A model generated the notes under the pieces. That model made no database searches and had not been told where the DNA came from. It saw only the letters and a program-made list of their open reading frames with translations. From contig JAWKIN010000003.1 of the NCBI GenBank assembly GCA_041394345.1, positions 62,737 to 126,736 on the forward strand: a DNA stretch of 64,000 nt, read 5' to 3'. Position numbers and translations under genes: made by a program. Below are positions 1 to 64,000 of the stretch, in pieces. How positions within the stretch are numbered: the first letter of the stretch is position 1; every line of letters begins with the position of its first letter. The stretch comes from Acidimicrobiales bacterium (GTDB taxonomy: Bacteria > Actinomycetota > Acidimicrobiia > Acidimicrobiales > SZUA-35).

Positions 1-236
1 TCGGGTGAGTGCTTGTCGTAGCCGAGATGTTCTTCCATCTCGACCTCGAGGCCAGCTTCGAGGACCTGTTTGGTCAGTTTGCCGAGCAGGCCCCCAGGGC
101 CGACCAGATCGACCCCGTCGGCACGGGCTTGTTCGACGAGCTGCTCGGCGATCGATGGATCAACCTGCCTTGGCAGCTCCAGTTCGGTTTCATCATTCAT
201 CTTCGGTGCCATCACGGCACCATCATCATTCATCAT
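1..236 (-). CDS. IS256-family (Mutator-type) transposase, first 78 codons; gene runs off the left edge of the window
   Basis: My reverse translation from ATG at 236 gives MMNDDGAVMAPKMNDETELELPRQVDPSIAEQLVEQARADGVDLVGPGGLLGKLTKQVLEAGLEVEMEEHLGYDKHSP. The GPGGLL..LTK.VLE..LE.EM..HLGYDKH block is the conserved N-terminal region of IS256/Mutator transposases. It is absent from the ORF track because it is open at the edge. The plus-strand ORFs at 5..360 are antisense artefacts. Confidence 0.75.
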   Translation of the reverse strand, partial: MMNDDGAVMAPKMNDETELELPRQVDPSIAEQLVEQARADGVDLVGPGGLLGKLTKQVLEAGLEVEMEEHLGYDKHSP

Positions 237-263
237 CAGAAAGTCCTTCCGGCGAGCCTCAGC

Positions 264-1204
264 TCAACCAGTCAGACCAGACCAGATACACCGTTTTCCT
301 GACAGTCCCAGCCGCCGCGTCGTGATGAGTGGAAAGGTGGTTGATGAACCCGGTTGCTGACTGCAACGACGCCACATAGGTATCACGATCGGTCTCGGTT
401 TCGACGCATAGGCCGGGTTCGGTTGGTTCTGATGCCCACACCACGCAATGAGGGAAGGTCGGATCGATTGGTGTTGCCGGCCCTGCGGGGTTGTGCGCAA
501 CACGACGGGGATGTGAGCAACTTGGATTGGGACGCCCACACCGAATGGGTCCTGGGCGCATGGCCGGGTGACGGTGCCGTCGGCTGCTTCGAAACGGATG
601 TTCTCGAGTGTGACGCGGGCGCCTTCGTTTCCGCTGATACTGACTTGGGTGAGTTTCTCGAGCCTGATGAAGAAATCGGTGCCTGGTCCGTTGTTGGTGT
701 AGACGAGGGCGTCTGCTCGTCGTTGTTCGAGCACGGTGGGTCGGTATGGGGTTGACCAGCCGTGGGAATCGAGGCTGGCGCTGACGGTGCCGTCAGTGTT
801 CGCCCGGTAGAGATCAAAAAGAAGCAGCAAACCTTCATCCTTGGCTACCTCCATGTCGTTTGCCATGTCTTTGCCGAGCTGTTCGTAGTCGATGGATACA
901 TACGGGCTGAGCCAGCCCGGCACCAGGCCTTCAATCCTGACGCCCATATCGTCAAGTAAGTCCTCGGCGTAGGCAGCCAGGCTGTCCCATTGCCCCAGGT
1001 AGTGCTCATCGAAGTTGTCGAGTGCTTCTTCGTTTTCTGTGCCGACGATCTGAGCCCAGTGAGCGAACGCTGGGCCGTGCAGCGTGAGCCCGATAGCGAT
1101 GCGTGAGATCGTCCTGATGCTCTCATACTCATGCGGTTCGAAGGCTCCGAAGTGTTCATAGTCATGTATTGCCCATTCCTCTGCGTCTGGTTGTTTGGAT
1201 GCTC
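264..1204 (-). pseudogene. ardA: ArdA-family antirestriction protein homologue with its 5' end displaced by the IS3 element and an unassigned ~180-aa C-terminal extension
   Basis: This is ORF 264..1235 (-). Residues ~14-145 (KQPDAEEWAIHDYEHFGAF...FDEHYLGQWDSLAAYAEDLLDDMG...YVSIDYEQLGKDMANDMEVAKDEGLLLLFDLY) match the ArdA signature (EEWAIHDYE.F, YIDYE..G.D). The first ~10 codons of the called ORF (MRCHLHVQQT) are encoded by the IS3 left inverted repeat. The distal ~180 codons have no family I recognise and run toward the IS256 end. Confidence 0.55.
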
Positions 1205-1272
1205 GGGTCTGCTGCACGTGTAGGTGACATCTCACATGACTTGCCTGCGGGCTTGTCTGGAAGGATGTTCAC

Positions 1273-1566
1273 ATGCCCAAGCCCTATCCCCGCGAGTTCC
1301 GCGACGACGTGATCCGAGTCGCCCGCAACCGCGACGACGGTGTCACCCTCGAGCAGGTCGCCAAGGACTTCGGGATCCATCCGATGACCTTGTCGAATTG
1401 GATCAGCAAAGACTCGATCGATAACGGCACCAAGCCGGGTGTCACGTCGTCGGAGTCGGTGGAGAACCGTGAGCTTCGCCGGCGGGTGAAGCTCCTCGAA
1501 CAAGAGAACGAAGTGTTGCGCCGTGCCGCCGCTTATCTGTCCCAGGCGAACCTGCCGGGAAAATGA
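1273..1566 (+). CDS. IS3-family transposase OrfA (HTH plus leucine-zipper-like C-terminus)
   Basis: The 97-aa ORF reads MPKPYPREFRDDVIRVARNR...LEQVAKDFGIHPMTLSNWI...ENRELRRRVKLLEQENEVLRRAAAYL, which is the typical IS3 OrfA architecture. Confidence 0.9.
   Translation: MPKPYPREFRDDVIRVARNRDDGVTLEQVAKDFGIHPMTLSNWISKDSIDNGTKPGVTSSESVENRELRRRVKLLEQENEVLRRAAAYLSQANLPGK
1557..1563 (+). promoter_or_regulatory. Programmed -1 ribosomal frameshift heptamer G GGA AAA joining orfA to orfB
   Basis: In the orfA frame the sequence reads CCG GGA AAA TGA. The heptamer G_GGA_AAA fits X_XXY_YYZ. After a -1 slip the next codon is ATG at 1563, which is the orfB frame. Confidence 0.7.
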
Positions 1567-2438
1567 TGTTCCCGCTCGTCCGCGAGCTTGCCGCCGACGG
1601 GATCCCCGTCGCGGTGACGTGCCGGGTTCTCGATCTTTGCCGCCAGCAGTACTACCGGTGGCTGACCGCACCGGTCACCGACCAAGAACTCGACCACGCC
1701 CATCTCACCAACGCGCTCTTCGACGCCCATCGTGACGACCCCGAGTTCGGCTACCGGTTCCTCGCCGACGAGGCCCGCCAGGCCGGCCACGATGCGTGTG
1801 ACCGGACGGTGTGGCGGATCTGCGCGGACAACGGCTGGTGGTCGGTGTTCGGCAAGAAGAAGAACCGGAAGAAGTCAACGCCGGGAACACCGGCCCATGA
1901 CGATCTGGTGCGCCGCGTGTTCACCGCCGAACGGCCGAACGAACTGTGGCTCACCGATTTGACCGAGCATCGCACCGACGAAGGAAAGCTCTACCTGTGT
2001 GCGATCAAGGACGTGTTCTCGAACCGGATCGTCGGCTATTCGATCGACGATCGGATGAAGGCACGACTCGCTGTCACCGCGCTCGACAACGCCGTCGCCC
2101 GCCGCGGCGATGTCGCGGGTTGTGTCCTGCATTCGGATCGAGGGTCGCAATTTCGTGCACGGAAACTGCATCGTGCGCTCGCCCGTCATGAGATGGTCGG
2201 CTCGATGGGCCAGGTTGGTTCGGCCGGTGACAACGCAGCAATGGAATCGTTTTTCTCACTGCTGCAGAAGAACGTTCTCAACCGACGGCGCTGGGCCACA
2301 CGCGAGGAGCTGCGGATCGCGATCGTGACCTGGATCGAGCGGACCTACCACCGACGCCGCCGGCAAGCACGCCTCGGCCGATTGACCCCCATCGAATACG
2401 AAACCATCATGAACCCTCAGACAGCAATCGCTGCCTGA
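1563..2438 (+). CDS. IS3-family transposase OrfB (DDE/rve integrase core)
   Basis: The 291-aa ORF carries a DDE triad context: LWLTDLTEH, VLHSDRGSQF, NAAMESFFSLLQKN. It overlaps the orfA stop by 4 nt in the -1 frame. Confidence 0.9.
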   Translation: MMFPLVRELAADGIPVAVTCRVLDLCRQQYYRWLTAPVTDQELDHAHLTNALFDAHRDDPEFGYRFLADEARQAGHDACDRTVWRICADNGWWSVFGKKKNRKKSTPGTPAHDDLVRRVFTAERPNELWLTDLTEHRTDEGKLYLCAIKDVFSNRIVGYSIDDRMKARLAVTALDNAVARRGDVAGCVLHSDRGSQFRARKLHRALARHEMVGSMGQVGSAGDNAAMESFFSLLQKNVLNRRRWATREELRIAIVTWIERTYHRRRRQARLGRLTPIEYETIMNPQTAIAA

Positions 2439-2481
2439 TCAACCTGTCACCTGATCGTGCAGCAGACCCCAGCCCTATTCA

Positions 2482-2837
2482 ATGCGGATCAAGTCTGAGG
2501 ACAACCCCTTCAACATCGGTTTGGCGATCACCTGGCGGGTTCAGGACCCAGACAGTGATGAGCACCTGTAGCGGGTCTGGATCGCCTGTCACTTCGACGA
2601 ACCGGTACGTACCGGGATCGTCATCGGGCCGTGGTGTCTCGACCCCCACCCCAACGCAATCACGGCGTCACGCGACAAAGCAAACAAATTGACAGCCGCC
2701 GACCGAACCGAACTCGAAGAACTCGAGTTCCTCATGAACAACCCGATCAACTTGTCGCGGGAGACGACTGGCTCAAAGAACCCGTTTCGATCGTCGACCC
2801 ACGAAACTTCGTGTATCCAGACACAACGAAAGACTAA
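2482..2837 (+). pseudogene. Small hypothetical gene (in-frame TAG at 2569 and a frame change near 2745)
   Basis: It starts at ATG 2482: MRIKSEDNPFNIGLAITWRVQDPDSDEHL*RVWIACHFDEP...KLTAADRTELEELEFLMNNP. After a shift it continues DQLVAGDDWLKEPVSIVDPRNFVYPDTTKD. Its TAA (2835-2837) overlaps the ATG of the next ORF (TAATG), which suggests translational coupling. I recognise no family. Confidence 0.3.
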
Positions 2838-3019
2838 TGGCCGGGCTCCACCTCCAAGAACTCCTCATCGTCGTAGTGATAGTGTTGGCTGTCCCCTTCA
2901 CGCTCGCAGCCCTCATCATCATCTGCAGCCGCAAGAACCATCACCAACAAACTGACCCGCCAACAGACCAAGCAGTTACCCCAACCCACAGCGACGGCGA
3001 CACGACTATGAGCGCTTGA
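2837..3019 (+). CDS. Small predicted single-pass membrane protein (60 aa)
   Basis: The ORF has one hydrophobic span (LLIVVVIVLAVPFTLAALIIICS). Its start overlaps the stop of the upstream ORF. Confidence 0.35.
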   Translation: MAGLHLQELLIVVVIVLAVPFTLAALIIICSRKNHHQQTDPPTDQAVTPTHSDGDTTMSA

Positions 3020-3026
3020 TTGAATT

Positions 3027-3257
3027 GTGCTCACGGACGAGATGAGAGCCGTAGCGAAACTGAAAACCGCACAAGCAGCCGACCTCACGGTCTTGCAAGC
3101 CCAGATGTTGAAGCGTGTGCGGAACGGCAGAGACGATCGAGCGATTGACCCGCACGCAACAAAGGGCAATGGCATCCCTCGTCGAACTCGGGTACTCGAG
3201 ACAGGGCCTAGTGGCAATCTGATCGTCACACCCACAATCGCCGAGGTGCTGCAGTAG
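3027..3257 (+). CDS. Hypothetical 76-aa protein
   Basis: The ORF begins 8 nt after the preceding stop and has plausible composition (MLTDEMRAVAKLKTAQAADLTVLQAQMLKRVRNGRDD...). I recognise no family. Confidence 0.3.
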   Translation: MLTDEMRAVAKLKTAQAADLTVLQAQMLKRVRNGRDDRAIDPHATKGNGIPRRTRVLETGPSGNLIVTPTIAEVLQ

Positions 3258-3289
3258 CGCGGTCCCACGCCTTGGGTGGGCGGCACCCA

Positions 3290-3634
3290 CCTTGGCAGGG
3301 TCGTGATGTCTGGGAGGATCAGTGACCTCCCCAACACAAGCCCCCACATGAAATAGTCTTCGACCGTCATCGGCAACTCGCCGGTGATTTTTCGACGTAG
3401 ATAAACCACAGGTGCATTCAACGCTTCAGCGAAATCTGGCGTTGTCCATTCGAGCTCGACGAATAGTCTTCGCACCTCGATCACGGCTCGGTGCTGTTGG
3501 AAGGCCGCCATCGAGCGTGCCTTCTCCACACGATCTGCTTGCTCGTCCCAGAGCGCGGCAGAATCCCGCCCGAACAGGGCGGGATTCTTCATGTAGGTCC
3601 TTGGTTCAAATCGTGACCGTGTCATGCGTGACAT
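3290..3634 (-). CDS. XRE-like helix-turn-helix protein; 3' boundary undefined
   Basis: This is the N-terminal ~115 codons of ORF 2834..3634 (-). The segment IEVRRLFVELEWTTPDFAEALNAPVVYLRRKITGELPMTVEDYFMWGLVLG fits an HTH_XRE layout. The remaining ~150 codons are Cys/Trp-rich, overlap the plus-strand cassette and look non-coding, so a lost stop or frameshift is likely. A strong hairpin (3561-3587) lies inside the first 25 codons, so the true start may be a downstream Met. Confidence 0.4.
3561..3587. terminator. Strong GC hairpin (11-bp stem, 5-nt loop), possible nrdJ / cassette terminator
   Basis: The hairpin is GAATCCCGCCC-gaaca-GGGCGGGATTC. It lies about 130 nt downstream of the nrdJ stop on the minus strand. 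The T-tract is weak (TTC on the plus strand). Confidence 0.35.
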
Positions 3635-3697
3635 CCGTGACCGGATTTGGACATCGCGTGACCGGATTCTGACATTCAGTGACCAGAACCCGGTGAC
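3613..3697 (+). repeat. Array of six same-orientation GTGAC-core repeats, including a 19-bp direct repeat with 21-bp phasing
   Basis: GTGAC occurs at 3613, 3628, 3637, 3658, 3679 and 3693. CGTGACCGGATTTGGACAT (3636-3654) and CGTGACCGGATTCTGACAT (3657-3675) share 17/19 positions. The array sits in the intergenic gap between the nrdJ stop (3716) and the XRE-like gene start (3634). Confidence 0.65.
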
Positions 3698-3715
3698 ACG
3701 AGATGACCGTTCACA

Positions 3716-6521
3716 CTAGCTACAGCCGCTGGTGTTGCCGCAGTCGGGGCACGCATGACAGGACCCAGCACGCTGCATCTTGATGCCGCACTGCATGCAG
3801 ATCGGTGCATGCGGGTCACTGACGGGCGCTGAGCTGTGCCCGGTTGCCGCTTCCTTGGCGACGAGGTCAATCATCGCCGCCGGCGACTCGATCGACGGCT
3901 TGTCGACCGGCAGCTCACTACCTTGCACCGTGGAGGCCTCTTCGACGCCCGGCAGGGTCTGCTGGGTGCGCTCGGAGGTGGTGAAAATACCAAGGTCGGC
4001 GCGCTCTTCGTAGGGGATGTAGAGCACGGCAAGCTTGCGGAACAGGTAGTCGATGATCGAGGTCGCGATACGAATATCAGGATCATCGGTCATGCCAGCT
4101 GGCTCGAACCGCATGCCAGTGAACGTCTCGACGAAGTTGCGCAAGGGCACGCCGTACTGAAGGCCATGGCTCAGAGAAATAGCAAGCGCATCCATGATGC
4201 CCGCCAACGTTGAACCCTGCTTGGAGACCCGAAGGAAGACCTCGCCGGGGCGCCCGTCCTCGTATTCGCCAACCGTGACGAACCCTTTGCAGTCGGCGAC
4301 GCGGAACTCGAAGGTTCGCGACGAACGGTTGCGAGGGAGGCGCTCACGAACGGGCTTGTAGACAACCTTCTCAAGTACCTCGGTGACCTTGATCGCCGCA
4401 TCGGCGACACCAGCGGCCGCCGCTGGCGTAGCGTCGTCCTTCTTGGCCGTCGAGAGAGGCTGGCCGACCTTGCAGTTGTCGCGATAGATGGCGACGGCCT
4501 TGACACCCATGCGCCACGCATCCATGTGGAGTTGCTCGACGTCTTCGACGGTTGCGTCCTCTGGCATGTTGACCGTCTTGGAGATGGCGCCCGAGATGAA
4601 CGGCTGCACGGCAGCCATCATCTTGACGTGGCCGAGGTAGTGGATCGTGTTGTCGCCCATTGAGCAGGCGAACACGTCAACGTGCTCAGGCTTGAGGTGT
4701 GGCGCACCCATGATCGACTTATTGAGGTCGAGGTAGGCCGCAATCTCAACGATCTGACTATCGCTGTAGCCCAAGCGTCGCAAGGCACGCGGCACCGACT
4801 GATTGACAATGGTCATCGTGCCGCCGCCGACCAACTTCTTCATCTTCATGAGGCCGAGGTCGGGCTCGATGCCCGTCGTGTCGCAGTCCATCAGCAGACC
4901 GATGGTGCCCGTTGGGGCCAGCACCGTCGCCTGGGCGTTGCGCACACCGACCTGGAGGCGCCAGCTCACAGGTTGCGTCCCATGCTTCTTGGGCCGCACC
5001 GAGGATGTCGACCGGGGCGAGCCTTTCGTCGATATCGGCGGTGGCCGAACGGTGCTGTTCGAGCACTCGCAACATCGGCTCACGGTTGACTCATAGGCCG
5101 GCATGGACCCATGCGAGCAGCCGTCTTGACGGAGGTGGGAGATAGGCGTGGCCCGTCAGCCGTGGAGCGTGGGCGGGCGTAGGCGCGGCCCGCTTCGGAG
5201 TCGTAGGCCAAATGAGGTTCATCAGCAAGGCGCCGATGTTGGCATATTGAGGCCGAGTTGACGGAATTGGCGAGAGGTCTCACCGTGATGCCTTCTGTCG
5301 GGTAGTCGGCTCGGCCAACGAGGATCTCCTGAGCAGAAGAAATGCTCGATCGCCACCTTGTAGCCCTCAACGTTGAACGTGTCGTCGTCGTTGGTGAAGC
5401 CCATGAGGTTGAGGCTGGCGAGATTGCACGCCGAGTTGTCGAGGTGCATGTATTCGCTGCACGGGTTGGAGCCGTTGATCTTGCCGGTCACCGCCGAGGT
5501 GTGCCAGCGGTTGATCGTCGAGTCGAACTGCATGCCCGGATCAGCACATTCCCAGCTGGCCTGGGAGATCTGGCGTGATCAGCTCACGGGCCTTGACGAC
5601 TCGGACAACGTCGCCCGTCGTACGGGCGATGAGTTTCCAGTCGCCATCGGCTTCGACGGCTTCCATGAATTCGTCGGTGACCCGGATGGAGTTGTTGGCG
5701 TTTTGATATTGGATCGAGTGGCTGTCGGCGCCATCATCCATGTCGAAACCGGCGTCGCCGAGGACGCGGGCCTTGCGTTCCTTCAATGGCCTTGCACCAG
5801 AGGAACTTTCGATTGGAAACGATCGACGTCGAGCATGACCATCTTGGCAGCCCGACGTGTCTTTCCGCCGTCTACGGTGCCGAGCCGACGAGTCGGCGCC
5901 ACGCATGAAGCTGACGGGCCCCGACGCAGTGCCACCACCCTTGAGCAGTTCGTAGCTCGAGCGGGATCTTCGAAAGGTTGACACCAGCACCGAGCCACCC
6001 TTAAAGATGGAAGCCTTCCTCGACGTACCAGTTGAGAATTGCGTCCATCTTGTCGTCGACGGCCAGATGAAACAGGCGGAGTGCTTGCTGGGGCACGCCC
6101 TCGACGCCGATGTTGAACCAGACGGGTGAGTTGAACGCACCCTTTGGTGGATGATGAGGTACTTCAACTCGTCGGAGCAGATCTGGGCCTCGTCCTCGCT
6201 CACTGTGAAGTAGCCGCCCTCACGGCCCCACGCAGTGATGGTGTCGACAACCCGGTCGGCCACGGTCTTGAGTGACGACTCGCGCTCTGGAGTTCCTGGA
6301 TTACCACGGAAGTACTTCTGGGCGAGGATGTTGGTGGCGTTTACCGACCAAGTTGACGGGACCTCGACGCCCAACTGTTCGAAGGCCACCTCGCCCGTCT
6401 TCCAATTGGAGATGCGAGCGTCACGCTTCTCCCAGATCACGGTGTCGTACGGATGGATGCCTTCGGTGGTGAAGTGGCGGCGGAGGACCAATACCGGTCT
6501 GCTTTCGGGGGCAAGTGTCAT
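3716..6521 (-). pseudogene. nrdJ: Class II (adenosylcobalamin-dependent) ribonucleotide reductase NrdJ, at least 4 frame changes as sequenced
   Basis: ORF 3716..5104 ends ...[30 protein letters not shown] 5222..5533 carries the active-site motif NPCSEYMHLDNSACNLASLNL. ORF 5783..5998 carries GGKTRRAAKMVMLDVD. ORF 5541..6908 carries the N-terminus from ATG 6521 (MTLAPESRPVLVLRRHFTTEGIHPYD..ILAQKYFRG..SACFI..IFKGGS..LKGGGTASGPVSFMRGAD..QYQNANNSIRVTDEFM). GGAAG lies 8 nt upstream of the ATG. Confidence 0.9.
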
Positions 6522-6649
6522 TACAACTTCCTGGAATGAGTCCTGAGGGACTCGATATGTGAGGGAAGGTAGCGCCACCGGGCCACGTCGTTGTGGCTGC
6601 GATGTCGATACCAATGATGTCGCTTCCGGACAAGGTGTCCGGCTGGGGG

Positions 6650-6713
6650 GTGACGTGGAAAAGTGACGTGTCGGAAAGTGACGTGTCGGGCTGGTAGTGA
6701 CGGAGGACGTCAC
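6650..6713 (+). repeat. GTGACG/ACGTCAC repeat cluster in the nrdJ 5' leader
   Basis: GTGACG occurs at 6650, 6663, 6678 and 6697, with inverted CGTCAC at 6708. There is a perfect tandem AAGTGACGTGTCGG at 6661-6674 and 6676-6689 (15-bp period). GTGACG-gagga-CGTCAC forms a 6-bp hairpin at 6697-6713. Confidence 0.65.
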
Positions 6714-6822
6714 AACACACGAGGTCGCAGTCGAACAGGTCGCGGAGGGTGCTGATCCGGTGAGGGAGGGGACACAATCTGCAGATGACTTGTTCTTCGG
6801 CGGGGACAGAAAGAGAGCGAGC

Positions 6823-6861
6823 GGTGAAACGAAACATGCAGCTACCGGAGGTGGCTGCATG
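6823..6861 (-). terminator. Hairpin plus T-tract in the nrdJ leader (candidate attenuator)
   Basis: The minus strand reads CATGCAGC-cacctccggta-GCTGCATG followed by TTTCGTTTC. It has an 8-bp stem and lies about 50-90 nt downstream of the NrdR box and about 300 nt upstream of the nrdJ ATG. Confidence 0.35.
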
Positions 6862-6912
6862 TGGCCAAGACTGAACGTTCGATTCTTTCGCCGGGGGGAC
6901 GAAAGCACTGAA

Positions 6913-6928
6913 ACACTACATCTTGTGT
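6913..6928. promoter_or_regulatory. NrdR box
   Basis: ACACTACATCTTGTGT matches 14/16 positions of the published NrdR consensus acaCwAtATaTwgtgt. It lies upstream of nrdJ, and nrdR itself is encoded at 13999..14469. A second, poor candidate (ACACTAGATGGAGTAG, 6954-6969) is not convincing. Confidence 0.55.
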
Positions 6929-7594
6929 TTCTCAGGTCCTCGGAGAGAACGACACACTAGATGGAGTAGACATACAACACTGAAATTACATCGCTGTCAA
7001 CGACTGTGAACAAGATACTCAGGGGGTCTGACAGTGTTCGGGGCAAGTCCTGCTTGGCTTGCTGTGAGGATGACCACACACCGTGTTTTGGTCAGGAAAG
7101 AAACTTTTTCCGATCTGGTCGACATCCATCCGAACCGCTCAGATTCGACTCGCTTCAGGTTGAAAAAGAACATGACCGGCGAGACCGGTCAGCTGAGCGG
7201 GTCGAGGTTGGCAACCGCAAGGCATCCGATGCCCGCTGCGTCCACCCAAGGGCAACGTACGTGCGCCCGGCCATACCGCTACACCGGACCGCCTGACTGG
7301 TCGTTCAAAACCATAGGGTCTCGCTCCTGTGGATCGTGTGTGGACGACCCTGTGTATTCATGTGAATTCGCGAAGAATTTGTGGACACCACGCTTGGCGA
7401 GTCGCACCGCCCGGAGAGAACAAAACCCGTCAGATACTCGGCTTTGGCCCGAGTGGCGTAGCTTCTGACGCCACTCGAGCGATTCGCCGGGCCGACTGGA
7501 GCTAAGACTTCTTACCCAGAACGCCCCGCTGGCACTGATTCGATGGCACAATTTCGGGCCGCAGATCGACTGTTGCGGAACAGTCGTGCGGTCC

Positions 7595-10435
7595 ATGAGC
7601 AGCGTTTGGCAGACGCTGCGACGATCACAAAGGCCCTTAATGCGACGGATATCCCAATTCTTTCTCTCACTCATGCTGCTCGCTGGCGTCGTCGTCGGCG
7701 TCGCAGCCTCAAGTCTCGCCGTGGTCAATGACTGGGAGATCTACGCACCGTGGGGCGTCACCGCTCGCCACCGATCGTCAGACACGAAACAACATCTACG
7801 TCTACGAGATCGAAAACATCAACGGCATCGTGTACGTCGGCGGAGCTCTTCAACAGGTCGTCCATCGCGACTCGCCTGACCAACCGATCGACCAACCCTT
7901 TATCGCGGCGTTCGACGCCGCCAGCGGTGACCCGGTCGCCACCTTCCGCCCTGTCCTCGACCATCCGGTGTATGCCATCACCGAACACCCAACGACCGGT
8001 GCCATCATCGTCGGCGGTGAATTCACCATGGTGAATGGTCAGCCCCAAACAGGACTCGTCGCCCTCGACCCTCTCACGGGAGCAACCGATACGTCCTATG
8101 ACGTCGACATCGTCCTTGGCGGCAGTTGGCGAGCAACCGTGTGGGCCCGACTCCGACGGCGCCTCGATCTACATCGGCGGCGGCTTCGACCGAGCAATCG
8201 GCACCAACGGCGGCTTCAATCGATCCAACCTCGTCAAGACCGACCTCCAGGGCGCCATCGACCCAACCTGGGATCCCGCCGTCAGCGGCGGTGGCGTGTG
8301 GACGATAGCTCTGACGACCGACCAACAACGCCTCGTCTTCGGCGGTCGTTTCAACCTGGTTGACGGGGCGTATCGACCCGGCATTGACAGATGGTCGAGA
8401 GCACGGGTAGCGGCACCCTGACCAATACGTTCACGCGGTGGGAGCAAGTCGCCCCCTACTGCTATGGCGGCTATCCCGGCTGCATCTTCGTGTACGACCT
8501 CGACGTCGCCGACGGCAAGATCCTGATCAGCGCAGCGGAACACTTCTCGGCACTCCACGACACAACAGCCCGCATCAAGCTCTGAGAGCGAGTCCAACGA
8601 CACCCAAGCCGGGCCTCTACAACGGGCTCGCTTGGACGACCCGGACACGGAGGCGACAACGGCATCGGCTTGTATTACGCCTACAACCTCCAGACCATGG
8701 CGCGAGAGGTCACGACCAGTGGACGACTCAGCACCGGGGCTGGCGGCTTCGCCTATGAAGCCGGACCGAACGGGTGCGTCTGGTTTGGTGGCGCCATCGG
8801 TGGCATGGATCTGGCCGACGTGCCAGGCAACAGCAAAGTAGCTGCGCAGTTCAATCTCGGCTTCATGTGCCCACCCGGCACGCCGGTCCCAGCGTCTTCA
8901 CTCGACATCACCAACTGGCAAACTCCATCGGGCTTGCTTGTCCGCGGGCTTCGCACCACCGACGTCGGCTACACCTATGCCGTCTTCGCCTACACCCCAG
9001 CAGCCGACGCAGTTCGCCACGACGTTCTGGTCGATGGTGTCATCGTCGGCAACGACAACGACGGCTCATTTGCGTTGAGCGACCTCCGACCGGGCCGTGA
9101 CGGCCGACGCCTTCGTCCGATCGGTGAACGCCGCTGGCGAGACGGGGACCGCGCTCATCCGGGTTACGGCCAACTCAGCCACCGGCGATCGCCCGACAAC
9201 AAGCCAGGCGTTAGCGTGCGGCAGATCACCGACTACTCGGCCTCGTACCCCGCCAGCAACGCAAACGACGACAACATCGCCAACACGTCAATCACGGGCT
9301 ACGGATTCCAGCGTTGGTGGGAGATCGACCTCGGCTCCTCCCAAGACCTCTCACAGCTGGAGATCTATGCCCGAGCTGGCGCACCCCAGCAGACATCGAA
9401 CTCACTTCCTTGTCTCGGCAACGCTCACCTCTGACTCACTTGCGGTCAACCAGGCGCTCGCCTCGACCGACGTCTACATCGCCGGCAACATGGGCTACCC
9501 GACGACGGTGGCCCCAAACGACACCGGCCGGTACATCCGCATCCAGACGGACAACAACAACTATCTCTCCATCGGCGAGGTCAACGTCACCGGAGTCGCC
9601 GACGTGGCCGGCGAGGTGGTCCTTGCCAATCCGTTCTCGATTGACCGAACGCCACCAGCGGGCAACCTGACCTGCAGCCTCGCCGTCAACGCCACCAACG
9701 TCACCATCACCTGGACCGGCGACAAGGCGGACGCAATCGGTCGTGTTCCGCACCCCAACCGGCGCCAACACCTCATATGCGTCGTTGACCTCCCCGGCAC
9801 CTCGTTCACCGACACTCAGCAACGGCGTCACCTACAACTACGAAATCCGTGAACGCACCGGCCGTCAACGGCGACCCAATCAACTGCGGCGACGTGTCGC
9901 CACCGGATCCGCCACCAGCGGGCAACCTGACCTGCAGCCTGCCGTCAACGCCACCAACGTCACCATCACCTGGACCGGCGACACCAACGCGGACGCAATC
10001 GTGTTCCGCACCCCAACCGGCGCCAACACCTCATGAAAGGCCGCGTTGACCTCCCCGGCACCTCGTTCACCGACACCCTCAGCAACGGCGTCACCTACAA
10101 CTACGAAATCCGTGAACGCACCGGCCAAGTCAACGGCGACCCAATCAACTGCGGCGACGCGGCCGCCACCGATCCGCCACCAGCGGGCAACCTGACCTGC
10201 AGCCTCGCCGTCAACGCCACCAACGTCACCATCACCTGGACCGGCGACACCAACGCGGACGCAATCATCGTGTTCCGCACCCCAACCGGCGCCAACACCT
10301 CATGGCGCGCACGTGCGACACCTCCCTGGCACCTCGTTCACCGACACCCTCAGCAACGGCGTCACCTACAACTACGAAATCCGTGAACGCACCGGCCAAG
10401 TCAACGGCGACCCAATCAACCGCGGCAACACCTAA
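7595..10435 (+). pseudogene. Large secreted multidomain protein (signal peptide, beta-propeller-like repeats, F5/8 type C discoidin-like domain, three tandem ~87-aa repeats); many frame changes and one in-frame TGA
   Basis: The signal/TM segment is RRISQFFLSLMLLAGVVVGVAASSLA (ORF 7586..). Repeated IVYVGG.L / IIVGGEFTMVNG / IYIGGGFD / LVFGGRFNLVDG blocks appear in ORFs 7728.., 8035.. and 8391... The discoidin-like part reads NANDDNIANTSITGYGFQRWWEIDLGSSQDLSQLEIY ... RYIRIQTDNNNYLSIGEVNV (ORFs 8670.., 9097..). The C-terminal repeats read PPAGNLTCSLAVNATNVTITWTGD..ADAI.VFRTPTGANTS...LPGTSFTDTLSNGVTYNYEIRERTGQVNGDPINCGD. The terminal TAA is at 10433-10435. Confidence 0.7.
9652..10435 (+). repeat. 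Three near-identical tandem coding repeats (~260-265 bp each)
   Basis: The unit start CCACCAGCGGGCAACCTGACCTGCAGCCT recurs at 9652, 9912 and 10177. The copies differ by a few substitutions and 1-3 nt indels. Confidence 0.85.
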
Positions 10436-10500
10436 GACACCATGGCCGCTTCATGGCGCCAACTCGAAATCCAGCGCGGTGCGGTGTAGCGTCGCCCGCA

Positions 10501-11746
10501 TGGATATGAACCTGCCGCCAGAAGCCGACGTCTTCGTTCAAGCATCACCACCTTCCTCGACGAAAACCTCCCCGCCGACTTCCCCGGAATCGGCGCGTAC
10601 GGCGGCGAGGAAAAGCTCGCGTTCTTGAAGGAATGGCGCGCCAAACTCTCGGCTAACCAGTTGCTCGCCTTGAGCTGGCCCGCCGAATACGGTGGCGCTG
10701 GGCTCAGCGCGCTCGAGACGGTCGTTCTCCATCAGGAGTTCGCCAAGCGTGGCGCCCCAACCGGTGGCTCGAACGACGGGTTCAGCATCAACATGGTGGG
10801 CAACACCATCCTCGCCGTCGGAACCGAGGAGCAGAAGAACTACTTCCTCCCCCGCATCCTGTCGGGCGAAGACATCTGGTGCCAGGGCTACTCCGAGCCC
10901 AACGCTGGCTCCGACCTCGCGGGGCTGGGCTGTCGGGCCGAACTCGATGGTGACGAATGGGTCATCAACGGCCAGAAAATCTGGACATCCAGTGGGCACA
11001 ACGCCGATTGGATCTTCGTGCTGGCCAGTACCGATCCAACGGCGCCCAAGCACAAAGGCATTAGCTTCCTTCTGGTACCCATGCGCCAGCCCGGCGTCGA
11101 GGTTCGGTTCATCAAGAACATCGCTGGCCACAACCATTTCAACGAGGTTTTCTTCGACGACGCTCGATGCCCGAAGGAGAACGTACTCGGCGAGGTCAAC
11201 GGCGGCTGGATGGTTGCCAACGTGCTGCTCGGCCACGAGCGCGGCAGCGGCGCCACCGTCACCCCAATCGTCTTCCGGGCCGAACTCGACCGGCTCGTAG
11301 AAATCTGCAAGGCCCGCGGCCTGACCGACGATCCGGCGGTTCGTCAAGGCTTGGCCGATTTCCACACCCAGGTCGAGTTACTCCGCTTTGCCGGCATGCG
11401 CGCGCTGTCGCGTTACCTCGCTGGGCAAGCACCTGGGCCCGAGTCATCACTGTTCAAATTGGCGTGGAGCGAGTATCACCGCCGAGTTTCCGAGGCCGCG
11501 GTCAACTGGCTCGGCGCTGATGCCATCGCTGGTTTCGGTGACTCCACGGCCGACGGCCTAGGCGCCTCCGGCATCGGCGTTAAAAACGATGTGGGCGCCT
11601 GGCTCTACGCCTTCTACATTGCCCGTTCAGGCACGATCTACGCCGGTACGAGCCAGGTCCAGCGAAACATTATCGGCGAGCGGGTCCTCGGCCTTCCTCG
11701 CGAGCCACGAGCCGACGCCGGCCCGTGGAACGAAACGACTCGGTGA
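10501..11746 (+). pseudogene. Acyl-CoA dehydrogenase family protein (one frame change near 10535)
   Basis: ORF 10625..11746 carries WPAEYGGAGLS..GYSEPNAGSDLAGL...DGDEWVINGQKIWTS. The N-terminus from ATG 10501 (MDMNLPPEADVF) joins in frame only if one base is restored (ttcgtt vs expected ttccgt), which gives ...FRSSITTFLDENLPADFPGIGAYGGEEKLAFLKEW. Confidence 0.85.
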
Positions 11747-12498
11747 ACGCAGCCGAGCCCCCAATCGTCGACCTTCTGTCGTGCGATCGGTCGGCCATCG
11801 ACCCCATGGAGGACGTCGCCCGCGAGCGACGCCACCACGACGATGGCCGACCCTGGGTGTTCACCAACATGATTCAGTCGGCCGACGGTGCCACATCGAT
11901 CGACGGGCTCTCGGCCCCGCTGGGATCACCAGCGGATCTGGCGATCCTCCTCGCGCTGCGCGCCGTCGCTGACGTCATCGTGGTTGGCTCGTCAACCGCA
12001 TCCGGTGAGGGGTATCAGCCGCCCAACCCGTCGTCGGCCACCCGTCAAGCCCGCCGCAGCCGCAGTCAATCTGACCGACCGCTCATCGCCGTCGTGACAT
12101 CGTCGCTGTCGATCTCACCATCGGCCCCACTGTTCAGCGACCCAAGCTACCGGCCGCTGATTATCACAACCGACAATGCGCCGGCCGACCGAGCGGCGGC
12201 CCTTGGCTCGGTCGCCGACCTCGTTGTCGCAGGCGACACCCAGGTGTCACTCCCCCAGGCCATCGAGCTCCTGGCCGACCGCGGCCATCGCCACGTGCTG
12301 CTTGAGGGCGGCCCGATTCTCAACGGCCAGTTCGTCGTCGACGATCTGATCGACGAATGGAACATTACGTTCGCCCCGCTGCTGGTCGCCGGAAGCGCAG
12401 CCCGCCGCCCATGGACCGACGCAAAGCCGCGAACACTGACGCTCGCTCGGCTCTGGGAGTCAGGCGGCCTACTGTTCGGACGATATCTCCGGGGCTGA
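11725..12498 (+). CDS. RibD C-terminal domain / pyrimidine reductase family protein
   Basis: The 257-aa ORF carries FTNMIQSADGATSIDG.SAPLGSPADLAILLALRAVADVIVVGSST...HVLLEGGPILNGQFVVDDLIDEWNITFAPLLVAG. It overlaps the ACAD stop by 22 nt. Confidence 0.7.
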   Translation: MERNDSVNAAEPPIVDLLSCDRSAIDPMEDVARERRHHDDGRPWVFTNMIQSADGATSIDGLSAPLGSPADLAILLALRAVADVIVVGSSTASGEGYQPPNPSSATRQARRSRSQSDRPLIAVVTSSLSISPSAPLFSDPSYRPLIITTDNAPADRAAALGSVADLVVAGDTQVSLPQAIELLADRGHRHVLLEGGPILNGQFVVDDLIDEWNITFAPLLVAGSAARRPWTDAKPRTLTLARLWESGGLLFGRYLRG

Positions 12499-12566
12499 GT
12501 CGGGGTTCCCGTCCATCCGGATCGCCAAACGCAACGCTTGCTGGCGGCTCCGACGCCGGATCAGTG

Positions 12567-13904
12567 TCAGGGGTCGGGCCGGCGCTCGGCCCAGCAGCGA
12601 TCAGCGTCCGGCCGGTCGCGACGCCGACCGGAGCGGTGGCGGCGATCGTCACCGGCGTTCCATCGAGCGAGATCGCTCGCCCGTACCTCGCGGCATAGTT
12701 CATCCTCGGTGCCGTAGGCCTGAGACCGGTTGTAACCAAGCAGCGCCGTCCGGAATGCCTCACTGTTGTCCAACCCGCTGTGGCGCCGACAGAGATGATC
12801 GCCAGCAGCCGCAGCCGCGTCATAGAGATTGTGCGGATCGGCCACGCCGTCACCATTGCCGTCGGCCCGGAAGATCGACCAGCTACTGGGAATGAACTGC
12901 ATCGGCCCAACGGCTCGGTCCCATACGGTGTTTCCGTCGAGGGCACCGCCATCGGTGTCGCGGATCGCCGATGAGCGGCTGCCGTCGAGCACGATGCCCA
13001 GAATGTGTGGGACCACTGACCCGTCGGCTTGTACCGAGGAGCCGCCGTACGTGCCGTGCTTCGTCTCGACCTGCCCGATGCCAGCAAGCTGGTTCCAGCC
13101 GACGTTGCAGCTCGGATAGCGCTCGTTGGTCACCAGGGCGGCCCGGTAATACGCGTCGAGCACGACGGCCGGACATCCGACACCGTTGATCTGGGAGAGG
13201 ACCGTCGCCGCTTCGAGGGCCGGGGTCAACCGATCGATGTCGACCACGGCTTCGCGCTTTGCCCGATCAGCGTCCCCCCACCGTGCATCAATGACCGGCA
13301 TGGTCAGCCGAAGCGCCCGTTCGCGGCTACGAAGCTCGACTACCTCCGCATGCGCCTCGGCTTGCGCCGCTTCGGCGTCGATCACCTGTTGATAGAGCGT
13401 GTCTTCGGCCGCCTGATTGAGCCGAAGCATCGGATCAAGATGACCGAGCACCGCATCAAGTTCGAGCTCCTGGGCATCGCCCGAGACGAAGGAGGAAATC
13501 GCTAGGGCAACCAGGCGGTCGGCCGCCGCTTCAGCCTCAGCTTGGCGACTCGCCTCGATGAACGTCCAACGGGCTTGCGACGCGATTGTGGTGCCGAGGG
13601 CCGCGCTCAGCGCAAGACGTTCGCCTTCGGCGGCAACCAGCGCAGCAACCGCCTGATCCCGCCGGTGCACGGCGTCGGTCAGCTGCTGCTTCAGTGTCGC
13701 CACCTCCGCTGTTGCGAAGGGGGCGTAGGCGAGAACATCAGGGTGCAGCGTCGCCGATTCGGCCAGCAAATCGCCGATCGAGGGATCACTGGCCGCAGCT
13801 GTCTGGGCCCCCGCCGACGGTGTCAACGCTCCCGTGCCCACCAGGACTCCGAGCATCGCCAGCGTGGCCCGCGCTATCAATGAAGGTGCCACGAAACGCA
13901 TCAC
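12567..13904 (-). CDS. Secreted lytic murein transglycosylase with N-terminal coiled-coil region
   Basis: There is a signal peptide (MMRFVAPSLIARATLAMLGVLVGTGA). The C-terminal catalytic region reads WNQLAGIGQVETKHGTYGG...ALDGNTVWDRAVGPMQFIPSSWSIFRADGNGDGVADPHNLYDAAAAAGDHLC. The last ~40 codons look out of frame. Confidence 0.75.
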   Translation of the reverse strand: MMRFVAPSLIARATLAMLGVLVGTGALTPSAGAQTAAASDPSIGDLLAESATLHPDVLAYAPFATAEVATLKQQLTDAVHRRDQAVAALVAAEGERLALSAALGTTIASQARWTFIEASRQAEAEAAADRLVALAISSFVSGDAQELELDAVLGHLDPMLRLNQAAEDTLYQQVIDAEAAQAEAHAEVVELRSRERALRLTMPVIDARWGDADRAKREAVVDIDRLTPALEAATVLSQINGVGCPAVVLDAYYRAALVTNERYPSCNVGWNQLAGIGQVETKHGTYGGSSVQADGSVVPHILGIVLDGSRSSAIRDTDGGALDGNTVWDRAVGPMQFIPSSWSIFRADGNGDGVADPHNLYDAAAAAGDHLCRRHSGLDNSEAFRTALLGYNRSQAYGTEDELCREVRASDLARWNAGDDRRHRSGRRRDRPDADRCWAERRPDP

Positions 13905-13998
13905 CGCAACATCGACCCGATCCCCGCGTTGGTGTAGCGAAACTCAGCCCCACACGGTGGAAGGAACAATTAGGGCCATTTGGCCAAGGTCGTTTGGC

Positions 13999-14469
13999 CT
14001 AGGCCAGTTGCTCAGACTGGTCGTCGCGCTTGATCAACGAGAGTTCACGCTCGAAGTCAGACACGTCGGTGAATCCCTTGTAGACACTGGCGAAACGCAG
14101 CGCACCGATGGGGTCGACCGGTCGCAGTAAATCGAGGACTTGCAGACCAACCCATTCCGAGGTGACGTCGCCGTCGACGCCGCGAGCCGCCACTTCTATC
14201 TGGGCCGCGATCTCTTCGAACAGTTCGGGACTACTCGAACGACCCTTCGCCGCCAGATTGAGACCCCGAACAATCGTCTCCCGGGAGAAGGGCTTGCGTT
14301 CACCGGATCGTTTGACCACCATCAACGGAGCGTTTTCATAACGCTCGAACGTGGTGAACCGGGCGCCGCACTTGGAACACTCGCGTCGCCGTCGAATCGA
14401 CGCACCCTCCTCGGACGCACGCGAATCGACCACACGAGTGCCGTCAAAGGTGCAAGAGGGGCAACGCAT
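13999..14469 (-). CDS. nrdR: Transcriptional repressor NrdR (zinc ribbon plus ATP-cone)
   Basis: The 156-aa ORF reads MRCPSCTFDGTRVVDSRASEEGASIRRRRECSKCGARFTTFERYE...LRFASVYKGF and is a full-length NrdR. Confidence 0.95.
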   Translation of the reverse strand: MRCPSCTFDGTRVVDSRASEEGASIRRRRECSKCGARFTTFERYENAPLMVVKRSGERKPFSRETIVRGLNLAAKGRSSSPELFEEIAAQIEVAARGVDGDVTSEWVGLQVLDLLRPVDPIGALRFASVYKGFTDVSDFERELSLIKRDDQSEQLA

Positions 14470-14534
14470 TGCCTCAGGCTAGCGCGCTTCGTCGGTTGAC
14501 TCGATTCAGTTCGCAGGTTGTGACCGAAGGTACA

Positions 14535-15161
14535 TCAATGGAGGTCGCCGGGAATGATGACCTGCTGCCCGGCCATGAGGTCGGCGCCCCCATTTCGGGC
14601 AACGAGCTGCTCGACGATGGGACGAACATCGGCCCCCTGAATCAGCGACGAGGCAATGGCCCAGTAGGTATCGCCCGGTTGGGCCACCACGGTGTATTCG
14701 CCAAGCTGGGCGTCAACCGGCGCGACGGCAACAACTTCGCTTCGAAGGCTGGTGTCAGCGGGCGGGCGGCCTTGCACCGCACTCATGAGGAGAAAGGCTG
14801 CCACCATGGCGCCGAGAACACCGAGCACTCGGCGGTCGAGTTCGCCAACCCAATCGGCGAAGCTACCAAGCGCTGCCACCGGAGTGTCGGGTTGATCGAC
14901 GAACGCCGGCACGCTCGCCAGATGACGATCTGGCCGATGACCCTCGACCCGGGTTGCCGTCCGCGGTGTTATCCGCCGGTCGGGTCGGGGCTGGTGTTGC
15001 CGGGTCTGGTGTTGTCGGGTCTGGGGTGAAGTAGTGCAACCATGAGAATAGTTTCCTCGGGGGGTGTGACGGTCACACCGTGGCGTGGAGGTGACTGTCA
15101 GCGAACAAGGGTTTCTGCCCCACGGGCCCCGCCGACGTATCGGTCGCTCAGTACATGTCAC
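14535..15161 (-). CDS. LysM-domain membrane protein (Rv2719c-like SOS-region gene); start uncertain
   Basis: The C-terminus EYTVVAQPGDTYWAIASSLIQGADVRPIVEQLVARNGGADLMAGQQVIIPG is a LysM domain. It is preceded by a TM segment (VLGVLGAMVAAFLLMSAV) and a basic, Pro-rich N-terminus. It sits between lexA (divergent) and nrdR, as in mycobacteria. The GTG at 15161 is one in-frame candidate start. The ORF track extends to 15356, across the SOS boxes. Confidence 0.7.
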   Translation of the reverse strand: MTCTERPIRRRGPWGRNPCSLTVTSTPRCDRHTPRGNYSHGCTTSPQTRQHQTRQHQPRPDRRITPRTATRVEGHRPDRHLASVPAFVDQPDTPVAALGSFADWVGELDRRVLGVLGAMVAAFLLMSAVQGRPPADTSLRSEVVAVAPVDAQLGEYTVVAQPGDTYWAIASSLIQGADVRPIVEQLVARNGGADLMAGQQVIIPGDLH

Positions 15162-15240
15162 GACTGACACGGTCTCATTCGATTTGGCCCAGGTCTCGCA
15201 GCCAGAGCGAATGAGGTGACGAGGTTTCCGCCCGAGGAAC

Positions 15241-15325
15241 TCGAACCGGTGTTCGATTACCTTATACGAACGCCCGTTCGCTGCCAACTGAAAATCGAAC
15301 AATTGTTTCACGAACAAGCATTCGC
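15241..15325. promoter_or_regulatory. Cluster of four LexA (SOS) boxes in the lexA / LysM-gene divergent region
   Basis: The four boxes are TCGAACcggtGTTCGA (15241-15256, perfect), aCGAACgcccGTTCGc (15266-15281), TCGAACaattGTTTCA (15295-15310) and aCGAACaagcATTCGc (15310-15325). The actinobacterial consensus is TCGAAC-N4-GTTCGA. Confidence 0.85.
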
Positions 15326-15447
15326 TTCTGCCGGAATCTATGGCATACTCACTCACAAGCCGGTTCTTGCCTCATCAGGACCGACCATCCGGTCGAACAC
15401 CTCCACCCGATCCAACACGCCGTGTCCACTACGTAAGGAATGCCCCC

Positions 15448-16089
15448 ATGACTGACCATCGTCTCAGCCGACGACAGCTGGCCATCCTCGAGACAATCGA
15501 GAAGCACATGACCGATCGCGGCTACCCGCCGTCGGTTCGTGAGATCGGCGATGCGGTTGGCCTCTCCTCACCCTCAACGGTGCATTCGCACCTCGGCACG
15601 CTTGAGCGCGAGGGCTACCTTCGGCGCGATCCATCAAAGCCACGCGCCATCGAGGTTCGCTGGGATCCAAACACGGGCGCCCACGACATCGAGCGCCGGC
15701 CGTTCCGCCATGTGCCGCTCGTAGGCTCGGTCGCCGCTGGCACCGACGTGCTTGCCGAACAACACATCGAAGAGACCATCCCGGTCCCCAGCGATCTCAC
15801 CGGCGACGGCGAGTTGTTCATGCTCATCGTTCGGGGCGACTCAATGATCGACGCTGGCATTCTGAGTGGCGACTATGTCGTTGCGAAGGTGCAAAAGACG
15901 GCGAAAGCGGGCGACATCATCGTCGTCGGCATCCCCGGCGAAGAGGCAACCGTCAAGACGTACTCCGGCGAGTCGACCAACAAGGAAATGGTCTTGTTGC
16001 CGTCGAACCCCACCATGGGCCCCATGCATTTCCCCACGACCGATGTCGAAATCTTCGGCAAGGTCGTCACCGTGATGCGGCGGCTCTAG
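15448..16089 (+). CDS. lexA: LexA repressor
   Basis: From ATG 15448 (AAGGAA lies 10 nt upstream) the protein reads MTDHRLSRRQLAILETIEKHMTDRGYPPSVREIGDAVGLSSPSTVHSHLGTLEREGYLRRD...VAAG...RGDSMIDAGI..GD..V. The ORF track starts earlier, at 15340. Confidence 0.95.
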   Translation: MTDHRLSRRQLAILETIEKHMTDRGYPPSVREIGDAVGLSSPSTVHSHLGTLEREGYLRRDPSKPRAIEVRWDPNTGAHDIERRPFRHVPLVGSVAAGTDVLAEQHIEETIPVPSDLTGDGELFMLIVRGDSMIDAGILSGDYVVAKVQKTAKAGDIIVVGIPGEEATVKTYSGESTNKEMVLLPSNPTMGPMHFPTTDVEIFGKVVTVMRRL

Positions 16090-16120
16090 GGCCCCGGGTC
16101 GGCAACGCTTGGCGCACTCC

Positions 16121-17008
16121 CTAGCTTGCTGCTATCGCGTCGCGCTCCTTGGCGTCGCGAGCAGCCTGGGCGATCCGCCGCTGCTCAAGCGATTGGGCGG
16201 CGATCTCGTCAACCTCGCCATCGGTGAAGCCGGCCATTTTACGGAATTGGCGGGCCAGCTTGATCGGTGAGTCGTCTTCCTCGCCCCGGGCGCCGCGGCC
16301 ACTAAAGAGGCCGTCGACGACGCGTTGGAACTCCAGCGCTGCCTTCCGCCGCTCCGGATCGTTTTCGGTCACCGCCCGCAACCAGCGCGACCCCATCTTC
16401 ACATGCGTCACCTCGTCGGCGAGCATGTAGTCCTCGCAATACTCCAGGACGGGGTCGCCAAGGGCGACGCCAAACTCGCGCATCTGGGTAAAGACGTCGA
16501 TGGCAAGCCCTTCGAGCGCACGGTTGACGCCAGCCAGGCGAAACACCGGGTCCTCGTGGCATGCGGCCTCAAACAGGGTCGTCGTCTCGACATACTCGCC
16601 GAGCTCGCCGCCCATATGCTCGGCCAGCTTGATCGAGATCTCGCAGTGGCGCGCCTCGTCCCAGCATTGGCGAGCCATGTCGAGCTTCAGTTCGTAGGGG
16701 ACCTCGTCGGTGCCGAAGTCGAACGCCGTGCGGCCCGCGCCCTCGAGCGCCTGGATCTCGCCGACAAAGATGCCATGCATCCGACGGCGGGAGCGCTCGC
16801 CTGCATCTTCGGCCTCGGGGTCGACGGTTCCCAGTTCGAGCGTGTCACGCTCGTCAAGAAAGCGGGCCTCGCTGTCTTGGCGAGTGAATCGGGCATCGCG
16901 AGCGAGGGCGGATGGTGGAATGTTCTTGCGCACTGGGTCCCCTCCAGGTTCTGGAACAGTGCGCAGCTTAGAACGTTCTCCGGGCTCGACGCCAGGCACG
17001 GGCCCCAA
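16121..17008 (-). CDS. Ferritin-like DUF455 family protein
   Basis: The 295-aa ORF carries FVGEIQALEGAGRTAFDF...LDMARQCWDEARHCEISIKLAEHMGGELGEY...YMLADEVTHVKMGSRWL. Confidence 0.7.
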   Translation of the reverse strand: MGPVPGVEPGERSKLRTVPEPGGDPVRKNIPPSALARDARFTRQDSEARFLDERDTLELGTVDPEAEDAGERSRRRMHGIFVGEIQALEGAGRTAFDFGTDEVPYELKLDMARQCWDEARHCEISIKLAEHMGGELGEYVETTTLFEAACHEDPVFRLAGVNRALEGLAIDVFTQMREFGVALGDPVLEYCEDYMLADEVTHVKMGSRWLRAVTENDPERRKAALEFQRVVDGLFSGRGARGEEDDSPIKLARQFRKMAGFTDGEVDEIAAQSLEQRRIAQAARDAKERDAIAAS

Positions 17009-17030
17009 ACGGGCACACTTAGTGCCGACT

Positions 17031-19432
17031 ATGGGCCCCTATCAACCACTCGGTCTCCCGATCGATGACGTCGCCGACGAGGTGTCCACGGCTATGCGCC
17101 ATGGTGGCGCAGTGATCACCGCCGAGCCGGGAGCGGGAAAATCAACGGTCGTTCCGTTGCTGGCCGCCCAGGCAATCGACGGCACGATCTATCTTTCGGA
17201 GCCTCGCCGAGTCGCCGCTCGGGCAACGGCTCAGCGCTTGGCCGAGCTCGCCGGCACCGAGGTCGGCGATGGGGTCGGACTCATCATGCGGGGCGAGCAC
17301 CGACGCTCGGCGCGCAGCAAGATCGTCGTGATGACTGAGGGCGTGTTGGCCCAGATCATTCGCTCGGAGCCCGACCTTCCTGGGGTAGGCGCCGTCATCT
17401 TCGACGAGTTTCACGAACGCAGCCTGCATGCCGACCTAGGACTAGCGATGAGTGTCGAGGCTCGCGATGCGCTCCGACCCGACCTCGCATTGGTGGTGAT
17501 GTCGGCCACCATCGACGCCATCCCGATTTCGGGCCTACTGGGTGGCGCCCCGATTATTGCGGCTGCTGGTCGAACGTTTCCCGTCGAAACCGTTTGGTCC
17601 AATCGGGTACCTGAAGCGCGGTGGGCCGGTCATGTGGCGCAGCTCACCGCCACCGCAGCCGCCCAGGTTCGCGGCAGTGTCATTGTTTTGTGCCCGGACG
17701 TCGAGGATCAGCGACGTCATCGGCGAGCTGGCGCGGCTCGGTCTGTCCGGCGACGGACTTCATGGCGGTAGCGACGCACCAACCCAACGCCGCCTGCTGG
17801 GCCCGACGACGAGCCAGAGAATCATCGTGGCCACGTCGGTCGCCGAGACCTCGCTCACGATCCCAAACGTCGAGGCCGTCGTCGATGGCGGTCTAGCGAA
17901 GGGCCGCGTACGACCCCCGGACAGGACTCGGCCGACTCGAAACCGGCTTTGTAACGAGGTTCAGCCGACCAGCGGCGGGGCCGAGCCGGCCGACTCTCGC
18001 CGGGGTCTGCTTCGAGCGTGGTCGGAGGAGGATCATCGGCACCTCGACAACGCCATCTCCCGAGGTGCTCAGCGGCGACCCGCTCGAGCTCGGCTTCGCT
18101 CTGGCCCGGTGGGGAGACCCCTACGGCGTGTCGCTTCCTCTACTCGATCACCCGCCAGCGCATCGACTCGATGCGGCGTTTGCCCGCCTCGCCGACCTCG
18201 GACTCACCACCGAGACCGGTGCAGTGACCCCCTTCGGACATGCGGCCGCCACACTCGGGGTCCACCCGCGAGCGGCTGCGCTTCTGCTTCGCGCCGCGCC
18301 GACGCCTTCGCTCGCGACTGCTGCGCTCGCGGCTGCGGTGCTCGACTCCGACCAGTATCCACGGTCAGACGACTTCGAGGCGGAGGTCAGGCTGGCGAGC
18401 AAGACACTTCAGAGAGAAGCCGACCGACTCGCCAAAGCAGCCACATCGAATTCAGAACCTCCCGTCGCACGACGTACCGGTACGAGCGATGCACCAACCG
18501 ATCTAGCCAACCTGGCCGCCGCGGCCTGGCCCGACCGTGTCGCATTGCGACGCGACGAGACCGAGCGCTACCTGCTGGCCACTGGACGCGAAGTAAAGCT
18601 CCGACGCAACAGCCCGCTGCTCGGTTCCGAAGCACTCGTGGTGGTCGATGCTGATGCCGATGCAACCGCAGGGTTTGTGGCCCGAGCGCTCCCCCTGAGT
18701 CGTGGCGACGCAATCAACAGACTCGAGCCTCTCGCCGCAGAGCGAAACGAGGTCAGGTGGGATCAACCTCGCGGCCGGGTCGTGGCCGAGCAGGTCATTG
18801 CCTACGGCTCGCTTGTTTTCCGCCGGCGCCCCGACCCCGAGCCTGCCCCCGGACTCGTTCGCTTGGCGATCCACGACGCAGTCAGACGCAGCAATCTCGA
18901 ACTCCTTCGATGGACCGATGCGGCACTCGCCACACGAGCACGCTTGCAGTGGCTCCACCAACAAGATCCGTCAGGGTGGCCCGACGTGAGCACGTCATGC
19001 CTGGTCGACCGACTCGATGAGTGGCTCGAGGTCGGTGGGAGCCAAAACATCACTGCGATTGGCGAGATCCCTGTTGCCTCGTCATTGCTTCGACTTCTCG
19101 ACTGGAAGCAGCGCGACGAACTGAAGCTCCTCGCCCCCGCTTCACTTGCGACGCCAGACGGGAGAAGTGTCGCTGTGAGCTACGAAAGTGGCGAGCCCGT
19201 GTGGGCGGTTCGTTTGCAGTGGCTCCTCGGCCTCGACACGCACCCGACGGTCGGACCAAGTCGATCGCCGATCACCATCGAATTGCTGTCACCGGCCGGT
19301 CGACCAGTGCAGCGGACCCGTGATCTACCCGGGTTTTGGCGCGGCAGCTATCAGGCGGTTCGGTCCGATCTACGCGGACGGTATCCGAAGCACAATTGGC
19401 CAAGCGATCCGCTCAAGCCCGACGAACGGTAG
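17031..19432 (+). pseudogene. hrpB: ATP-dependent RNA helicase HrpB (DEAH-box), at least 3 frame changes
   Basis: From ATG 17031: ...AVITAEPGAGKSTVVP...VIFDEFHERSLHADLGLA...VVMSATID (ORF 16710..). RIIVATSVAETSLTIPNVEAVVDGGL appears in ORF 17542... The HrpB C-terminal domain is in ORF 18065..19432. Confidence 0.85.
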
Positions 19433-19494
19433 ACATCGGTACGTCTCAATTGCCCGACGCTCCGATGTGAGCCGGCCTGCCGAGAAGGATCGCC

Positions 19495-20571
19495 TTACAG
19501 CAGCTTGCGCAGTGCCTCATAGGTACGCTCAATCGACTCGCGGTGAAGGTGTTCGTGCGGCGTGTGAGCAAGTGTCGGATCGCCGGAGCCGAAGTTGGTC
19601 GCCGGCACGCCGAATTCGGCGAACCGCGCGACGTCGGTCCAACCGAGCTTCGCCTCGACCCGTAGATCGGAGCCATCACGCAACGCCTTGAGCAGTGGGT
19701 GGGTTAGCGACGGCGGGCAGGCCAGTGAGCTGTCGACGACAGTGAAGGTGTCGCCGTCGTCCATATAGGGCCCGACCAAGTCACGAAGGAACGCTTCTGC
19801 CTCGGCAGCGGATCGATCAGGAGCGTAGCGATGGTGAATCCGCAGCCTTACCAGATCGGGAACGACGTTTCCGGCCACGCCACCTTCGACGGTGACCGCC
19901 TGCACTGCTTCTCGGTAGGTGCACCCGTCAATAGTTGGGGTGCGAGCTTCATAGGCCGCCAGTGCATCGAGCAGCGGGCCCAGCCGATGGATGGCGTTTC
20001 GCCCCATCCATGGTCGGGCGGTGTGGGAACGCTTGCCCGCGAGCGCAATCTCGACCCGCATCGCACCCTGACACCCGGCTTCAATGTGGCCGTCGGTCGG
20101 CTCCCCCAGAATGGCGGCGTCGCCATGCAGTAGGTCGGGTCGCTCGGCGTAGATCTCGCGCAACCCATTGTGTTCTTGGGGCACCTCTTCACGGGCGTAG
20201 AACACGAAGGACAGATCGACCTTCGGTTGTGGCACGGTGCGTGCCAAATGCAAGAAGACTGCGAGGCCGCCCTTCATGTCGGCGGACCCAAGCCCCCACA
20301 AGGTGTCTCCCTCAATGCGTGCCTTGGCGTTTGAGCCGCCAGGAAGGTCGTCCGCATAGGCGACGGGAACGGTGTCGGTGTGGCCGCACAGGATGAGCCG
20401 CTGGGCTCGCCCAAGCATCGTGCGAGCGACCAGGTTGTCTCCGACCCGGTCGACGGTGAGATGGTCGTAGCTCCGCAGGTCGGCCTCGAGCCAATCGACA
20501 AAGGCCGTCTCCTCGAAAGAAACCGATGCATGGTCCACTAGTTCAGCGGTGAGCGCGAGAAGATCAGTCAT
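19495..20571 (-). CDS. dapE: Succinyl-diaminopimelate desuccinylase (M20 peptidase)
   Basis: The 358-aa intact ORF carries LILCGHTDTVP, SADMKGGLAV and EPTDGHIEAGCQGAMRVEI. It lies adjacent to a dapC-type aminotransferase. Confidence 0.85.
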   Translation of the reverse strand: MTDLLALTAELVDHASVSFEETAFVDWLEADLRSYDHLTVDRVGDNLVARTMLGRAQRLILCGHTDTVPVAYADDLPGGSNAKARIEGDTLWGLGSADMKGGLAVFLHLARTVPQPKVDLSFVFYAREEVPQEHNGLREIYAERPDLLHGDAAILGEPTDGHIEAGCQGAMRVEIALAGKRSHTARPWMGRNAIHRLGPLLDALAAYEARTPTIDGCTYREAVQAVTVEGGVAGNVVPDLVRLRIHHRYAPDRSAAEAEAFLRDLVGPYMDDGDTFTVVDSSLACPPSLTHPLLKALRDGSDLRVEAKLGWTDVARFAEFGVPATNFGSGDPTLAHTPHEHLHRESIERTYEALRKLL

Positions 20572-21691
20572 CGGTGCCTTCGAGGGAAACGCCGACTCGG
20601 GCGGCTGCGACGCTCACCTGCTCGTCTGGTTGGACGACCGCGATGCGCACATGGCCGGCGCCCGCTTCGCCGTAAAACTCACCTGGGCTGACGAGAATGC
20701 CCGCGTCCTCAGCAAGGCGCTGGGCAAACGCCCACGCATCACCGTCGGGAGCGGGAACCCACAAGTAGAAACCTCCGCCGGGGAGGCTGGCCTCCACACC
20801 AAGCGCAGCAACCAGTTTTTGCATCAGCACCAGCCGATCCCAGTACCGAACTCGCTGTTCGGCGACATGCGTTTGGTCGCCGAAGGCCGCTATCGATGCG
20901 TGTTGGATCGGGCCGGGCATGAGGAAGCCGGCGTGCTGACGCACCTCGCCGAGATAGTTGATGATCTCGGGGTCGCCGGCGTAGAAGCCCGACCGGCCCC
21001 CTGCCAAGTTGGATCGCTTCGAGCGAATGCACTGCGACGACGCCATCGAAGCCGTGCTCAAGGATGGACGCACGGCGGCCCGTCCCACGTGAACTCGATG
21101 TAGCACTCATCGGAGAATACGGGCACGTCGTTGGCGCGGCCCCAGGCGGCCGCAGCTTCGAGATCGTCGAGCCCACCGGCCGGAGTTCCCTGGCGTGTTG
21201 ACCCAGAGGCAAAGGGCTCGGGCGGCGTCGGCCGGGTCGATCGCGGCGAGGTCAATCCTCCAGTGCTCGTCGACGGGTACGGCGACGGCGCGACAGTTCC
21301 CCAGCTGGGCCCCCATGGCATAGCTCGGGTAGCTGATAGCGGGGTAGAGGACCGTGTCTCGTTCGGGCGTCCGGAGACGGAGCCAGTGGGGTAGGCCGGC
21401 GACGAACTCTTTGGTGCCGATCGCGGCCCGCACATCGGCGGCGCCCAGGTCGGTCCCCACGAGCGTGTTGAGCCAGGTGGCTGCGGCCTCTCGGAAGGCC
21501 GGCGTGCCGATCGAGGGTGGGTAGCCGCGCTCGGCGTTTGAGTTGGCCAGTGCCTCGACGACGAGGGGTGGTGGCGGATCGAACGGGGTGCCGATGGAGA
21601 GGTCGACCACCGATCCGTAACGCTCAACGGCGAGCGCCTTCAGCCCGTTGAGCCGGTCATAGGGGTAGGGAGGGGGGACAAATCCAGCCAT
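20564..21691 (-). pseudogene. dapC: Class I/II aminotransferase, succinyldiaminopimelate transaminase-like (2 frame changes)
   Basis: The N-terminal ORF 21107..21691 reads MAGFVPPPYPYDRLNGLKALA...DLSIGTPFDPPP...YPPSIGTPAFREA. The middle piece appears in ORF 21058..21627 (DVPVFSDECYIEF). The C-terminal ORF 20564..21106 carries GGFYLWVPAP...ILVSPGEFYGEAGAGHVRIA. Confidence 0.75.
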
Positions 21692-21719
21692 CCGGCGAGC
21701 CTACCCCCGCCACCCCCTT

Positions 21720-21771
21720 CCGAAGTGGCCACTTCTACGCCCATTTCTGGGCGTAATCGCAACCACTTCGG
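21720..21771. repeat. REP-like palindromic element, copy 1
   Basis: The sequence is CCGAAGTGGCCACTTC-T-ACGCCCATTTCTGGGCGT-aatcgcaa-CCACTTCGG. It contains the 14-bp perfect palindrome GAAGTGGCCACTTC (21722-21735) and the hairpin ACGCCCA-tttc-TGGGCGT (21737-21754). The outer arms CCGAAGTGG / CCACTTCGG also pair. Confidence 0.7.
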
Positions 21772-21795
21772 CGGTTCGCTGGCGCCGGGCGACCA

Positions 21796-22208
21796 CTAGG
21801 AGGTGTAGCTGACGACTTCAAACTCGATTGCGTCGGCATCGTCGAAGTAGAAGCGACGACCGGGTTCGTAGTCGCCGTGGTTGTATGGCTCGAATCCGGC
21901 GGCAATGACCCTGGCCTCCACGGCGTCTAGGTCGTCGACGACAATCCCCAAGTGGTTGAGACTGCCGGGTACGGGTCGGCGCTCATGGCTCCGGCGGTGT
22001 CGTCGTGCGTGTAGACGGCGAGATAGGACTGACCATTGCCCGGCTCACCCACATGAACCGTGTAGCCGCCGGCCAACGACGGACCTGTCCAACGGACTTC
22101 CCATCCAAACAAGTCGCAGAGAAGCGAGGCCGTCTTGTCTGGATCTGACACGGTGACGTTGGCGTGTTCGAGTACTGCTGTCGATTTCTTCTCGTGTTTG
22201 TTGGTCAT
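21796..22208 (-). pseudogene. VOC (glyoxalase/bleomycin-resistance/dioxygenase) family protein, one frame change
   Basis: ORF 21927..22208 reads MTNKHEKKSTAVLEHANVTVSDPDKTASLLCDLFGWEVRWTG.... After a shift it continues ...LNHLGIVVDDLDAVEARVIAAGFEPYNHGDYEPGRRFYFDDADAIEFEVVSYTS, with the stop at 21796. Confidence 0.7.
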
Positions 22209-22215
22209 GGTGATG

Positions 22216-22246
22216 TTGCTAATATCTCAAGCAATGTTGAGGTCAA
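22216..22246 (-). promoter_or_regulatory. SoxR-type promoter: -35 TTGACC, 19-bp spacer containing the SoxR palindrome, -10 TAGCAA; drives the VOC gene
   Basis: The minus strand reads TTGACC-TCAACATTGCTTGAGATAT-TAGCAA-catcacc-ATG. This compares with the E. coli soxS promoter TTTACC-TCAAGTTAACTTGAGGAAT-TATACT. The half-sites are ACCTCAA / CTTGAG. The ATG of the VOC gene is 7 nt after the -10, so the transcript is probably leaderless. Confidence 0.7.
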
Positions 22247-22722
22247 GTGGAAACGCAAGAAAGCCAGCAAAAAGCGACACGTTGAGCATCGGCGATGTCG
22301 CGGCCAGAACAGGCCTGGCCGTGTCGGCGATCCGCTTCTACGAGGACCGAGGGCTCATTCGGGCAATCCGGTCGCCGGCGGGCCATCGCCTCTTTCGCCG
22401 GTCGACGATTCGCCGGTTGTCGTTCATTCGAATCTGCCAACAACTCGGCTACTCGCTCGCCGAGATCGAGTCCCAGCTTGAGCAACTGCCAAACGGCCGC
22501 AACCCGACGGAGGCCGACTGGCAAGGCTCGCGTCGCGCTTCGCTCTCGAACTGGACGAGCGGATCGCTGGCCTAGCGCTGCTTCGAGAAAAGCTCGATGG
22601 CTGCATTGGGTGTGGTTGCCTGATGATGGGCGCCTGCAAGCTCTACAACATCGACGATGGCGCAAAGCGCGTACGGCACCGGTCCCCGCTACCTGCTCGG
22701 CGACTCTCCCCCGCCCCAGTGA
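22234..22722 (+). pseudogene. soxR: Redox-sensitive MerR-family activator SoxR (at least 2 frame changes)
   Basis: The protein reads LSIGDVAARTGLAVSAIRFYEDRGLIRAIRSPAGHRLFRRSTIRRLSFIRICQQLGYSLAEI. The [2Fe-2S] motif CIGCGCLMMGACKLYN appears in a second frame (ORF 22623..). A third frame gives GTGPRYLLGDSPPPQ with its stop at 22720-22722. Confidence 0.85.
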
Positions 22723-22739
22723 GCCCCCGTCCGGGCTCG

Positions 22740-22821
22740 GAAGTGGCCACTAGTACGCCCATTTCTGGGCGCAGAAGTGGCTGCTTTTACGCCCATTTCC
22801 GGGCGCAGAAGTGGCCACTTC
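22740..22821. repeat. REP-like palindromic elements, copies 2-3 (tandem, 34-bp period) plus a terminal palindrome
   Basis: The units are GAAGTGGCCAC-tagt-ACGCCCATTTCTGGGCG-ca, GAAGTGGCTGC-tttt-ACGCCCATTTCCGGGCG-ca and GAAGTGGCCACTTC. These are the same modules as at 21720-21771. They lie in the convergent gap between soxR and dedA. Confidence 0.75.
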
Positions 22822-22836
22822 GCGAGCGGGGTGGTG

Positions 22837-23423
22837 TTAGTGGCGGCGGATGGCCCGCACGACCTCGATGAGACCAGTCATACTCAGCGCCGCCGCAGGC
22901 GCAGTAGGAACGCCGTGGTGTGGTTGAACCGCTGACCGAAAACAAAGCCAGGCCCGCCGCATACGTCGCCCAGATAACGACAGCCACAATGTCCCAACGA
23001 AGAAACCAGCTGCGATACGGCTGCTGGGTCGCCCCACAAGTAAAGGTCAGCGCCGTGCGCCCGCCAGGAATGAAGCGTGCCGTGATCAGCAACACGCCAC
23101 CGCGCTGCTTGATCTGCCTCCCCACCGTTTCAAGTCGCCGCTTACCCTTCTCGCCTCGAAACAGCAGCCGGCCGACCACCCCGGATGCCCGCTGGCCGAG
23201 AAGATGCGCGATCGAATCACCTGCGGCGGCACCAATTACTGCGACGAGCACCACGAGCGCGATCGACAGATTGCCGGTGCCCGCCGCCGTCCCCAAGAAT
23301 CACCATTGTCTCGCTCGGCACAACGGGTAGAACCGAGTCCAGGAGTGCCACACCGAGGATGGCGAGATAGAACCAAGGGCTCGTCGAGATCGTCTCGAGC
23401 GAGTCGAAAAGGGAGTGCATCAC
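22837..23423 (-). pseudogene. DedA/VTT-family membrane protein (frame changes)
   Basis: ORF 23217..23423 reads MMHSLFDSLETISTSPWFYLAILGVALLDSVLPVVPSETMVILG. ORF 22787..23296 carries IGAAAGDSIAHLLGQRASG...LITARFIPGGRTALTFTCGATQ. The likely C-terminus is in ORF 22837..23037 (...AALSMTGLIEVVRAIRRH). Confidence 0.75.
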
Positions 23424-23443
23424 CGGCGCAGCGTAGCGTCGGC

Positions 23444-24917
23444 CTACTCCGGCACGGTGGCGGTCACAAAGTCGCTTAGGCGACTCGCCGACGCCGGCTC
23501 GAGTCGGGCCCGGAGCCGCATGCCGTCGTCTTCGGTCGTCTCGACCAACACCTCGCCTTCCCGGTGCAGGGCAGCGAGCATGTCACCTCGGGCCCACGGG
23601 ATGAAAAGCTCGTAGATACTCGATTGCGCCCGTATCCGATCGCCAATGGCAAGCAGCAGCTTGTCGATGCCTTCGCCGGTCTGAGCCGAGACAGCGACCG
23701 ATCCGTCGTTGTGGCTCAAATGCCATGGCAGATCAGTGGCAATATCGGCCTTATTGAAGACCATGAGCTCGGGAATATCTTTTGCCCCGATCTCAGACAA
23801 CACTTCGCGGACCGCCTCGATATGGCCACCGACGTCGGTGCCGGCGCCGTCGATCACGTGGATCAGCAGATCGGCTTCGGCCGCAACTTCGAGCGTCGAT
23901 TTGAACGCTTCAACCAGTTGGTGAGGGAGTTTCTTGACGAACCCAACGGTGTCGGTAAGCAGGATCGTTTCGCCGCCCGGCAACTGCGCCTGCTTCGTGG
24001 TCGGGTCGACGGTCGCGAATAGCTGGTCTTCCACCTTCACATTTGACCCCGTGAGCGCATTGAGAAGGGTCGACTTACCGGCGTTTGTGTAACCGACGAT
24101 CGACACAACCTTGTAGGGCGATCGAGTACGGGCCTTGCGTTGGTTCGCTCGGCGGTCGGCGATGTTTGCGAGATCTCGCTCAAGTTTGTGGATGCGGCGG
24201 ACGAGCCGGCGCCGGTCGACCTCAAGCTGTGTCTCGCCGGGACCGCGTGTGCCAATGCCACCGGCCTGCTGCGAGAAGTCCTTCTTGCCGCGAAGGCGCG
24301 GCAGTCGATAGCGCAGCTGAGCAAGCTCAACTTGCGCCTTACCTTCGGCTGATGTTGCGTGCTGAGCGAAGATGTCGAGGATGACACCCGTGCGGTCAAG
24401 CGCCGTTCGTTTGAGAATGCGCTCGAGGGTGAACTGTTGGGCGGGCGTGAGCACGTCATCAAAGACGACGGTGTCGACGTCATGGGTCAGACACGCCTCA
24501 AGAATCTCCTGCACCTTGCCCTTGCCGACATAGGTCGACGCATGTGGTGAGTCGCGCTTCTGTGTGATGCGCTCGACGACGTCGGCGCCCGCGGTGTCAA
24601 TGAGCAGCTCGAGTTCGTCGAGCGACTGCTCCATCTGGAGTTCGGTGGTCCGCCCTTGCAGCAACCCGACGACGACAATTCGCTCACGGAAACCGCGATC
24701 AAGGAAACCACCTTCGACCGTTGCACCAAACTCGCCGAAGGCACCGCGGTGGTGTCGTTTGGATCGAGGTGCAGATCGCCGGCCCCGTCGTCGGCCCCGT
24801 CATCGGACCCGGTGAAGATGAACTCATCGCCGTCATCGACGAAATCGCTCGAGTCGAAGCCAACGCCGTCAGGGTTGTCGTCTGGTTCGAGACCCCAGTC
24901 GAGTTTGTCGTAACCAT
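23444..24917 (-). pseudogene. hflX: GTPase HflX (core intact; acidic N-terminal extension needs frame changes)
   Basis: ORF 23444..24664 carries VSIVGYTNAGKSTLLNALTG..DQLFATVDPTT..LTDTVGFV..FNKAD. Upstream, FGATVEGGFLDRGFRERIVVVGLLQGR continues in frame. An acidic segment (GYDKLDWGLEPDDNPDGVGFDSSDFVDDGDEF) sits in another frame, reachable from ATG 24917 if one base is restored. Confidence 0.85.
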
Positions 24918-25717
24918 GGGAAAACCGAGAGCGAAGCGATGTGGTAGGTCGCTGGGCCGGTGAGGTGGACGGTGTCGGTGACCTCAACGACGGCTTCGAC
25001 CTCCAGGCATTTGAACGGTGACCGCTCCATGCGCCAGTCCCCAGTTGGCAGCAGCAACCGCGGCGGCACAAGCGCCCGAGCCACAGGCATCGGTGATTCC
25101 CGACCCTCGTTCCCATACATAGAGCGACAGATGGTCGGGCCGATCAACTTCAATGAAATGCACGTTGATGCCGCTCGATAGCTGGCTTCGACAACGGGCC
25201 TGACAGCAGCCAGATCGACGGCTGCTGGATCATCGACCAGCGCGACGAGGTGGGGATTGCCCATGTCGACGCTGGCCTGGCGGATGGGCGAAACACCAGT
25301 GGAGTCCCATCGGTCGAAGTCGCCAGGACCAGGCTTGGCCGCACCCATGTCCACCCGGACCTGACGGGTGTCGCCCTCCGCTGGCTGGATCTCGAGTTGA
25401 CGAAGACCGGCGTCAGTGGCGATTCGCATCGTCGTCGCACCGAGTCCAGCGTGGTCGGCCAATGCCTGGCCGAGGCAACGAATGCCGTTGCCAGAAATTT
25501 CGGCCCTACTGCCATCGGCGTTGTAGAGCACCATGGACCAGTCGGCCTCGGTGTCGCCTGGGGCTTTTGTCGCCACAATCAGTCCGTCCGCGCCGACACC
25601 CAGATGCCGGTTGCACCAGTGGACAGCGTCATCGGCCGTCAAGGAGATCTCGGGTTCGATGGCAATCAGGAAGTCGTTGCCCAGACCGTGGTGTTTTGTA
25701 AGCGAAATCAAAGTCAA
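24869..25717 (-). pseudogene. dapF: Diaminopimelate epimerase DapF (at least 2 frame changes)
   Basis: ORF 24869..25807 carries LTKHHGLGNDFLIA...GADGLIV...YNADGSRAEISGNGIRCLG...VDMGNPHLV. The C-terminal third is scrambled, but ...VHLTGPATYHIA is recovered. The candidate start is TTG at 25717. Confidence 0.85.
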
Positions 25718-25746
25718 GAAGTGCAGTGTCGCAGCAAATGGGGCTG

Positions 25747-26721
25747 TTAGCTCGAAATTATTGCACCGACCGACCGGTTCACGTCGGCAGGTTCGCCCTT
25801 GGCCCAAATCGCCTGCGCCCGCTCGACCAAATCGGGCGCCGTCGCCGGCAGCCAGTGGATGCGCGGATCGCGCCGGAACCAGCGTTGTTGGCGTCTCGCA
25901 AATCGGTGCGTGCGCCGCTTGGCTTCATCGAGCGCCTCGTCCAGCGTGCAATGACCTTCCAAATGCTTGATGAGCTCGCGATAGCCGAGGGCTTGACGGG
26001 CTGGCCGTGACAGGTCGGTCCTGAGCAGCGCCTCGACTTCGGCGAGGAAGCCGGCCGCCATCTGGTGTTCGTATCGCTCGTCGATTCGGCGATCCATCAG
26101 CTCCCTATCGATCTCCAGGCCGATCTGCACGAAGCGGCTGGGCGGATAGGCATCGACACCGGGACCAAAGCTCGAGAAGGGACGACCGGATCCGACGCAC
26201 ACCTCAAGGGCTCGCATGACCCGGCGCCGGTTGTTCGGTTCCATTTTGGCCGCTGCCATTGGGTCGAGTGCGTGGAGTCGTTGCCACAGTTTCTCGGTGT
26301 GTGGTTCGCTCTCGAGCTCCAGAACAACCTCGGGGTAGGTCCCCGGCAGCTCGAACGCATCGACGATCGAGCGAATGTAAAGCCCAGTGCCGCCGGCGAG
26401 GATAAACGGGGTACTGGTCGCGTCGAGCGACTCGATGACGGGTCGGATCGCATCGTTGTAGGTCGCCACGCCACACTCTTCACTCGCGTCGACAATATCT
26501 ATGCCGTGGTGCACGACGCTGAGTCGCTCGGCCTCTGTCGGCTTCGCCGTTCCGATATCCATCCGGGCATAGACCGCCATGGCGTCGGCTGAAACTATGT
26601 GGGCTTCCGCCGTCGCTTGGGCGAGCGCAAGGGCGAGGCCCGTCTTACCCGAGGCCGTTGGCCCCAGCACGACAAGCGGCGGGCGATTGTCTGGTGTCGT
26701 CGACGCAATCTGCTCGGTCAC
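25747..26721 (-). CDS. miaA: tRNA dimethylallyltransferase MiaA
   Basis: This is the C-terminal 325 codons of ORF 25747..27423: VTEQIASTTPDNRPPLVVLGPTASGKTGLALALA...IVSADAMAVYARMDIGTAKP...ILAGGTGLYIRS...ARRQQRWFRRD. The GTG start at 26721 overlaps the stop of the upstream gene (GTGA). Confidence 0.9.
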   Translation of the reverse strand: MTEQIASTTPDNRPPLVVLGPTASGKTGLALALAQATAEAHIVSADAMAVYARMDIGTAKPTEAERLSVVHHGIDIVDASEECGVATYNDAIRPVIESLDATSTPFILAGGTGLYIRSIVDAFELPGTYPEVVLELESEPHTEKLWQRLHALDPMAAAKMEPNNRRRVMRALEVCVGSGRPFSSFGPGVDAYPPSRFVQIGLEIDRELMDRRIDERYEHQMAAGFLAEVEALLRTDLSRPARQALGYRELIKHLEGHCTLDEALDEAKRRTHRFARRQQRWFRRDPRIHWLPATAPDLVERAQAIWAKGEPADVNRSVGAIISS

Positions 26722-27423
26722 GGGACCAACAGCTCGGCCAGCAGGTAGTGCTCTAAGCGGGCAGGTTTGGATCGCGGCCATAGGCCTCGTAGAAGCGAAC
26801 CGCGTCATTGCCGGATGACGCTGGATGCTTCGATGGCGATCGCCAGGTCGAGGTGCCGGTCGGCGATGATCGTGTGGCGAGGCTCGAGCCAGCCGGTCAC
26901 GACGCCAGCGTCGACGATAAGATTGGCAGTGTGGCCGACCGTGACAGCGCACGGATCGGCAGACGAGGGCCGGCCCTGTGACCACAGCTCGATCAGCCGA
27001 TCGAGTGAGTAGCGGCGGAACGGCTCCGGCAAGGCCGTCGGGTCGATGGTGGTTGCTTCGATTGCGACCGCCAGCTGGTTCAACCATCGACTTCGTCGGC
27101 GGCACCGGTACCGCATGGATTCGCTGCAGCTCACGGCCGGCGAGTTCCGCTAGGCCACCTATCTCACCGTGCCGTTCGGGCCGATCAGCACTGAGGCCCG
27201 CTGGCGCGTCGAGAACGATCCATCGGCCGTCAACTGCGACATCACTCCCCCATGTCGCAGGATCACCGACGATGATGCGGCCGATGCGGCTGGCCTCCTC
27301 GGCGGATGAGCACGGATACGCAATCTGCCGCTCACCGATCCACCGGTTGGTCGCGGCATCGAACTCGAACAGCGCGTCGTCGATGATCGAGGGAAGGTCG
27401 GTCTCGGTGACGGGTTCGGGCAC
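26719..27423 (-). pseudogene. Aminoglycoside/choline-kinase-type phosphotransferase family protein (frame changes)
   Basis: The N-terminus of ORF 25747..27423 reads ...WIVLDAPAGLSADRPERHGEIGGLAELAGRELQRIHAVPV. ORF 26805..27134 carries VTVGHTANLIVDAGVVTGWLEPRHTIIADRHLDLAIAI, the kinase catalytic-loop region (H.D...N expected, H.A..N observed, followed by G..D....D..DLA). The tail DAVRFYEAYGRDPNLP / RLEHYLLAELLVP is in two further frames. Confidence 0.6.
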
Positions 27424-27479
27424 GGGTCCAGGCTAGTGGTCGGTGGCGGCGGGACGGCGGGCGACCCCGCTACCGACGC

Positions 27480-28220
27480 CTACGCTCGACTTCGCGGAAA
27501 CTGCCCGACCAGTTCTACAAGGGCGTCGGTGACGCCAGGGGGATCGACGACCATGTGGAGGTGTTCGCCCCTCACCTCGCCCACCACCCAGCCTTCGGCC
27601 ACCGCACGATCGTGCGAGGGCCGGTACATCTCGCCCATGGCCAAATAGCCGAGGCCAATCGAGGGTGGAAGCCGCGGCGCCGGAATCGGCTGGTCGAAAA
27701 TGGATCGAGGAACACAATGCGCCTCGCTGAAGATGCGTCGTCTCGCCGCCTCGTCGGGCAGCATGTCTTCGACCAGCGACCCCCACCAGCGATACCACGG
27801 CGGCAAATACCCGTCGGGTCGGATCATGGCATCGAGCATCGGCGCGAGCGGAAGATCCTCCTCGACGGGCGAGCGACCGTCGGCGGGAAATCGGCCATTG
27901 ACCAGCACCACGCCGGCCACGTCGGCACCCCGCTCCACGAGCATCGAGGCCACCAGGGGTAGCCGGGGACAGCTCGCCGAGTGGCCGACGATCAGAACGT
28001 TTTGATACTGGTCCTCGGGCAACGCATCTGCCACTTCGCTCGCCCACCGCTCGACGACGTCGGTGTCGTCGATTAGGGTCGGGACGGCACGGCGACCAAG
28101 GCCCTATCGCCTCGGGATTCCAGCACCGTCGCGACATCGATCCAGGTCTCCGGGACCAAACAGGAAGCTCGGTACCAGCAGCCAGGTCCGTGGCGAGGAG
28201 TTGTCGTTAGGTGGCGTCAC
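27480..28220 (-). pseudogene. Alpha/beta-hydrolase fold protein (2 frame changes)
   Basis: ORF 27480..28034 carries NVLIVGHSASCP (nucleophile elbow). The N-terminus from GTG 28220 (VTPPNDNSSPRTWLLVPSFLFGP / ETWIDVATVLESRGDRALVAV / DDTDVVERWASEV) is spread over three frames. Confidence 0.55.
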
Positions 28221-28317
28221 AGGTCACGTTCGGTTGGGGAGCTGAGGCGATGAGCGAGCACGGCGAACCGCTCCTGTGACCCTAGTCACTTTGTCGTGGC
28301 GAAGCTTAAAACTGACG

Positions 28318-28345
28318 GAGGTCGCCAGCGTTCGCTGGCGACCTC
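28318..28345 (-). terminator. Intrinsic terminator-like hairpin downstream of ino1
   Basis: GAGGTCGCCAGCG / CGCTGGCGACCTC are 13-nt complementary arms. On the minus strand they are followed by CGTCAGTTTTAAGC. Confidence 0.5.
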
Positions 28346-28380
28346 GTCGGTGGATTCGAAATGGTTGGCGCCGTTGGCGA

Positions 28381-29683
28381 CTAACCGGCTTCGGAGTGCG
28401 TGACTGGTTCCTCGCCCATCCATTCACGCAGGGTGTTCTTCAGCTTGGTTTGTTGGATGAACAGGTCTTGTTCGGCCGGCTCGACACCAGCTGCCTGCGG
28501 AGCCTTGAGGAAGAAGCTGAGCCACTCCTGCACGCCGGATTGACCGGCGAGCGGCGAGGTCCATGAACAGCGCCAGATCGAGCACGATTGGGGCGGCAAG
28601 GATTGAGTCACGGCAGAGGAAGTCGATCTTGATCTGCATGGGGTAGCCCATCCAGCCATAGATGTCGATGGCGTCCCATCCCTCCTTGTTGTCGCCGCGT
28701 GGTGGGTAGTAGTTGATCCGCACGACGTGGTCGATGTTGCCGTAGAGGTCGGGATAGGTGTCGGGCTGCAGGATGCCATGGAGCACACCGAGCTTCGACT
28801 CTTCCTTGGTCTTGAAGTTGGCCGGATCGTCGAGGACTTCGCCGTCACGGTTGCCAAGAATGTTGGTGGAGAACCAGCCCCGCAGACCGAGCATCCGGGC
28901 CTTGAGGCCAGGGGCGATCATCGTCTTCATCAGCGTTTGGCCGGTCTTGAAGTCTTTGCCCGCGATCGGAACGCCGAGTGCGGCGGAAAGCTCGAGCATG
29001 CAGGGCAGGTCAGTCGAAAGGTTTGGTGCGCCATTGGCGAACGGCACGTGGGACTGAAGGGCGGCGTAGACGTAGATCTGCGATGGGGAGATGTTGTCGT
29101 CGTTGTCCTTGAGACCCTGCTCAAAAGCAGCAACGGTGTCATGGACGGCCGATGGCGTCTGGAAGGCTTCCGTCGAACCACACCAGACCATGACCAGGCG
29201 GTCGCAGCCATTGTCTTCGCGGAACTTCTCGATGTCAGCCATGAGCGCCATGGCTTGGTCCCACTTGTTGTCAAGCTGCTTGACGCGCTTGCCGTCGAGA
29301 CGAGACACCCACTTCTGATCGAACACGGCCTCCATGGCCGTGATGCCCTCGAGCTCGGCCGAGATCGGCGCAAGGTCGCGCTCTTCGAGTACACCGGCGG
29401 CACGTGCGGCCTCAAGTGCGTTGGACGAGATCGGGTCCCAGCCACCGAAGACGATGTCGTCGAGTGAGGCAAGTGGGGCGAAGTCTTTGATGAGCGGGTT
29501 GCGACCTTCGGAACGCTTGCCGAGACGGATGTGGGCCATCTGGCTGATCGAGCCGATTGGGGCGGTCCCCGCGGAACGGGCCTGCAAAACGCCGGCCATG
29601 AAGGTGGACGACACGGCGCCCATGCCGGGCGTCAGGATGCCGAGTTTGCCAGTTGCCGGCGCAATTGTGAGAGATTCAGTCAT
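28381..29683 (-). pseudogene. ino1: myo-Inositol-1-phosphate synthase (one frame change near the 3' end)
   Basis: From ATG 29683: MTESLTIAPATGKLGILTPGMGAVSSTFMAGV...VMVWCGSTE...SQIYVYAAL...NGAPNL...GKDFKTGQTLMKT...WFSTNILGNRDG...DSILAAPIVLDLALFMDLA. The C-terminus GQSGVQEWLSFFLKAP...LREWMGEEPV is in ORF 28381..28857. Confidence 0.9.
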
Positions 29684-29718
29684 GGCGAAGATTCTAAAGC
29701 AACCCGAAACTGATGTAG

Positions 29719-29731
29719 GCTTCACTGAAGC
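29719..29731. promoter_or_regulatory. 13-bp perfect palindrome GCTTCAcTGAAGC in the ino1/LysR divergent region (candidate LysR-type site; contains T-N11-A)
   Basis: This is the only strong dyad in the 74-bp intergenic gap 29684-29757. TTCACTGAAGCAA fits the formal T-N11-A pattern. Confidence 0.35.
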
Positions 29732-29757
29732 AATACTTAACAATTAGGCAAGGTGAC

Positions 29758-30636
29758 ATGGCCTACGATCCGCTCCACCTCCAACTGACGACGCAACATC
29801 TCGACTACTTGGTTGCCGTCGATGATCACCAAACATGGGCCCTCGCGGCGGCGAGCTGCGGAGTGAGCCCGTCGGCGCTGAGTCAGGGACTGTCCGAGCT
29901 CGAACGCCGGCTTGGATTAGCGCTCTTCGACCGGGTCGGGCGAAAGCGAGTGCTCACGGCCAACGCCGCCGAGGTGCTGGCCTATGCCCGTCGGGTGGTG
30001 GCCCAGACCCACGACCTCGAGCGCTGGGCCGACGCGAGCAAGAGCGGCGAAACCGGGGCCCTTCGCGTTGGCATGATCGACGTTGCTGCGGTCGCTCATT
30101 TTCCGGACCAGTTGCACGCCTTCCGAAATCGCTTCCCCGACGTCGACCTCCGACTCTCGGTATCCGGATCAACATCGCTCGTCGACCAGTTGCGCTCAGG
30201 CAACCTTGATGTGGCGATCGTCGTGGAGCCGATCGTGCCGCTGCCCGATCTGACGATGACGCCATTGTTGTCCGAGCCGCTCGCTGTCTACGCGCCGGAG
30301 GGACAGTCGGGTCGCAAGCCAGGCGACTGGGGACCGTGGGTGACGTTCCCGTCGTCGAGCCATAGCCGGCAGTGGATTCGACAGGAGCTCGCTGCGCTTG
30401 GGGCGTCCTTTGAGGTGGTCGCCGAGTCGCATCAGCCCGAAGTACTGCGCGAGATGGTGCGCCTGGGGATCGGCTGGACCGTGCTCCCCGTGTCGCAGGC
30501 TGAGGCTGGGCCGGGCGCAATCACTCGAGCTCGACAGCGGCCGCTGTTCAAACGTCGGTTGGTCATCGCCCGACGGAGTGGTGCGCTCCCCCACCCCGGC
30601 GTAGACCAGTTGATCTCGCTAATCGCCACCACCTAA
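29758..30636 (+). CDS. LysR-family transcriptional regulator
   Basis: The 292-aa intact ORF has an N-terminal HTH (LDYLVAVDDHQTWALAAASCGVSPSALSQGLSELERRLGLALFDRVGRK) and a LysR substrate-binding domain. It is divergent from ino1. Confidence 0.9.
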   Translation: MAYDPLHLQLTTQHLDYLVAVDDHQTWALAAASCGVSPSALSQGLSELERRLGLALFDRVGRKRVLTANAAEVLAYARRVVAQTHDLERWADASKSGETGALRVGMIDVAAVAHFPDQLHAFRNRFPDVDLRLSVSGSTSLVDQLRSGNLDVAIVVEPIVPLPDLTMTPLLSEPLAVYAPEGQSGRKPGDWGPWVTFPSSSHSRQWIRQELAALGASFEVVAESHQPEVLREMVRLGIGWTVLPVSQAEAGPGAITRARQRPLFKRRLVIARRSGALPHPGVDQLISLIATT

Positions 30637-30685
30637 CCGCACCTGGGGTCCGACGCTTCCGTACTTCGTACTCGCCAGCCCCGCA

Positions 30686-30732
30686 GTTCGGCCCACCGTT
30701 CGGCCCACCGTTCGGCCCACCGTTCGGCCGCC
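30686..30732. repeat. 12-bp tandem repeat GTTCGGCCCACC x3 plus one degenerate unit
   Basis: The units lie at 30686-30697, 30698-30709 and 30710-30721, followed by GTTCGGCCGCC. They sit in the convergent intergenic gap between the LysR gene and azlD. Confidence 0.9.
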
Positions 30733-30860
30733 AAACCGACAGACCCACCGGCCGAGCCCGCTACGACATTTTTGACAACGGGTGTTCTGGGCCTGGGCTC
30801 GAAGCGCGAGTCGCTCGTGCACGACGATGGCGCCGTCGAGCCAGATCGACGCTGGGCATA

Positions 30861-31175
30861 TCAGACGATGGCGGCCACGATATAGAGCGTCGCCATGCCA
30901 GCGATCAGCGTGTAGATCAGGTTGCGGCGCCAACGCGCGACAATCCCAGCAACCACGACTGCGGCCGCCTTGTCAACGGTAAGGCCTCCGGCCGTGGGAT
31001 CGGCGGCCAGGGTGACCGACATGGCAGCAAGCACGGCCGCCGGCACCTGGGACAACGCCCGAAGCAGCAAGGGCGGCAGCGCTCGATCGGCAAGCGCCAG
31101 AATCATGCCGGCTCGCATGGCATAGGTACCAAGGCCGACCACCCCAACGACGAACAGCCCGAGCCAGGTACTCAT
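30861..31175 (-). CDS. azlD: Branched-chain amino acid transport protein AzlD
   Basis: This is a 104-aa hydrophobic protein, MSTWLGLFVVGVVGLGTYAMRAGMILALADR..., directly downstream of azlC (4-nt overlap). Confidence 0.8.
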   Translation of the reverse strand: MSTWLGLFVVGVVGLGTYAMRAGMILALADRALPPLLLRALSQVPAAVLAAMSVTLAADPTAGGLTVDKAAAVVVAGIVARWRRNLIYTLIAGMATLYIVAAIV

Positions 31176-31859
31176 GCGTCGAACCGATCGGCCAACGTAC
31201 CTGCGATTACCCCCGCCACTCCCCCAACGACGATGCTGAGCTTGTTGGGCAGCCCGAGCGTTGCGTAGCAGGCGACCGACCCGACAGCGATGGCGACCAG
31301 GTGGGAGCGCTTAGCCACGCCCATGGCGACGAGGCCGACAAACATGACCGCGGGGCGAACCCAAGACGCCACGACGCCGGCACGGAGCCACCAAACGCCA
31401 CGCCAAGGGCCACGGAGATGTTCCATCCGATGAAGAACACACCGCGGTCGTGAGGTAGTAGCGCGCCGGAACTCGTCAGGCTCGTCGTCGGTTCGCAGCG
31501 TCATCATTGCGAACACCTGGTCGATAAGAAAGTGGGGTGCAAACCACCGCATCCACCGTGGCTGGTGCTTGAGCACCGGGCGCCATGGCGAGCGAATACA
31601 TGACGTGGCGGGAGTTGATAACCAGACCGGCCACAATGGCGGCCCACCAGGACGTCGCCCCGGCAATGGTGATAACGGCCAACTGCGACGCGCCGGCGAA
31701 CATAAGCGGGGCCGACAACCACCCGGCCACAAGTGGAAGCTCGGCGTTGGCCGCCGCCAGCCCAACAATGAAGCCAAACGGAATGGCCGGACTGAACAAA
31801 ACAAGCGCCGAGGTCAACGCTTCGGGGTGGGGGCGCAGCCGAGATACGACACTCGTCAT
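31172..31859 (-). pseudogene. azlC: AzlC-family branched-chain amino acid permease subunit (at least 2 frame changes)
   Basis: ORF 31476..31859 reads ...FSPAIPFGFIVGLAAANAELPLVAGWLSAPLMFAGASQLAVI...LVINSRHVMYSLA. The C-terminal TM segments are in ORF 31172..31804 (...AVGSVACYATLGLPNKLSIVVGGVAGVIAGTL). Confidence 0.75.
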
Positions 31860-32215
31860 GGCGCACCGAACTCTCGGTGGAGGGTCGATCGAGCCTGCCC
31901 CTCGATTCTGCCGCCTGCGAGTGCAAGCAGGGGTCCAGCAAGGCCGAAGAAGCCCTTGCCGCGAAGGTCCAAGGTGATCACCAACGAAGACCCCGGTACC
32001 CGTCGCTGAAGCTCGACCGACCCTTTGGCCTTGAATGTGCCGCCCTCGACCTGGAGCAGCCAGAGATCGCCGCTCGGCGTCACGGTGGCCCGAACGTCGT
32101 CATCGGTTGTGAACCAGCCAACGACCTCCTCGGGCCGCTCTGCTGCTTCATTGAGCCGGCGCCGAACGAGGTGTTCCTCGGCCGCGACGTCGACCGTGAA
32201 ATGTTGATGGGACAC
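31856..32215 (-). CDS. Hypothetical 119-aa protein
   Basis: This is an intact ORF with a GTG start overlapping the miaB stop. I could assign no family with confidence. Confidence 0.4.
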   Translation of the reverse strand: MSHQHFTVDVAAEEHLVRRRLNEAAERPEEVVGWFTTDDDVRATVTPSGDLWLLQVEGGTFKAKGSVELQRRVPGSSLVITLDLRGKGFFGLAGPLLALAGGRIEGQARSTLHREFGAP

Positions 32216-33660
32216 TATGACGCCGCAGTCACGGACGCCGCACTCACGGATGCCGCAGTCACGGGGATACGAGTGATGTGCTTGGCCCGGTCGACGACCT
32301 CGACGAGTTCGCCAACCAGGAAGCGCGTGGTTGCGCCGGTGACCTTCACGTTGACGTAGGTACCGGGCTTGATCGGGTCTGACGGGAAGTGAACCAGCTG
32401 GTTTTCTCTGGTTCGGCCGTTGAGAATCGCGGGGTCGCGCTTTGAAGGACCTTCAACCAGGAGCTCTTCGATACGGCCAATCTTGGCCTCATGCTTTCGG
32501 ATGGACGAGCGCTGGACAACTGCCGCGAGCCGCTCGTATCGCTCCTTGGTCACCTCAGGTTCGACAAAGGCGTCGGTCATCTCGGCTGCCTCGGTGCCGG
32601 GCCGCGGCGAATAAATGAAGGTGAAGGCCGCATCAAACTCGGCTTCGGCCGCGACGGCGAGCGTTCGCTGGAAGTCTTCCTCAGTCTCGCCCGGGAACCC
32701 GATGATGATGTCGGTCGTGATGGACACCCCAGGGAGCGTCGCCCGGGCCGCGGCGACCTTTTCGAGGAATCGCTCGCTGGTATAACCGCGATGCATCGAC
32801 GCGAGTATGCGGTTTGACCCGGACTGCAACGGGAAATGCAGGTGGGGCATGACGGCCTCGGTCTCGGCCATGGCATCGAAGACGTCTTGTGTCATGTCCT
32901 TTGGGTGCGGGCTGATGTAACGGACCCGGCGAATGCCATCGACGGCCCCGACAGCGCGAAGCAGATTGTCGAACTGGGGCCGGAGGCGGACGTCCTGGCC
33001 AGCCTTGCGAGCCGCCACTGCGAGGTCGCGGCCGTAGGAATTGACGTTCTGGCCGAGCAACGTGATCTCCGTGACGCCCCGCTTGGCCAGACGGGCCACC
33101 TCGTCGACGATCTCGTCGAACGGCCGGGAGATCTCCTTACCTCTGACGGCAGGCACGATGCAGAATGCGCAGTTGTTGTCGCAGCCGATTTGAATCGTCA
33201 CCCAGGCGGCGTAGTCGGTTTCACGCCGAACCGGCAAAGCGGAGGGGAAAAGCGTCTGCTCGTCGAGCACGGTCTCTTCCCAGATCTCGAGCACCGGCCC
33301 GTTCTCGCGGGCTTCAGCCATTAACTCGGTTGCCCGATGAACGTTGTGTGTCCCGAGCACTACATCGACGTGGCCGGCGCGCTGCTGGATCTGCTCCCGG
33401 TCCTTCTGCGCAAGGCATCCGCCAACAACAATTTGAAGGTCAGGCTTCGCCTCTTTGAGCACTTTCAGGTTGCCGAGGGCACCGTAGAGCTTGTTGTCCG
33501 CGTTCTCCCGAATGCAGCAGGTGTTGAGCACAACCACATCTGCCTCGTCGACCTGATCGGTCGCTTCGTAGCCATCGGCTTCAAGCAATCCCGCTAGTCG
33601 CTCGGAATCGTGCTCGTTCATCTGACAACCGTAGGTGCGGACCAGGTAGCGCTTGCTCAC
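32215..33660 (-). CDS. miaB: tRNA-i6A37 methylthiotransferase MiaB (radical SAM)
   Basis: The 481-aa intact ORF reads MSKRYLVRTYGCQMNEHDSERLAG...VVLNTCCIRENA...IQIGCDNNCAFCIVP. Confidence 0.95.
   Translation of the reverse strand: MSKRYLVRTYGCQMNEHDSERLAGLLEADGYEATDQVDEADVVVLNTCCIRENADNKLYGALGNLKVLKEAKPDLQIVVGGCLAQKDREQIQQRAGHVDVVLGTHNVHRATELMAEARENGPVLEIWEETVLDEQTLFPSALPVRRETDYAAWVTIQIGCDNNCAFCIVPAVRGKEISRPFDEIVDEVARLAKRGVTEITLLGQNVNSYGRDLAVAARKAGQDVRLRPQFDNLLRAVGAVDGIRRVRYISPHPKDMTQDVFDAMAETEAVMPHLHFPLQSGSNRILASMHRGYTSERFLEKVAAARATLPGVSITTDIIIGFPGETEEDFQRTLAVAAEAEFDAAFTFIYSPRPGTEAAEMTDAFVEPEVTKERYERLAAVVQRSSIRKHEAKIGRIEELLVEGPSKRDPAILNGRTRENQLVHFPSDPIKPGTYVNVKVTGATTRFLVGELVEVVDRAKHITRIPVTAASVSAASVTAAS
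32219..32263. repeat. 15-bp tandem repeat x3 encoding the MiaB C-terminal tail (VTAAS-type pentapeptides)
   Basis: The units are GACGCCGCAGTCACG, GACGCCGCACTCACG and GATGCCGCAGTCACG. They translate on the minus strand to ...PVTAASVSAASVTAAS-stop. Confidence 0.85.
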
Positions 33661-33742
33661 CCAGACAGACTAGAGCTGAGAGCGCCGTCGCGCTCCAGTC
33701 AAGCGTCACCACTTCCTGGCGACGCGGTGGCACGATGGGTCG

Positions 33743-34719
33743 ATGCCATTGCCCAACTCCACATCCGGCCGGGAAACTGCTGCCAACCTGGTGACGTCGC
33801 TCTGCTGGCTCGTGCTGCTCGGAGGGTGTCTCACACTGGGTCTGCGGATGAGCGACCTCGGCCGTCCGGCGCTACTCGCGTTGGGGGGCCTCAACCCGGT
33901 TGCCGCCCTCCTCGGGATTGGTGTGGTGGTTTGGGCTGTGGTGGCGCGGCGCGGCGCACTACTTCTCGCGGCTGCCCTGTTAGGGGCCACCCAGATCTGG
34001 GTCAACACGCCGCTTGACGCAATGACCGGTTGTGGCAATGATCAGGCCGATGGCGATCTTGTCGTCCTTGCGTCCAATGTCTACTTTCAGGGGGCAACGG
34101 CCGATCAGGCCGCGCTGATGATCATCCGCTCCGGCGCCGACGTTGTCGCACTGAGCGAAGTCCAGCCGCATTTCTTTGATCAGCTTGTCGCCATCGACGA
34201 GATCAGCGCCGCCTACCCGTATCGGTTCGCTCGCCCCGACCCGTCGCCGTCTGGCATTGCGCTGCTGAGCCGCTACCCAATCTCCGAGGAGGAGGTGGTC
34301 GGCCGCTACGCGCTCCGCGTCGTAGTCGATTCTCCCTCCGGGCCTTTTGTCTTTGAGGCGATCCACGCCATGGCTCCGGTGGGCGCGGAAAGATCGAAAC
34401 GTGGCGCAGCCAACTCGACGACCTCACCTCGCTGGCCACAACCGAGACTCGGCCCCTCGTGCTCGCAGGCGACTTCAACGCCACGGAAGACCACGTGGCG
34501 TTTCGGAAGGTGCTTGGCGTTACCACTGACGGAGCCGATGTTGCCTCGTGCGGTTGGAATGCCACCTGGCCGGAGGGTCGGGCCTACCCGCCGGTCTATC
34601 GACTCGATCATGTGCTCGTCAACGACGCGGTCGACATCATCGACGTGGACAATGTCGTTCTCGAAGCGAGCGATCACCAGGCCGTACGGGCCGTGATCCG
34701 CCTCGCCCCCAACAACTAA
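33743..34719 (+). pseudogene. Membrane-anchored endonuclease/exonuclease/phosphatase (EEP) family protein (one frame change)
   Basis: ORF 33743..34696 has N-terminal TM segments followed by VVLASNVYFQG..ADVVALSEV...IALLSRYP. ORF 34459..34719 supplies LAGDFNATEDHVAFR...YRLDHVLVN...SDHQAVRAVIRL. Confidence 0.75.
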
Positions 34720-34741
34720 CCTGCAACCTGGCCTCCCCATG

Positions 34742-34778
34742 GCTTAACTTCGTTTAGTCGGACCAAGCGAAGTTAAGC
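34742..34778. promoter_or_regulatory. AT-rich 11-bp perfect inverted repeat GCTTAACTTCG-N15-CGAAGTTAAGC
   Basis: It lies between the EEP stop (34719) and the methyltransferase start (~34798). It could be an operator or a terminator. Confidence 0.35.
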
Positions 34779-34797
34779 GAGGGTGGGGTTGATGAGA

Positions 34798-35603
34798 TGG
34801 CGCAACGTAATTCCTGCGAGCGGCTCGCCTGTGTCAAGGGTACGTCGATGGACCCCTCCGACCACACAGCCTGGCCCGATCAACATCTCAATCCTGCCAT
34901 CGCGGCGAGCTACGACCGAGCGCTGGAAGAGTCGCGACGGTGACGCCATCGACCAGACCGTCGCGGTCCTCGCCGCCCTCGCCGGCGATGGCACGGCGGT
35001 TGAATTCGCGGTCGGGGACCGGCCGGATTGCTCCCGCTCGCTCGAACCGGCGTCCGCGTGCTCGGCATCGACTTCTCGCAACCAATGCTCGACGTGCTCC
35101 GCCAGAAGGACGGGGCCGACCAGGTTGCGGTGACGCACGGCGACATGACAACGACGATCGTTTGCGACGACGCCTCACTCGTCTACCTCGTCTTCAATAC
35201 GATCGGCAATCTGCGCTCCCAAGCACAACAAGTTGCGTGTTTCCGCAACGCCGCCGCTCACCTGAGGCCGGGTGGCCGGTTCGTCATCGAGACAAACGTG
35301 CCCAAGCTGCATCACCTGTCACCGGGCGAGACGATTCACCCATTCGATGTCTCACCGACCCACCTGGGTTTTGACGAATACGTCGATCGAGTGCAACAGA
35401 TACTCATCTCACACCACTACTTCATCAGCGGCGACCGCGTCCGTACCGTGTCGGGGGCTTTTCGCTACGTCTGGCCATCGAACTCGATCTCATGGCCCAG
35501 CTCGCAGGCATGACGCTGGAGTCTCGTTGGGCCAGGTGGGACCGCCAACCGTTCACGGCCGACTCCCCGTCGCACGCCATCAGCCTGGCTCTGGCGCGGG
35601 TAG
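34798..35603 (+). pseudogene. Class I SAM-dependent methyltransferase (frame changes; ends uncertain)
   Basis: AVEFAVGTGRIALPLARTGVRVLGIDFSQPMLDVL is reconstructed across ORFs 34783.. and 35028... It continues ...LVFNTIGNL...LRPGGRFVIE...ELDLMAQLAGMTLESRWARWDRQPFTADSPSH. Confidence 0.7.
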
Positions 35604-36313
35604 CCGGCCGAAACGCTCGGGAAGTTAGACGACGCGAGTCTGGCGGCGTCGTCGGCGACGACTATTGCACGTTCCTGGGAGATGCGTCCGGCCGGAATCG
35701 TGACATCACCAGCCACCAGGCGCTCAACCATCGACGCTTGGCTTCGCCGGTGGCGAGCCATATGACTCGTCGACTTGCACTGATCAGATCGCGTAAGCGT
35801 CAGCCGCCGGGCTCCGTTGTACGCAATCGACTGACCAACGAGTCCGCCAGATTGTTCGACCAGCGGGTCGCCGGGCACGAGCGACGCCGTATGCCCATCA
35901 AGACCCAACCCGAGCTGGGCCACATCGATCGGGTTTCCCGCCAGCAATTCGGCCAGCTCCGACTCGTACTGGGTCAAGGCCGCTGCCGGTACCACGCCGG
36001 TTTCATCGGCCGCGTCGACTGGTAGCGGGAGCCAGCGCAACCGATTGTCGGAAAACGCCTGCTGTTGCGCCGTTAAGTTGCGCTCAGGCGACCCAAGTGG
36101 TGCTAGTCGCTCGTCGATCTGAATGATGATGATCTTGTTCCATGGGAACTGCCGTCGAGCCAGCTCGGCAAACACCGGTTGAGGTGTGGCCGACCCGCTT
36201 AGCGCAAGGACGCACCGGCCCCTCGCCACGATCGCATTCGTCACCGCCGTCGCGATGACATCAGCGCCCCGCGACGCCCACCGATTCGCATCAACAAATT
36301 CTGTTCTGAGCAT
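35465..36313 (-). pseudogene. pgl: 6-Phosphogluconolactonase (probable compensating frame changes; true stop probably near 35625)
   Basis: From ATG 36313: MLRTEFVDANRWASRGADVIATAV...CVLALSGSATPQPVFAEL...IIQIDERL...QLGLGLDGHTASLVPGDP. A short scrambled segment follows, then ASMVERLVAGDVTIPAGRI..AIVVADDAA. Confidence 0.8.
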
Positions 36314-36345
36314 CTGCCATTCCTCGGGTCGTTTGGTGACGGAGG

Positions 36346-37233
36346 CTAGGTGCCACGCCCCATAGCTTGCCACCATCCGGCCGCACCCGCTAGGGCGGCG
36401 TCGTCGCCGAGTGATGCGGTCACGATCTCGACCGCCTGGATCTGTGGTCCATGGTCGTCGAGCACCCGCCGCAGAATCGGTAGCGACAGATCGTGATTCA
36501 TACCGACGCCGCCGCCCACAACTACCACCTCGGGTGTGGCGACCCAGCAGAGGTTGACGATGCCGATGCCGACCGCCTCCATCGCTCGCTCCCAGATGAT
36601 GGTCGCCGTCGGATCGCCGGCGCGAACCAGGTCGGCGAACGCTGCACCGGTCGCCTCGATGCCCGATCGCTTCGCCTCACGCACGATGGCCGTACCCGAC
36701 CCGATGTCTTCGACGGTGCAAGGGCGGCCGTTCTTGGCGGCAACGAGGTCGATAACGCAGTGGCCGATCTCGGCTCCCGAGTGGCGGCCGCCGACCAGAC
36801 GACGCCCAAGCACCATGCCCGCACCAACGCCGGTCGAGATAGTGACATAGACCGTGTCACCAAACGACGCGCCGGCACCAAAGGCGGATTCACCAACGGC
36901 GGCCAGGTCGGCGTCATTGGCCAAGCTCACCGACAACCCCGTGCGAGCAGCAAACCAATCGGCGGTCAGGTAGCCCAGCCAGCTCGGCGGCAGATTGGCG
37001 CCGGTCTCGATCTGCTGCAGCTCGTTGTCGACGATGCCGGGAACGCCAATCACGATCCTGGTTGCGTCGGATTCAACTTTCATCTCGTTGATCAAGTTGG
37101 CCAGGGCCGTTGGCTCTGGGTCGGCCACCGGCGTTTCGATACGGAGGCGACGCACAATCGAGCCGTCCATGGCGACCCGTGCCACTCGGGTATGGGTGCC
37201 GCCAAGGTCGAGCGCAAGGATTTCGGATGCCAT
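36346..37233 (-). CDS. ROK-family sugar kinase (glucokinase-like)
   Basis: The 295-aa intact ORF carries LALDLGGTHTRVARV...GVPGIVD...ANDADLAAVGE...GVGAGMVLGRRLVGGRHSGAEIGH. Its ATG overlaps the zwf stop (TAATG). Confidence 0.85.
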   Translation of the reverse strand: MASEILALDLGGTHTRVARVAMDGSIVRRLRIETPVADPEPTALANLINEMKVESDATRIVIGVPGIVDNELQQIETGANLPPSWLGYLTADWFAARTGLSVSLANDADLAAVGESAFGAGASFGDTVYVTISTGVGAGMVLGRRLVGGRHSGAEIGHCVIDLVAAKNGRPCTVEDIGSGTAIVREAKRSGIEATGAAFADLVRAGDPTATIIWERAMEAVGIGIVNLCWVATPEVVVVGGGVGMNHDLSLPILRRVLDDHGPQIQAVEIVTASLGDDAALAGAAGWWQAMGRGT

Positions 37234-38577
37234 TACGACACCGACCCGACTCGGGGCTCGAAGCCCTCAGCCCCGTACTCGTATCGTTCGATCGGCGCCG
37301 GACTATCGAGTAATGGCTGGACGATTCGCCACGCTTCGTCGACCTGATCGCCTCGAGCGAAGAGACGTCTGTCGCCGGTCAACGCATCGCCGAGGAGCCG
37401 GTGATAGGGACTCGGACCGTCTTCGAGACCATGGTGATCAACCTGAAGGGTCACGCACTCGCTGACAAGGTCAGAGCCGGGTCGTTTCGCCTGCATCTCG
37501 AGCAGGATGAGATCGTTGGGCTTCATCACGAACGTGAGGCGATTCGGGCCCGGTGACATGTCGGAGAACATGGCCTTCGGCGGAGGAATGAACTCGATGA
37601 CCGCCTGAGTGATCGTCTCGTTCATCGCCTTCCCCGACTGGATGTACCAGGGCACGCCAGCCCAACGCCAGTTATCGATTTCGCCGACGACCGAAATCAT
37701 CGTCTCGGTGTCCGAACCCTCAGCCACCCCAGGCTCGTCGAGGTAGCCCTCGTACTGCCCGCGCCTCGACTTCGTCGGATCGAGGCTTCGCATCGATGAC
37801 AGGACTTTCGAGGCTTCGTCCTGCATGGCCACCGCCGAGTCAGACACGGGCGGCTCCATCGCCAACAACGCCACGATTTGTAGCAAGTGGTTTTGCACCA
37901 CGTCACGCAGCGTTCCGACCTCGTCATAGAACTTGCCCCGACCCTCGACACCGAAGCTTTCGTGCATCGTAAGCGTGACGCTCTTGATGTGTTTGCGGTT
38001 CCACAACGGTTCGAGGATGGCGTTGGCGAAACGGAACACCAGGATGTTGAGCACGGGCTCTTTGCCGAGAAAATGGTCGATGCGGTAGACCTGCGCCTCG
38101 TCGTAGCTCGCGCGGATGTGGGCGTCGAGATCGCGGGCTGACTGCAGGTGCGGCCAAACGGCTTTTCGAGCACGACTCGGCTCGATTCCAGTCCGGTACA
38201 GCCAAGTCCGGCCGCCACGACCTCAAAGAGGAACGGCGGGATCGCCAAGTAGCAGACCGGACAGACGGCATCGCCGACGAGTTCGCTCACACGATCGAAC
38301 GTCGCATCGTCGCGGTAGTCGCCCGACACGTAATCAAGTCGGTCGGCAAATCGATTCCACACGGCTTCGTCAATGGCGATACCAGAATCGACCAGCGCCT
38401 GGTGGGCATTGTCACGCAGCTCATTGATCGACCAATTGGACGAGGCCACACACCAGAAGTAACGCAGCAATCAGCTCGCCGGCCTGTCGAGCGTGTAGAG
38501 GGCAGAGAACAGTTTCTTCTTTGCGAGGTCGCCCGTGATGCCAAAGAGCACAAAAGCGCATCGGCCATCGTTTCCAT
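37233..38577 (-). pseudogene. zwf: Glucose-6-phosphate 1-dehydrogenase (at least 3 frame changes)
   Basis: The gene starts at ATG 38577 (METMADA), then FVLFGITGDLAKKKLF in another frame. ORF 37697..38470 carries [23 protein letters not shown] 37233..38054 carries [50 protein letters not shown]. The ATG overlaps the gnd stop (TGATG). Confidence 0.9.
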
Positions 38578-38580
38578 CAG

Positions 38581-39590
38581 TCAGCCTTCTTTTCGTGGTG
38601 ACCACCGAACTGGGACCGCATTGCCGACGGGACCTTGTTGCCAAAGTCGGCATTACCCGCGACGCAAAGCGGCTGAAGAGCGCATCTGCGATCGTAGGGA
38701 CGGGAGCACCAGCTTCAACCGCAGCCAAGACGGTCCAGCGTCCTTCACCCGAATCGGAGACCCGCCCCTCAAACGCTTCGAGCGCAGGATCAGCGTGGAG
38801 GGCCGCCGCCGTAAGGTCGAGCAACCAGGAGCCAATGACCGACCCACGACGCCAAACCTCTCGGTCACTGCGGCGATGTCGATGTCGTACTGGAAATGAA
38901 AGCGGGTCGCCGAGGGGCGCTGTCTCCGCGTCGGCCGACCGCTCCTGGGCGCCAACATTGGCCCGCTCAAGTAACCCAAGGCCTTCGGAGTAGGCAGCCA
39001 TTATCGCGTACTCGATACCGTTGTGAACCATCTTGACGAAGTGTCCAGCGCCAGCAGGCCACGGTAATTATCCCGCCAACCGCGCCAACCTCGCCCGTCA
39101 GACCCTCTGTTCGCGGCGTCGCGTCAGGCGGTGAGAGCGCTTGCCATACCGGAGTCAGACGTTCGACTGCGTTGTGTCGCCGCCGATCATCAGGCAGTAG
39201 CCGCGCTCAAGACCAAAGACGCCGCCTGAGGTACCCACATCTAGATAGTGGATTCCCTGGGCCCCGAGTCGGTCGGCTCGTTCGATGTCTTGGATGTAAT
39301 GACTGTTACCACCGTCGATCACGATGTCGTCGGCGTTAAGGAACGTAGCCACGTCGGCCACGACACCTCCGGCGTAGGCCACCCGGCACCATCACCCAGA
39401 CCGCCCTCGGCCCTTCCCGAGCTTGTACAAGGTCGTGTACCGATGACGCACCGGTCGCAGCGCCTTCGGCAACCAGCGTGTCGATTGCCTCTTGGTGAAC
39501 GTCATAAACGACTGGCTCGACCCCCGCGTGGTGCAGACGCCGGGCGATGTTGGCACCCATACGGCCGAGGCCAATGATTCCGAGTTGCAC
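38581..39590 (-). pseudogene. gnd: 6-Phosphogluconate dehydrogenase, decarboxylating (short Gnd/YqeC type; at least 3 frame changes)
   Basis: ORF 39336..39590 reads MQLGIIGLGRMGANIARRL. ORF 39155..39382 carries [11 protein letters not shown].....[28 protein letters not shown] 38471..39031 carries MVHNGIEYAIMAAYSEG...WRRGSVIGSWLLDL...SDSGEGRWT. The tail RGNADFGNKV.SAMRSQFGGHHEKKAD is in another frame. Confidence 0.85.
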
Positions 39591-39666
39591 GTTTCAGCTC
39601 CGTGTCTCTGTCGCTCGTCCAGCAACAGTCGGCCTCAACGTTAGTGGGCACGCAGCCGACCAGCGC

Positions 39667-40772
39667 TCAGCTGACGGCAAACACCTGCCCGTCGTCCGCG
39701 AACGCCTTGAACTCAAGCGCGTTACCGGCCAGGTCGGTCACAAAGCAGGTGTGCTGCTCGCCTGCCATCCCAGCAAGACAGGTGTATGGCTCGATGATGA
39801 AGGGCACCTTGGCTGCCTCGAAGGCCGGGCCACGAGTGTCCGCCAGGCTGATGGGTGGAGGAGCAGGCCGAAGTGATGACAGGTACTTGTTTTGCCGTCG
39901 ACCGGATTATGGGAGACGGTCGAGTCGTGCGACGCGTCGAGATGGGCCACGATCTGATGACCCCAGAGGTCGAAATCGACCCACGTATCGGCCGAGCGTC
40001 CCTCGCGACAGTTGAGAACGCCGCCGTAGAAGGCCCTTGCAGCGGCGAGGTCGTCGACTCCAAAGGCCAGGTGGAATCGGGGTCGAGAGACCGACGGTGT
40101 TGGGGTTCCCGCGTTGAGCGTCGCGAGGATCGACGCATCGAATTCGTCGAGCGAGTCGAGGACCAGGTCAGCGAACGAAAACTGTCCCGATCCGCGCATC
40201 GCTGCGTCGGGAACCGCTACCACCTTCATGCCCGCCGCCTTGCCCGACACGCACCCGCTGAGGGAGTCTTCGAAAACGAGACACTCGTGGGGCGTCACAC
40301 CAAGCGTGGCTGCCGTCGCCAGGTAGGGCTGGGGGTGCGGTTTGCCGTGCTCGTCGGTTTCGGCCGAATGGACGACGTCGAAGACATCTTCGAGATCGAG
40401 CGCCTTCAGGGTCGCGTCGATGAGCGTCATATCAGACGATGAACAAAGGGCGAGCCGGATGCCAGCGTTGGCCAGAAACGCGAGACACGCTTCGACACCA
40501 GGCAGGGGCTGGGCCTCGACTCCAAGCTCGATGACACGATCAATGACCTGCGTCGCTACCTCGTCGGGCGTCGGGCCCTCCCAGGGATGCCACTCGAACC
40601 AGCGTTGGGCGACATCACGCATCCGCACGCCCATGGTTAACTCAAAATCGGCATCGGTGAGCGGGATTCCCAGCCGGGCCACTGCCTCGCGCTCCGCGAT
40701 TCGCCAACGCGACTCCGACTCGGTGAGCAGACCATCCATATCAAAGATCGCCGTGGTAATCATCGTTGCCAC
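39667..40772 (-). pseudogene. HAD-superfamily phosphatase fused to a VOC/glyoxalase-like domain (one frame change in the VOC part)
   Basis: ORF 39738..40772 carries AIFDMDGLLTESE...LALCSSS...HGKPHPQPYL...VFEDSLSGCVSGKAAGMKVVAV (HAD motifs I-IV). With no intervening stop it continues RPRFHLAFGVDDLAAARAFYGGVLNCREGRSADTWVDFDLWGHQIVAHL (VOC). The tail ...EFKAFADDGQVFAVS is in a second frame, with the stop at 39667. Confidence 0.65.
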
Positions 40773-41846
40773 TCAGCTCGTGGCGTGGGGCGAGTTTTCG
40801 CGCACACCGATAGGGGTCACCCGGATGAACTCGGCCTTTTCCCAGAACTCCTCGATGGTGCGAGCATCGCTATAGCTCATCCCACTGCGCACACCGGCAA
40901 GCAGTTGATTGGTGAGCTTCACGGCCGAGCCCCGGTAGGGCACGACGCCTTCGACGCCCTCCGCCGCGCGTTGTTCGAAGTATTCGGCGTCGATCTCTTT
41001 CTCTCGCGCACCGCCCGGCCTCATCGCTTCGAACGAGCTACACCCCTGGACCCGCTTCACCAGGCCCCGGCTCGTCCGTTCAACCTCGCCCGGCGACTCG
41101 TTGGTGCCGGCGAAAAGGCTGCCGATCATGACACATTGGCTCCGGCGCCGAGCGCCTTCGCGATATCGCCCGAGGTTCTTGATGCCGCCGTCGGCACGAC
41201 CGGGACACGCTCGCCGCCAGCGTCTCGGAGGTCCGCACAATCGTTGACGGCAGTGAGCTGAGGAACCCCTGACACCAGCAACGAGGCGTGTGGTACACAC
41301 ACCGCCCGTCCGACGCTGCCGACTTGGACTGCGCCAGCAATCGGCGGCGACGAGGTCTTGTGCCCCACGCCGGGCCGGTGACGTTGCCTGCGATGATGTC
41401 GACGCTGGGGAAGGCCGCTTTCGTCTGGGCGACGACCGGAGGGCATGGTCGGCGTGGCCGTGTGCGATATCGACACCAACACGTCGACGCCGGCCTCGAC
41501 GAGGGCGGCCGTTCGCGCAACGGCATCGTGATCGGTACCGATGGCTGCACCAAACGAGATACTCGCCGGCGTCTTCTTTGACCCGCCGGACCATCGCCGC
41601 TTGGGCTTGCGTTGTGAGGAAGCGGTGCAGGATCCCGGATGCCACCGATCTTGGCTACGGCAATCGCCATCAAAAGCCTTCGGCAGATTTGGTGTCCATG
41701 TTGGCGGCGATAATCGGCGCTGATCGTGATGTTGCGAGTCAGCTGCGTCGTCAGCGAGACATCGGATCGGGACCGATCCCCGAGCGTTGGGGAACGAGCA
41801 ACACGTCATCGAAGGTCAATCCGACACGCAACTTATCGAGACTCAT
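40773..41846 (-). pseudogene. IMP dehydrogenase/GMP reductase family protein without CBS pair (GuaB3-like; at least 3 frame changes)
   Basis: From ATG 41846 (AGGAG upstream): MSLDKLRVGLTFDDVLLVPQRS.... The middle part is in ORF 41126..41809 (GAAIGTDHDAVARTAALVEAGVDVLV...GVPQLTAVNDCA). The C-terminus in ORF 40773..41645 reads VMIGSLFAGTNESPGE...EGVEGVVPYRGSAVKLTNQLLAGVRSGMSYSDARTIEE. Confidence 0.7.
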
Positions 41847-41971
41847 AGCAACTCCTGGGTAAAACGCCGAAAGGCTCACCACGGCGCAGTCACGCTAGCG
41901 CCATAGTGAGTCCTTTCAGAATCCCGTGAGTCCTCTGGGGCGCCGCTGACCTGATTGGGCAGCGTGCCGGA

Positions 41972-43012
41972 CTAGTCGAGACTAATTGGTTCGTCGATGT
42001 CGAGGAGCGCCTCGACCTCGTCGGTCTTGATGAGACCAACCGCCTTGAGCACACGATCTTGAATCTCGACAACGAGTTCGGATTCTCCAGCAAGTACTTC
42101 TTGACGTTCTTCGCGACCTTGCCCGAGCTGGTCGCCTTCGTAGGTGTACCACGCCCCCGATTTCTTCACGATCTCTTCGTCGACCGCGATATCGAGAATT
42201 GACGCCTCACGGCTAATGCCCTTGCCGCACATGATGTCGAACTCGGCCTGACGGAACGGGTGGCGCCACCTTGTTCTTTACCACCTTGACTCTCGTCCGG
42301 TTGCCAACGACCCGACCCTGTCTTTCAGCGATTCGATGCGCGAATGTCGAGGCGGACCGACGAATAGAACTTCTGAGTGCACGACCACCTGGTGTTGTCT
42401 CTTCGGCGAGCTGAACATGACGCCGATCTTCTCTCGCAACTGGTTGATGAAGATGCAGATGGTGTCGGTCTTGTTGAGGTTGCCGGTGATCTTGCGAAGC
42501 GCTCAGGACATGAGTCGAGCCTGGAGGCCGACGTGGGTGTCTCCCATCTCGCCTTCGATCTCGGCTCGAGGGGTGAGGGCAGCAACCGAGTCGATGACGA
42601 CAACGTCGATCGAGCCGGAACGAACGAGAATGTCGCAGATCTCAAGCGCTTGTTCGCCCGTGTCTGGCTGGGAAATAAGCAATTCGTCGACGTCAACCTC
42701 GATGGCGGTGGCGTAGATCGATCCATCGCTCGGCATCGATGTAGGCGCAGATGCCGCCGGTGCGCCGAAGCAGCTTCGGCCACGATGTGCATGGCGAGTG
42801 TTGATCTCATCTGAGGATTCCGGGCCGAAGATCTCGACCACGCGCCCCTGGGCAGTCCGCGCCAACACTGAGCGCACATCGAGCGCGAGCGCCCCCGCGG
42901 GGACCACGCCGATGGCCAGCGTTGTCTTCTCGCCCATCAGCATGACGGAGCCCTTGCCGAATTGCTTGTCGATCTGGCCGAGAGCCATCTCTAGCGCCTT
43001 GTTCTTCTCCAC
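41972..43012 (-). pseudogene. recA: Recombinase RecA (at least 4 frame changes)
   Basis: From GTG 43012 (AGAGGAG upstream): [28 protein letters not shown]...[11 protein letters not shown]...[60 protein letters not shown] (ORF 42503..). [13 protein letters not shown] is in ORF 42325... The C-terminus [38 protein letters not shown] is in ORF 41972..42232. Confidence 0.95.
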
Positions 43013-43123
43013 TAGTACTACTCCTCTTAACGTTCTTTGTTGGCTGCAGTGCCGATCGCCGTCTGCCCTGATCCATCTGGGAATGAGTTCCCATTTGGGA
43101 ATAACTGAACCTACGCAGGGGGT

Positions 43124-43759
43124 GTGACAGTGGATCGTACGGAACCGGGGAGGAGCCGTCGTGTCCGGGTGCCACGGCCGGATCACATGAGCGTAATTGC
43201 GAACGCCTGTTCGGACAACTCTTGCGAAACTTTGTTTGGTTTCTCGTACGAAACCCCCACTATAGAACCGAGGTACGACGCACCGGATGGGGTTCACCCT
43301 GGGCTACCATCGCGCCGGTGCCTGCCAATCCACGCCTGTGCAAAATTTCTCAAAGATTTTTCTGAGCACTCGCCAGCGCTGGCTTGGCGTGGCGATTGTG
43401 GCGGTTTCTCGACGGCCGCCGTCGCCTGCAGCAAGCCGCCGGTCGAACCAACCGTCGCCGAACAGCTGGCCGCCATTGAAGGACGCGAACTTACGCCAGC
43501 CGAGGTGGCCGAAAAGGAAGTGGCAGCGTTCCTTTGCGGGGTCGACGACCAGGTCCTCACGGATTTGTGGCGAGGCATGACCCGATCACAACTTGAATTT
43601 CAAGATTGGGTCTTTGGCCAGGTTTGTCGCGAGCGCAGCGACGTGTATGCCAATGCGACCGGCCGCTTCTCGAACGGCGACACAACTAGCTCGAGCAGCG
43701 CCAACCCGGCGAACGGCGACGAGTCTGGCGTCGGTGGCACCGTCACCAGCGAGCCGTAA
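43124..43759 (+). CDS. Hypothetical protein (only the C-terminal ~100 codons look coding)
   Basis: This is ORF 43124..43759. The 5' third overlaps the recA promoter and SOS box. The distal part reads ...[57 protein letters not shown].... I recognise no family. Confidence 0.25.
43199..43214. promoter_or_regulatory. LexA (SOS) box upstream of recA
   Basis: gCGAACgcctGTTCGg has a perfect CGAAC-N4-GTTCG core. It lies about 190 nt upstream of the recA start. Confidence 0.7.
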
Positions 43760-43776
43760 GCGGTCGATAGCGCCGG

Positions 43777-44367
43777 TCAGCCGAAGCTCACCCACCGGCG
43801 AATCATGCCCCGCAATCGATCAACACCATCGCCCTTGGTGGCACTGACCCACACGACGTCGGCGGGCTCGAGTTGGCACTTCAGCTGCCACTCTTCTTGC
43901 GCTTGTCACGAAGCGATGGCTTGACCTTGTCGTGCTTCGTGGCGATGACCGTGTGCGGCAGGTCGACCGGAGCGAAGCCAGTCGAGCATCTGGAGGTCGA
44001 GCTTGGTTGGCCCAACGGCCCCATCGACGAGCACAAGCACCATGACCAGCGTGTCCCGCTCAAGCAGATATTCTTCGATCATGCGCTGCCACGACCCACG
44101 CATCTGGGCAGGCGCTGGCGAACCCATAGCCCGGCAGATCCATCAGGCCGCCTGGCGCCGGGTCGAACGCGAACAGGTTAAGGAGCCGAGTCCGACCGGG
44201 CGTGTTTGACACGTGAGCGAGCTTCTTGCGATTGCTCACCGCATTGATTGCTGACGACTTGCCGACGTTGGAACGACCGACAAAGCAAACCTCTGGGCCG
44301 ACATCCGGGAGCTTCGCCGGACATCATCGCCAGAAAGCACAAACTGCAGTTTGATCGGTCCAGCCAT
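43777..44367 (-). pseudogene. engB: Ribosome-biogenesis GTPase EngB/YsxC (at least 3 frame changes)
   Basis: From ATG 44367 (AGGAG upstream): [15 protein letters not shown].... My own translation of another frame gives [24 protein letters not shown] 43906..44127 carries [42 protein letters not shown] 43881..44063 carries VIATKHDKV. Confidence 0.75.
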
Positions 44368-44460
44368 AGATACTCCTGCCAAGCAGCGTTGGTCGCCCGG
44401 CGATGAGCGATCGGTCAAGCATAGACCTGACCCGTCGCCGCTAGCGCCCGACCGCCGTCG

Positions 44461-45696
44461 CTACATGGCCGTCAGGTTGTCGAACAGCCGCACCTCGATG
44501 GTTCCTCGGAGCGTGGCGTGGGCGATGGCCGGAACCAGCGGAGGCGAAACGCTCGGGTGTGCCGTTCCCACCACGGCGGCTCGGGCTGGCACCGTTGGCC
44601 ACTCGCCGTCGATCATCGACCCCCACCACAGATTCGCGCCGCTGCCGCTCCCGCTCGTGATCGGGATACCGGGTCGGCGTAGCGGGCAATAGTGTCGAGC
44701 AGCGACTCGTCGCCGTCGGGCCCGTACTGCGGCGTTGACCATGGATGAGGTCATGAGCTCGAGGTCAAGTAGCCGGCGGACGACCTCGCCGCCTCGTCGA
44801 TCGGCGACGCGGCGGTGGTAGGTTTCCACAACCGCTTCCTGGAGGGTGGACTGCCGTACCTCGCTGCGACCGCTCGAGCAAGTAACTGGCCAAACCAAAC
44901 AAGGACGCTCAGGCCGAAGCACATTGGCCACCGTGGCGAGCGATGGCCCGTCGGTCTCACCCTCGAACCGCTTCGTTGTTTCTGGGTTGGTCGCCGAGCC
45001 AAGCAGCCGACCGGTATCACGGGGGCGGTGCCACTGGGAGCCGGACACAATGGTCGCCAACGACTGGGTTGCCGCCCGGAGACCAGCGGCCAACGGAGCG
45101 TCGGCGGGCCGCGCTACTTTCGAGCTCAAGCGCGACGAAGGCCGCAGATTCGGCCCGGTCGAGACACTGCCAAATCGGGTAACCCTCAGGACGAGGACCT
45201 CGTCGCTGAAGCTGGGTGCCGACCGCCCCAGACCAGTTCCAGAACTCGTCGTGGAAACCGACGCGATGAGGAACGTGTCGACTCCGTGATCCTCGGCGAT
45301 CGCCGCGACGTAGGCGTAGAACGCAGCATCATTCTCGGTGTCGAGAAGCACAGCATTGTCGGGGATTCGACCACCGTGCGGGAGAAGCAGTGCGCCGAGC
45401 AAGAGGAGTCCGCCACCCACCATGGTCCCGACGATCGAAAACCAGGTGGCCCAAATCAGATAGGCGCCGAAGGTAGCAACGCGGGCCGCAACAGTCCCGT
45501 GGACGAGCAGGCCAAGGGCAAACCGGGCGGCGAACGACAGTGGCTTGGCCGCGCCTGCTTGTTGACTAGCGATGCGGGCCGTCGTCCCATCGGGGTCGAC
45601 GTTGTAGTCACAGGTAGCGCACCACGTGACAAACGAAGGATCGTCGGGATTGACCGCACCGCAGTGCGGGCAGGTGAAGGTCGTGCCGTCGCTCAT
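44461..45696 (-). CDS. Zinc-ribbon membrane protein of unknown function (internal frame errors possible)
   Basis: The 411-aa ORF begins MSDGTTFTCPHCGAVNPDDPSFVTWCATCDYNV (CxxC...CxxC), followed by two or three TM segments. The remainder is unassigned. Its ATG overlaps the cinA stop (ATGA). Confidence 0.45.
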   Translation of the reverse strand: MSDGTTFTCPHCGAVNPDDPSFVTWCATCDYNVDPDGTTARIASQQAGAAKPLSFAARFALGLLVHGTVAARVATFGAYLIWATWFSIVGTMVGGGLLLLGALLLPHGGRIPDNAVLLDTENDAAFYAYVAAIAEDHGVDTFLIASVSTTSSGTGLGRSAPSFSDEVLVLRVTRFGSVSTGPNLRPSSRLSSKVARPADAPLAAGLRAATQSLATIVSGSQWHRPRDTGRLLGSATNPETTKRFEGETDGPSLATVANVLRPERPCLVWPVTCSSGRSEVRQSTLQEAVVETYHRRVADRRGGEVVRRLLDLELMTSSMVNAAVRARRRRVAARHYCPLRRPGIPITSGSGSGANLWWGSMIDGEWPTVPARAAVVGTAHPSVSPPLVPAIAHATLRGTIEVRLFDNLTAM

Positions 45697-46957
45697 GCCT
45701 CAAGCAGGGTTCGACGCAGGAGGTCGAGCAGCGTGATGGTGGAGAACTGACGGATCCGCTCGGATCCCCCGGCAGTCGAACGGTGGTCGCAATGGCGCCG
45801 TCGGCTGAGGCGACGGCCAGACACACCGTGCCAACGGGTTTACCTTCGGACTCATCGGGGCCGGCAACACCCGTGGTCGCCAGTCCAATGTCGGCCTTCA
45901 TGATGCTGCGCACACCCTCCGCCATCGCCACGGCGGCCTCCTCCGTGACGACCGGTCCGTCGGGAACCCCAAGGGAGCGACTGCTTGAGATCGGCGTGGT
46001 AGGCCGTCAACGTTGCTGCGAACGACTCGCTTTGCTCCTGCACCGAACATAACCGCCCCGACACGTACCCCTGCGGTCAGCGACTCAGCGACGGCCACCG
46101 TAAGACCGGGCGATCTCCCAACAGCGCCATCACGGTCGACTCCATGTTGTTGCCTTCGTCGCCGGTGGAATCGACGGCAAAACACGACATGGCCGATGAG
46201 GGTCCGCAGCACCGCTTCTTCGGCGTCGAGCATCGCCTCTGCGGTTTGGTCGTCGACCGCTTTGGCGGTAATTCGACCTTGAGCCTCAACGCCGCTGGCG
46301 AGGAAGGCGATGGTTGGATTGCCAAGCACGTCGAGTTCGTCGATCCGGCCGCAAGAATTTCTGCCAATCCCGACTCGGAGACCTCCCCCACGTTCGCAGA
46401 ACCCGGCTGCGGATAACGGCGGGCTCGCCCGAGCGCGCAACCAGATCGGGAAGCACGGTGCCCGTGACCATCTCTTTCATCTCATACGGCACGCCGGGGA
46501 CCGCGTAGATCACCTTCTCGACACCATCGATGGTGACCGGACACACGAGTCCCGGCGCCGTGCCAGGTTGCTGGGCCATTGTGGCCGCTCCGACGGGGAC
46601 GAGCGCCTGGCGAAGATTGTTTTGCGGCATCTCGCGGCCACGTGCCGAGAACATGGCCCGAATACGCTCGGCAACGACATCGTCTGGCACGAGTTCGACG
46701 CCCATTACCTTGGCAATGATGTCGCGCGTGATGTCGTCTTGGGTCGGGCCAAGGCCACCACAGCAGATCACCGCATCGGACCGTTGCAGCGCTTGTGAGA
46801 TAACGGCCTCGATGCGAGCGGCGTTGTCGCCGACCTTGGTTTGGTAGAACGAGTCAAGCCCCACCATGGCCAGCTGTTCGCCGATCCACGATGAGTTGGT
46901 GTCGACAATTTGGCCGAGCAATAGCTCGGTTCCCACGGCAACAACTTCGACGCGCAT
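45693..46957 (-). pseudogene. cinA: Competence/damage-inducible protein CinA (MoCF-binding plus nicotinamide-nucleotide amidase domains; at least 2 frame changes)
   Basis: ORF 46286..46957 reads MRVEVVAVGTELLLGQIVDTNSSWIGEQL...VICCGGLGPTQDDITRD...GVPYEM. ORF 45608..45931 carries MAMAEGVRSIMKADIGLATTGVAGPDESEGKPVGTVCLAV. Confidence 0.85.
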
Positions 46958-47023
46958 TGTGCGACTCCTTGTGATTCCCGGTTGGTGGTTGTGCGGAACG
47001 GTCGTGTTACTCGGGCGGCCGGA

Positions 47024-47610
47024 CTAGCGCTGGCCGTTGGTTCGCAGGGCGCTACGACCATCGAGAAGATACTGGATGCCGCTCCACCAGGTGAAAGCAA
47101 CCGCGAGCCACAGCAGGCCGTCGGCGACCCAGAGGGCACTGTCGAGCAGGGGGAACATGGCTGGTGGAGACGGCGATTCCCTGCACGAAGTTGTTCCGTA
47201 TTTGCCCGACTTCCGGGCGGGGATTGCGAGTCCCTGCTTGGACCAACAGGAGCGATATCCTGGATGCCAACCTCACGAATAGCAATGAGCACGATTGGCA
47301 GCTCCGGGGAATCGACCGATGTCGACCAGGGCCCAGCCAGCGAGCAGAATTACGAGCTTGTCGGCGAGCGGATCGACGAAGGCACCAAACTTGGTGGGAG
47401 TGGCCGCCTGCCGAGCGAGCTTGCTGTCGACGAAGTCGGTGGCACTCCAGATCCACCCCAACGTAAATGCGATCCACGATGGGTTGTTTTGGCAGGATGA
47501 TACGCAAGCACCGGACTGGCGAGCGGCAGACTCACGGTCATCGCATTGGCGGCCAACGCATAGCGTGAACTGCCGATGAGATCGAAACGCTGCTCGGTCG
47601 CGGCGCTCAC
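47024..47610 (-). pseudogene. pgsA: CDP-diacylglycerol--glycerol-3-phosphate 3-phosphatidyltransferase (at least 2 frame changes)
   Basis: ORF 47273..47461 carries TDFVDSKLARQAATPTKFGAFVDPLADKLV (CDP-alcohol phosphatidyltransferase motif). The N-terminus is in ORF 47350..47610, and the start overlaps the rimO stop. Confidence 0.8.
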
Positions 47611-48875
47611 GGGGCGGTCACCGATTCGCCAACGAGATCAGGACCCTCGGCGCTAACGACGACGACGTCATGGAATTGGCCGACGGCGAGTGTGTCGGGT
47701 ACCCGGACAATGCCATCGATTTCCGGGGCCTCTCGATAGGTTCGCCCTTCGCCGATCCGATCGACGAGGACGGTGACCGTCTCGCCGATGAGCGCATCTC
47801 GGGACTCCGCGGTTATCCGGTCTTGCATCTCGCTCAGCTCCGCCATGCGCTCGCTGACCAGCGACGCGGGGACCTCGCCGTCGAGATCGGCAGCATAGGT
47901 GCCGTCCTCTTTCGAGTAGGAGAAGAAGCCGCACCAGTCGAGGCGGACGTCTTCGACAAAGCGGAGCAGCGCATCGTGGTCGGCTTCGGTTTCGCCCGGG
48001 TAGCCGACGATGAAGTTCGACCGGAAGGTTGCGCCTGGTTCGAGCCGGCGGATGTCGTTGATCCGGTCGGCGAAAATCTCGCCGGAGCCCCAGCGGCGCA
48101 TACGACGAACAAGCGGTCGTGACACATGCTGGAGCGAGAGGTCGAAGTAGGGAACACCCGTCGCCAGGATGGTCTCGATGAGCTCGTCGGTCAGATCGCT
48201 CGGATAGAGGTAGAGGAGCCGAACCCAGTCGGCGATCTGGGCGACCGACGACACGAGCGGAACGATGGATCGCTCACCAACGCCCTGATCCCGGCCGAAG
48301 GCGGCCAGGTCTTGGGCAATCAGCACGACTTCTCGGGTTTGGAGCGACCGCACTTCGCCCAGGATCGAGTCGATCGTGCGGCTTCGTTGCTTGCCCCGGA
48401 AGCTTGGAATGGCGCAGAAGCCGCAGTTGCGGTCGCACCCCTCTGCCACCTTGACGTAGGCCCACGGCGCATCGGCGGCCGGACGGGGCAACTCAAGCAA
48501 GTCAAAGGCGGGCACGCCGCCTGCTCGTTTCGTCGCCCCCAGTGTCACTGGCACACCGAAGCCGGCGACCTGGTCGACCTCGGGCAGGGCGTCGGCTAGT
48601 TCCGACCCGTACCGCTCGGCCATGCAGCCGGTCACGATCAGTTCGGCACCGGCCTTCTTTATTTCTTCGAGCGACAGGATCGTGTCGATCGACTCTTGCC
48701 GGGCCTCCCCGATGAACGCACACGTATTGACGACGACGACGTCGGCGCTGCTCGCGTCGGGGGCCGCAATCAAGCCATCGGCCAGGAGTGTCCCCACCAG
48801 TTTGTCGGAGTCGACCTGGTTCTTCGGGCATCCCAGCGTCTCTATGAAAAACCGGCGTGGGGCGACTGAGGACAT
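47607..48875 (-). CDS. rimO: Ribosomal protein S12 methylthiotransferase RimO (radical SAM)
   Basis: The 422-aa intact ORF carries FFIETLGCPKNQVDSDKL...VVVNTCAFIGEA...VKVAEGCDRNCGFCAIP. Confidence 0.9.
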   Translation of the reverse strand: MSSVAPRRFFIETLGCPKNQVDSDKLVGTLLADGLIAAPDASSADVVVVNTCAFIGEARQESIDTILSLEEIKKAGAELIVTGCMAERYGSELADALPEVDQVAGFGVPVTLGATKRAGGVPAFDLLELPRPAADAPWAYVKVAEGCDRNCGFCAIPSFRGKQRSRTIDSILGEVRSLQTREVVLIAQDLAAFGRDQGVGERSIVPLVSSVAQIADWVRLLYLYPSDLTDELIETILATGVPYFDLSLQHVSRPLVRRMRRWGSGEIFADRINDIRRLEPGATFRSNFIVGYPGETEADHDALLRFVEDVRLDWCGFFSYSKEDGTYAADLDGEVPASLVSERMAELSEMQDRITAESRDALIGETVTVLVDRIGEGRTYREAPEIDGIVRVPDTLAVGQFHDVVVVSAEGPDLVGESVTAP

Positions 48876-48927
48876 GGGCGGCTCATCCTAGTCATCCGCC
48901 GGTCAGTTCGCGGCTCGGGCAACCGGC

Positions 48928-49467
48928 CTACGGGGCCTCGAGGCGTCGCAGTCGCCGCCATTTCGCCAGCACAAGGCCCGCTCCAGCGACGAGCACCACA
49001 ACGGCGACGAGCGCAACAACGCTCTGACGCCGGTCGGTGTCGACCAGAACGACGGTTGTGCCTACGACCGGGAGGGCCGGGGCGGCGCCGGCCTCGTACC
49101 GGAAGGCGAGGAATCCTGCGGTGTTGTCGGAATCGACGAGTGAGGTCAACGTGTAGTCAAGCCGGTACGGGCCTTCGGTCGGCCCGGCATCGAGATCGAT
49201 CAACACGACGTAGGCCGCTGGTTGGCGAACGGTGATGGGGACGTCGCCGTCCGGTCCCACCAGGACGACGTCTCGGACCTGCACGTCCTCGCTCAGCACG
49301 AGTTCGATGACCGAAAGATCGCCGCCGACGGTCTGGCCGGCGAACGGGGAACTCGCGATGAGGTCACCGTGGGCGAACGCCCGCGCTGGTGCCAGGGCGA
49401 CGAGCGCGGCGACGGCTACAACGACCAATCGCCTCACGGTGGCACCATCACGATGTGAGCGATACAT
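48928..49467 (-). CDS. CopC-domain copper-resistance protein with C-terminal membrane anchor
   Basis: There is a signal peptide, then AHGDLIASSPFAGQTVGGDLSVIELVLSEDV (CopC N-terminal His motif), and a C-terminal TM segment (VVALVAVVVLVAGAGLVLA). Confidence 0.75.
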   Translation of the reverse strand: MYRSHRDGATVRRLVVVAVAALVALAPARAFAHGDLIASSPFAGQTVGGDLSVIELVLSEDVQVRDVVLVGPDGDVPITVRQPAAYVVLIDLDAGPTEGPYRLDYTLTSLVDSDNTAGFLAFRYEAGAAPALPVVGTTVVLVDTDRRQSVVALVAVVVLVAGAGLVLAKWRRLRRLEAP

Positions 49468-50090
49468 CGCCCGCCAGCGTCGACACCCGTGCCCCGAGTC
49501 CGGCCCCGCTGCTATCGGCGACCTCCTGCACCACGACGTCGATGCCGAGTCGGTCGTAGAGGCCCATCAAAAACGCACGGCGAGCGTGGCGGATCGTGAG
49601 CGTCATCAAGCGCGACTGGTGCGCCAATGACCGGGCCGGATGTGGTGTGGCGGCGCCCCACTCGATGAGGAACGGCACCGCGCCACCAAAATCGTGAACC
49701 GGCAACGACAAACGCCACGAAAGGAGGTCACCGCGGCGTCAGGCGTTCCATCGGAAATGGTTCAGTGGTCGCTACGCCTGCTGCCTCATAGGTCGCCCGG
49801 GCGGCATCGAGATCATCGACGGCCACGGCGAAGGTAAGCAGTACGGGCTGGCTATCGACTAGTTGATCGACCCCAAAAGACCGCGGACCGACGTGGTCGA
49901 CCTGAGCCGGGTCGGGGCCGATGAGCTCGAGATACGTGGTGGGACCAAGGCCGACAAGGGCGTTTCGGGTGCCCCGACCAACGTGGGCTCCCCCCGGCTC
50001 GGCGGCTTCGCCGGCGACCTCTTTCCACCAGGCCTCAAGGCCATCCAGATCGTTAGACCCAACGACAAGATGATCGATCGATGACAACAC
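49448..50090 (-). pseudogene. Glyoxalase-like (VOC) domain protein (one frame change near 49720)
   Basis: ORF 49728..50090 reads MLSSIDHLVVGSNDLDGLEAWW...GTRNALVGLGPTTYLELIGPDP. ORF 49448..49711 continues with ...GAVPFLIEWG.... Confidence 0.6.
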
Positions 50091-50126
50091 GAAAGCTCCT
50101 GCGACTATGACCTCGGGTGGCGCAAC

Positions 50127-51107
50127 TCAGCGGCGGGTGAGCGCCGCAAACGCCGCGTCCTGCGGCTCTCCAACGTAGGCCAACATCAAGAACAGTACGA
50201 AGACGCCGATGAAGAGCGCTCCCTCGACCCGGGTGAAGGTGCCGCGGGTCCGCATGGCGATAACCGATCCAATAGCGACGACCAACATGAAGACCAGATC
50301 GAGGCCCACAAGCGAGCTGTCGGCGACGGTCCCATCACCAAGCAACCCCACGAGTCCGCCAACGGCGAGCGCATTGAACAGGTTGGATCCAAGCAGATTG
50401 CCGACGATGAGTTCGTCTTCGCCCTTGCGAGCCGCAGCAATAGCCGTCACGAGCTCGGGCAGCGACGTACCAATCGCGACGAGCGTGACGCCGATGAATC
50501 CGCCGCTCACCCCGGCCCGGTCGGCGAGGTCGAGCGCACCCCAAACGAGGACCCAGGCGCCACCAACGGTCAGTGCCAAACCCACAAAGGTCCGGATCAT
50601 TTCGGTCAAGGGGACGATCTCGACGCCCTGGGTGAGTTCGGCGACGTCCTCGCTGAGTTCTTCGTTGTCGGACGTTCGCAGCAGCAACGCCAACGCAGCT
50701 GCCAACGCCACAAACAAAATGACGCCTTCAACGGTGCCAAGGCCGCTTCGCAACAAGACGGCGAACAAGACCGCTGCTCCCGCAGCCAATGGCGCCTCCC
50801 GCTTGAGCACGCCTGACCCGATCGAAATCGGGATCACCAATGCCGCGGCACCAAGGATCAGCGACAGGTTCGCAATATTGGACCCAATGATGTTGCCGAT
50901 GCCAACGTCGTTGTCGCCCCCGGCTGCCGCAATCGCCGACACCAGCATCTCGGGCGCCGAGGTGCCAAACCCGATGATGACGGCGCCAACCACGATCGGC
51001 GACAACTCGAACACCACGGCCAGGCGCGCCGCTCCGGTCACAAACTCATCGGCCGCACGCCACAAGATCGCAATGCCAAGGCCAACCGCGATAATCGCCA
51101 ACAACAT
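50127..51107 (-). CDS. Ca2+/Na+ antiporter (CaCA family, YrbG-like)
   Basis: The 326-aa intact ORF has two alpha-repeats: GFGTSAPEMLVS..GNIIGSNIANLSL and AIGTSLPELVTAIAAARKGEDELIVGNLLGSNLFN. Confidence 0.85.
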   Translation of the reverse strand: MLLAIIAVGLGIAILWRAADEFVTGAARLAVVFELSPIVVGAVIIGFGTSAPEMLVSAIAAAGGDNDVGIGNIIGSNIANLSLILGAAALVIPISIGSGVLKREAPLAAGAAVLFAVLLRSGLGTVEGVILFVALAAALALLLRTSDNEELSEDVAELTQGVEIVPLTEMIRTFVGLALTVGGAWVLVWGALDLADRAGVSGGFIGVTLVAIGTSLPELVTAIAAARKGEDELIVGNLLGSNLFNALAVGGLVGLLGDGTVADSSLVGLDLVFMLVVAIGSVIAMRTRGTFTRVEGALFIGVFVLFLMLAYVGEPQDAAFAALTRR

Positions 51108-51131
51108 GGAATCCCCATCAAGCGTCAGCGA

Positions 51132-53959
51132 CTAGTCCGGCATCCGGTAGCCGGGCGGCGGGGCCAAGGCTGGGTCGAACTCGTCGTCGGCGAACTCATC
51201 GTCGACACCAATCGAGAGATCACTCACCTGGTCGTCGCTCGTGCGTTGGTGGCGCTCGGCCGTCTCATGCTCGACGGCGTCGATGTCGAAGACCGACGTG
51301 GGCGCCGGCCGATCGAGGTCGATGTCGTCAGACGCGCTCTCGAACGGCTCGTCGTCGGGGACACCCCGTTGGGACGGGGCGACGGCGGGCGATTTCAGAA
51401 CCTGAGATACGTTGAGCGCGAGTTGATCGTTGACGAGGTCGGCCGTGCTCAAGGCGGCGATCGACGGGTTTGGCACCACGGTCGTTTGCTGCATCGCTCG
51501 CATTTTGGCTGGCCAGCGTCCGTTGTCGAGGTCTTCGGGGGTCATGAGCACGTCTCGCGCCTTCGACCCGATCGACGGACCAACGACCCCACGTTCTTCG
51601 AGCAAGTCCATCAGGCGTCCGGCACGGGCAAAGCCAACGCGAAGCTTGCGCTGAAGCATCGAGGTCGACCCAAGTTGAGACCGGACGATGAGCTCCATGG
51701 CCTGCATCATGAGATCGTCGTCGTCCTCGTCGCCGCTCGTTCCACCCGGGATAATCGCCGCTCCCTCGGCCTGCTCTTCGCCGAGAACACGTGAGTCGTA
51801 GGCGACGGCCGGTGCCTGGCCTTTCCAATGGGCCGCAATTTCCGACACTTCCTCTTCGGTGACCCAAGCACCTTGGAAACGAGTTGGGGTGCTGGTCGAG
51901 CCATCGAGTAGGAGGCCGTCGCCCCGCCCAACCAGGCGTTCGGCGCCCTGCTGATCGAGCACAACCCGGCTGTCGGTGAGCGACGACACGGCGAACGCGA
52001 GGCGTGCGGGAACGTTGGCCTTGATGAGACCGGTGATCACATTGGTCGACGGCCGCTGGGTTGCGATCACGAGGTGAATACCGACCGCACGAGCCTTCTG
52101 GGCGATGCGGCAAATCGACTCTTCAACGTCTCGAGCCGCAACCATCATGAGGTCGGCGAGCTCGTCGAGAATGATGACGATGTAGCTCAGCTTCGCGTAG
52201 TCGACGTGCTGGCCATCGGCCGTTGGCCGAGGGGCAAAACGGCCTTCGTCGACCGCGGAGTTATACCCGTCGAGATCTCGCACGCCGACCTCGGAGAGCA
52301 GGTCGTATCGCCGCTCCATCTCGCGCACGGCCCAGGCCAGCGCATTGGCGGCCTTCTTCGGGTCGGTCACCACTTCGGTCAGCAGGTGGGGCAAGCCGGC
52401 GTATTGGGTGAGTTCGACCCGCTTCGGATCGACCAGGATGAGCCGAACCTCGTCGGGAGTCGAGCGCATCAGTAGTGAGGTGAGCATCGAATTGATGCAG
52501 CTCGACTTACCAGAGCCGGTTTGGCCGGCGACCAGAAGGTGAGGCATCTTGGCCAGATTGGCCATGACGGTCTTGCCCGTGATGTCTCGACCGAGCGTTA
52601 CTTCGAGCGGATGCTTGGCTGCTTTCGCCTCATCGGACCAGAGCAGGTCGCCAACACTGATGATTTGACGGTCAACGTTTGGCACCTCGACGCCAATCGC
52701 TTGCTTCCCCGGAATGGGGGCAAGGATACGAACGTCGGGGGTCGCCATGGCGTAGGCGATGTCCTTGTTGAGACTGGTAACTCGGGCCACCTTGACGCCG
52801 GGGCCAAGCTCGAGTTCGAACCGGCTAACCGTCGGTCCAACGACAACGCCAACAAGACGAGTCTCGACACCATGCTCGGCCAACGCGCTCGAGCTGGCGA
52901 CCACGCTTGACCGCCCCCGATCGACATCGTGCGACTCGGACCGCACGAGAATGTCCATCGATGGCAGGGTCCAATCGCCCTTGATAGGCGCAGGCCCGAA
53001 TGAGGCAGCGGCGTATCCATGACCTGAGCCGACGGCACCTCGATGATGGGTTGGGGTCCCGTACCGTCTGACCACGACATATCAGCGCCGACCGGGCCGT
53101 CGTCGGCGTCGAAGTCGTAGGGGCCAGTCGGGGCCTCGACCGCGGGCTCATAGTCATCGGACGGGTCGTGGGTTGCGTCAAACCTGTTGCCACGTAGATC
53201 GATGTATAGCTCGTCGTCCTCTGGTCGGCCGCTCAGCGGGGCCGTCTGCTCAAGATCGAGCAACGGTTCCTGAATGCCGCGCTGGGCGTCGACCCTGGTT
53301 TGGGGTTCGGCGCGCGCAAAACGCTCCCGCAGGTCATCGATCCATGCGCCGAGCTTGCTCGAAAACTCGCCGCCGTGACCGTGGAGCCGGTCGGCGATCG
53401 GGGCGACCGACATGCCGGTCAACAAGATGCCGGCGATGAGGGCAAGCACCAGCGTCCAGAGCACTTCGCCCCAGCTCCCGAGCACAAACTCCATGGCGGC
53501 CCCGATGCGAATGCCGATATGGCCGCCTGCCTTCGATACCTCGTCGACCGAGGCGCTGTTTGTTGGGCGCCCGCCAATCATGTCGAGTGTCGCAAAGGCC
53601 ACGATCACCATGGCGGCGTAGGCCGCAATCTCGCCCAGGCCAGGCGCTTCACGTTGCTTCTTGGTTTTCTTGACCGGCGAGCGGAGCCGATTCCAGCCAA
53701 GCGCGAGGAGTCCGAGGGGCAGCAGGTAGCGGAGGCGGCCAATGAAGTAGCCAGTGAGATCGGCGAGACCGTTTCCGACAACGCCCATCGTGGGGGTGTA
53801 GAGGCCAAGCGCCAGGGTCAGGCCCAACGCGATGAGCACGATTCCTTGCACCTCGCGCCGGTTCTGAGCGCGCTTCTTTTTTCCCGCCACCGAGGTGCGG
53901 GAAGGCGTTCGTCCGCCCGCGGCGCCCCGACCGGCTGTTGTCCGATTCGATGTAGCCAC
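51132..53959 (-). pseudogene. ftsK: DNA translocase FtsK/SpoIIIE (one frame change near 53030)
   Basis: ORF 52598..53959 is the N-terminal membrane domain. ORF 51132..53075 carries the motor domain LLVAGQTGSGKSSCINSML..VIILDELADLMM..IATQRPS and the gamma wHTH domain (MELIVRSQLGSTSMLQRKLRVGFARAGRLMDLLEERGVVGP). Confidence 0.95.
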
Positions 53960-54015
53960 AGTTTGGCCACACTAGCCGGTTATTCAGCCACTCAGCGGGA
54001 CGCCCACCGATTCTG

Positions 54016-55233
54016 CTAGGCGGAAGCTAGCGACGTCATGTTTCGACCCGACCGTTTGGCCGTATACAGCGCCACATCTGCCCGGTCGATGGCCGACTCC
54101 GAGTGACTCGCCCTCGGCCACCTCGCAGATGCCAGCAGAGAAGGTCACGTCGGCATGGTGACCAGACCAGATCTCGCGAATGCGTGCCGTCAGCGTCTCG
54201 GCCAACGGGAGATCACAGCTGAGGATCATGCAAAACTCCTCGCCGCCATAACGGACGAGAAGATCATCGGCCCGGATACAGCTCGCCAAGACCGCCGAGA
54301 AGTCGACGAGCAACTCGTCACCAGCGCGGTGGCCATGGAGATCGTTGTAGGCCTTGAAGTGGTCGAGGTCGACCATCACTGCGGTCGTCGACTCCTGGCT
54401 CCCTTGGCGACGGCCCGCCAGGATTCGCCGGTTGCCGAGGCCGGTCAGCGGATCGGTGGTCGACTCTTCTTGGAGTTGGTTCACGACCAACTGTCGGGCC
54501 TCGAGCATTTGAAAGAGGTTGCCGATGGTCGCAGTTCGTTCCGGGTCAGGCGCCCCGGTGAAGATCAACCTCCGACCCGTCGACGTGAAGAGGATCTCGT
54601 CGAACTCCGGGCCGTGGTTGTCGAAATCTCGTCCGGTTCGAGAAGCCGGACATCGGCCGCTTCGGTGAGGCCAGGATGTCTTTCTTGGCCACGGCCATGG
54701 CGTCCGATGAGGACGAAGCGTTCGCCACGACGCCCGCGATGCGGGCAAACGCGTGAGCAATCGAGGCCGTCCGTCGGGCCTCGCCAACCAGGAAGGCAAC
54801 CAGCAGGTAGAGGATCAGCGTGAAACCCATGACGTGCCAGGTATCGCCAAGCACGAAGCCGAGGCGCGTCCCGACGTAGAGGCTTCCGCCGAGGTAACCG
54901 CCAGCGCCGAGGACCAAAGGAATGGCGAAACGGGCCCCCGACGAATCACCGCCTCGTAGATAATCGGCACCGAGAACAACAGAACTGCGGGGTTGTTGGA
55001 ATAGCCACGCTCGATGTAGACCGCCGTGATCGCGGTATAGGCGAGCATTGCTGAAGTACCCGACGGAGATTGAGATGGTCCTCAACCGACAGCCGGCTCG
55101 TCGTCGCCAACGACACCGGTGGCAACGAACGCCGCCAACGCCATCACAACAAGCTGACGTCGAAGAAGTGAGGCGCGGCAAGAACGACACCAATAATCCA
55201 GATGAATCCGAGGATCATCAACCGCTTGGTCAT
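54016..55233 (-). pseudogene. Membrane-bound diguanylate cyclase (GGDEF), at least 3 frame changes
   Basis: From ATG 55233 the N-terminus is hydrophobic (ORFs 54546.., 54815..). ORF 53984..54799 carries DPLTGLGNRR...VMVDLDHFKAYNDLHGHRAGDELL...RYGGEEF. The tail ALYTAKRSGRNM is in another frame. Confidence 0.8.
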
Positions 55234-55292
55234 GCCTTCGATATCCGGACGCCGAGTTCTTCGTCGTAGTCAGTGAGCGTCATCCCCAGTAT

Positions 55293-56201
55293 TTACGACG
55301 TCTTGCGGCTAACTAAAGTCCGCCTTGACGTTCCAGCGCAGGCGGCGAGACAAACTCGAAACGCCTGGCATAGGTAGGCCGAGTCGGGTGGCCCGGCGCT
55401 AAGCGCAGCCGGAGATCGAGTGGGACACCAGCTTGCTGGCCAGTGCACAGTGTGACTCTGGTCTCGATCTCGGGGTCGAGCCGGCCCCAGCTGAAGCATC
55501 ATCAGGGCGAAGTCGGCTCGAGACAGTGGGTCACGACCAGCGATGTTGAGCACGCCGTGCACGTCGGGCCGCTCGACAAGGCCGGCAAGCGCAGCGGCCA
55601 ACGCGGTAATCTCCATCGGTTGGCGAAGGACGTCCTGCCATAGCGTGATCAGTTCGCCAGCATCGAGGCGGTCCGCCAGTCCAGCCGTGCCCCGATCAAT
55701 TGACGCCAGGCCATAGATCAGCGACGTGCGAACGATGACGGCGGCTGGGTTCGAGGCCAGGATCTGCTGCTCACCCTGAGCTTTCGATTGACCGTAGGGC
55801 GTCATCGGCGTAGGCGAAGCGTCGTCGGCGTAGGGACCGGAACGGCCGTCGTGCACCATGTCGCTCGACAGGGCCACCAAGCGAGCGCCATTTTCTGCAC
55901 ACCAGCTCGCCAACGTCCCGGCCGCCTCGGCATTTACTCGACGCAAGTCGTCATCTGAGAGCACCTGCTTGCGCGGCCGCACAATGCACGATGCCCTCGG
56001 CGCCAGGTCGTCGAGCAGGCGCCTGGTCTGCGCCGAATCCCGAAGATCGAGCTCGGCCCGCGCCCGCCCACACGCCCGCACCCGCACCCGCACCCGACGG
56101 ACGAGGCACGACACACCCACCGTGCCGCCGTTCCACGCCTGGCAGAGATGCGACCCCAGGTAGCCCGAGGCACCGGTGACAAGCAACGGCCCCTGCCGCA
56201 T
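55293..56201 (-). pseudogene. NAD(P)-dependent sugar-nucleotide reductase/epimerase (RmlD-like), 3' end probably frameshifted
   Basis: From ATG 56201: MRQGPLLVTGASGYLGSHL...ELDLRDS...LVALSSDMVHDG....PYGQSKAQGEQ. It contains a low-complexity RVRVRVR insert encoded by a (CGCACC)n repeat. Confidence 0.65.
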
Positions 56202-56269
56202 TGCGTTGTTGGTGTCGCTCTCGTGGGCACCGAGCGACGGGCACGATGATCGGGCGGAGCCGGGTGCGG

Positions 56270-57888
56270 TTACTGACAAACGCCCAAGCGTGCGACGAGT
56301 GATCTTCTCGAGCTGGCCCGCGAACGGACCCCGTCAGCGATGGCCTTTTCCACTGCGTCACGCACCGATTGAGAAGCTGCGTCCTTACGGAGTTGGTCGC
56401 CTTCAGGGCCATCGACCCATCCGCGGCTAACGATCTGGGGCAAGCCGACGAGTTCGGCGTTGGCCCCCTTGATGACGAGCGCAACGACGGCCGACACAAA
56501 CCCATCGGTGCCAAGGGTTCGCCGCTCGACCACGACACTGTGGTCGAGGTCGCCGACGGAGCCATCGACGTAGATGTATTCGGCCGGGAAGCTTTCGCCT
56601 CTGGTGATGCCGTCGTCACCGAGCACGATGCTCTCACCCGTCTTGGCAGATGAGGATCTTGTCGGCCTTGGTGCCCATGCGAGTTGCCAGACGGGCGTGC
56701 TCAACGAGGTGGCGATATTCACCATGGACAGGAACGAACCACTCGGGCTGCACGATCGAGTGCATCACTCGGAGTTCTTCGGCCTTGGCGTGACCAGTGG
56801 CGTGCACCCGAGCCGTTCCCGAGTGGACGACTTCGACGCCACGGCGGATGAGCCCATCGATAACGCAGGACACGCTCGACTCGTTTCCGGGGATAGGGTG
56901 AGACGACAAGATGACACAGTCGCCATCTTTCATCGAAAGGAACCGGTTGTCGCCGGTTGCCATGCGACCAGTGCCGACATCGGTTCGCCTGTGAGCCGGT
57001 GCAGATGACGCACAGCTTCTCGTCGGGAATGTCGCCGACGTCAGCGATATCGCGCAGGTGCGTGTCAGGGATTCGCAGCAGCCCCATCTGGCGGGCCAAG
57101 GCGACGTTGTTGTTCATCGAACGGCCAAGCGTGGCCACGATGCGACCATTCGCGATGGCCGCGTCGGCGACCTGCTGGACGCGGTGGATATGTGACGCAA
57201 AACAGGCCACGACGATGCGTCGCCCTTCGCGCTGCATGAAGAGGTCGCTGATCGATTGTCCGATTGAGGTTTCTGAGTCGGAGAAGCCGGGTGATTCGAC
57301 GTTGGTCGAATCACACAAGAACAAGCGGATGCCGTCGTCCTTGGCCAGGTGGCCGATGCCAGCGAGGTCGGTCAGGCGGCCGTCGACCGGTGTCATGTCG
57401 AGCTTGAAGTCGCCACTGTGGAGAATCACACCCTGCGGTGTGTGGAACGCGGTGGCAAACCCATGCGGGACCGAGTGGGTTACCGGAAAGAACTCCAGAT
57501 CGAACGGGCCGACCTTGATGCGATCGTTGTCACTGACCTCGATGAACTCGGCCTGCTTGAGCAGACCCTTCTCGCCGATGCGGTTCTTGGCCAGTCCGAT
57601 AGTGAGGGGCGAGCCGATGATCTTGAGCGGCATCTCTTCGAGCAGGAACGACAGCGCGCCAATGTGGTCTTCGTGACCATGCGTGGCCACGACGCCTTCC
57701 ACCCGGTGCTTGTTTTCCTTCAACCAGGTGAAGTCAGGCAGGACGAGGTCGATGCCGGCCATGTCGTCATCGGGAAACATAAGGCCACAGTCGATGAGCA
57801 TGATGCGCCCGTCGACTTCGACTGCCGCACAGTTACGACCGATTTCGCCGAGGCCACCAAGGAAGGAGACGCGAACTTGGGAGGGCAT
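56270..57888 (-). pseudogene. rnj: Ribonuclease J (2 frame changes)
   Basis: ORF 56719..57888 carries VSFLGGLGEIGRNCAAV...VVATHGHEDHIGAL...HSGDFKLD. ORF 56634..56963 carries ...VHATGHAKAEEL...PVHGEYRHL. ORF 56270..56725 is the C-terminal domain. Confidence 0.95.
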
Positions 57889-58779
57889 CAGAGTGACCGC
57901 CCGAGTCCGGTGAGCACCGACGTGGCCCGCTCATTGAGCGAGTCTGGTGCGGGACCCATGGGCGATCGGCAAGTGCCAACGTCGAGACCGAGCAAGTTCA
58001 TAAGTACCTTTGATGGAACGGGATTTGGTGCGTCGTCTGATGTCTCGAATTGGTAACTCGGGATCATCAAGGCGTTGAGGCGACGAGCCTCAGCAACATC
58101 GCCGCGTGCGAATGCGTCAAACATGGCCGACATCTCACGGCCGGCCCAGTGGGTGGCAACGCCGATGACGCCGATGGCGCCCACCGCGAGCAGAGGCAGC
58201 GTCAGCTTGTCTTCGCCGGAATAGACCATGCCTGATCCATCGAGCTTGGCGATGAGTTGGGCCGTTTCAGCGACATCGCCCGCCGCATCAGCAGCCCCGA
58301 CGATGATGTTGTCGACTTCGAAGAGCGACAGCAGAGTATCGAGGCTGATCTTGCGTCCCGAGCGGACGGGAATGTCGTAGAGGACGACCGGCTTTTCGGT
58401 CGCCGCGGCGACGGCGGTGAAATGGGCGTGCAGGCCACTTGTGATGGGCGGTTGTAATAGGGCGTAGCGCCAGAATGGCGTCGGCACCAGCGGCGTCGGC
58501 CATTTCGGTGAGTTCGACCGCCGCTTTGGTGTCGTTGCTCCCGGCGCCTGCGATGACGACGTGATCGGGAATGGCCCCCGCGGACTGCCGTGATGAGGTC
58601 GACCTGCTCGCGGTGGGTCAGCGTGGCCGATTCACCGGTCGTACCAGCGACGACAACACCATCATTGCCGTGCTCAACGAGATAGCGGGCGAGCTGTTGG
58701 GCCCCGTCGAGGGTTGAGGGACCCGTCGGCCCCAAACGGGAGTCACCATGGCGGTGAGAACCGTGCCGAATTGTGGCAT
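57888..58779 (-). pseudogene. dapA: 4-Hydroxy-tetrahydrodipicolinate synthase (at least 2 frame changes)
   Basis: From ATG 58779, [15 protein letters not shown] is my own translation. ORF 58202..58948 carries [39 protein letters not shown] 57888..58487 carries [13 protein letters not shown].... Confidence 0.9.
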
Positions 58780-59321
58780 TAGTGCGCTTTCTCTGAGGCC
58801 CGGTCGATGCCGAGAGATGCCAACAAATCTTCATGCATCTCGAACCAGACCGTGTGGTACGACTCCATGATCCCGGCTTGGTGAACCATTCGGTCTCGCC
58901 CGCTCGGACCTTTTCGAGCGCCGAGGTGGCTTGAAACGTGGATCGCAAATCGGCTGAGCTGCTCGCCGGGTGGCACAGATCGGCTGGACTTTGGCGTCAA
59001 TGGCAGCAAGCTCGGCGACAACGCGGCGTCGTAGTCGGCGTCGGCGTGGTCGTTGAGTTCGTTTTCGCCCTTCACCTGCCAGTCGGTGCAGACCTGGAGC
59101 ATTGCTCCATTGAGCGGAAGGAAGTCGTCAGTAACACTGCTGCACGACAGCTCAGGCCTGGCGTCGAGTTCTTCTCGCAACAGGCGCTCGTTTTCGGCAC
59201 GCCCCTCAGCGGTCATCGTCCAGCCCGTTGCGGCGTCCGTCGCGATGGGGTGGAATACGCTTCGGCCGCTTTGACGAGCGCAGCGTCGGTCGTCGACACT
59301 CCAGGCCTTGAAGTTCGGCAA
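58779..59321 (-). pseudogene. Hypothetical protein, possibly winged-helix N-terminus; frameshifted; not ThyX
   Basis: ORF 58779..59321, with pieces in other frames, carries ...TAEGRAENERLLREELDA...NGAMLQVCTDWQVKGENELNDHADADYDAA...[17 protein letters not shown]...[21 protein letters not shown]. Its TAA overlaps the dapA ATG (TAATG). It lacks the ThyX RHR..S motif. Confidence 0.3.
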
Positions 59322-59416
59322 TAGTGTCAGCGCCGGTGAAGCCCTTGAGGCGAAGATAACAGGTGCCAGCAGTTCGATCGAGGAGTCGTTAGCCGCAAGC
59401 GCCCACCCTACCAGTG

Positions 59417-60180
59417 TCAGTCGGTGGAGTCCGAGGCGATCTCAGACGATCGCTGCCGGACAAGCTTGCGAAGGAGGTGAAGGTAGGCGCCAGCTCCAAG
59501 AATGGTGAAGGTGAGTCGTGCGCGGCGTACGAGAAGTAGGTGCCATTCGTCAAGGGGGGTAGCTCAAGCGCCTCAGGCACCACGTCGGCCGCGCCCACCT
59601 CAGGGAGCGGCACCTCGGTCGGCTCAAACTGGACCCACGCCGAAACGGCATTGATGCCAAATCGGTCGGCGAGCAGTGCCACGTCCGGGCGAGGAACCCG
59701 CTCACCGGTTCCCGTATCGGTCGCACCAGGCGCCATCCTTCACGCCTCGATATCCGCCACGGAACCAGCCGTCGAGATGTGTGGGATCAAGTGGCGGGCA
59801 GTCACCTCGTCGCGCAGGATGAAGCCACGGTTGACGAGAACATCCTCGCCATCGTCGGTCACGAAATGCGCCCACGACCAGTCGCCAGCGACGCCGTCGA
59901 GCGAACGGTTGGCCACTCGGGTCAGCTCGTCCTCGACATAGTGACCAGTGTCGGACACCGGCTGGAAGGCGATCTCGTCTGGCGCCAGGTCATGAATCTC
60001 ACTGATCGGCACCGGCGCCAGCTGTGCTCGGGCCTCAACGAGCGCATTCGGCGTCTTTTTCTCGTCGAGCCGGCGGAGCTGCCAAACGGCCCAAACGAAC
60101 GCAATAGCGCCAACAAACAAATGAGACAACAACCATTTCGGCCGGAGGAGGAAACGCCAGTCGCCAATCACAACGGCCAA
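59417..60180 (-). pseudogene. SURF1-family cytochrome oxidase assembly protein (in-frame TGA at 59740 plus a 3' frame change)
   Basis: ORF 59740..60180 carries RPKWLLSHLFVGAIAFVWAVWQLRRLDEKK...DVLVNRGFI. ORF 59389..59736 continues in the same frame (...VALLADRFGINAVSAWVQFEP...LPPL). The tail ...LSYA-like/TM segment and the stop at 59417 are in another frame. Confidence 0.7.
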
Positions 60181-60294
60181 GGCTAGTGGCCGGGAGCAGA
60201 CTTAGCGTGTCGAGGCGGCGCACTCGCATGTGCCAGGGTCAACAGTCACGTGGCGCCAACCCGCTGACCACAATTCGCCGTACCCTACTCCCCT

Positions 60295-60897
60295 ATGAAA
60301 CTCGAGTATCAGGTCGACCCGCCATCCTGGCTCGGGCGTCTCGTCGTCGGTCTCATCGCGGTGTCATTCGTGGCCGCGTGGGCCAGCAGTCTGCTACTCG
60401 CCAACTTCATCGACCAGCACCCGCTCGCCCTGATTGGTCTGGGACCAAGCGATCGCAACCTTGCGCTGACCGTCAACGAGGTCGACCGGGTCTGGTACTA
60501 CGTGGTTGGGCTCACCCGCCACCTGTCGACCGACCCGTTATTTTATCTCGTTGGCTATTGGTACGGCGACAATGCGGTGGCGTGGGTGGCCAAGCGAAGC
60601 AAGTCGTTTGGTGAGTCCGCCGACGAGATCATCCCCCAGTTTCGGAGGTGGTCCTGGGCAGCCGTCTTCCTCATGCCGTTCAACATTGTTTGCCTGCTGG
60701 CCGGGGCCGCTGGCTTGCGCTTCCGCACGTTCCTCGCCGTCAACATCACTTGACGCCTGACCCGCTTGTTTGTGATCTCGCAGTTTGCGTCGTTTTTCGA
60801 CGGCCAGATCTCGGGCGTCGGTGAGTTCATCATCGAAACCGTGTGCCCGTGTTCGTGGTCAGTCTTGTGCTTGTCGGCTGGACCATCTATGGGGTAG
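60295..60897 (+). pseudogene. VTT/DedA-like (SNARE-associated) membrane protein (in-frame TGA at 60751; 3' end uncertain)
   Basis: ORF 60295..60753 carries ...LIGLGPSDRNLALTV...DPLFYLVGYWYGDNAVAWV...VFLMPFNIVCLLAGAAGLRFRTFLAVNIT. Reading through the TGA gives RLTRLFVISQFASFFDGQI.... Confidence 0.5.
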
Positions 60898-60964
60898 CAC
60901 CGATAGATCCCAGCTCAAGAGCTCGGCGACCTGTCAAACGAGGACGGCACCCACAACCGCCGCT

Positions 60965-61012
60965 CGGGGTCAGACCCCGCGCTGCGATATGCGCGTACGG
61001 GGTCTGACCCCG
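60965..61012. terminator. 15-bp perfect inverted repeat CGGGGTCAGACCCCG-N18-CGGGGTCTGACCCCG (bidirectional terminator candidate)
   Basis: The arms are at 60965-60979 and 60998-61012. Each arm is itself a near-palindrome. It lies between convergent genes. Confidence 0.5.
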
Positions 61013-61021
61013 AAGCGCGGT

Positions 61022-62174
61022 TTAGGACAGGGCTTGGGCGAAATCGGCGATGATGTCGGCGGTCTCTTCGAGCCCGCACGACACGCGGATCGTGCCGGGC
61101 CCGATAAGCGCTTCGGCCTGCTCGTCAGGGTCGAGCGCCGCGTGGTGGTGGACGCCGGGTGTGTAACCAGCGTCTCCGGACCGCCAAGCGAGGTGGCATG
61201 GCGCGCCAGCGCGAGGCCTTCGACAAGCGTTCGCCAGCGGCGGCTTCGCCGCCGGCAAGATCGAAGGTAACAAGCCCGCCAAACGACGTTAGCTGACGCT
61301 TGGCCAACTCGTGCTGAGGATGGCTTGGCAGGCCGGGATAGCACGTCGCCGACACCTCGGGTCGGGCCGACAAGAACTCGGCCAGCGCGGCTGCGGTGGC
61401 CGATTGCTGTAGCCGAACCGGCAGGGTCCGCAATCCACGGAGGCCGCTGGTGGCATCGTGCCACCGGCGATGCGGTTGCCCAGCGCAGCACCGTCCCGAT
61501 ATCAATCGATGGTCGCGCGCTCACCCGTCACCACGCCGAGCTTCGCCGTCATTGTGCCCCGCTATCGCCTTCGTGGCCGCACGTCGGATGACGAGATCAA
61601 TGCCCGTGCCGGTGTGGCTGCTGGCCGAGCGGTGTCGCCAACGTCCCGAGTCGAGCACCTTGAACGGCCTTACGATTGAGCCGAGTTCGTCGAGGTCGAC
61701 CAGATCGAGACGGGGTTTGCTGGGCTCTCGGCCAGAATGACGTTGGTCCGGCCCGGTATCACCGCCCGAGCGTCGCACCTGGTTCGGTGCCGTCGACCCA
61801 CGTCACGTCGATACCAAATCGGGCACACGGCCCCTGCAACAGCTGCCGTGTACCGCCGAGATCTGTCGTGTGGCGACCACATGGCCGCCCGTTGAGCACA
61901 GCGCCAGCACCACGGCAGAAATGGCTCCCATCCAGGAACCAAAACGCCCGGGCAGACTCAGCGCCTTCGAGTTCGGCCATCGCGTCTTCAGATGCCGCCA
62001 CGCTGGGACTGCCGTATCGACTATAGAAGCGTTCCGACCGGGGCGAGAGCGCCATCTTGCGGGCGCTTGCGATTGACGGCTGCTCGTAGGTTGTCGAGTT
62101 CAGGATAGCGCCAGCTGGTCATCCGCTCAGCTGCGCCAACTCGTGATGGCAACGGTTGCCTGGCTCAGCGCCAT
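61022..62174 (-). pseudogene. Cys/Met-metabolism PLP-dependent enzyme (cystathionine gamma-synthase / O-acylhomoserine sulfhydrylase family; at least 4 frame changes)
   Basis: From ATG 62174: MALSQATVAI..., then ILNSTTYEQPS...FYSRYGSPSVAASEDAMAELEGAESA (ORF 61759..). YPGLPSHPQHELAKRQLTSFGGLVTFDLAGG is in ORF 61125... The C-terminus GTIRVSCGLEETADIIADFAQALS is in ORF 61022... Confidence 0.75.
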
Positions 62175-62289
62175 AGTGCCAGCGGCGGCCGCTTCAGGTG
62201 TTGACCTTTGGTCTGATTGCTGGGAATCCTCGATTACTGGACACCCAGAACGAACCTTGTTTGCTGATAAGCCAGCCGCATCGCTCAGC

Positions 62290-62365
62290 AAGTCCGAGCC
62301 TGGCACCTTGGGTGTCCGTCCTAGGTTGCCGGACCTCAGGAGAGAGTCACTCTGAATGCTTGCAC
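62290..62365 (-). ncRNA. Candidate SAM-I-clan (SAM-I / SAM-IV-like) riboswitch core in the leader of the Cys/Met PLP enzyme gene
   Basis: The minus strand reads ...CAUUCAGAGUG-ACUCUCUCCUGAGGU-CCGGCAACC-UAGGACGGACACCC-AAGGUGCCAGG-CUCGGACUUGCUGAGCG-AUGC.... It has the GAGUG / CCGGCAACC / AAGGUGCC elements in the order seen in SAM-I and SAM-IV aptamers. It lies 120-190 nt upstream of the ATG. I could not build a convincing P1. Confidence 0.4.
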
Positions 62366-62805
62366 GGCATCGTAGCGCCCAGGCGGACGGACGCAACCCA
62401 AACCTCGCGCGTGGTTTAGCAGCACCCGAATCGCTGACCGCCCTGCCGGCGGTTGGGGTGGCGATGGCGGCAATGGTGGCGGCGCGCCGCCACGGTCGGA
62501 TCGGGGCGTGGTTCGAGGATCGCGGCCACGACCGCGGCCAAGCTGACGCAGTAGTCACGGCCTACCGCGTCGAACCGACGGCGGACGTTGACCTGCCGCA
62601 ATGCCGTCGAGGTTTGATCGAGTGTCTTCTCGACCGATGCCACCGACGAGTGGTAGACGCCACGACTCGTGAGCAGGCCCGCTCAAGCACAACGGGAAGA
62701 CCGATTAGCACGAGTGGACTGACGTGCGGCCACCGCCGACACGGCTATCGCCCCACCGGCACCAACTGCTCCTCCGCCAAGCCAGGGCGTTCCGGCGTCG
62801 GTCGC

Positions 62806-63293
62806 TTACGTCAACGACCAGACAGATCGCGCCATCGCCGACATCGACCACGGCGCCGCGGACCGCCTTCGCCTTGCCCAGTCCACCCAGCCCTTGGACC
62901 GAGCGCAGCCCTCGACCAAGCTTGCCGACAACGTCGGTTCGGCGATCGGCGACATAGAGACCGTCGCCCGCTCGTCGAGCACGAAGGCCATTGGCCCGAC
63001 TCCAGCCAGTCCGAGGAGCTGTGCTTCAAGCTCGACCTCATCCTCGTGCCACTCGATTGCCAACAAGCTCCGATGGCCCGATAAGTCGATCGAGGATGTT
63101 TCGATCCTGATCGACTCGTGCCGTCTTTCGGCCAGCGCCAGCGCCAATGCGTCAAGCGGTAGACCGACCTCGTTCGCTATCTCGGCGAGTTCGGTGTCCG
63201 GAAGCCGGTGCTCATAGGCCAATGGGGTGCCGCGGCCGCCAGCTCGAACGCGCGCCGAAGCACCTGTTCGTTGGCCGAGGCACCGTCAGCCAT
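62806..63293 (-). pseudogene. Hypothetical protein (frame change near 63225; 3' part unclear)
   Basis: ATG 63293 opens MADGASANEQVLRRAFELA... and joins ORF 62806..63222 (YEHRLPDTELAEIANEVGLPLDALALALAERRHESIRIETSSIDLSGHRSLLAIEWHEDEVELEAQLLG...). I recognise no family. Confidence 0.3.
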
Positions 63294-63329
63294 TAGATAC
63301 CCATGACCTGATCGAGTCCGACCGGTAAG

Positions 63330-64000
63330 CTACGGCGTATCACCAATGCGCTTCGCCGCCAGCAGGACACCCGGCATGAACGAGTCACGGTCGATCGAGT
63401 CGTGCTTGATCGTGAGCGTCTGTCCCGCCGTGCCGAGGACCACGACCTGATGCGCTACTGCGCCCCGCATGCGCACCGAATGAATCGGAATACCAGCTGG
63501 CCCGTCCGCTCCCCTGGCTCCGTCAATCGTAAAGGACTCGGTCGGATCGGCGGCCCAATCGCTTGAGGCCAACGCCATCCGTTCGGCGGTGGCCACAGCC
63601 GTTCCAGACGGGGCGTCTACTTTCGCGTCGTGATGGGTCTCGATGATTTCTGCCGTATCGAAGAACGGCGCAGCGAGCTCGACGAAACGCATCATGAGCA
63701 CGGCACCGATCGCGAAGTTTGGCTTGTGATCAGGCAGTTGGAGCCAGTGAACTGCTTGGCGATCGCCGCGTGATCGGACTCGACGAAGCCCGAGGTACCG
63801 ACGACGAGGTGAATGTTGTTGGCTGCGCAGAACTCGATGTTTTCGCGCGTGGCCGCAATATGGGTGAAGTCGATAACGACGTCGACCTCGGCCCCGCCCT
63901 AAACGCGTCCTTCAGACGCTGGACACCCGCAAAGCTGCAGTCGACCACCCCGGTACCTCGCAGATATCGATGCCATCAAACGTTGGGTCGACGGCGGCGA
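63330..64000 (-). pseudogene. dapB: 4-Hydroxy-tetrahydrodipicolinate reductase DapB (partial at window edge; frame changes)
   Basis: ORF 63330..63701 carries ...EIIETHHDAKVDAPSGTAVATAERMA...IHSVRMRGAVAHQVVVLGTAGQTLTIKHDSIDRDSFMPGVLLA. Upstream frames give VVIDFTHIAATRENIEFCAANNIHLVVGTSGF and AAVDP.... Confidence 0.9.

Follow-up and report, generated by a model that had tools for sequence, protein, structure and literature searches.

Genes and repeats at the soxR-VOC locus

The window (the whole stretch of DNA that was analyzed, 64 kb) presents on its minus strand the gene order hflX, dedA, a repeat array, soxR (encoded on the opposite strand), a VOC gene, a shorter repeat element, dapC and dapE. 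The array and the element are built of the same two parts, a palindrome (A) and a hairpin (H), arranged as A-H-A-H-A in the array and as A-H-A' in the element. The features of the region are:

20564-21691, minus strand: dapC (succinyldiaminopimelate transaminase), the conserved right flank; one frameshift at ~21106
21698-21703, minus strand: TAGGCT, putative -10 box, 6 nt upstream of the dapC ATG (sequence comparison)
21709-23458: variable slot with dedA, array, soxR, VOC gene and single element; no DNA homology to the relatives L001 and L002 (blastn)
21720-21771, plus strand: dapC-proximal element A-H-A' (1.5 units); covariance model score of 62.7 bits
21722-21735, 21737-21754 and 21756-21769, plus strand: A, H (loop TTTC at 21744-21747) and degenerate A' of this element
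21796-22208, minus strand: VOC/glyoxalase-family gene (cargo); one frameshift near 21950-21975
22225-22242: SoxR-box-like palindrome TCTCAAGCAATGTTGAGG in the divergent region of the VOC gene and soxR, read from the sequence
22234-22722, plus strand: soxR (cargo), divergent from the VOC gene; at least two frameshifts
22740-22821 (22727-22834 with flanks), plus strand: array A-H-A-H-A, between the convergent 3' ends of soxR and dedA
22740-22753, 22774-22787 and 22808-22821, plus strand: A copies of the array
22755-22772 and 22789-22806, plus strand: H copies of the array
22727-22739 and 22822-22834: bases that prolong the long hairpin of the array
22839-23421, minus strand: dedA-family gene, 23 nt downstream of hflX; several frameshifts
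23444-24892, minus strand: hflX, the conserved left flank; 5' part out of frame in the assembly

The gene names given in the original prediction were right: SoxR is recognized by TIGR01950 (165 bits, cut-off 116.9), DapC_actino is the top family for the aminotransferase beside the slot and the best homologues of the VOC protein (74-75% identical) present PF00903, with only weak matches for DedA. We take the palindrome TCTCAAGCAATGTTGAGG to resemble the soxS operator of E. coli (CCTCAA-N6-TTGAGG). Homology to the relatives, as determined with blastn, stops at 23459 (the end of hflX) and restarts at 21708, 17 nt upstream of the dapC ATG. The gap between hflX and dedA contains no repeat. A foreign base composition was not seen in the cargo, whose GC-content is 0.61 relative to 0.63 for the window.

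The assembly presents frameshifts in all four genes soxR, VOC, dapC and dedA, and in the surrounding 19 kb roughly half of the conserved genes switch frame, including dapF, hflX, dapC, ino1 and hrpB. Indel errors of a long-read assembly fit these frame changes better than real decay. Single-base differences between copies and the difference between the 34-nt (ATTTC) and 35-nt (ATTTTC) periods described below therefore need to be read with care.

The repeat unit of the window is 34 nt long and is composed of the 14-nt palindrome GAAGTGGCCACTTC followed by the hairpin ACGCCCA-TTTC-TGGGCG. The palindrome is exact at 21722-21735 and 22808-22821, and presents two mismatches at 22740-22753 and three at 22774-22787. 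Allowing up to two mismatches, it was found three times in the window when 0.20 matches were expected from shuffles. The hairpin ACGCCCATTTCTGGGCGT starts at 21737, 22755 and 22789 (zero, one and two mismatches, respectively); three matches compare to 0.05 expected, and none of 100 shuffles attained three. Tandem Repeats Finder reports 22730-22819 with a period of 34, 2.6 copies and a score of 131. This agrees with the two and a half tandem units that had been read from the sequence, whereas the repeat at 21720-21771, described as a single occurrence, really comprises 1.5 units since A' is a half-degenerate second palindrome. No further A-H copy was found in the 64-kb window by fuzzy matching (up to nine mismatches in 32 nt), nhmmer or a covariance model, which bears out the original prediction that the repeat is found at these two places only. 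Direct copies of one repeat do bracket the soxR-VOC pair, as had been proposed.

The same interval in related genomes

We compared the window, itself part of an uncultured Acidimicrobiales MAG, to two uncultured Acidimicrobiales, L001 (GCA_037968895.1) and L002 (ERZ23877680), whose HflX proteins are 90-91% identical to that of the window. Both present homologous A-H-A arrays with AAAAGCGGCCGCTTTT as A and a period of 35 nt. The content of the interval between hflX and dapC, and the position of the relatives' arrays, are:

Window: dedA, array, soxR, VOC gene, A-H-A'
L001: A-H-A, DUF2178, HTH_3, two ABC-transporter genes, A-H-A
L002: single A with spacer, one small ORF, A-H-A
L001, 11463-11515: hflX-side A-H-A, 8 nt past the hflX stop
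L001, 14100-14152: dapC-side A-H-A, 21 nt before the dapC ATG, between divergently transcribed genes
L002, 11462-11479: hflX-side A(+H)
L002, 11914-11966: dapC-side A-H-A

The sequence comparison thus places homologous arrays in three genomes around different cargo, and in L001 and L002 they are confined to the two borders of the hflX-dapC interval. Neither the 21 kb available for L001 nor the 12 kb available for L002 contain extra copies, and nhmmer and the covariance model found no copy outside the slot in 175 kb of the window and the compared loci. On the dapC side, synteny breaks ~4-15 nt from the outer A in all three genomes.

Three more distant relatives present ancestral-type empty sites: hflX and dapC are contiguous and repeat-free, being 27 nt apart (L018), overlapping by ATGA (L025) or 4 nt apart (L027). 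This suggests that arrays and cargo fill a slot that was opened inside an ancestral hflX-dapC junction. In addition, two short-read contigs stop at this junction, 57 nt into dapC in L002 and 14 nt upstream of dapC in L026, which hints at strain-level variation.

It had been proposed, as one possibility, that the repeats are scars of the insertion of soxR and the VOC gene as a cassette. The idea of a cassette fits the replacement of the interval in two relatives with bounding arrays and its absence in three others. Its attribution to the module does not hold: the nearest other soxR-VOC pairs (L014-L017; 74-75% amino acid identity) lie between other genes and are repeat-free, so that the repeats are a property of the slot and repeats travelling with the pair were ruled out. 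The empty site with one repeat expected in relatives without the pair was not found either, as the empty sites are repeat-free and L001 and L002, which lack the pair, carry arrays around other cargo.

Evolution of the repeat

Across the three genomes, the unit is 34-35 nt long and consists of a perfect palindrome A of 14-16 nt and a spacer H of 19-20 nt with a T-rich center. An alignment of all seven units from these genomes is free of gaps. Only the window presents the strong H hairpin, the T-rich center being the one part of H common to the three genomes. L001 and L002 have nearly the same palindrome A, despite a DNA identity of only 81-84% between these genomes. Relative to the relatives, A of the window is changed at two symmetric pairs of positions (A:T to G:C and C:G to T:A). 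G.T intermediates exist between the two variants, including the middle A of the window array (GAAGTGGCTGCTTT), a chimera whose left half is of the window type and whose right half is of the relatives' type. The symmetric substitutions between genomes indicate that A remains a palindrome as its sequence changes. Paired cells represent 93.8% of those in A, against 33-72% when the partner is slid, and each of the six A-H-A elements retains the 16-bp A:A stem. The covariation in A is suggestive rather than proof: its score was attained by 32 of 500 shuffles and, with arrays in only three genomes, it derives from very few independent events. A bias of the G.T wobbles towards one strand was also considered, with too few events to be used.

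Copies of the same genome share their variant of A and the features of H, suggesting concerted evolution. Within each genome, all the units lie on one strand, i.e., in direct orientation. With dapC as the reference, H in both window arrays is on the strand opposite to H in the relatives, which fits an inversion between palindromic A units.

Folding and signals of transcription

The repeats of the window fold into stable structures, with energies of -30 to -71 kcal/mol overall (z of -5.3 to -8.5). Positions 21720-21771 form one 52-nt hairpin (-29.8 kcal/mol on the plus strand and -39.6 on the minus strand; z of -5.3 and -7.2), and 22727-22834 form one long imperfect hairpin (-66.4 and -70.6 kcal/mol; z of -6.6 to -8.5). 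The strand favored by fold energy differs between the sites examined, so that strand preference is inconsistent. No Rfam match was found at E ≤ 1 in 20500-24000, and a scan of the window elements identified no promoter-like sites.

Hairpins of this kind could be purely transcriptional, as bidirectional terminators, insulators or mRNA-stabilizing structures, with an ancestral tandem array split by unrelated insertions and no role in recombination. Their high stability (z of -5 to -8.5) speaks for this explanation, and five of the six sites are located at gene 3' ends or between co-directional or convergent genes. The variant of the relatives, A4-GC-rich palindrome-T4, presents the shape of a bidirectional terminator, and past the dapC-proximal array there is a new -10-like box. 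This box, TAGGCT (TAGGAT at the same position in L001, L002 and L026), may be the -10 box of a leaderless-type dapC promoter, as judged from the sequence. However, the A/T tracts were lost in the window: the T4 tract of the L001 and L002 arrays is missing there, and the hairpin is kept. The scan for terminator-like sites yielded three against 1.2 expected in shuffles, which is no enrichment, and only one of the three falls inside an array. In L001, the array at 14100-14152 lies between divergent genes. Moreover, terminators seldom keep one 16-nt sequence across sites and across species that are ~81-84% identical, nor do they change in concert. We consider an exclusively transcriptional role rather unlikely, although it deserves serious weight. 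Of the terminator or insulator function that had initially been suggested, the purely terminator form may hold, but is weakened by the missing T-tract of the window and by the L001 array between divergent genes.

Genomic distribution and candidate proteins

A second alternative, already raised in the original prediction, is that the two loci are two members of a REP/REPIN-type family dispersed in the genome and mobilized by a RAYT (a Y1 HUH transposase). The anatomy is indeed REPIN-like, since two palindromes around a short spacer yield a long hairpin, and the tandem clusters resemble BIMEs. RAYT-like proteins (PF01797) are also encoded in L001 and L002, 6-7 kb from the slot. Their scores against NF047646 (57 and 48 bits) are nevertheless below the NCBIfam cut-off of 80, and the genes are flanked by other palindromes than A: GTACACGTACCAGGTACGTGTAC in L001 and the GTAG-tagged GTAGGTATCGGATACGTA in L002. 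Based on these palindromes, a link between these genes and the arrays was ruled out. The window has no RAYT (tblastn), the orthologous RAYT site being empty. Among the 11 A copies, GTAG is found beside one (window 21736-21739, minus strand) and CGTC beside one other (L001 14132-14135), leaving nine with neither.

The distribution of the repeat further argues against dispersal, since no copy was found outside the slot in the 64, 21 and 12 kb of the window, L001 and L002. We scanned larger collections for the 20-nt core CTNNTACGCCCATTTCYGGGCG, which represents the type of the window and not the variant of the relatives. It was found only as 7 singletons in 185,579 species genomes (GTDB, one each) and 4 in the JGI metagenomes, all of them chance, coding or unrelated matches without the palindrome. 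Searches of viral contigs and plasmids, and of the literature for both palindromes, returned nothing relevant. As far as these data reach, the A-H element is not a dispersed REP family, and we regard this alternative as quite improbable.

The A palindromes could instead be operators of a homodimeric DNA-binding protein, either a regulator of dapC with its neighbors or a nucleoid protein, in which case their symmetric change would reflect co-evolution. A perfect 14-16-bp palindrome conserved in sequence and structure is compatible with this idea, as is the overlap of the dapC-proximal A with the expected -35 region of the putative leaderless-type dapC promoter. Against it, a promoter would not be expected at the window array, which separates convergent 3' ends, no candidate regulator is common to the three slots, the 34-35-bp spacing does not put the sites on one helix face and the outgroups regulate the same genes without such a site. 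Operators thus constitute a very improbable explanation. Type III antitoxin repeats, CRISPR, parS and LexA/SoxR operators were set aside on anatomy and context.

A variable slot bounded by arrays

The explanation that we favor, at about an even chance, is that lineage-specific BIME/NIME-like arrays delimit a cassette-type variable slot, act as recombination junctions and probably also serve as transcriptional insulators. Under this model, an array would have entered the contiguous hflX-dapC(-dapE) string in the common ancestor of a small Acidimicrobiales clade. The arrays would subsequently have been the sites where accessory genes were acquired, replaced and probably inverted, leaving each cargo block between arrays in direct orientation, with soxR-VOC as the cargo of the window. 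The palindromic A units would represent the recombination junctions: A copies might recombine mutually, with incoming DNA that carries an array, or through a protein that recognizes A. The long A:A hairpins may additionally provide transcriptional insulation of the flanking housekeeping genes. Both the recombination at the arrays and the insulation are inferred.

Several observations count against arrays as slot junctions. No recombinase, integrase or HUH gene was found in or adjoining the slot or among the window ORFs that were tested, the RAYT-like gene 6-7 kb away being the only one in L001 and L002; a tyrosine recombinase was likewise absent from the gene maps of L001 and L002 and from a Pfam scan of 20 window ORFs. 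Arrays were seen in three genomes only, with few independent covariation events. The passive splitting of an ancestral tandem array by insertions would give an identical picture, and a dispersed family of low copy number would be compatible with the 175 kb covered. Finally, dedA adjoins hflX with no array between them.

A more specific version of the favored model sees in the A-H-A arrays the recombination sites of a cassette-exchange system of Acidimicrobiia that has not been described before, served by an unlinked sequence-specific enzyme. This enzyme, a recombinase or a HUH-type protein, would read A as a duplex or as a folded single strand, and would move cassettes into and out of one fixed slot of the chromosome and invert them there. 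Such a system would be similar in function to integron attC sites or to the recombination proposed for dRS3, with unrelated sequences. To our knowledge, integrons are essentially unreported in the phylum of Acidimicrobiia. We view a dedicated system of this kind as unlikely.

If the arrays are indeed junctions at which genes are swapped, they would define a compact natural cassette slot bounded by structured repeats, outside the paradigms of integrons and Neisseria and hosted by an uncultured, environmentally abundant actinobacterial lineage. The motif RAAGYGGCYRCTTY at a spacing of 34-35 nt would then be a defined sequence for finding the enzyme and for following gene flux between strains in metagenomes. 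Should the arrays serve only as insulating hairpins, a pair of repeats that looks like the scar of one module would still be an older feature of the locus, common to relatives with other cargo.

Comparison with known systems

The arrays share part of their anatomy with several known systems. Like bidirectional intrinsic terminators, they are GC-rich hairpins located after stop codons, and the A- and T-tracts of the relatives flank a GC core. They differ in that one sequence is kept at several sites and across species, in the missing T-tract of the window and in the copy located between divergent genes. Xer/dif-type (pdif) sites are 28 bp long with XerC and XerD arms in an 11-6-11 layout, whereas A is a perfect palindrome of 14-16 bp without an asymmetric 6-bp center. 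The ends of IS200/IS605 elements and their PATE-like derivatives are more similar, with comparable same-strand hairpins at both ends of a segment and no terminal inverted repeats, and the relatives have a Y1 HUH gene near the slot. In contrast to these elements, the slot encodes no TnpA or TnpB, no conserved cleavage tetranucleotide was identified in the arrays and the hairpins that flank the Y1 gene belong to another family.

The layout of the slot resembles that of integron attC sites and CALINs: cargo is packed tightly between imperfect-palindrome sites in direct orientation, and within a genome the sites are alike and under selection on their structure. An adjacent integron integrase with attI and Pc is not required for a CALIN. 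In contrast to integrons, no array presents the RYYYAAC/GTTRRRY core upon inspection, and no IntI, attI or Pc was found. The palindrome A is perfect, without the obvious extrahelical bases of attC, and the cargo includes multi-gene blocks of mixed orientation, unlike integron cassettes.

A conserved tag, GTAG or CGTC, marks one end of REP palindromes (PMC3733652), and in REP, BIME and REPIN families the copies of one genome are alike while those of different lineages differ (PMC3116915, PMC3337134). The arrays behave in the same way, being homogeneous within each genome and different between lineages, and they likewise comprise short extragenic palindromes, doublets with a spacer that form long hairpins, and tandem clusters. 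They differ from REPs and REPINs in that we saw no dispersal, no conserved GTAG or CGTC tag and no cognate RAYT.

In Neisseria, NIMEs consist of dRS3 repeats separated by RS spacers, and homologous or site-specific recombination was proposed to act on these arrays; as of 2007, they had not been observed outside this genus (PMC1797815). As in NIMEs and minimal mobile elements, we observed intergenic arrays of inverted repeats with spacers, at syntenic positions and with variable length. Minimal mobile elements also present alternative genes between conserved flanks, as does the hflX-dapC interval with its three cargos and three empty sites. Several features set the arrays apart from NIMEs. The dRS3 repeat is ATTCCC-N8-GGGAAT while A is GAAGTGGCCACTTC or AAAAGCGGCCGCTTTT, and the spacers are 19-20 nt long compared to ~50-150 bp in NIMEs. 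The phylum of the host differs, and NIMEs occur in hundreds of copies when our arrays were seen at one slot only. Because the defining sequence features of the NIME, REP and integron attC families are absent from the arrays, they are not a member of any of these families. By analogy, NIME/dRS3 with minimal mobile elements and the REP/BIME/REPIN families appear to be their closest counterparts in behavior, with integron attC sites similar in layout.

A RAYT-like gene near the slot in the close relatives

The two close relatives L001 and L002 carry a RAYT-like Y1 gene of about 300 aa between azlD and lysR, with its own palindromes on the flanks. The flanking palindrome is GTACACGTACCAGGTACGTGTAC in L001; in L002 it is the GTAG-tagged GTAGGTATCGGATACGTA, present as one doublet and two further copies. 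The orthologous site of the window is without the gene, and a short tandem repeat stands in its place.

RAYT-like gene sites
L001 3234-4248: RAYT-like Y1 gene and flanks
L002 2281-4306: RAYT-like Y1 gene and flanks
Window 30636-30861: orthologous site
Window 30686-30729: 12-nt tandem repeat GTTCGGCCCACC, 3.7 copies

History of the arrays and their cargo

Every genome bearing the variable slot between hflX and dapC presents the box TAGGMT, placed 6 nt ahead of the dapC start codon (ATG), and the three distant relatives without repeats lack it. The putative leaderless-type dapC promoter seems to have come in along with the arrays that border the slot.

TAGGMT boxes
Window 21698-21703, minus strand
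L001 14161-14166
L002 11974-11979
L026 (a short-read contig) 3-8

A degenerate unit in inverted orientation, GAAGTGGCGGTGAAT and then aggccccaaaaaacgcgctc, occupies L001 14065-14100, left of the array on the dapC side. The half-site of this unit, GAAGTGGC, is that of the window-type palindrome variant, and both palindrome variants may therefore be old.

Two independent short-read assemblies break off no more than about 60 nt from the array next to dapC: L002 at its contig end (12023) and L026 at its contig start. Since the dapC-proximal repeat does not reach the length of the assembler's k-mer, these breaks are what co-existing strains with differing cargo would produce.

Reading frames and other features of the window

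About half of the conserved genes in window 15000-34000 are shifted in frame relative to their L001 orthologues. Several of them are presumably essential, and the changes look less like genuine pseudogenes than like indel errors in a long-read assembly.

Examples of frame change
Slot and dapC: dapC ~21106; VOC ~21960; soxR ~22520 and ~22660; dedA
Other genes: dapF ~25000-25200; hflX, 5' part; azlC ~31575; ino1 ~28530; hrpB 17000-18100

The left end of the window (264-2438) may represent the edge of a mobile element.

Genes at the left end
264-1235, minus strand: ArdA antirestriction gene
1563-2438, plus strand: IS3-family transposase ORF
3716-5104 and 5541-6908: class II ribonucleotide reductase, split in two ORFs, adjoining the ArdA and IS3 genes

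Separately, positions 9650-10426 are occupied by a tandem repeat of 271 nt in 2.9 copies with 92% matches; the ORFs that contain it present weak matches to beta-propeller and galactose-binding domains and probably encode a repetitive surface or secreted protein.

A SoxR-box-like palindrome

Window 22225-22242: palindrome TCTCAAGCAATGTTGAGG, in the intergenic region from which VOC and soxR diverge

This palindrome appears similar to a SoxR operator (CCTCAA-N6-TTGAGG), which suggests that the VOC gene may be under SoxR control.

Follow-up and report, generated by a model that had tools for sequence, protein, structure and literature searches.

We identify the minus-strand leader element preceding a gene for a Cys/Met-family PLP enzyme as a SAM riboswitch of the SAM-I/IV class, and we are confident in this explanation of the locus. 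The window, by which we mean the entire 64 kb of DNA analysed, was searched on both strands with Rfam 15. The SAM-I/IV family RF01725 gave the only match at gathering level: it lies on the minus strand, spans 62364-62247 and model positions 1-99, and reaches 45.7 bits against a gathering cut-off of 41.1. RF01725 was among the models that the original prediction had named as worth trying, and it exceeded its curated threshold without any sequence correction, although the margin was just 4.6 bits. In a permissive local Rfam scan it was again the top match (E = 3.8e-6), with one weaker match from the same clan discarded, and it outscored the other SAM-clan models at the locus. The element is an ordinary addition to the known SAM-I/IV class, and the standard Rfam model detects it.

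A chance resemblance in GC-rich DNA would fit an Rfam score so near the threshold, and the whole-leader minimum free energy (MFE) fold does not reproduce the aptamer and has an unremarkable energy (z = -0.79). However, this reading is effectively refuted by an independent covariance model, R1, whose seed consisted of 21 metagenomic relatives and left the window out. R1 scores the window at 73.2 bits (E ~2e-13, span 62361-62247), and its runner-up in the 64 kb reaches 12.4 bits. Moreover, the element is kept at the same syntenic position in two orthologous leaders (L201 and L203), the gene context fits, and covariation runs throughout the structure. When applied to the 21 independent seeds, RNAalifold recovered P1 to P5 unaided, and 14 of the 33 pairs showed compensatory changes.

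Within the Acidimicrobiales subgroup, RF01725 gives 45.7 bits for the window, 42.0 for L203, below 41.1 for L201, 38.5 for L003 and 34.2 for L001; the leader of L004 scores 50.4 bits. The Rfam SAM-I/IV model is therefore only marginally sensitive to this subgroup, some of whose orthologues fall under the threshold. By R1, L201 scores 69.3 bits and L203 65.1 bits, and the lineage model gives 65-74 bits overall.

Every part of the aptamer can be drawn (P1, P2, P3, P4, P5 and the pseudoknot PK-2, the last in the register of the crystallised aptamer 4L81). The features of the leader are as follows, in 5' to 3' order along the minus strand:

62391..62396, minus strand: -35-like hexamer TTGCGT of a predicted promoter, based on conservation in the window, L201 and L203
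62369..62374, minus strand: -10-like hexamer TACGAT of the same predicted promoter, starting 15 nt upstream of P1 and matching the family TANNNT
62250..62359, minus strand: full SAM-I/IV aptamer, P1 5' strand through PK-2 3' strand (RF01725 and R1)
62355..62359, minus strand: P1 5' strand GCAUU, partner 62282-62278 (covariance-model alignments)
62349..62354, minus strand: J1/2 core CAGAGU, matching the family-invariant GAG and the Rfam consensus AGAG
62331..62350, minus strand: P2, with G62350-C62331, then GAC(U)CUC (62348-62342) paired with GAGGUC (62337-62332) around the loop UCCU
62302..62330, minus strand: P3, GGC-AA-CCUAGG, loop ACGGACA (62319-62313), then CCC-A-AGG-U-GCC
62283..62299, minus strand: P4 hairpin GCUCGG, loop ACUUG, CUGAGC (R1 alignment)
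62278..62282, minus strand: P1 3' strand GAUGC (covariance-model alignments)
62263..62276, minus strand: P5 hairpin GCUGG, loop CUUA, UCAGC (R1 alignment)
62250..62262, minus strand: linker AAACAAG, then the PK-2 3' strand GUUCGU (62255-62250), in the 4L81 register
62237..62248, minus strand: distal element CUGGGUGUCCAG, a second P3-loop complement
62220..62231, minus strand: Shine-Dalgarno-like GAGGA (62231-62227) within GAGGAUUCCCAG, at a position homologous to the Shine-Dalgarno sequence GAGGU of L201
61022..62222, minus strand: Cys/Met-metabolism PLP enzyme gene, the predicted target of regulation (Pfam PF01053; frameshift-aware alignment)

The original prediction had pointed to three motifs in order on the minus strand, and we find all of them: GAGUG at 62352-62348, CCGGCAACC at 62332-62324 and AAGGUGCC at 62309-62302. 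The hairpins that it had placed at P2, P3 and P4 are likewise real and coincide with those helices in the covariance-model alignments. By contrast, no convincing P1 had been drawn, yet the Rfam alignment pairs GCAUU (62359-62355) with GAUGC (62282-62278). It had also taken the ATG at 62174 as the boundary of the leader; translation probably starts elsewhere, and the orthologous GUG position lies farther upstream. At its 3' end, the aptamer in fact runs as far as the PK-2 strand (62255-62250). As for its broader proposal of a SAM-I- or SAM-IV-type riboswitch, the match to RF01725 upholds it and makes the class more specific. The window has an undivided P2 together with P4, P5 and PK-2, and the element therefore belongs to SAM-I/IV rather than to SAM-I or SAM-IV.

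P2 consists of a 6-bp helix and an outer G-C pair, closed by a 4-nt loop, with a single bulged U62345 and without an internal loop or kink-turn; J3/4, only 2 nt long, offers no partner for the UCCU loop. In orthologues the P2 helices are perfect over 6 bp (GACCUC/GAGGUC and GACCCC/GGGGUC), and the bulged U may thus be a 1-nt insertion error. Within P3, A62322 stands opposite C62310 as an A.C mismatch. The CCUAGG variant responsible is common to the window, L201, L203, L129, L158 and L161, and because it is shared in this way, it is natural rather than damage. P4 shows compensatory changes between the window (GCUCGG/CUGAGC) and L201 (GCUCGU/ACGAGC), and P5 is ~15 nt longer in L201 and L203 than in the window. 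In PK-2, GUUCGU pairs with loop bases ACGGAC (62319-62314) through 6 bp, one of them a G.U; the corresponding tail in L201 and L203 reads UGUUCG. All parts of the SAM-I-type core are present, namely J1/2 AGAG, the P3 segments GCAACC...AAGGUGC and a P1 that closes the junction. Across 55 near-invariant columns of the family, the window deviates at four, none of them in the ligand-binding core: one is the P3 CCUAGG variant, and the other three fall in the linker and PK-2 strand, where L201 and L203 differ likewise. Judged by these columns, the ligand-binding core is intact.

The original prediction had also asked that the core elements be checked in an alignment of leaders, where they do prove to be conserved: P3 and J1/2 are identical in L201 and L203, and 97 members were aligned. 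Relatives were collected by two routes. A search of reference genomes with the damaged downstream protein led to Acidimicrobiia and Actinomycetota MAGs, three of which (L001, L003 and L004) have RF01725 matches in their met leaders. A search of metagenomes with the P3 18-mer CCGGCAACCTRGGACGGA yielded about 100 genuine leaders. In the R1 alignment of 97 leaders, 95.8% of cells form standard pairs, a figure that falls to 35-50% once the 3' partners are displaced by 1-3 columns. Six of eight P2 pairs, all five modelled P4 pairs and all five P5 pairs change on both sides, and the outer pair of P1 also covaries in the family (AU 31, GC 23, GU 19). PK-2 is 93.5% paired across the family, and variant P3 loops have matching tails: the loop CGGAAG goes with CUUCCG in L004, L113 and L104, and L140 and L149 combine ACG with GCGUCC. 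This alignment was fitted to the model, and the invariance of P3 is partly an artefact of selection with the P3 18-mer.

The gene downstream had been called a Cys/Met PLP enzyme, and Pfam PF01053 bears this out. After frame correction the protein is 72.6% identical to its L201 orthologue. It scores below every equivalog cut-off in NCBIfam, where it comes closest to the models for O-succinylhomoserine sulfhydrylase and methionine gamma-lyase. It is presumed to be an acyl-homoserine sulfhydrylase, and control by SAM would place this sub-equivalog enzyme in methionine/SAM metabolism. A protein search with the corrected sequence returned orthologues at 73% and 71% identity, with named matches to Acidimicrobiales and Aquihabitans lower down. 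The 73% orthologue lies on NCBI contig L201, which is syntenic with the window and has every gene intact, in the order dapB, hypothetical, a 198-nt gap, PLP enzyme (399 aa), VTT-domain gene (opposite strand), SURF1, hypothetical, dapA and RNase J. The 198-nt gap holds the riboswitch directly upstream of the PLP enzyme, and L203 also carries the riboswitch directly before this enzyme. Common to all three leaders (window, L201 and L203) are AAGCAUUCAGAG, the CCUAGG form of P3, GAUGCGG, GCAAACAA and a proximal (U/G)GUUCG. Because the orthologues carry the same arrangement, a riboswitch followed by the PLP gene without metX is native to the lineage.

In more distant relatives (L001, L003, L004 and L104), the order is riboswitch, metX, PLP gene. 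Thus, the riboswitch controls the PLP enzyme alone in the Acidimicrobiales lineage, while distant relatives place it before a metX-PLP operon. Across the family, leaders precede metX at 38 loci by blastp and 43-45 by tblastn. Genes for metY-type sulfhydrylases follow the aptamer in L129, L158, L161 and L192, with the L129 protein above the NCBIfam cut-off, and metK follows it in L125 and L136. This set of metX, metY and metK is the expected SAM regulon. From the family, we infer that the aptamer binds SAM and lowers expression of the downstream gene. The annotation changes as well: the open reading frame at 62127..62558 on the minus strand, which had been suspected of being spurious, is indeed so across the aptamer, where it reads straight through the RNA, and a regulatory RNA is now annotated in its place.

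The original prediction had feared that indels might have damaged the motif. This holds for the neighbourhood, where most flanking genes carry ~5-13 frameshifts per kb, but not for the aptamer core, which is untouched. Frameshift-aware alignments of the window genes to the intact L201 proteins gave the following counts:

dapB: 4 frameshifts, 0 internal in-frame stops
Hypothetical (282 aa): 11 frameshifts, 0 internal in-frame stops
PLP enzyme: 13 frameshifts, 1 stop (TGA 62129-62127, collinear with an Arg codon in L201)
VTT: 2 frameshifts, 1 candidate stop
SURF1: 4 frameshifts, 1 candidate stop
Hypothetical (208 aa): 8 frameshifts, 0 internal in-frame stops
dapA: 5 frameshifts, 0 internal in-frame stops
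RNase J, first 288 residues: 0 frameshifts, 0 stops, 96.5% identical to L201

The PLP gene and its six neighbours therefore hold 47 frameshifts and three candidate stops in total, a ratio that points to indel-type sequence error rather than decay. Neutral decay should yield at least as many substitution-derived stops. Still, the aptamer could be a real relic that regulates nothing, the 57.9-64 kb block, PLP gene included, having been pseudogenised. The 13 frameshifts and internal TGA of the PLP gene would fit such a history, as would the lack of a start codon opposite the GUG of L201 and L203 (GAGGUAGAA-GUG there vs. GAGGAUUCC-CAGC at ~62222-62219 in the window, whose nearest downstream ATG is at 62174-62172). 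The six neighbouring genes are broken too, while the adjacent RNase J N-terminus is clean, and the damage to dapA, dapB and dapF together can be read as loss of a biosynthetic pathway. However, the damage extends to dapA and dapB, which make a cell-wall precursor. The frame-corrected proteins are still 58-79% identical to those of L201, which is a different species (rnj nucleotide identity 79-87%), and these identities therefore need not reflect noise. Furthermore, the aptamer core is untouched even though the flanking DNA is only 60-77% identical to L201. We consider a relic unlikely and, from the pattern of lesions, favour local indel-type sequence error over a real pseudogene block with fair assurance.

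The last 6 kb of the window appear to contain ~0.3-1.3% indel errors, for which any annotation of this region must allow. At ~1% indels, roughly one error is expected among the 115 nt of the aptamer, most obviously U62345. Elsewhere in the window, the genes for FtsK, DapF and the RNase J C-terminus are also split, and long open reading frames are common there. An apparently sharp identity boundary at 57.9 kb was set aside, as it is partly due to the high conservation of RNase J (79-87% nucleotide identity there). GC3 frame plots, used for mapping frameshifts, were noisy and uninformative at 63% GC.

Upstream of the aptamer, the window, L201 and L203 have in common GGTTGnnn and TAnnnT, separated by a 16-nt spacer, with T45, T46 and G47 invariant. 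A TANNNT starting 12-16 nt before P1 occurs in 67 of 90 family leaders, with a mode of 13 and a value of 15 in the window. A scan for the strict sigma-70 consensus called no promoter. Given a -10-like hexamer 15 nt before P1, transcription should start a few nt before the aptamer, probably from this TTGnnn-N16-TAnnnT promoter.

A terminator scan found no intrinsic-terminator-like site, and in the clean orthologues L201 and L203 the distance from PK-2 is ~20 nt to the ribosome-binding site and ~45 nt to the start codon. The missing terminator and the ~20 nt gap together suggest that control is most likely exerted at translation initiation. Within this short interval, the second P3-loop complement is the sole expression-platform feature that rises above chance. 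In the window, UGGGUGUCC (62247-62239) is complementary at every position to GGACACCCA (62317-62309), which comprises the P3 loop and the inner 3' strand, and a 9-nt complement occurs in just 12 of 5000 dinucleotide shuffles of the spacer (p ~0.002). The distal element is conserved in L201 and L203. Beyond them, a second complement of at least 8 nt is present in eight of 34 non-redundant metX leaders, compared with 0.9 expected (maximum of four in 200 shuffles), and in L004 it follows that leader's own variant loop. Unlike the PK-2 strand, the distal copy begins with GGG, and pairing with it would therefore unzip the inner P3 helix.

These features suggest how the switch might work. As covariance models, covariation and comparison with the crystallised aptamer show, the RNA folds into a four-way junction of P1 to P4 and a 3' hairpin, P5, with PK-2 joining the tail to the P3 loop. 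Judging by its characterised homologues, SAM would be bound in the P1/P3 core, and when SAM is abundant the bound aptamer would repress the methionine-pathway gene, as the regulon implies. Without SAM, GGGUGUCC, the longer P3-loop complement between PK-2 and the Shine-Dalgarno sequence, could invade P3. With SAM, P3 and PK-2 would be locked, and GGGUGUCC could instead pair with the Shine-Dalgarno/start region, the sequence of which resembles the P3 loop. If true, ligand binding would be read out by a three-way competition for the P3 loop and not through P1.

Modelling gives this scheme a mixed reception. In silico folds with the aptamer imposed pair the distal element with the Shine-Dalgarno/start region in the window, L201 and L203. 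In the window, where the element can pair with 62229-62220, the predicted fold joins CUGGG.GUCC to GGAU.CCCAG and buries GAGGA in a 31-nt hairpin of -12.8 kcal/mol; a 55-nt segment folds at -16.8 kcal/mol, and 1.7% of its shuffles fold as well. In L201, GGUGUCCACCU is predicted to pair with AGGU and G.GACAUC, and the GUUCG-N19-GAGG spacing is identical in L201 and the window. The sequestering hairpins predicted for L201 and L203 are no more stable than those of shuffled sequences, the modelled accessibility of their start regions barely shifts between states (0.48 vs. 0.51 and 0.45 vs. 0.56), and in nine metX relatives pairing of the distal copy with the Shine-Dalgarno sequence is no better than in shuffled controls. 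The distal element could also just fold on itself into a small hairpin (CUGG-GUGU-CCAG), the stems of which show a compensatory change between the window (CUGG..CCAG) and the orthologues (GUGG..CCAC). We therefore offer competition for the P3 loop as the mechanism in the window only tentatively. That many actinobacterial SAM-I/IV riboswitches share an undescribed platform, in which a GGG-extended P3-loop complement toggles between P3 invasion and Shine-Dalgarno pairing, seems to us a somewhat more doubtful extension. The recurrence of the second complement is nonetheless a possible lead on the expression platform of these little-studied riboswitches.

More conventional platforms were also sought in the window. 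A classical anti-P1 element is not above chance there, with 13% of shuffles matching its complement to P1-5'/J1-2, nor is an AUG-sequestering hairpin, which 50% of shuffles match. We rejected as chance an MFE pairing of the P3 3' strand GGUGCCAG with CUGGCACU before the ATG at 62174, which is absent by eye from the orthologue leaders and has the wrong logic.

Two other modes of regulation were weighed against translational repression. In the first, transcription would end prematurely, either through Rho or at a terminator that lacks a U-tract. Riboswitches that act through Rho are known from other bacteria, and by eye lower-GC members of the family carry intrinsic terminators directly after PK-2, the 5' arm of which complements P1-5'/J1-2 (e.g., in L108, L116, L153, L170, L172 and L175). 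However, the window itself has no terminator-like site, its own P1-5'/J1-2 complement is matched by 13% of shuffles, and L201 and L203 have no U-run in the ~45 nt between PK-2 and the start codon. Termination therefore seems to us a rather improbable account of this leader.

In the second mode, the distal GGGUGUCC would be the true bound-state partner of the P3 loop, so that SAM would free the Shine-Dalgarno sequence and turn the gene on. Such a switch would suit a methionine-degrading gamma-lyase, models of which score nearly equal to the sulfhydrylase models, and the distal element pairs with the P3 loop far more strongly than the proximal strand does (-17.9 vs. -6.8 kcal/mol). Yet the conserved CAAnnAA linker stands before the proximal strand, whose register is that of 4L81, while the distal copy always starts with GGG and would unzip the inner P3 of the ligand-binding fold. 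In addition, distant orthologues of the enzyme are co-operonic with the biosynthetic metX, and in the family every terminator-type member that can be recognised is an OFF switch. An ON switch is thus very unlikely, and repression of translation when SAM is bound remains the mechanism that we prefer.

In its overall architecture, the element agrees with published descriptions of the SAM-I/IV class. SAM-I/IV variants share features of SAM-I and SAM-IV and lack the internal loop of P2 (PMC2864571), and they differ from SAM-IV in that P2 is undivided, PK-1 is absent and a P4 helix is present (PMC6890682). The window likewise combines a SAM-I-type core with an undivided P2 free of a kink-turn or PK-1, a P4, and a 3' hairpin with PK-2, and it lies in the leader of a PF01053 gene of methionine/SAM metabolism. 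SAM-IV (RF00634), for which a cryo-EM structure is available, has no P4 and joins PK-2 to P5 (PMC6890682). The window resembles it in the SAM-I-like ligand core, the P5 that follows P1, a PK-2 between the P3 loop and the 3' tail, the actinobacterial host range and presumed translational control. However, SAM-IV splits P2 into P2a and P2b and forms PK-1, whereas the window has a P4, an undivided P2 and no PK-1. With SAM-I (the S-box, RF00162), the element shares the four-way junction of P1 to P4, the core of J1/2 and P3, and the methionine regulon. By contrast, SAM-I has a kink-turn in P2 and PK-1, lacks P5 and PK-2, and usually controls an intrinsic terminator; the window has no internal loop in P2 and possesses both P5 and PK-2.

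The closest point of reference is the crystallised SAM-I/IV aptamer (PDB 4L81; Trausch et al. 2014, as cited in PMC5393176 and PMC6890682), the sequence of which is printed in the RNA-Puzzles paper (PMC5393176) and has a tail, CAACGAA-GUCCGU, that pairs with ACGGAC. The window differs from it in the lineage-specific CCUAGG, with its A.C mismatch in P3, in the linker (CAAACAA vs. CAACGAA), in the G.U of PK-2, in the bulged U of P2, which is possibly a sequence error, and in the second, extended P3-loop complement immediately downstream. Still, the P3 of the window, CCGGCAACCU(G/A)GGACGGACACCCAAGGUGC, is nearly identical to that of 4L81, and the register of PK-2 is the same, with GUUCGU in place of GUCCGU, a single C-to-U change that keeps a G.U pair.

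Across the last part of the window (57,890-64,000), we counted 47 frameshifts and 3 candidate in-frame stops in seven consecutive genes, using as reference the syntenic contig L201, on which these genes are intact. The genes affected are, in order:

57,890-64,000: dapA, hypothetical, SURF1, VTT, the Cys/Met-metabolism PLP enzyme, hypothetical, dapB

The adjoining RNase J N-terminus (57888-57027) carries no frameshifts or stops and shares 96.5% identity with L201. The damaged block looks like a local, error-rich assembly stretch of the indel type, reaching the window end. Outside it, frameshift density is lower, yet not zero, and some genes are split here too:

51132-53959: FtsK, with its 4TM domain in one frame and its motor domains in another
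24869-25807: DapF, with only one of two epimerase domains visible
about 56719: break in RNase J past the beta-CASP domain

From about 24,000 to 64,000, the gene order (dapF / miaA ... miaB ... ftsK ... RNase J / dapA ... dapB) is the arrangement conserved in actinobacteria. The nearest relatives of the PLP enzyme are found in Acidimicrobiales/Aquihabitans MAGs. The window thus most likely stems from an uncultured Acidimicrobiales genome without a species-level match in the reference sets. The top-scoring database homologue, P0001 (L202 746-2506, GCA_033612695.1), is a 586-aa gene call with a PF01053 domain; its additional residues point to an ORF that is over-extended or fused. The gene that follows it encodes an Fpg glycosylase, as is also the case in the more distant relative L001, and no riboswitch was detected on the 4-kb contig L202.

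Genuine riboswitches of the Acidimicrobiales subgroup are missed or scored too low by Rfam RF01725, as the following loci illustrate:

L201, 3849-3961: riboswitch before the orthologous PLP enzyme, RF01725 score below the 41.1-bit cut-off
L003, 1557-1702: riboswitch of a more distant relative, RF01725 38.5 bits
L001, 1504-1623: riboswitch of a second such relative, RF01725 34.2 bits

A lineage-specific covariance model gave these under-scored members 65-74 bits, and the Rfam seed appears short of riboswitches that carry P4 and long P5 insertions. Separately, two metagenomic copies looked defective. In L122 (6702-6792), neither P4 nor the 3' strand of P1 is present, and P5 comes directly after P3; in L115 (about 545-600), the aptamer ends past the P3 loop and gives way to unrelated AT-rich sequence. 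Deletion or insertion may explain these copies, as may chimeric contigs.

Within the window leader, the P3 3' strand (GGUGCCAG, 62300-62307) is complementary to CUGGCACU (62175-62182), directly 5' of the ATG at 62174, and this pairing governs the unconstrained MFE. It is probably a coincidence, because no pairing of this type was found by eye in the orthologous L201 and L203 leaders and because it would imply ON-switch logic.

Elsewhere in the aptamer family, the lower-GC members L108, L116, L153, L170, L172, and L175 have intrinsic terminators of the classical kind (CCCGCUCUCCUGAUG...GGAGAGCGGGUUUU) immediately downstream of the aptamer, with a terminator 5' arm complementary to P1-5'/J1-2 (CAUCAGGAGAG). 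Coupling therefore appears to differ between lineages, a single aptamer serving two modes: termination in some lineages and, apparently, translation in high-GC ones.
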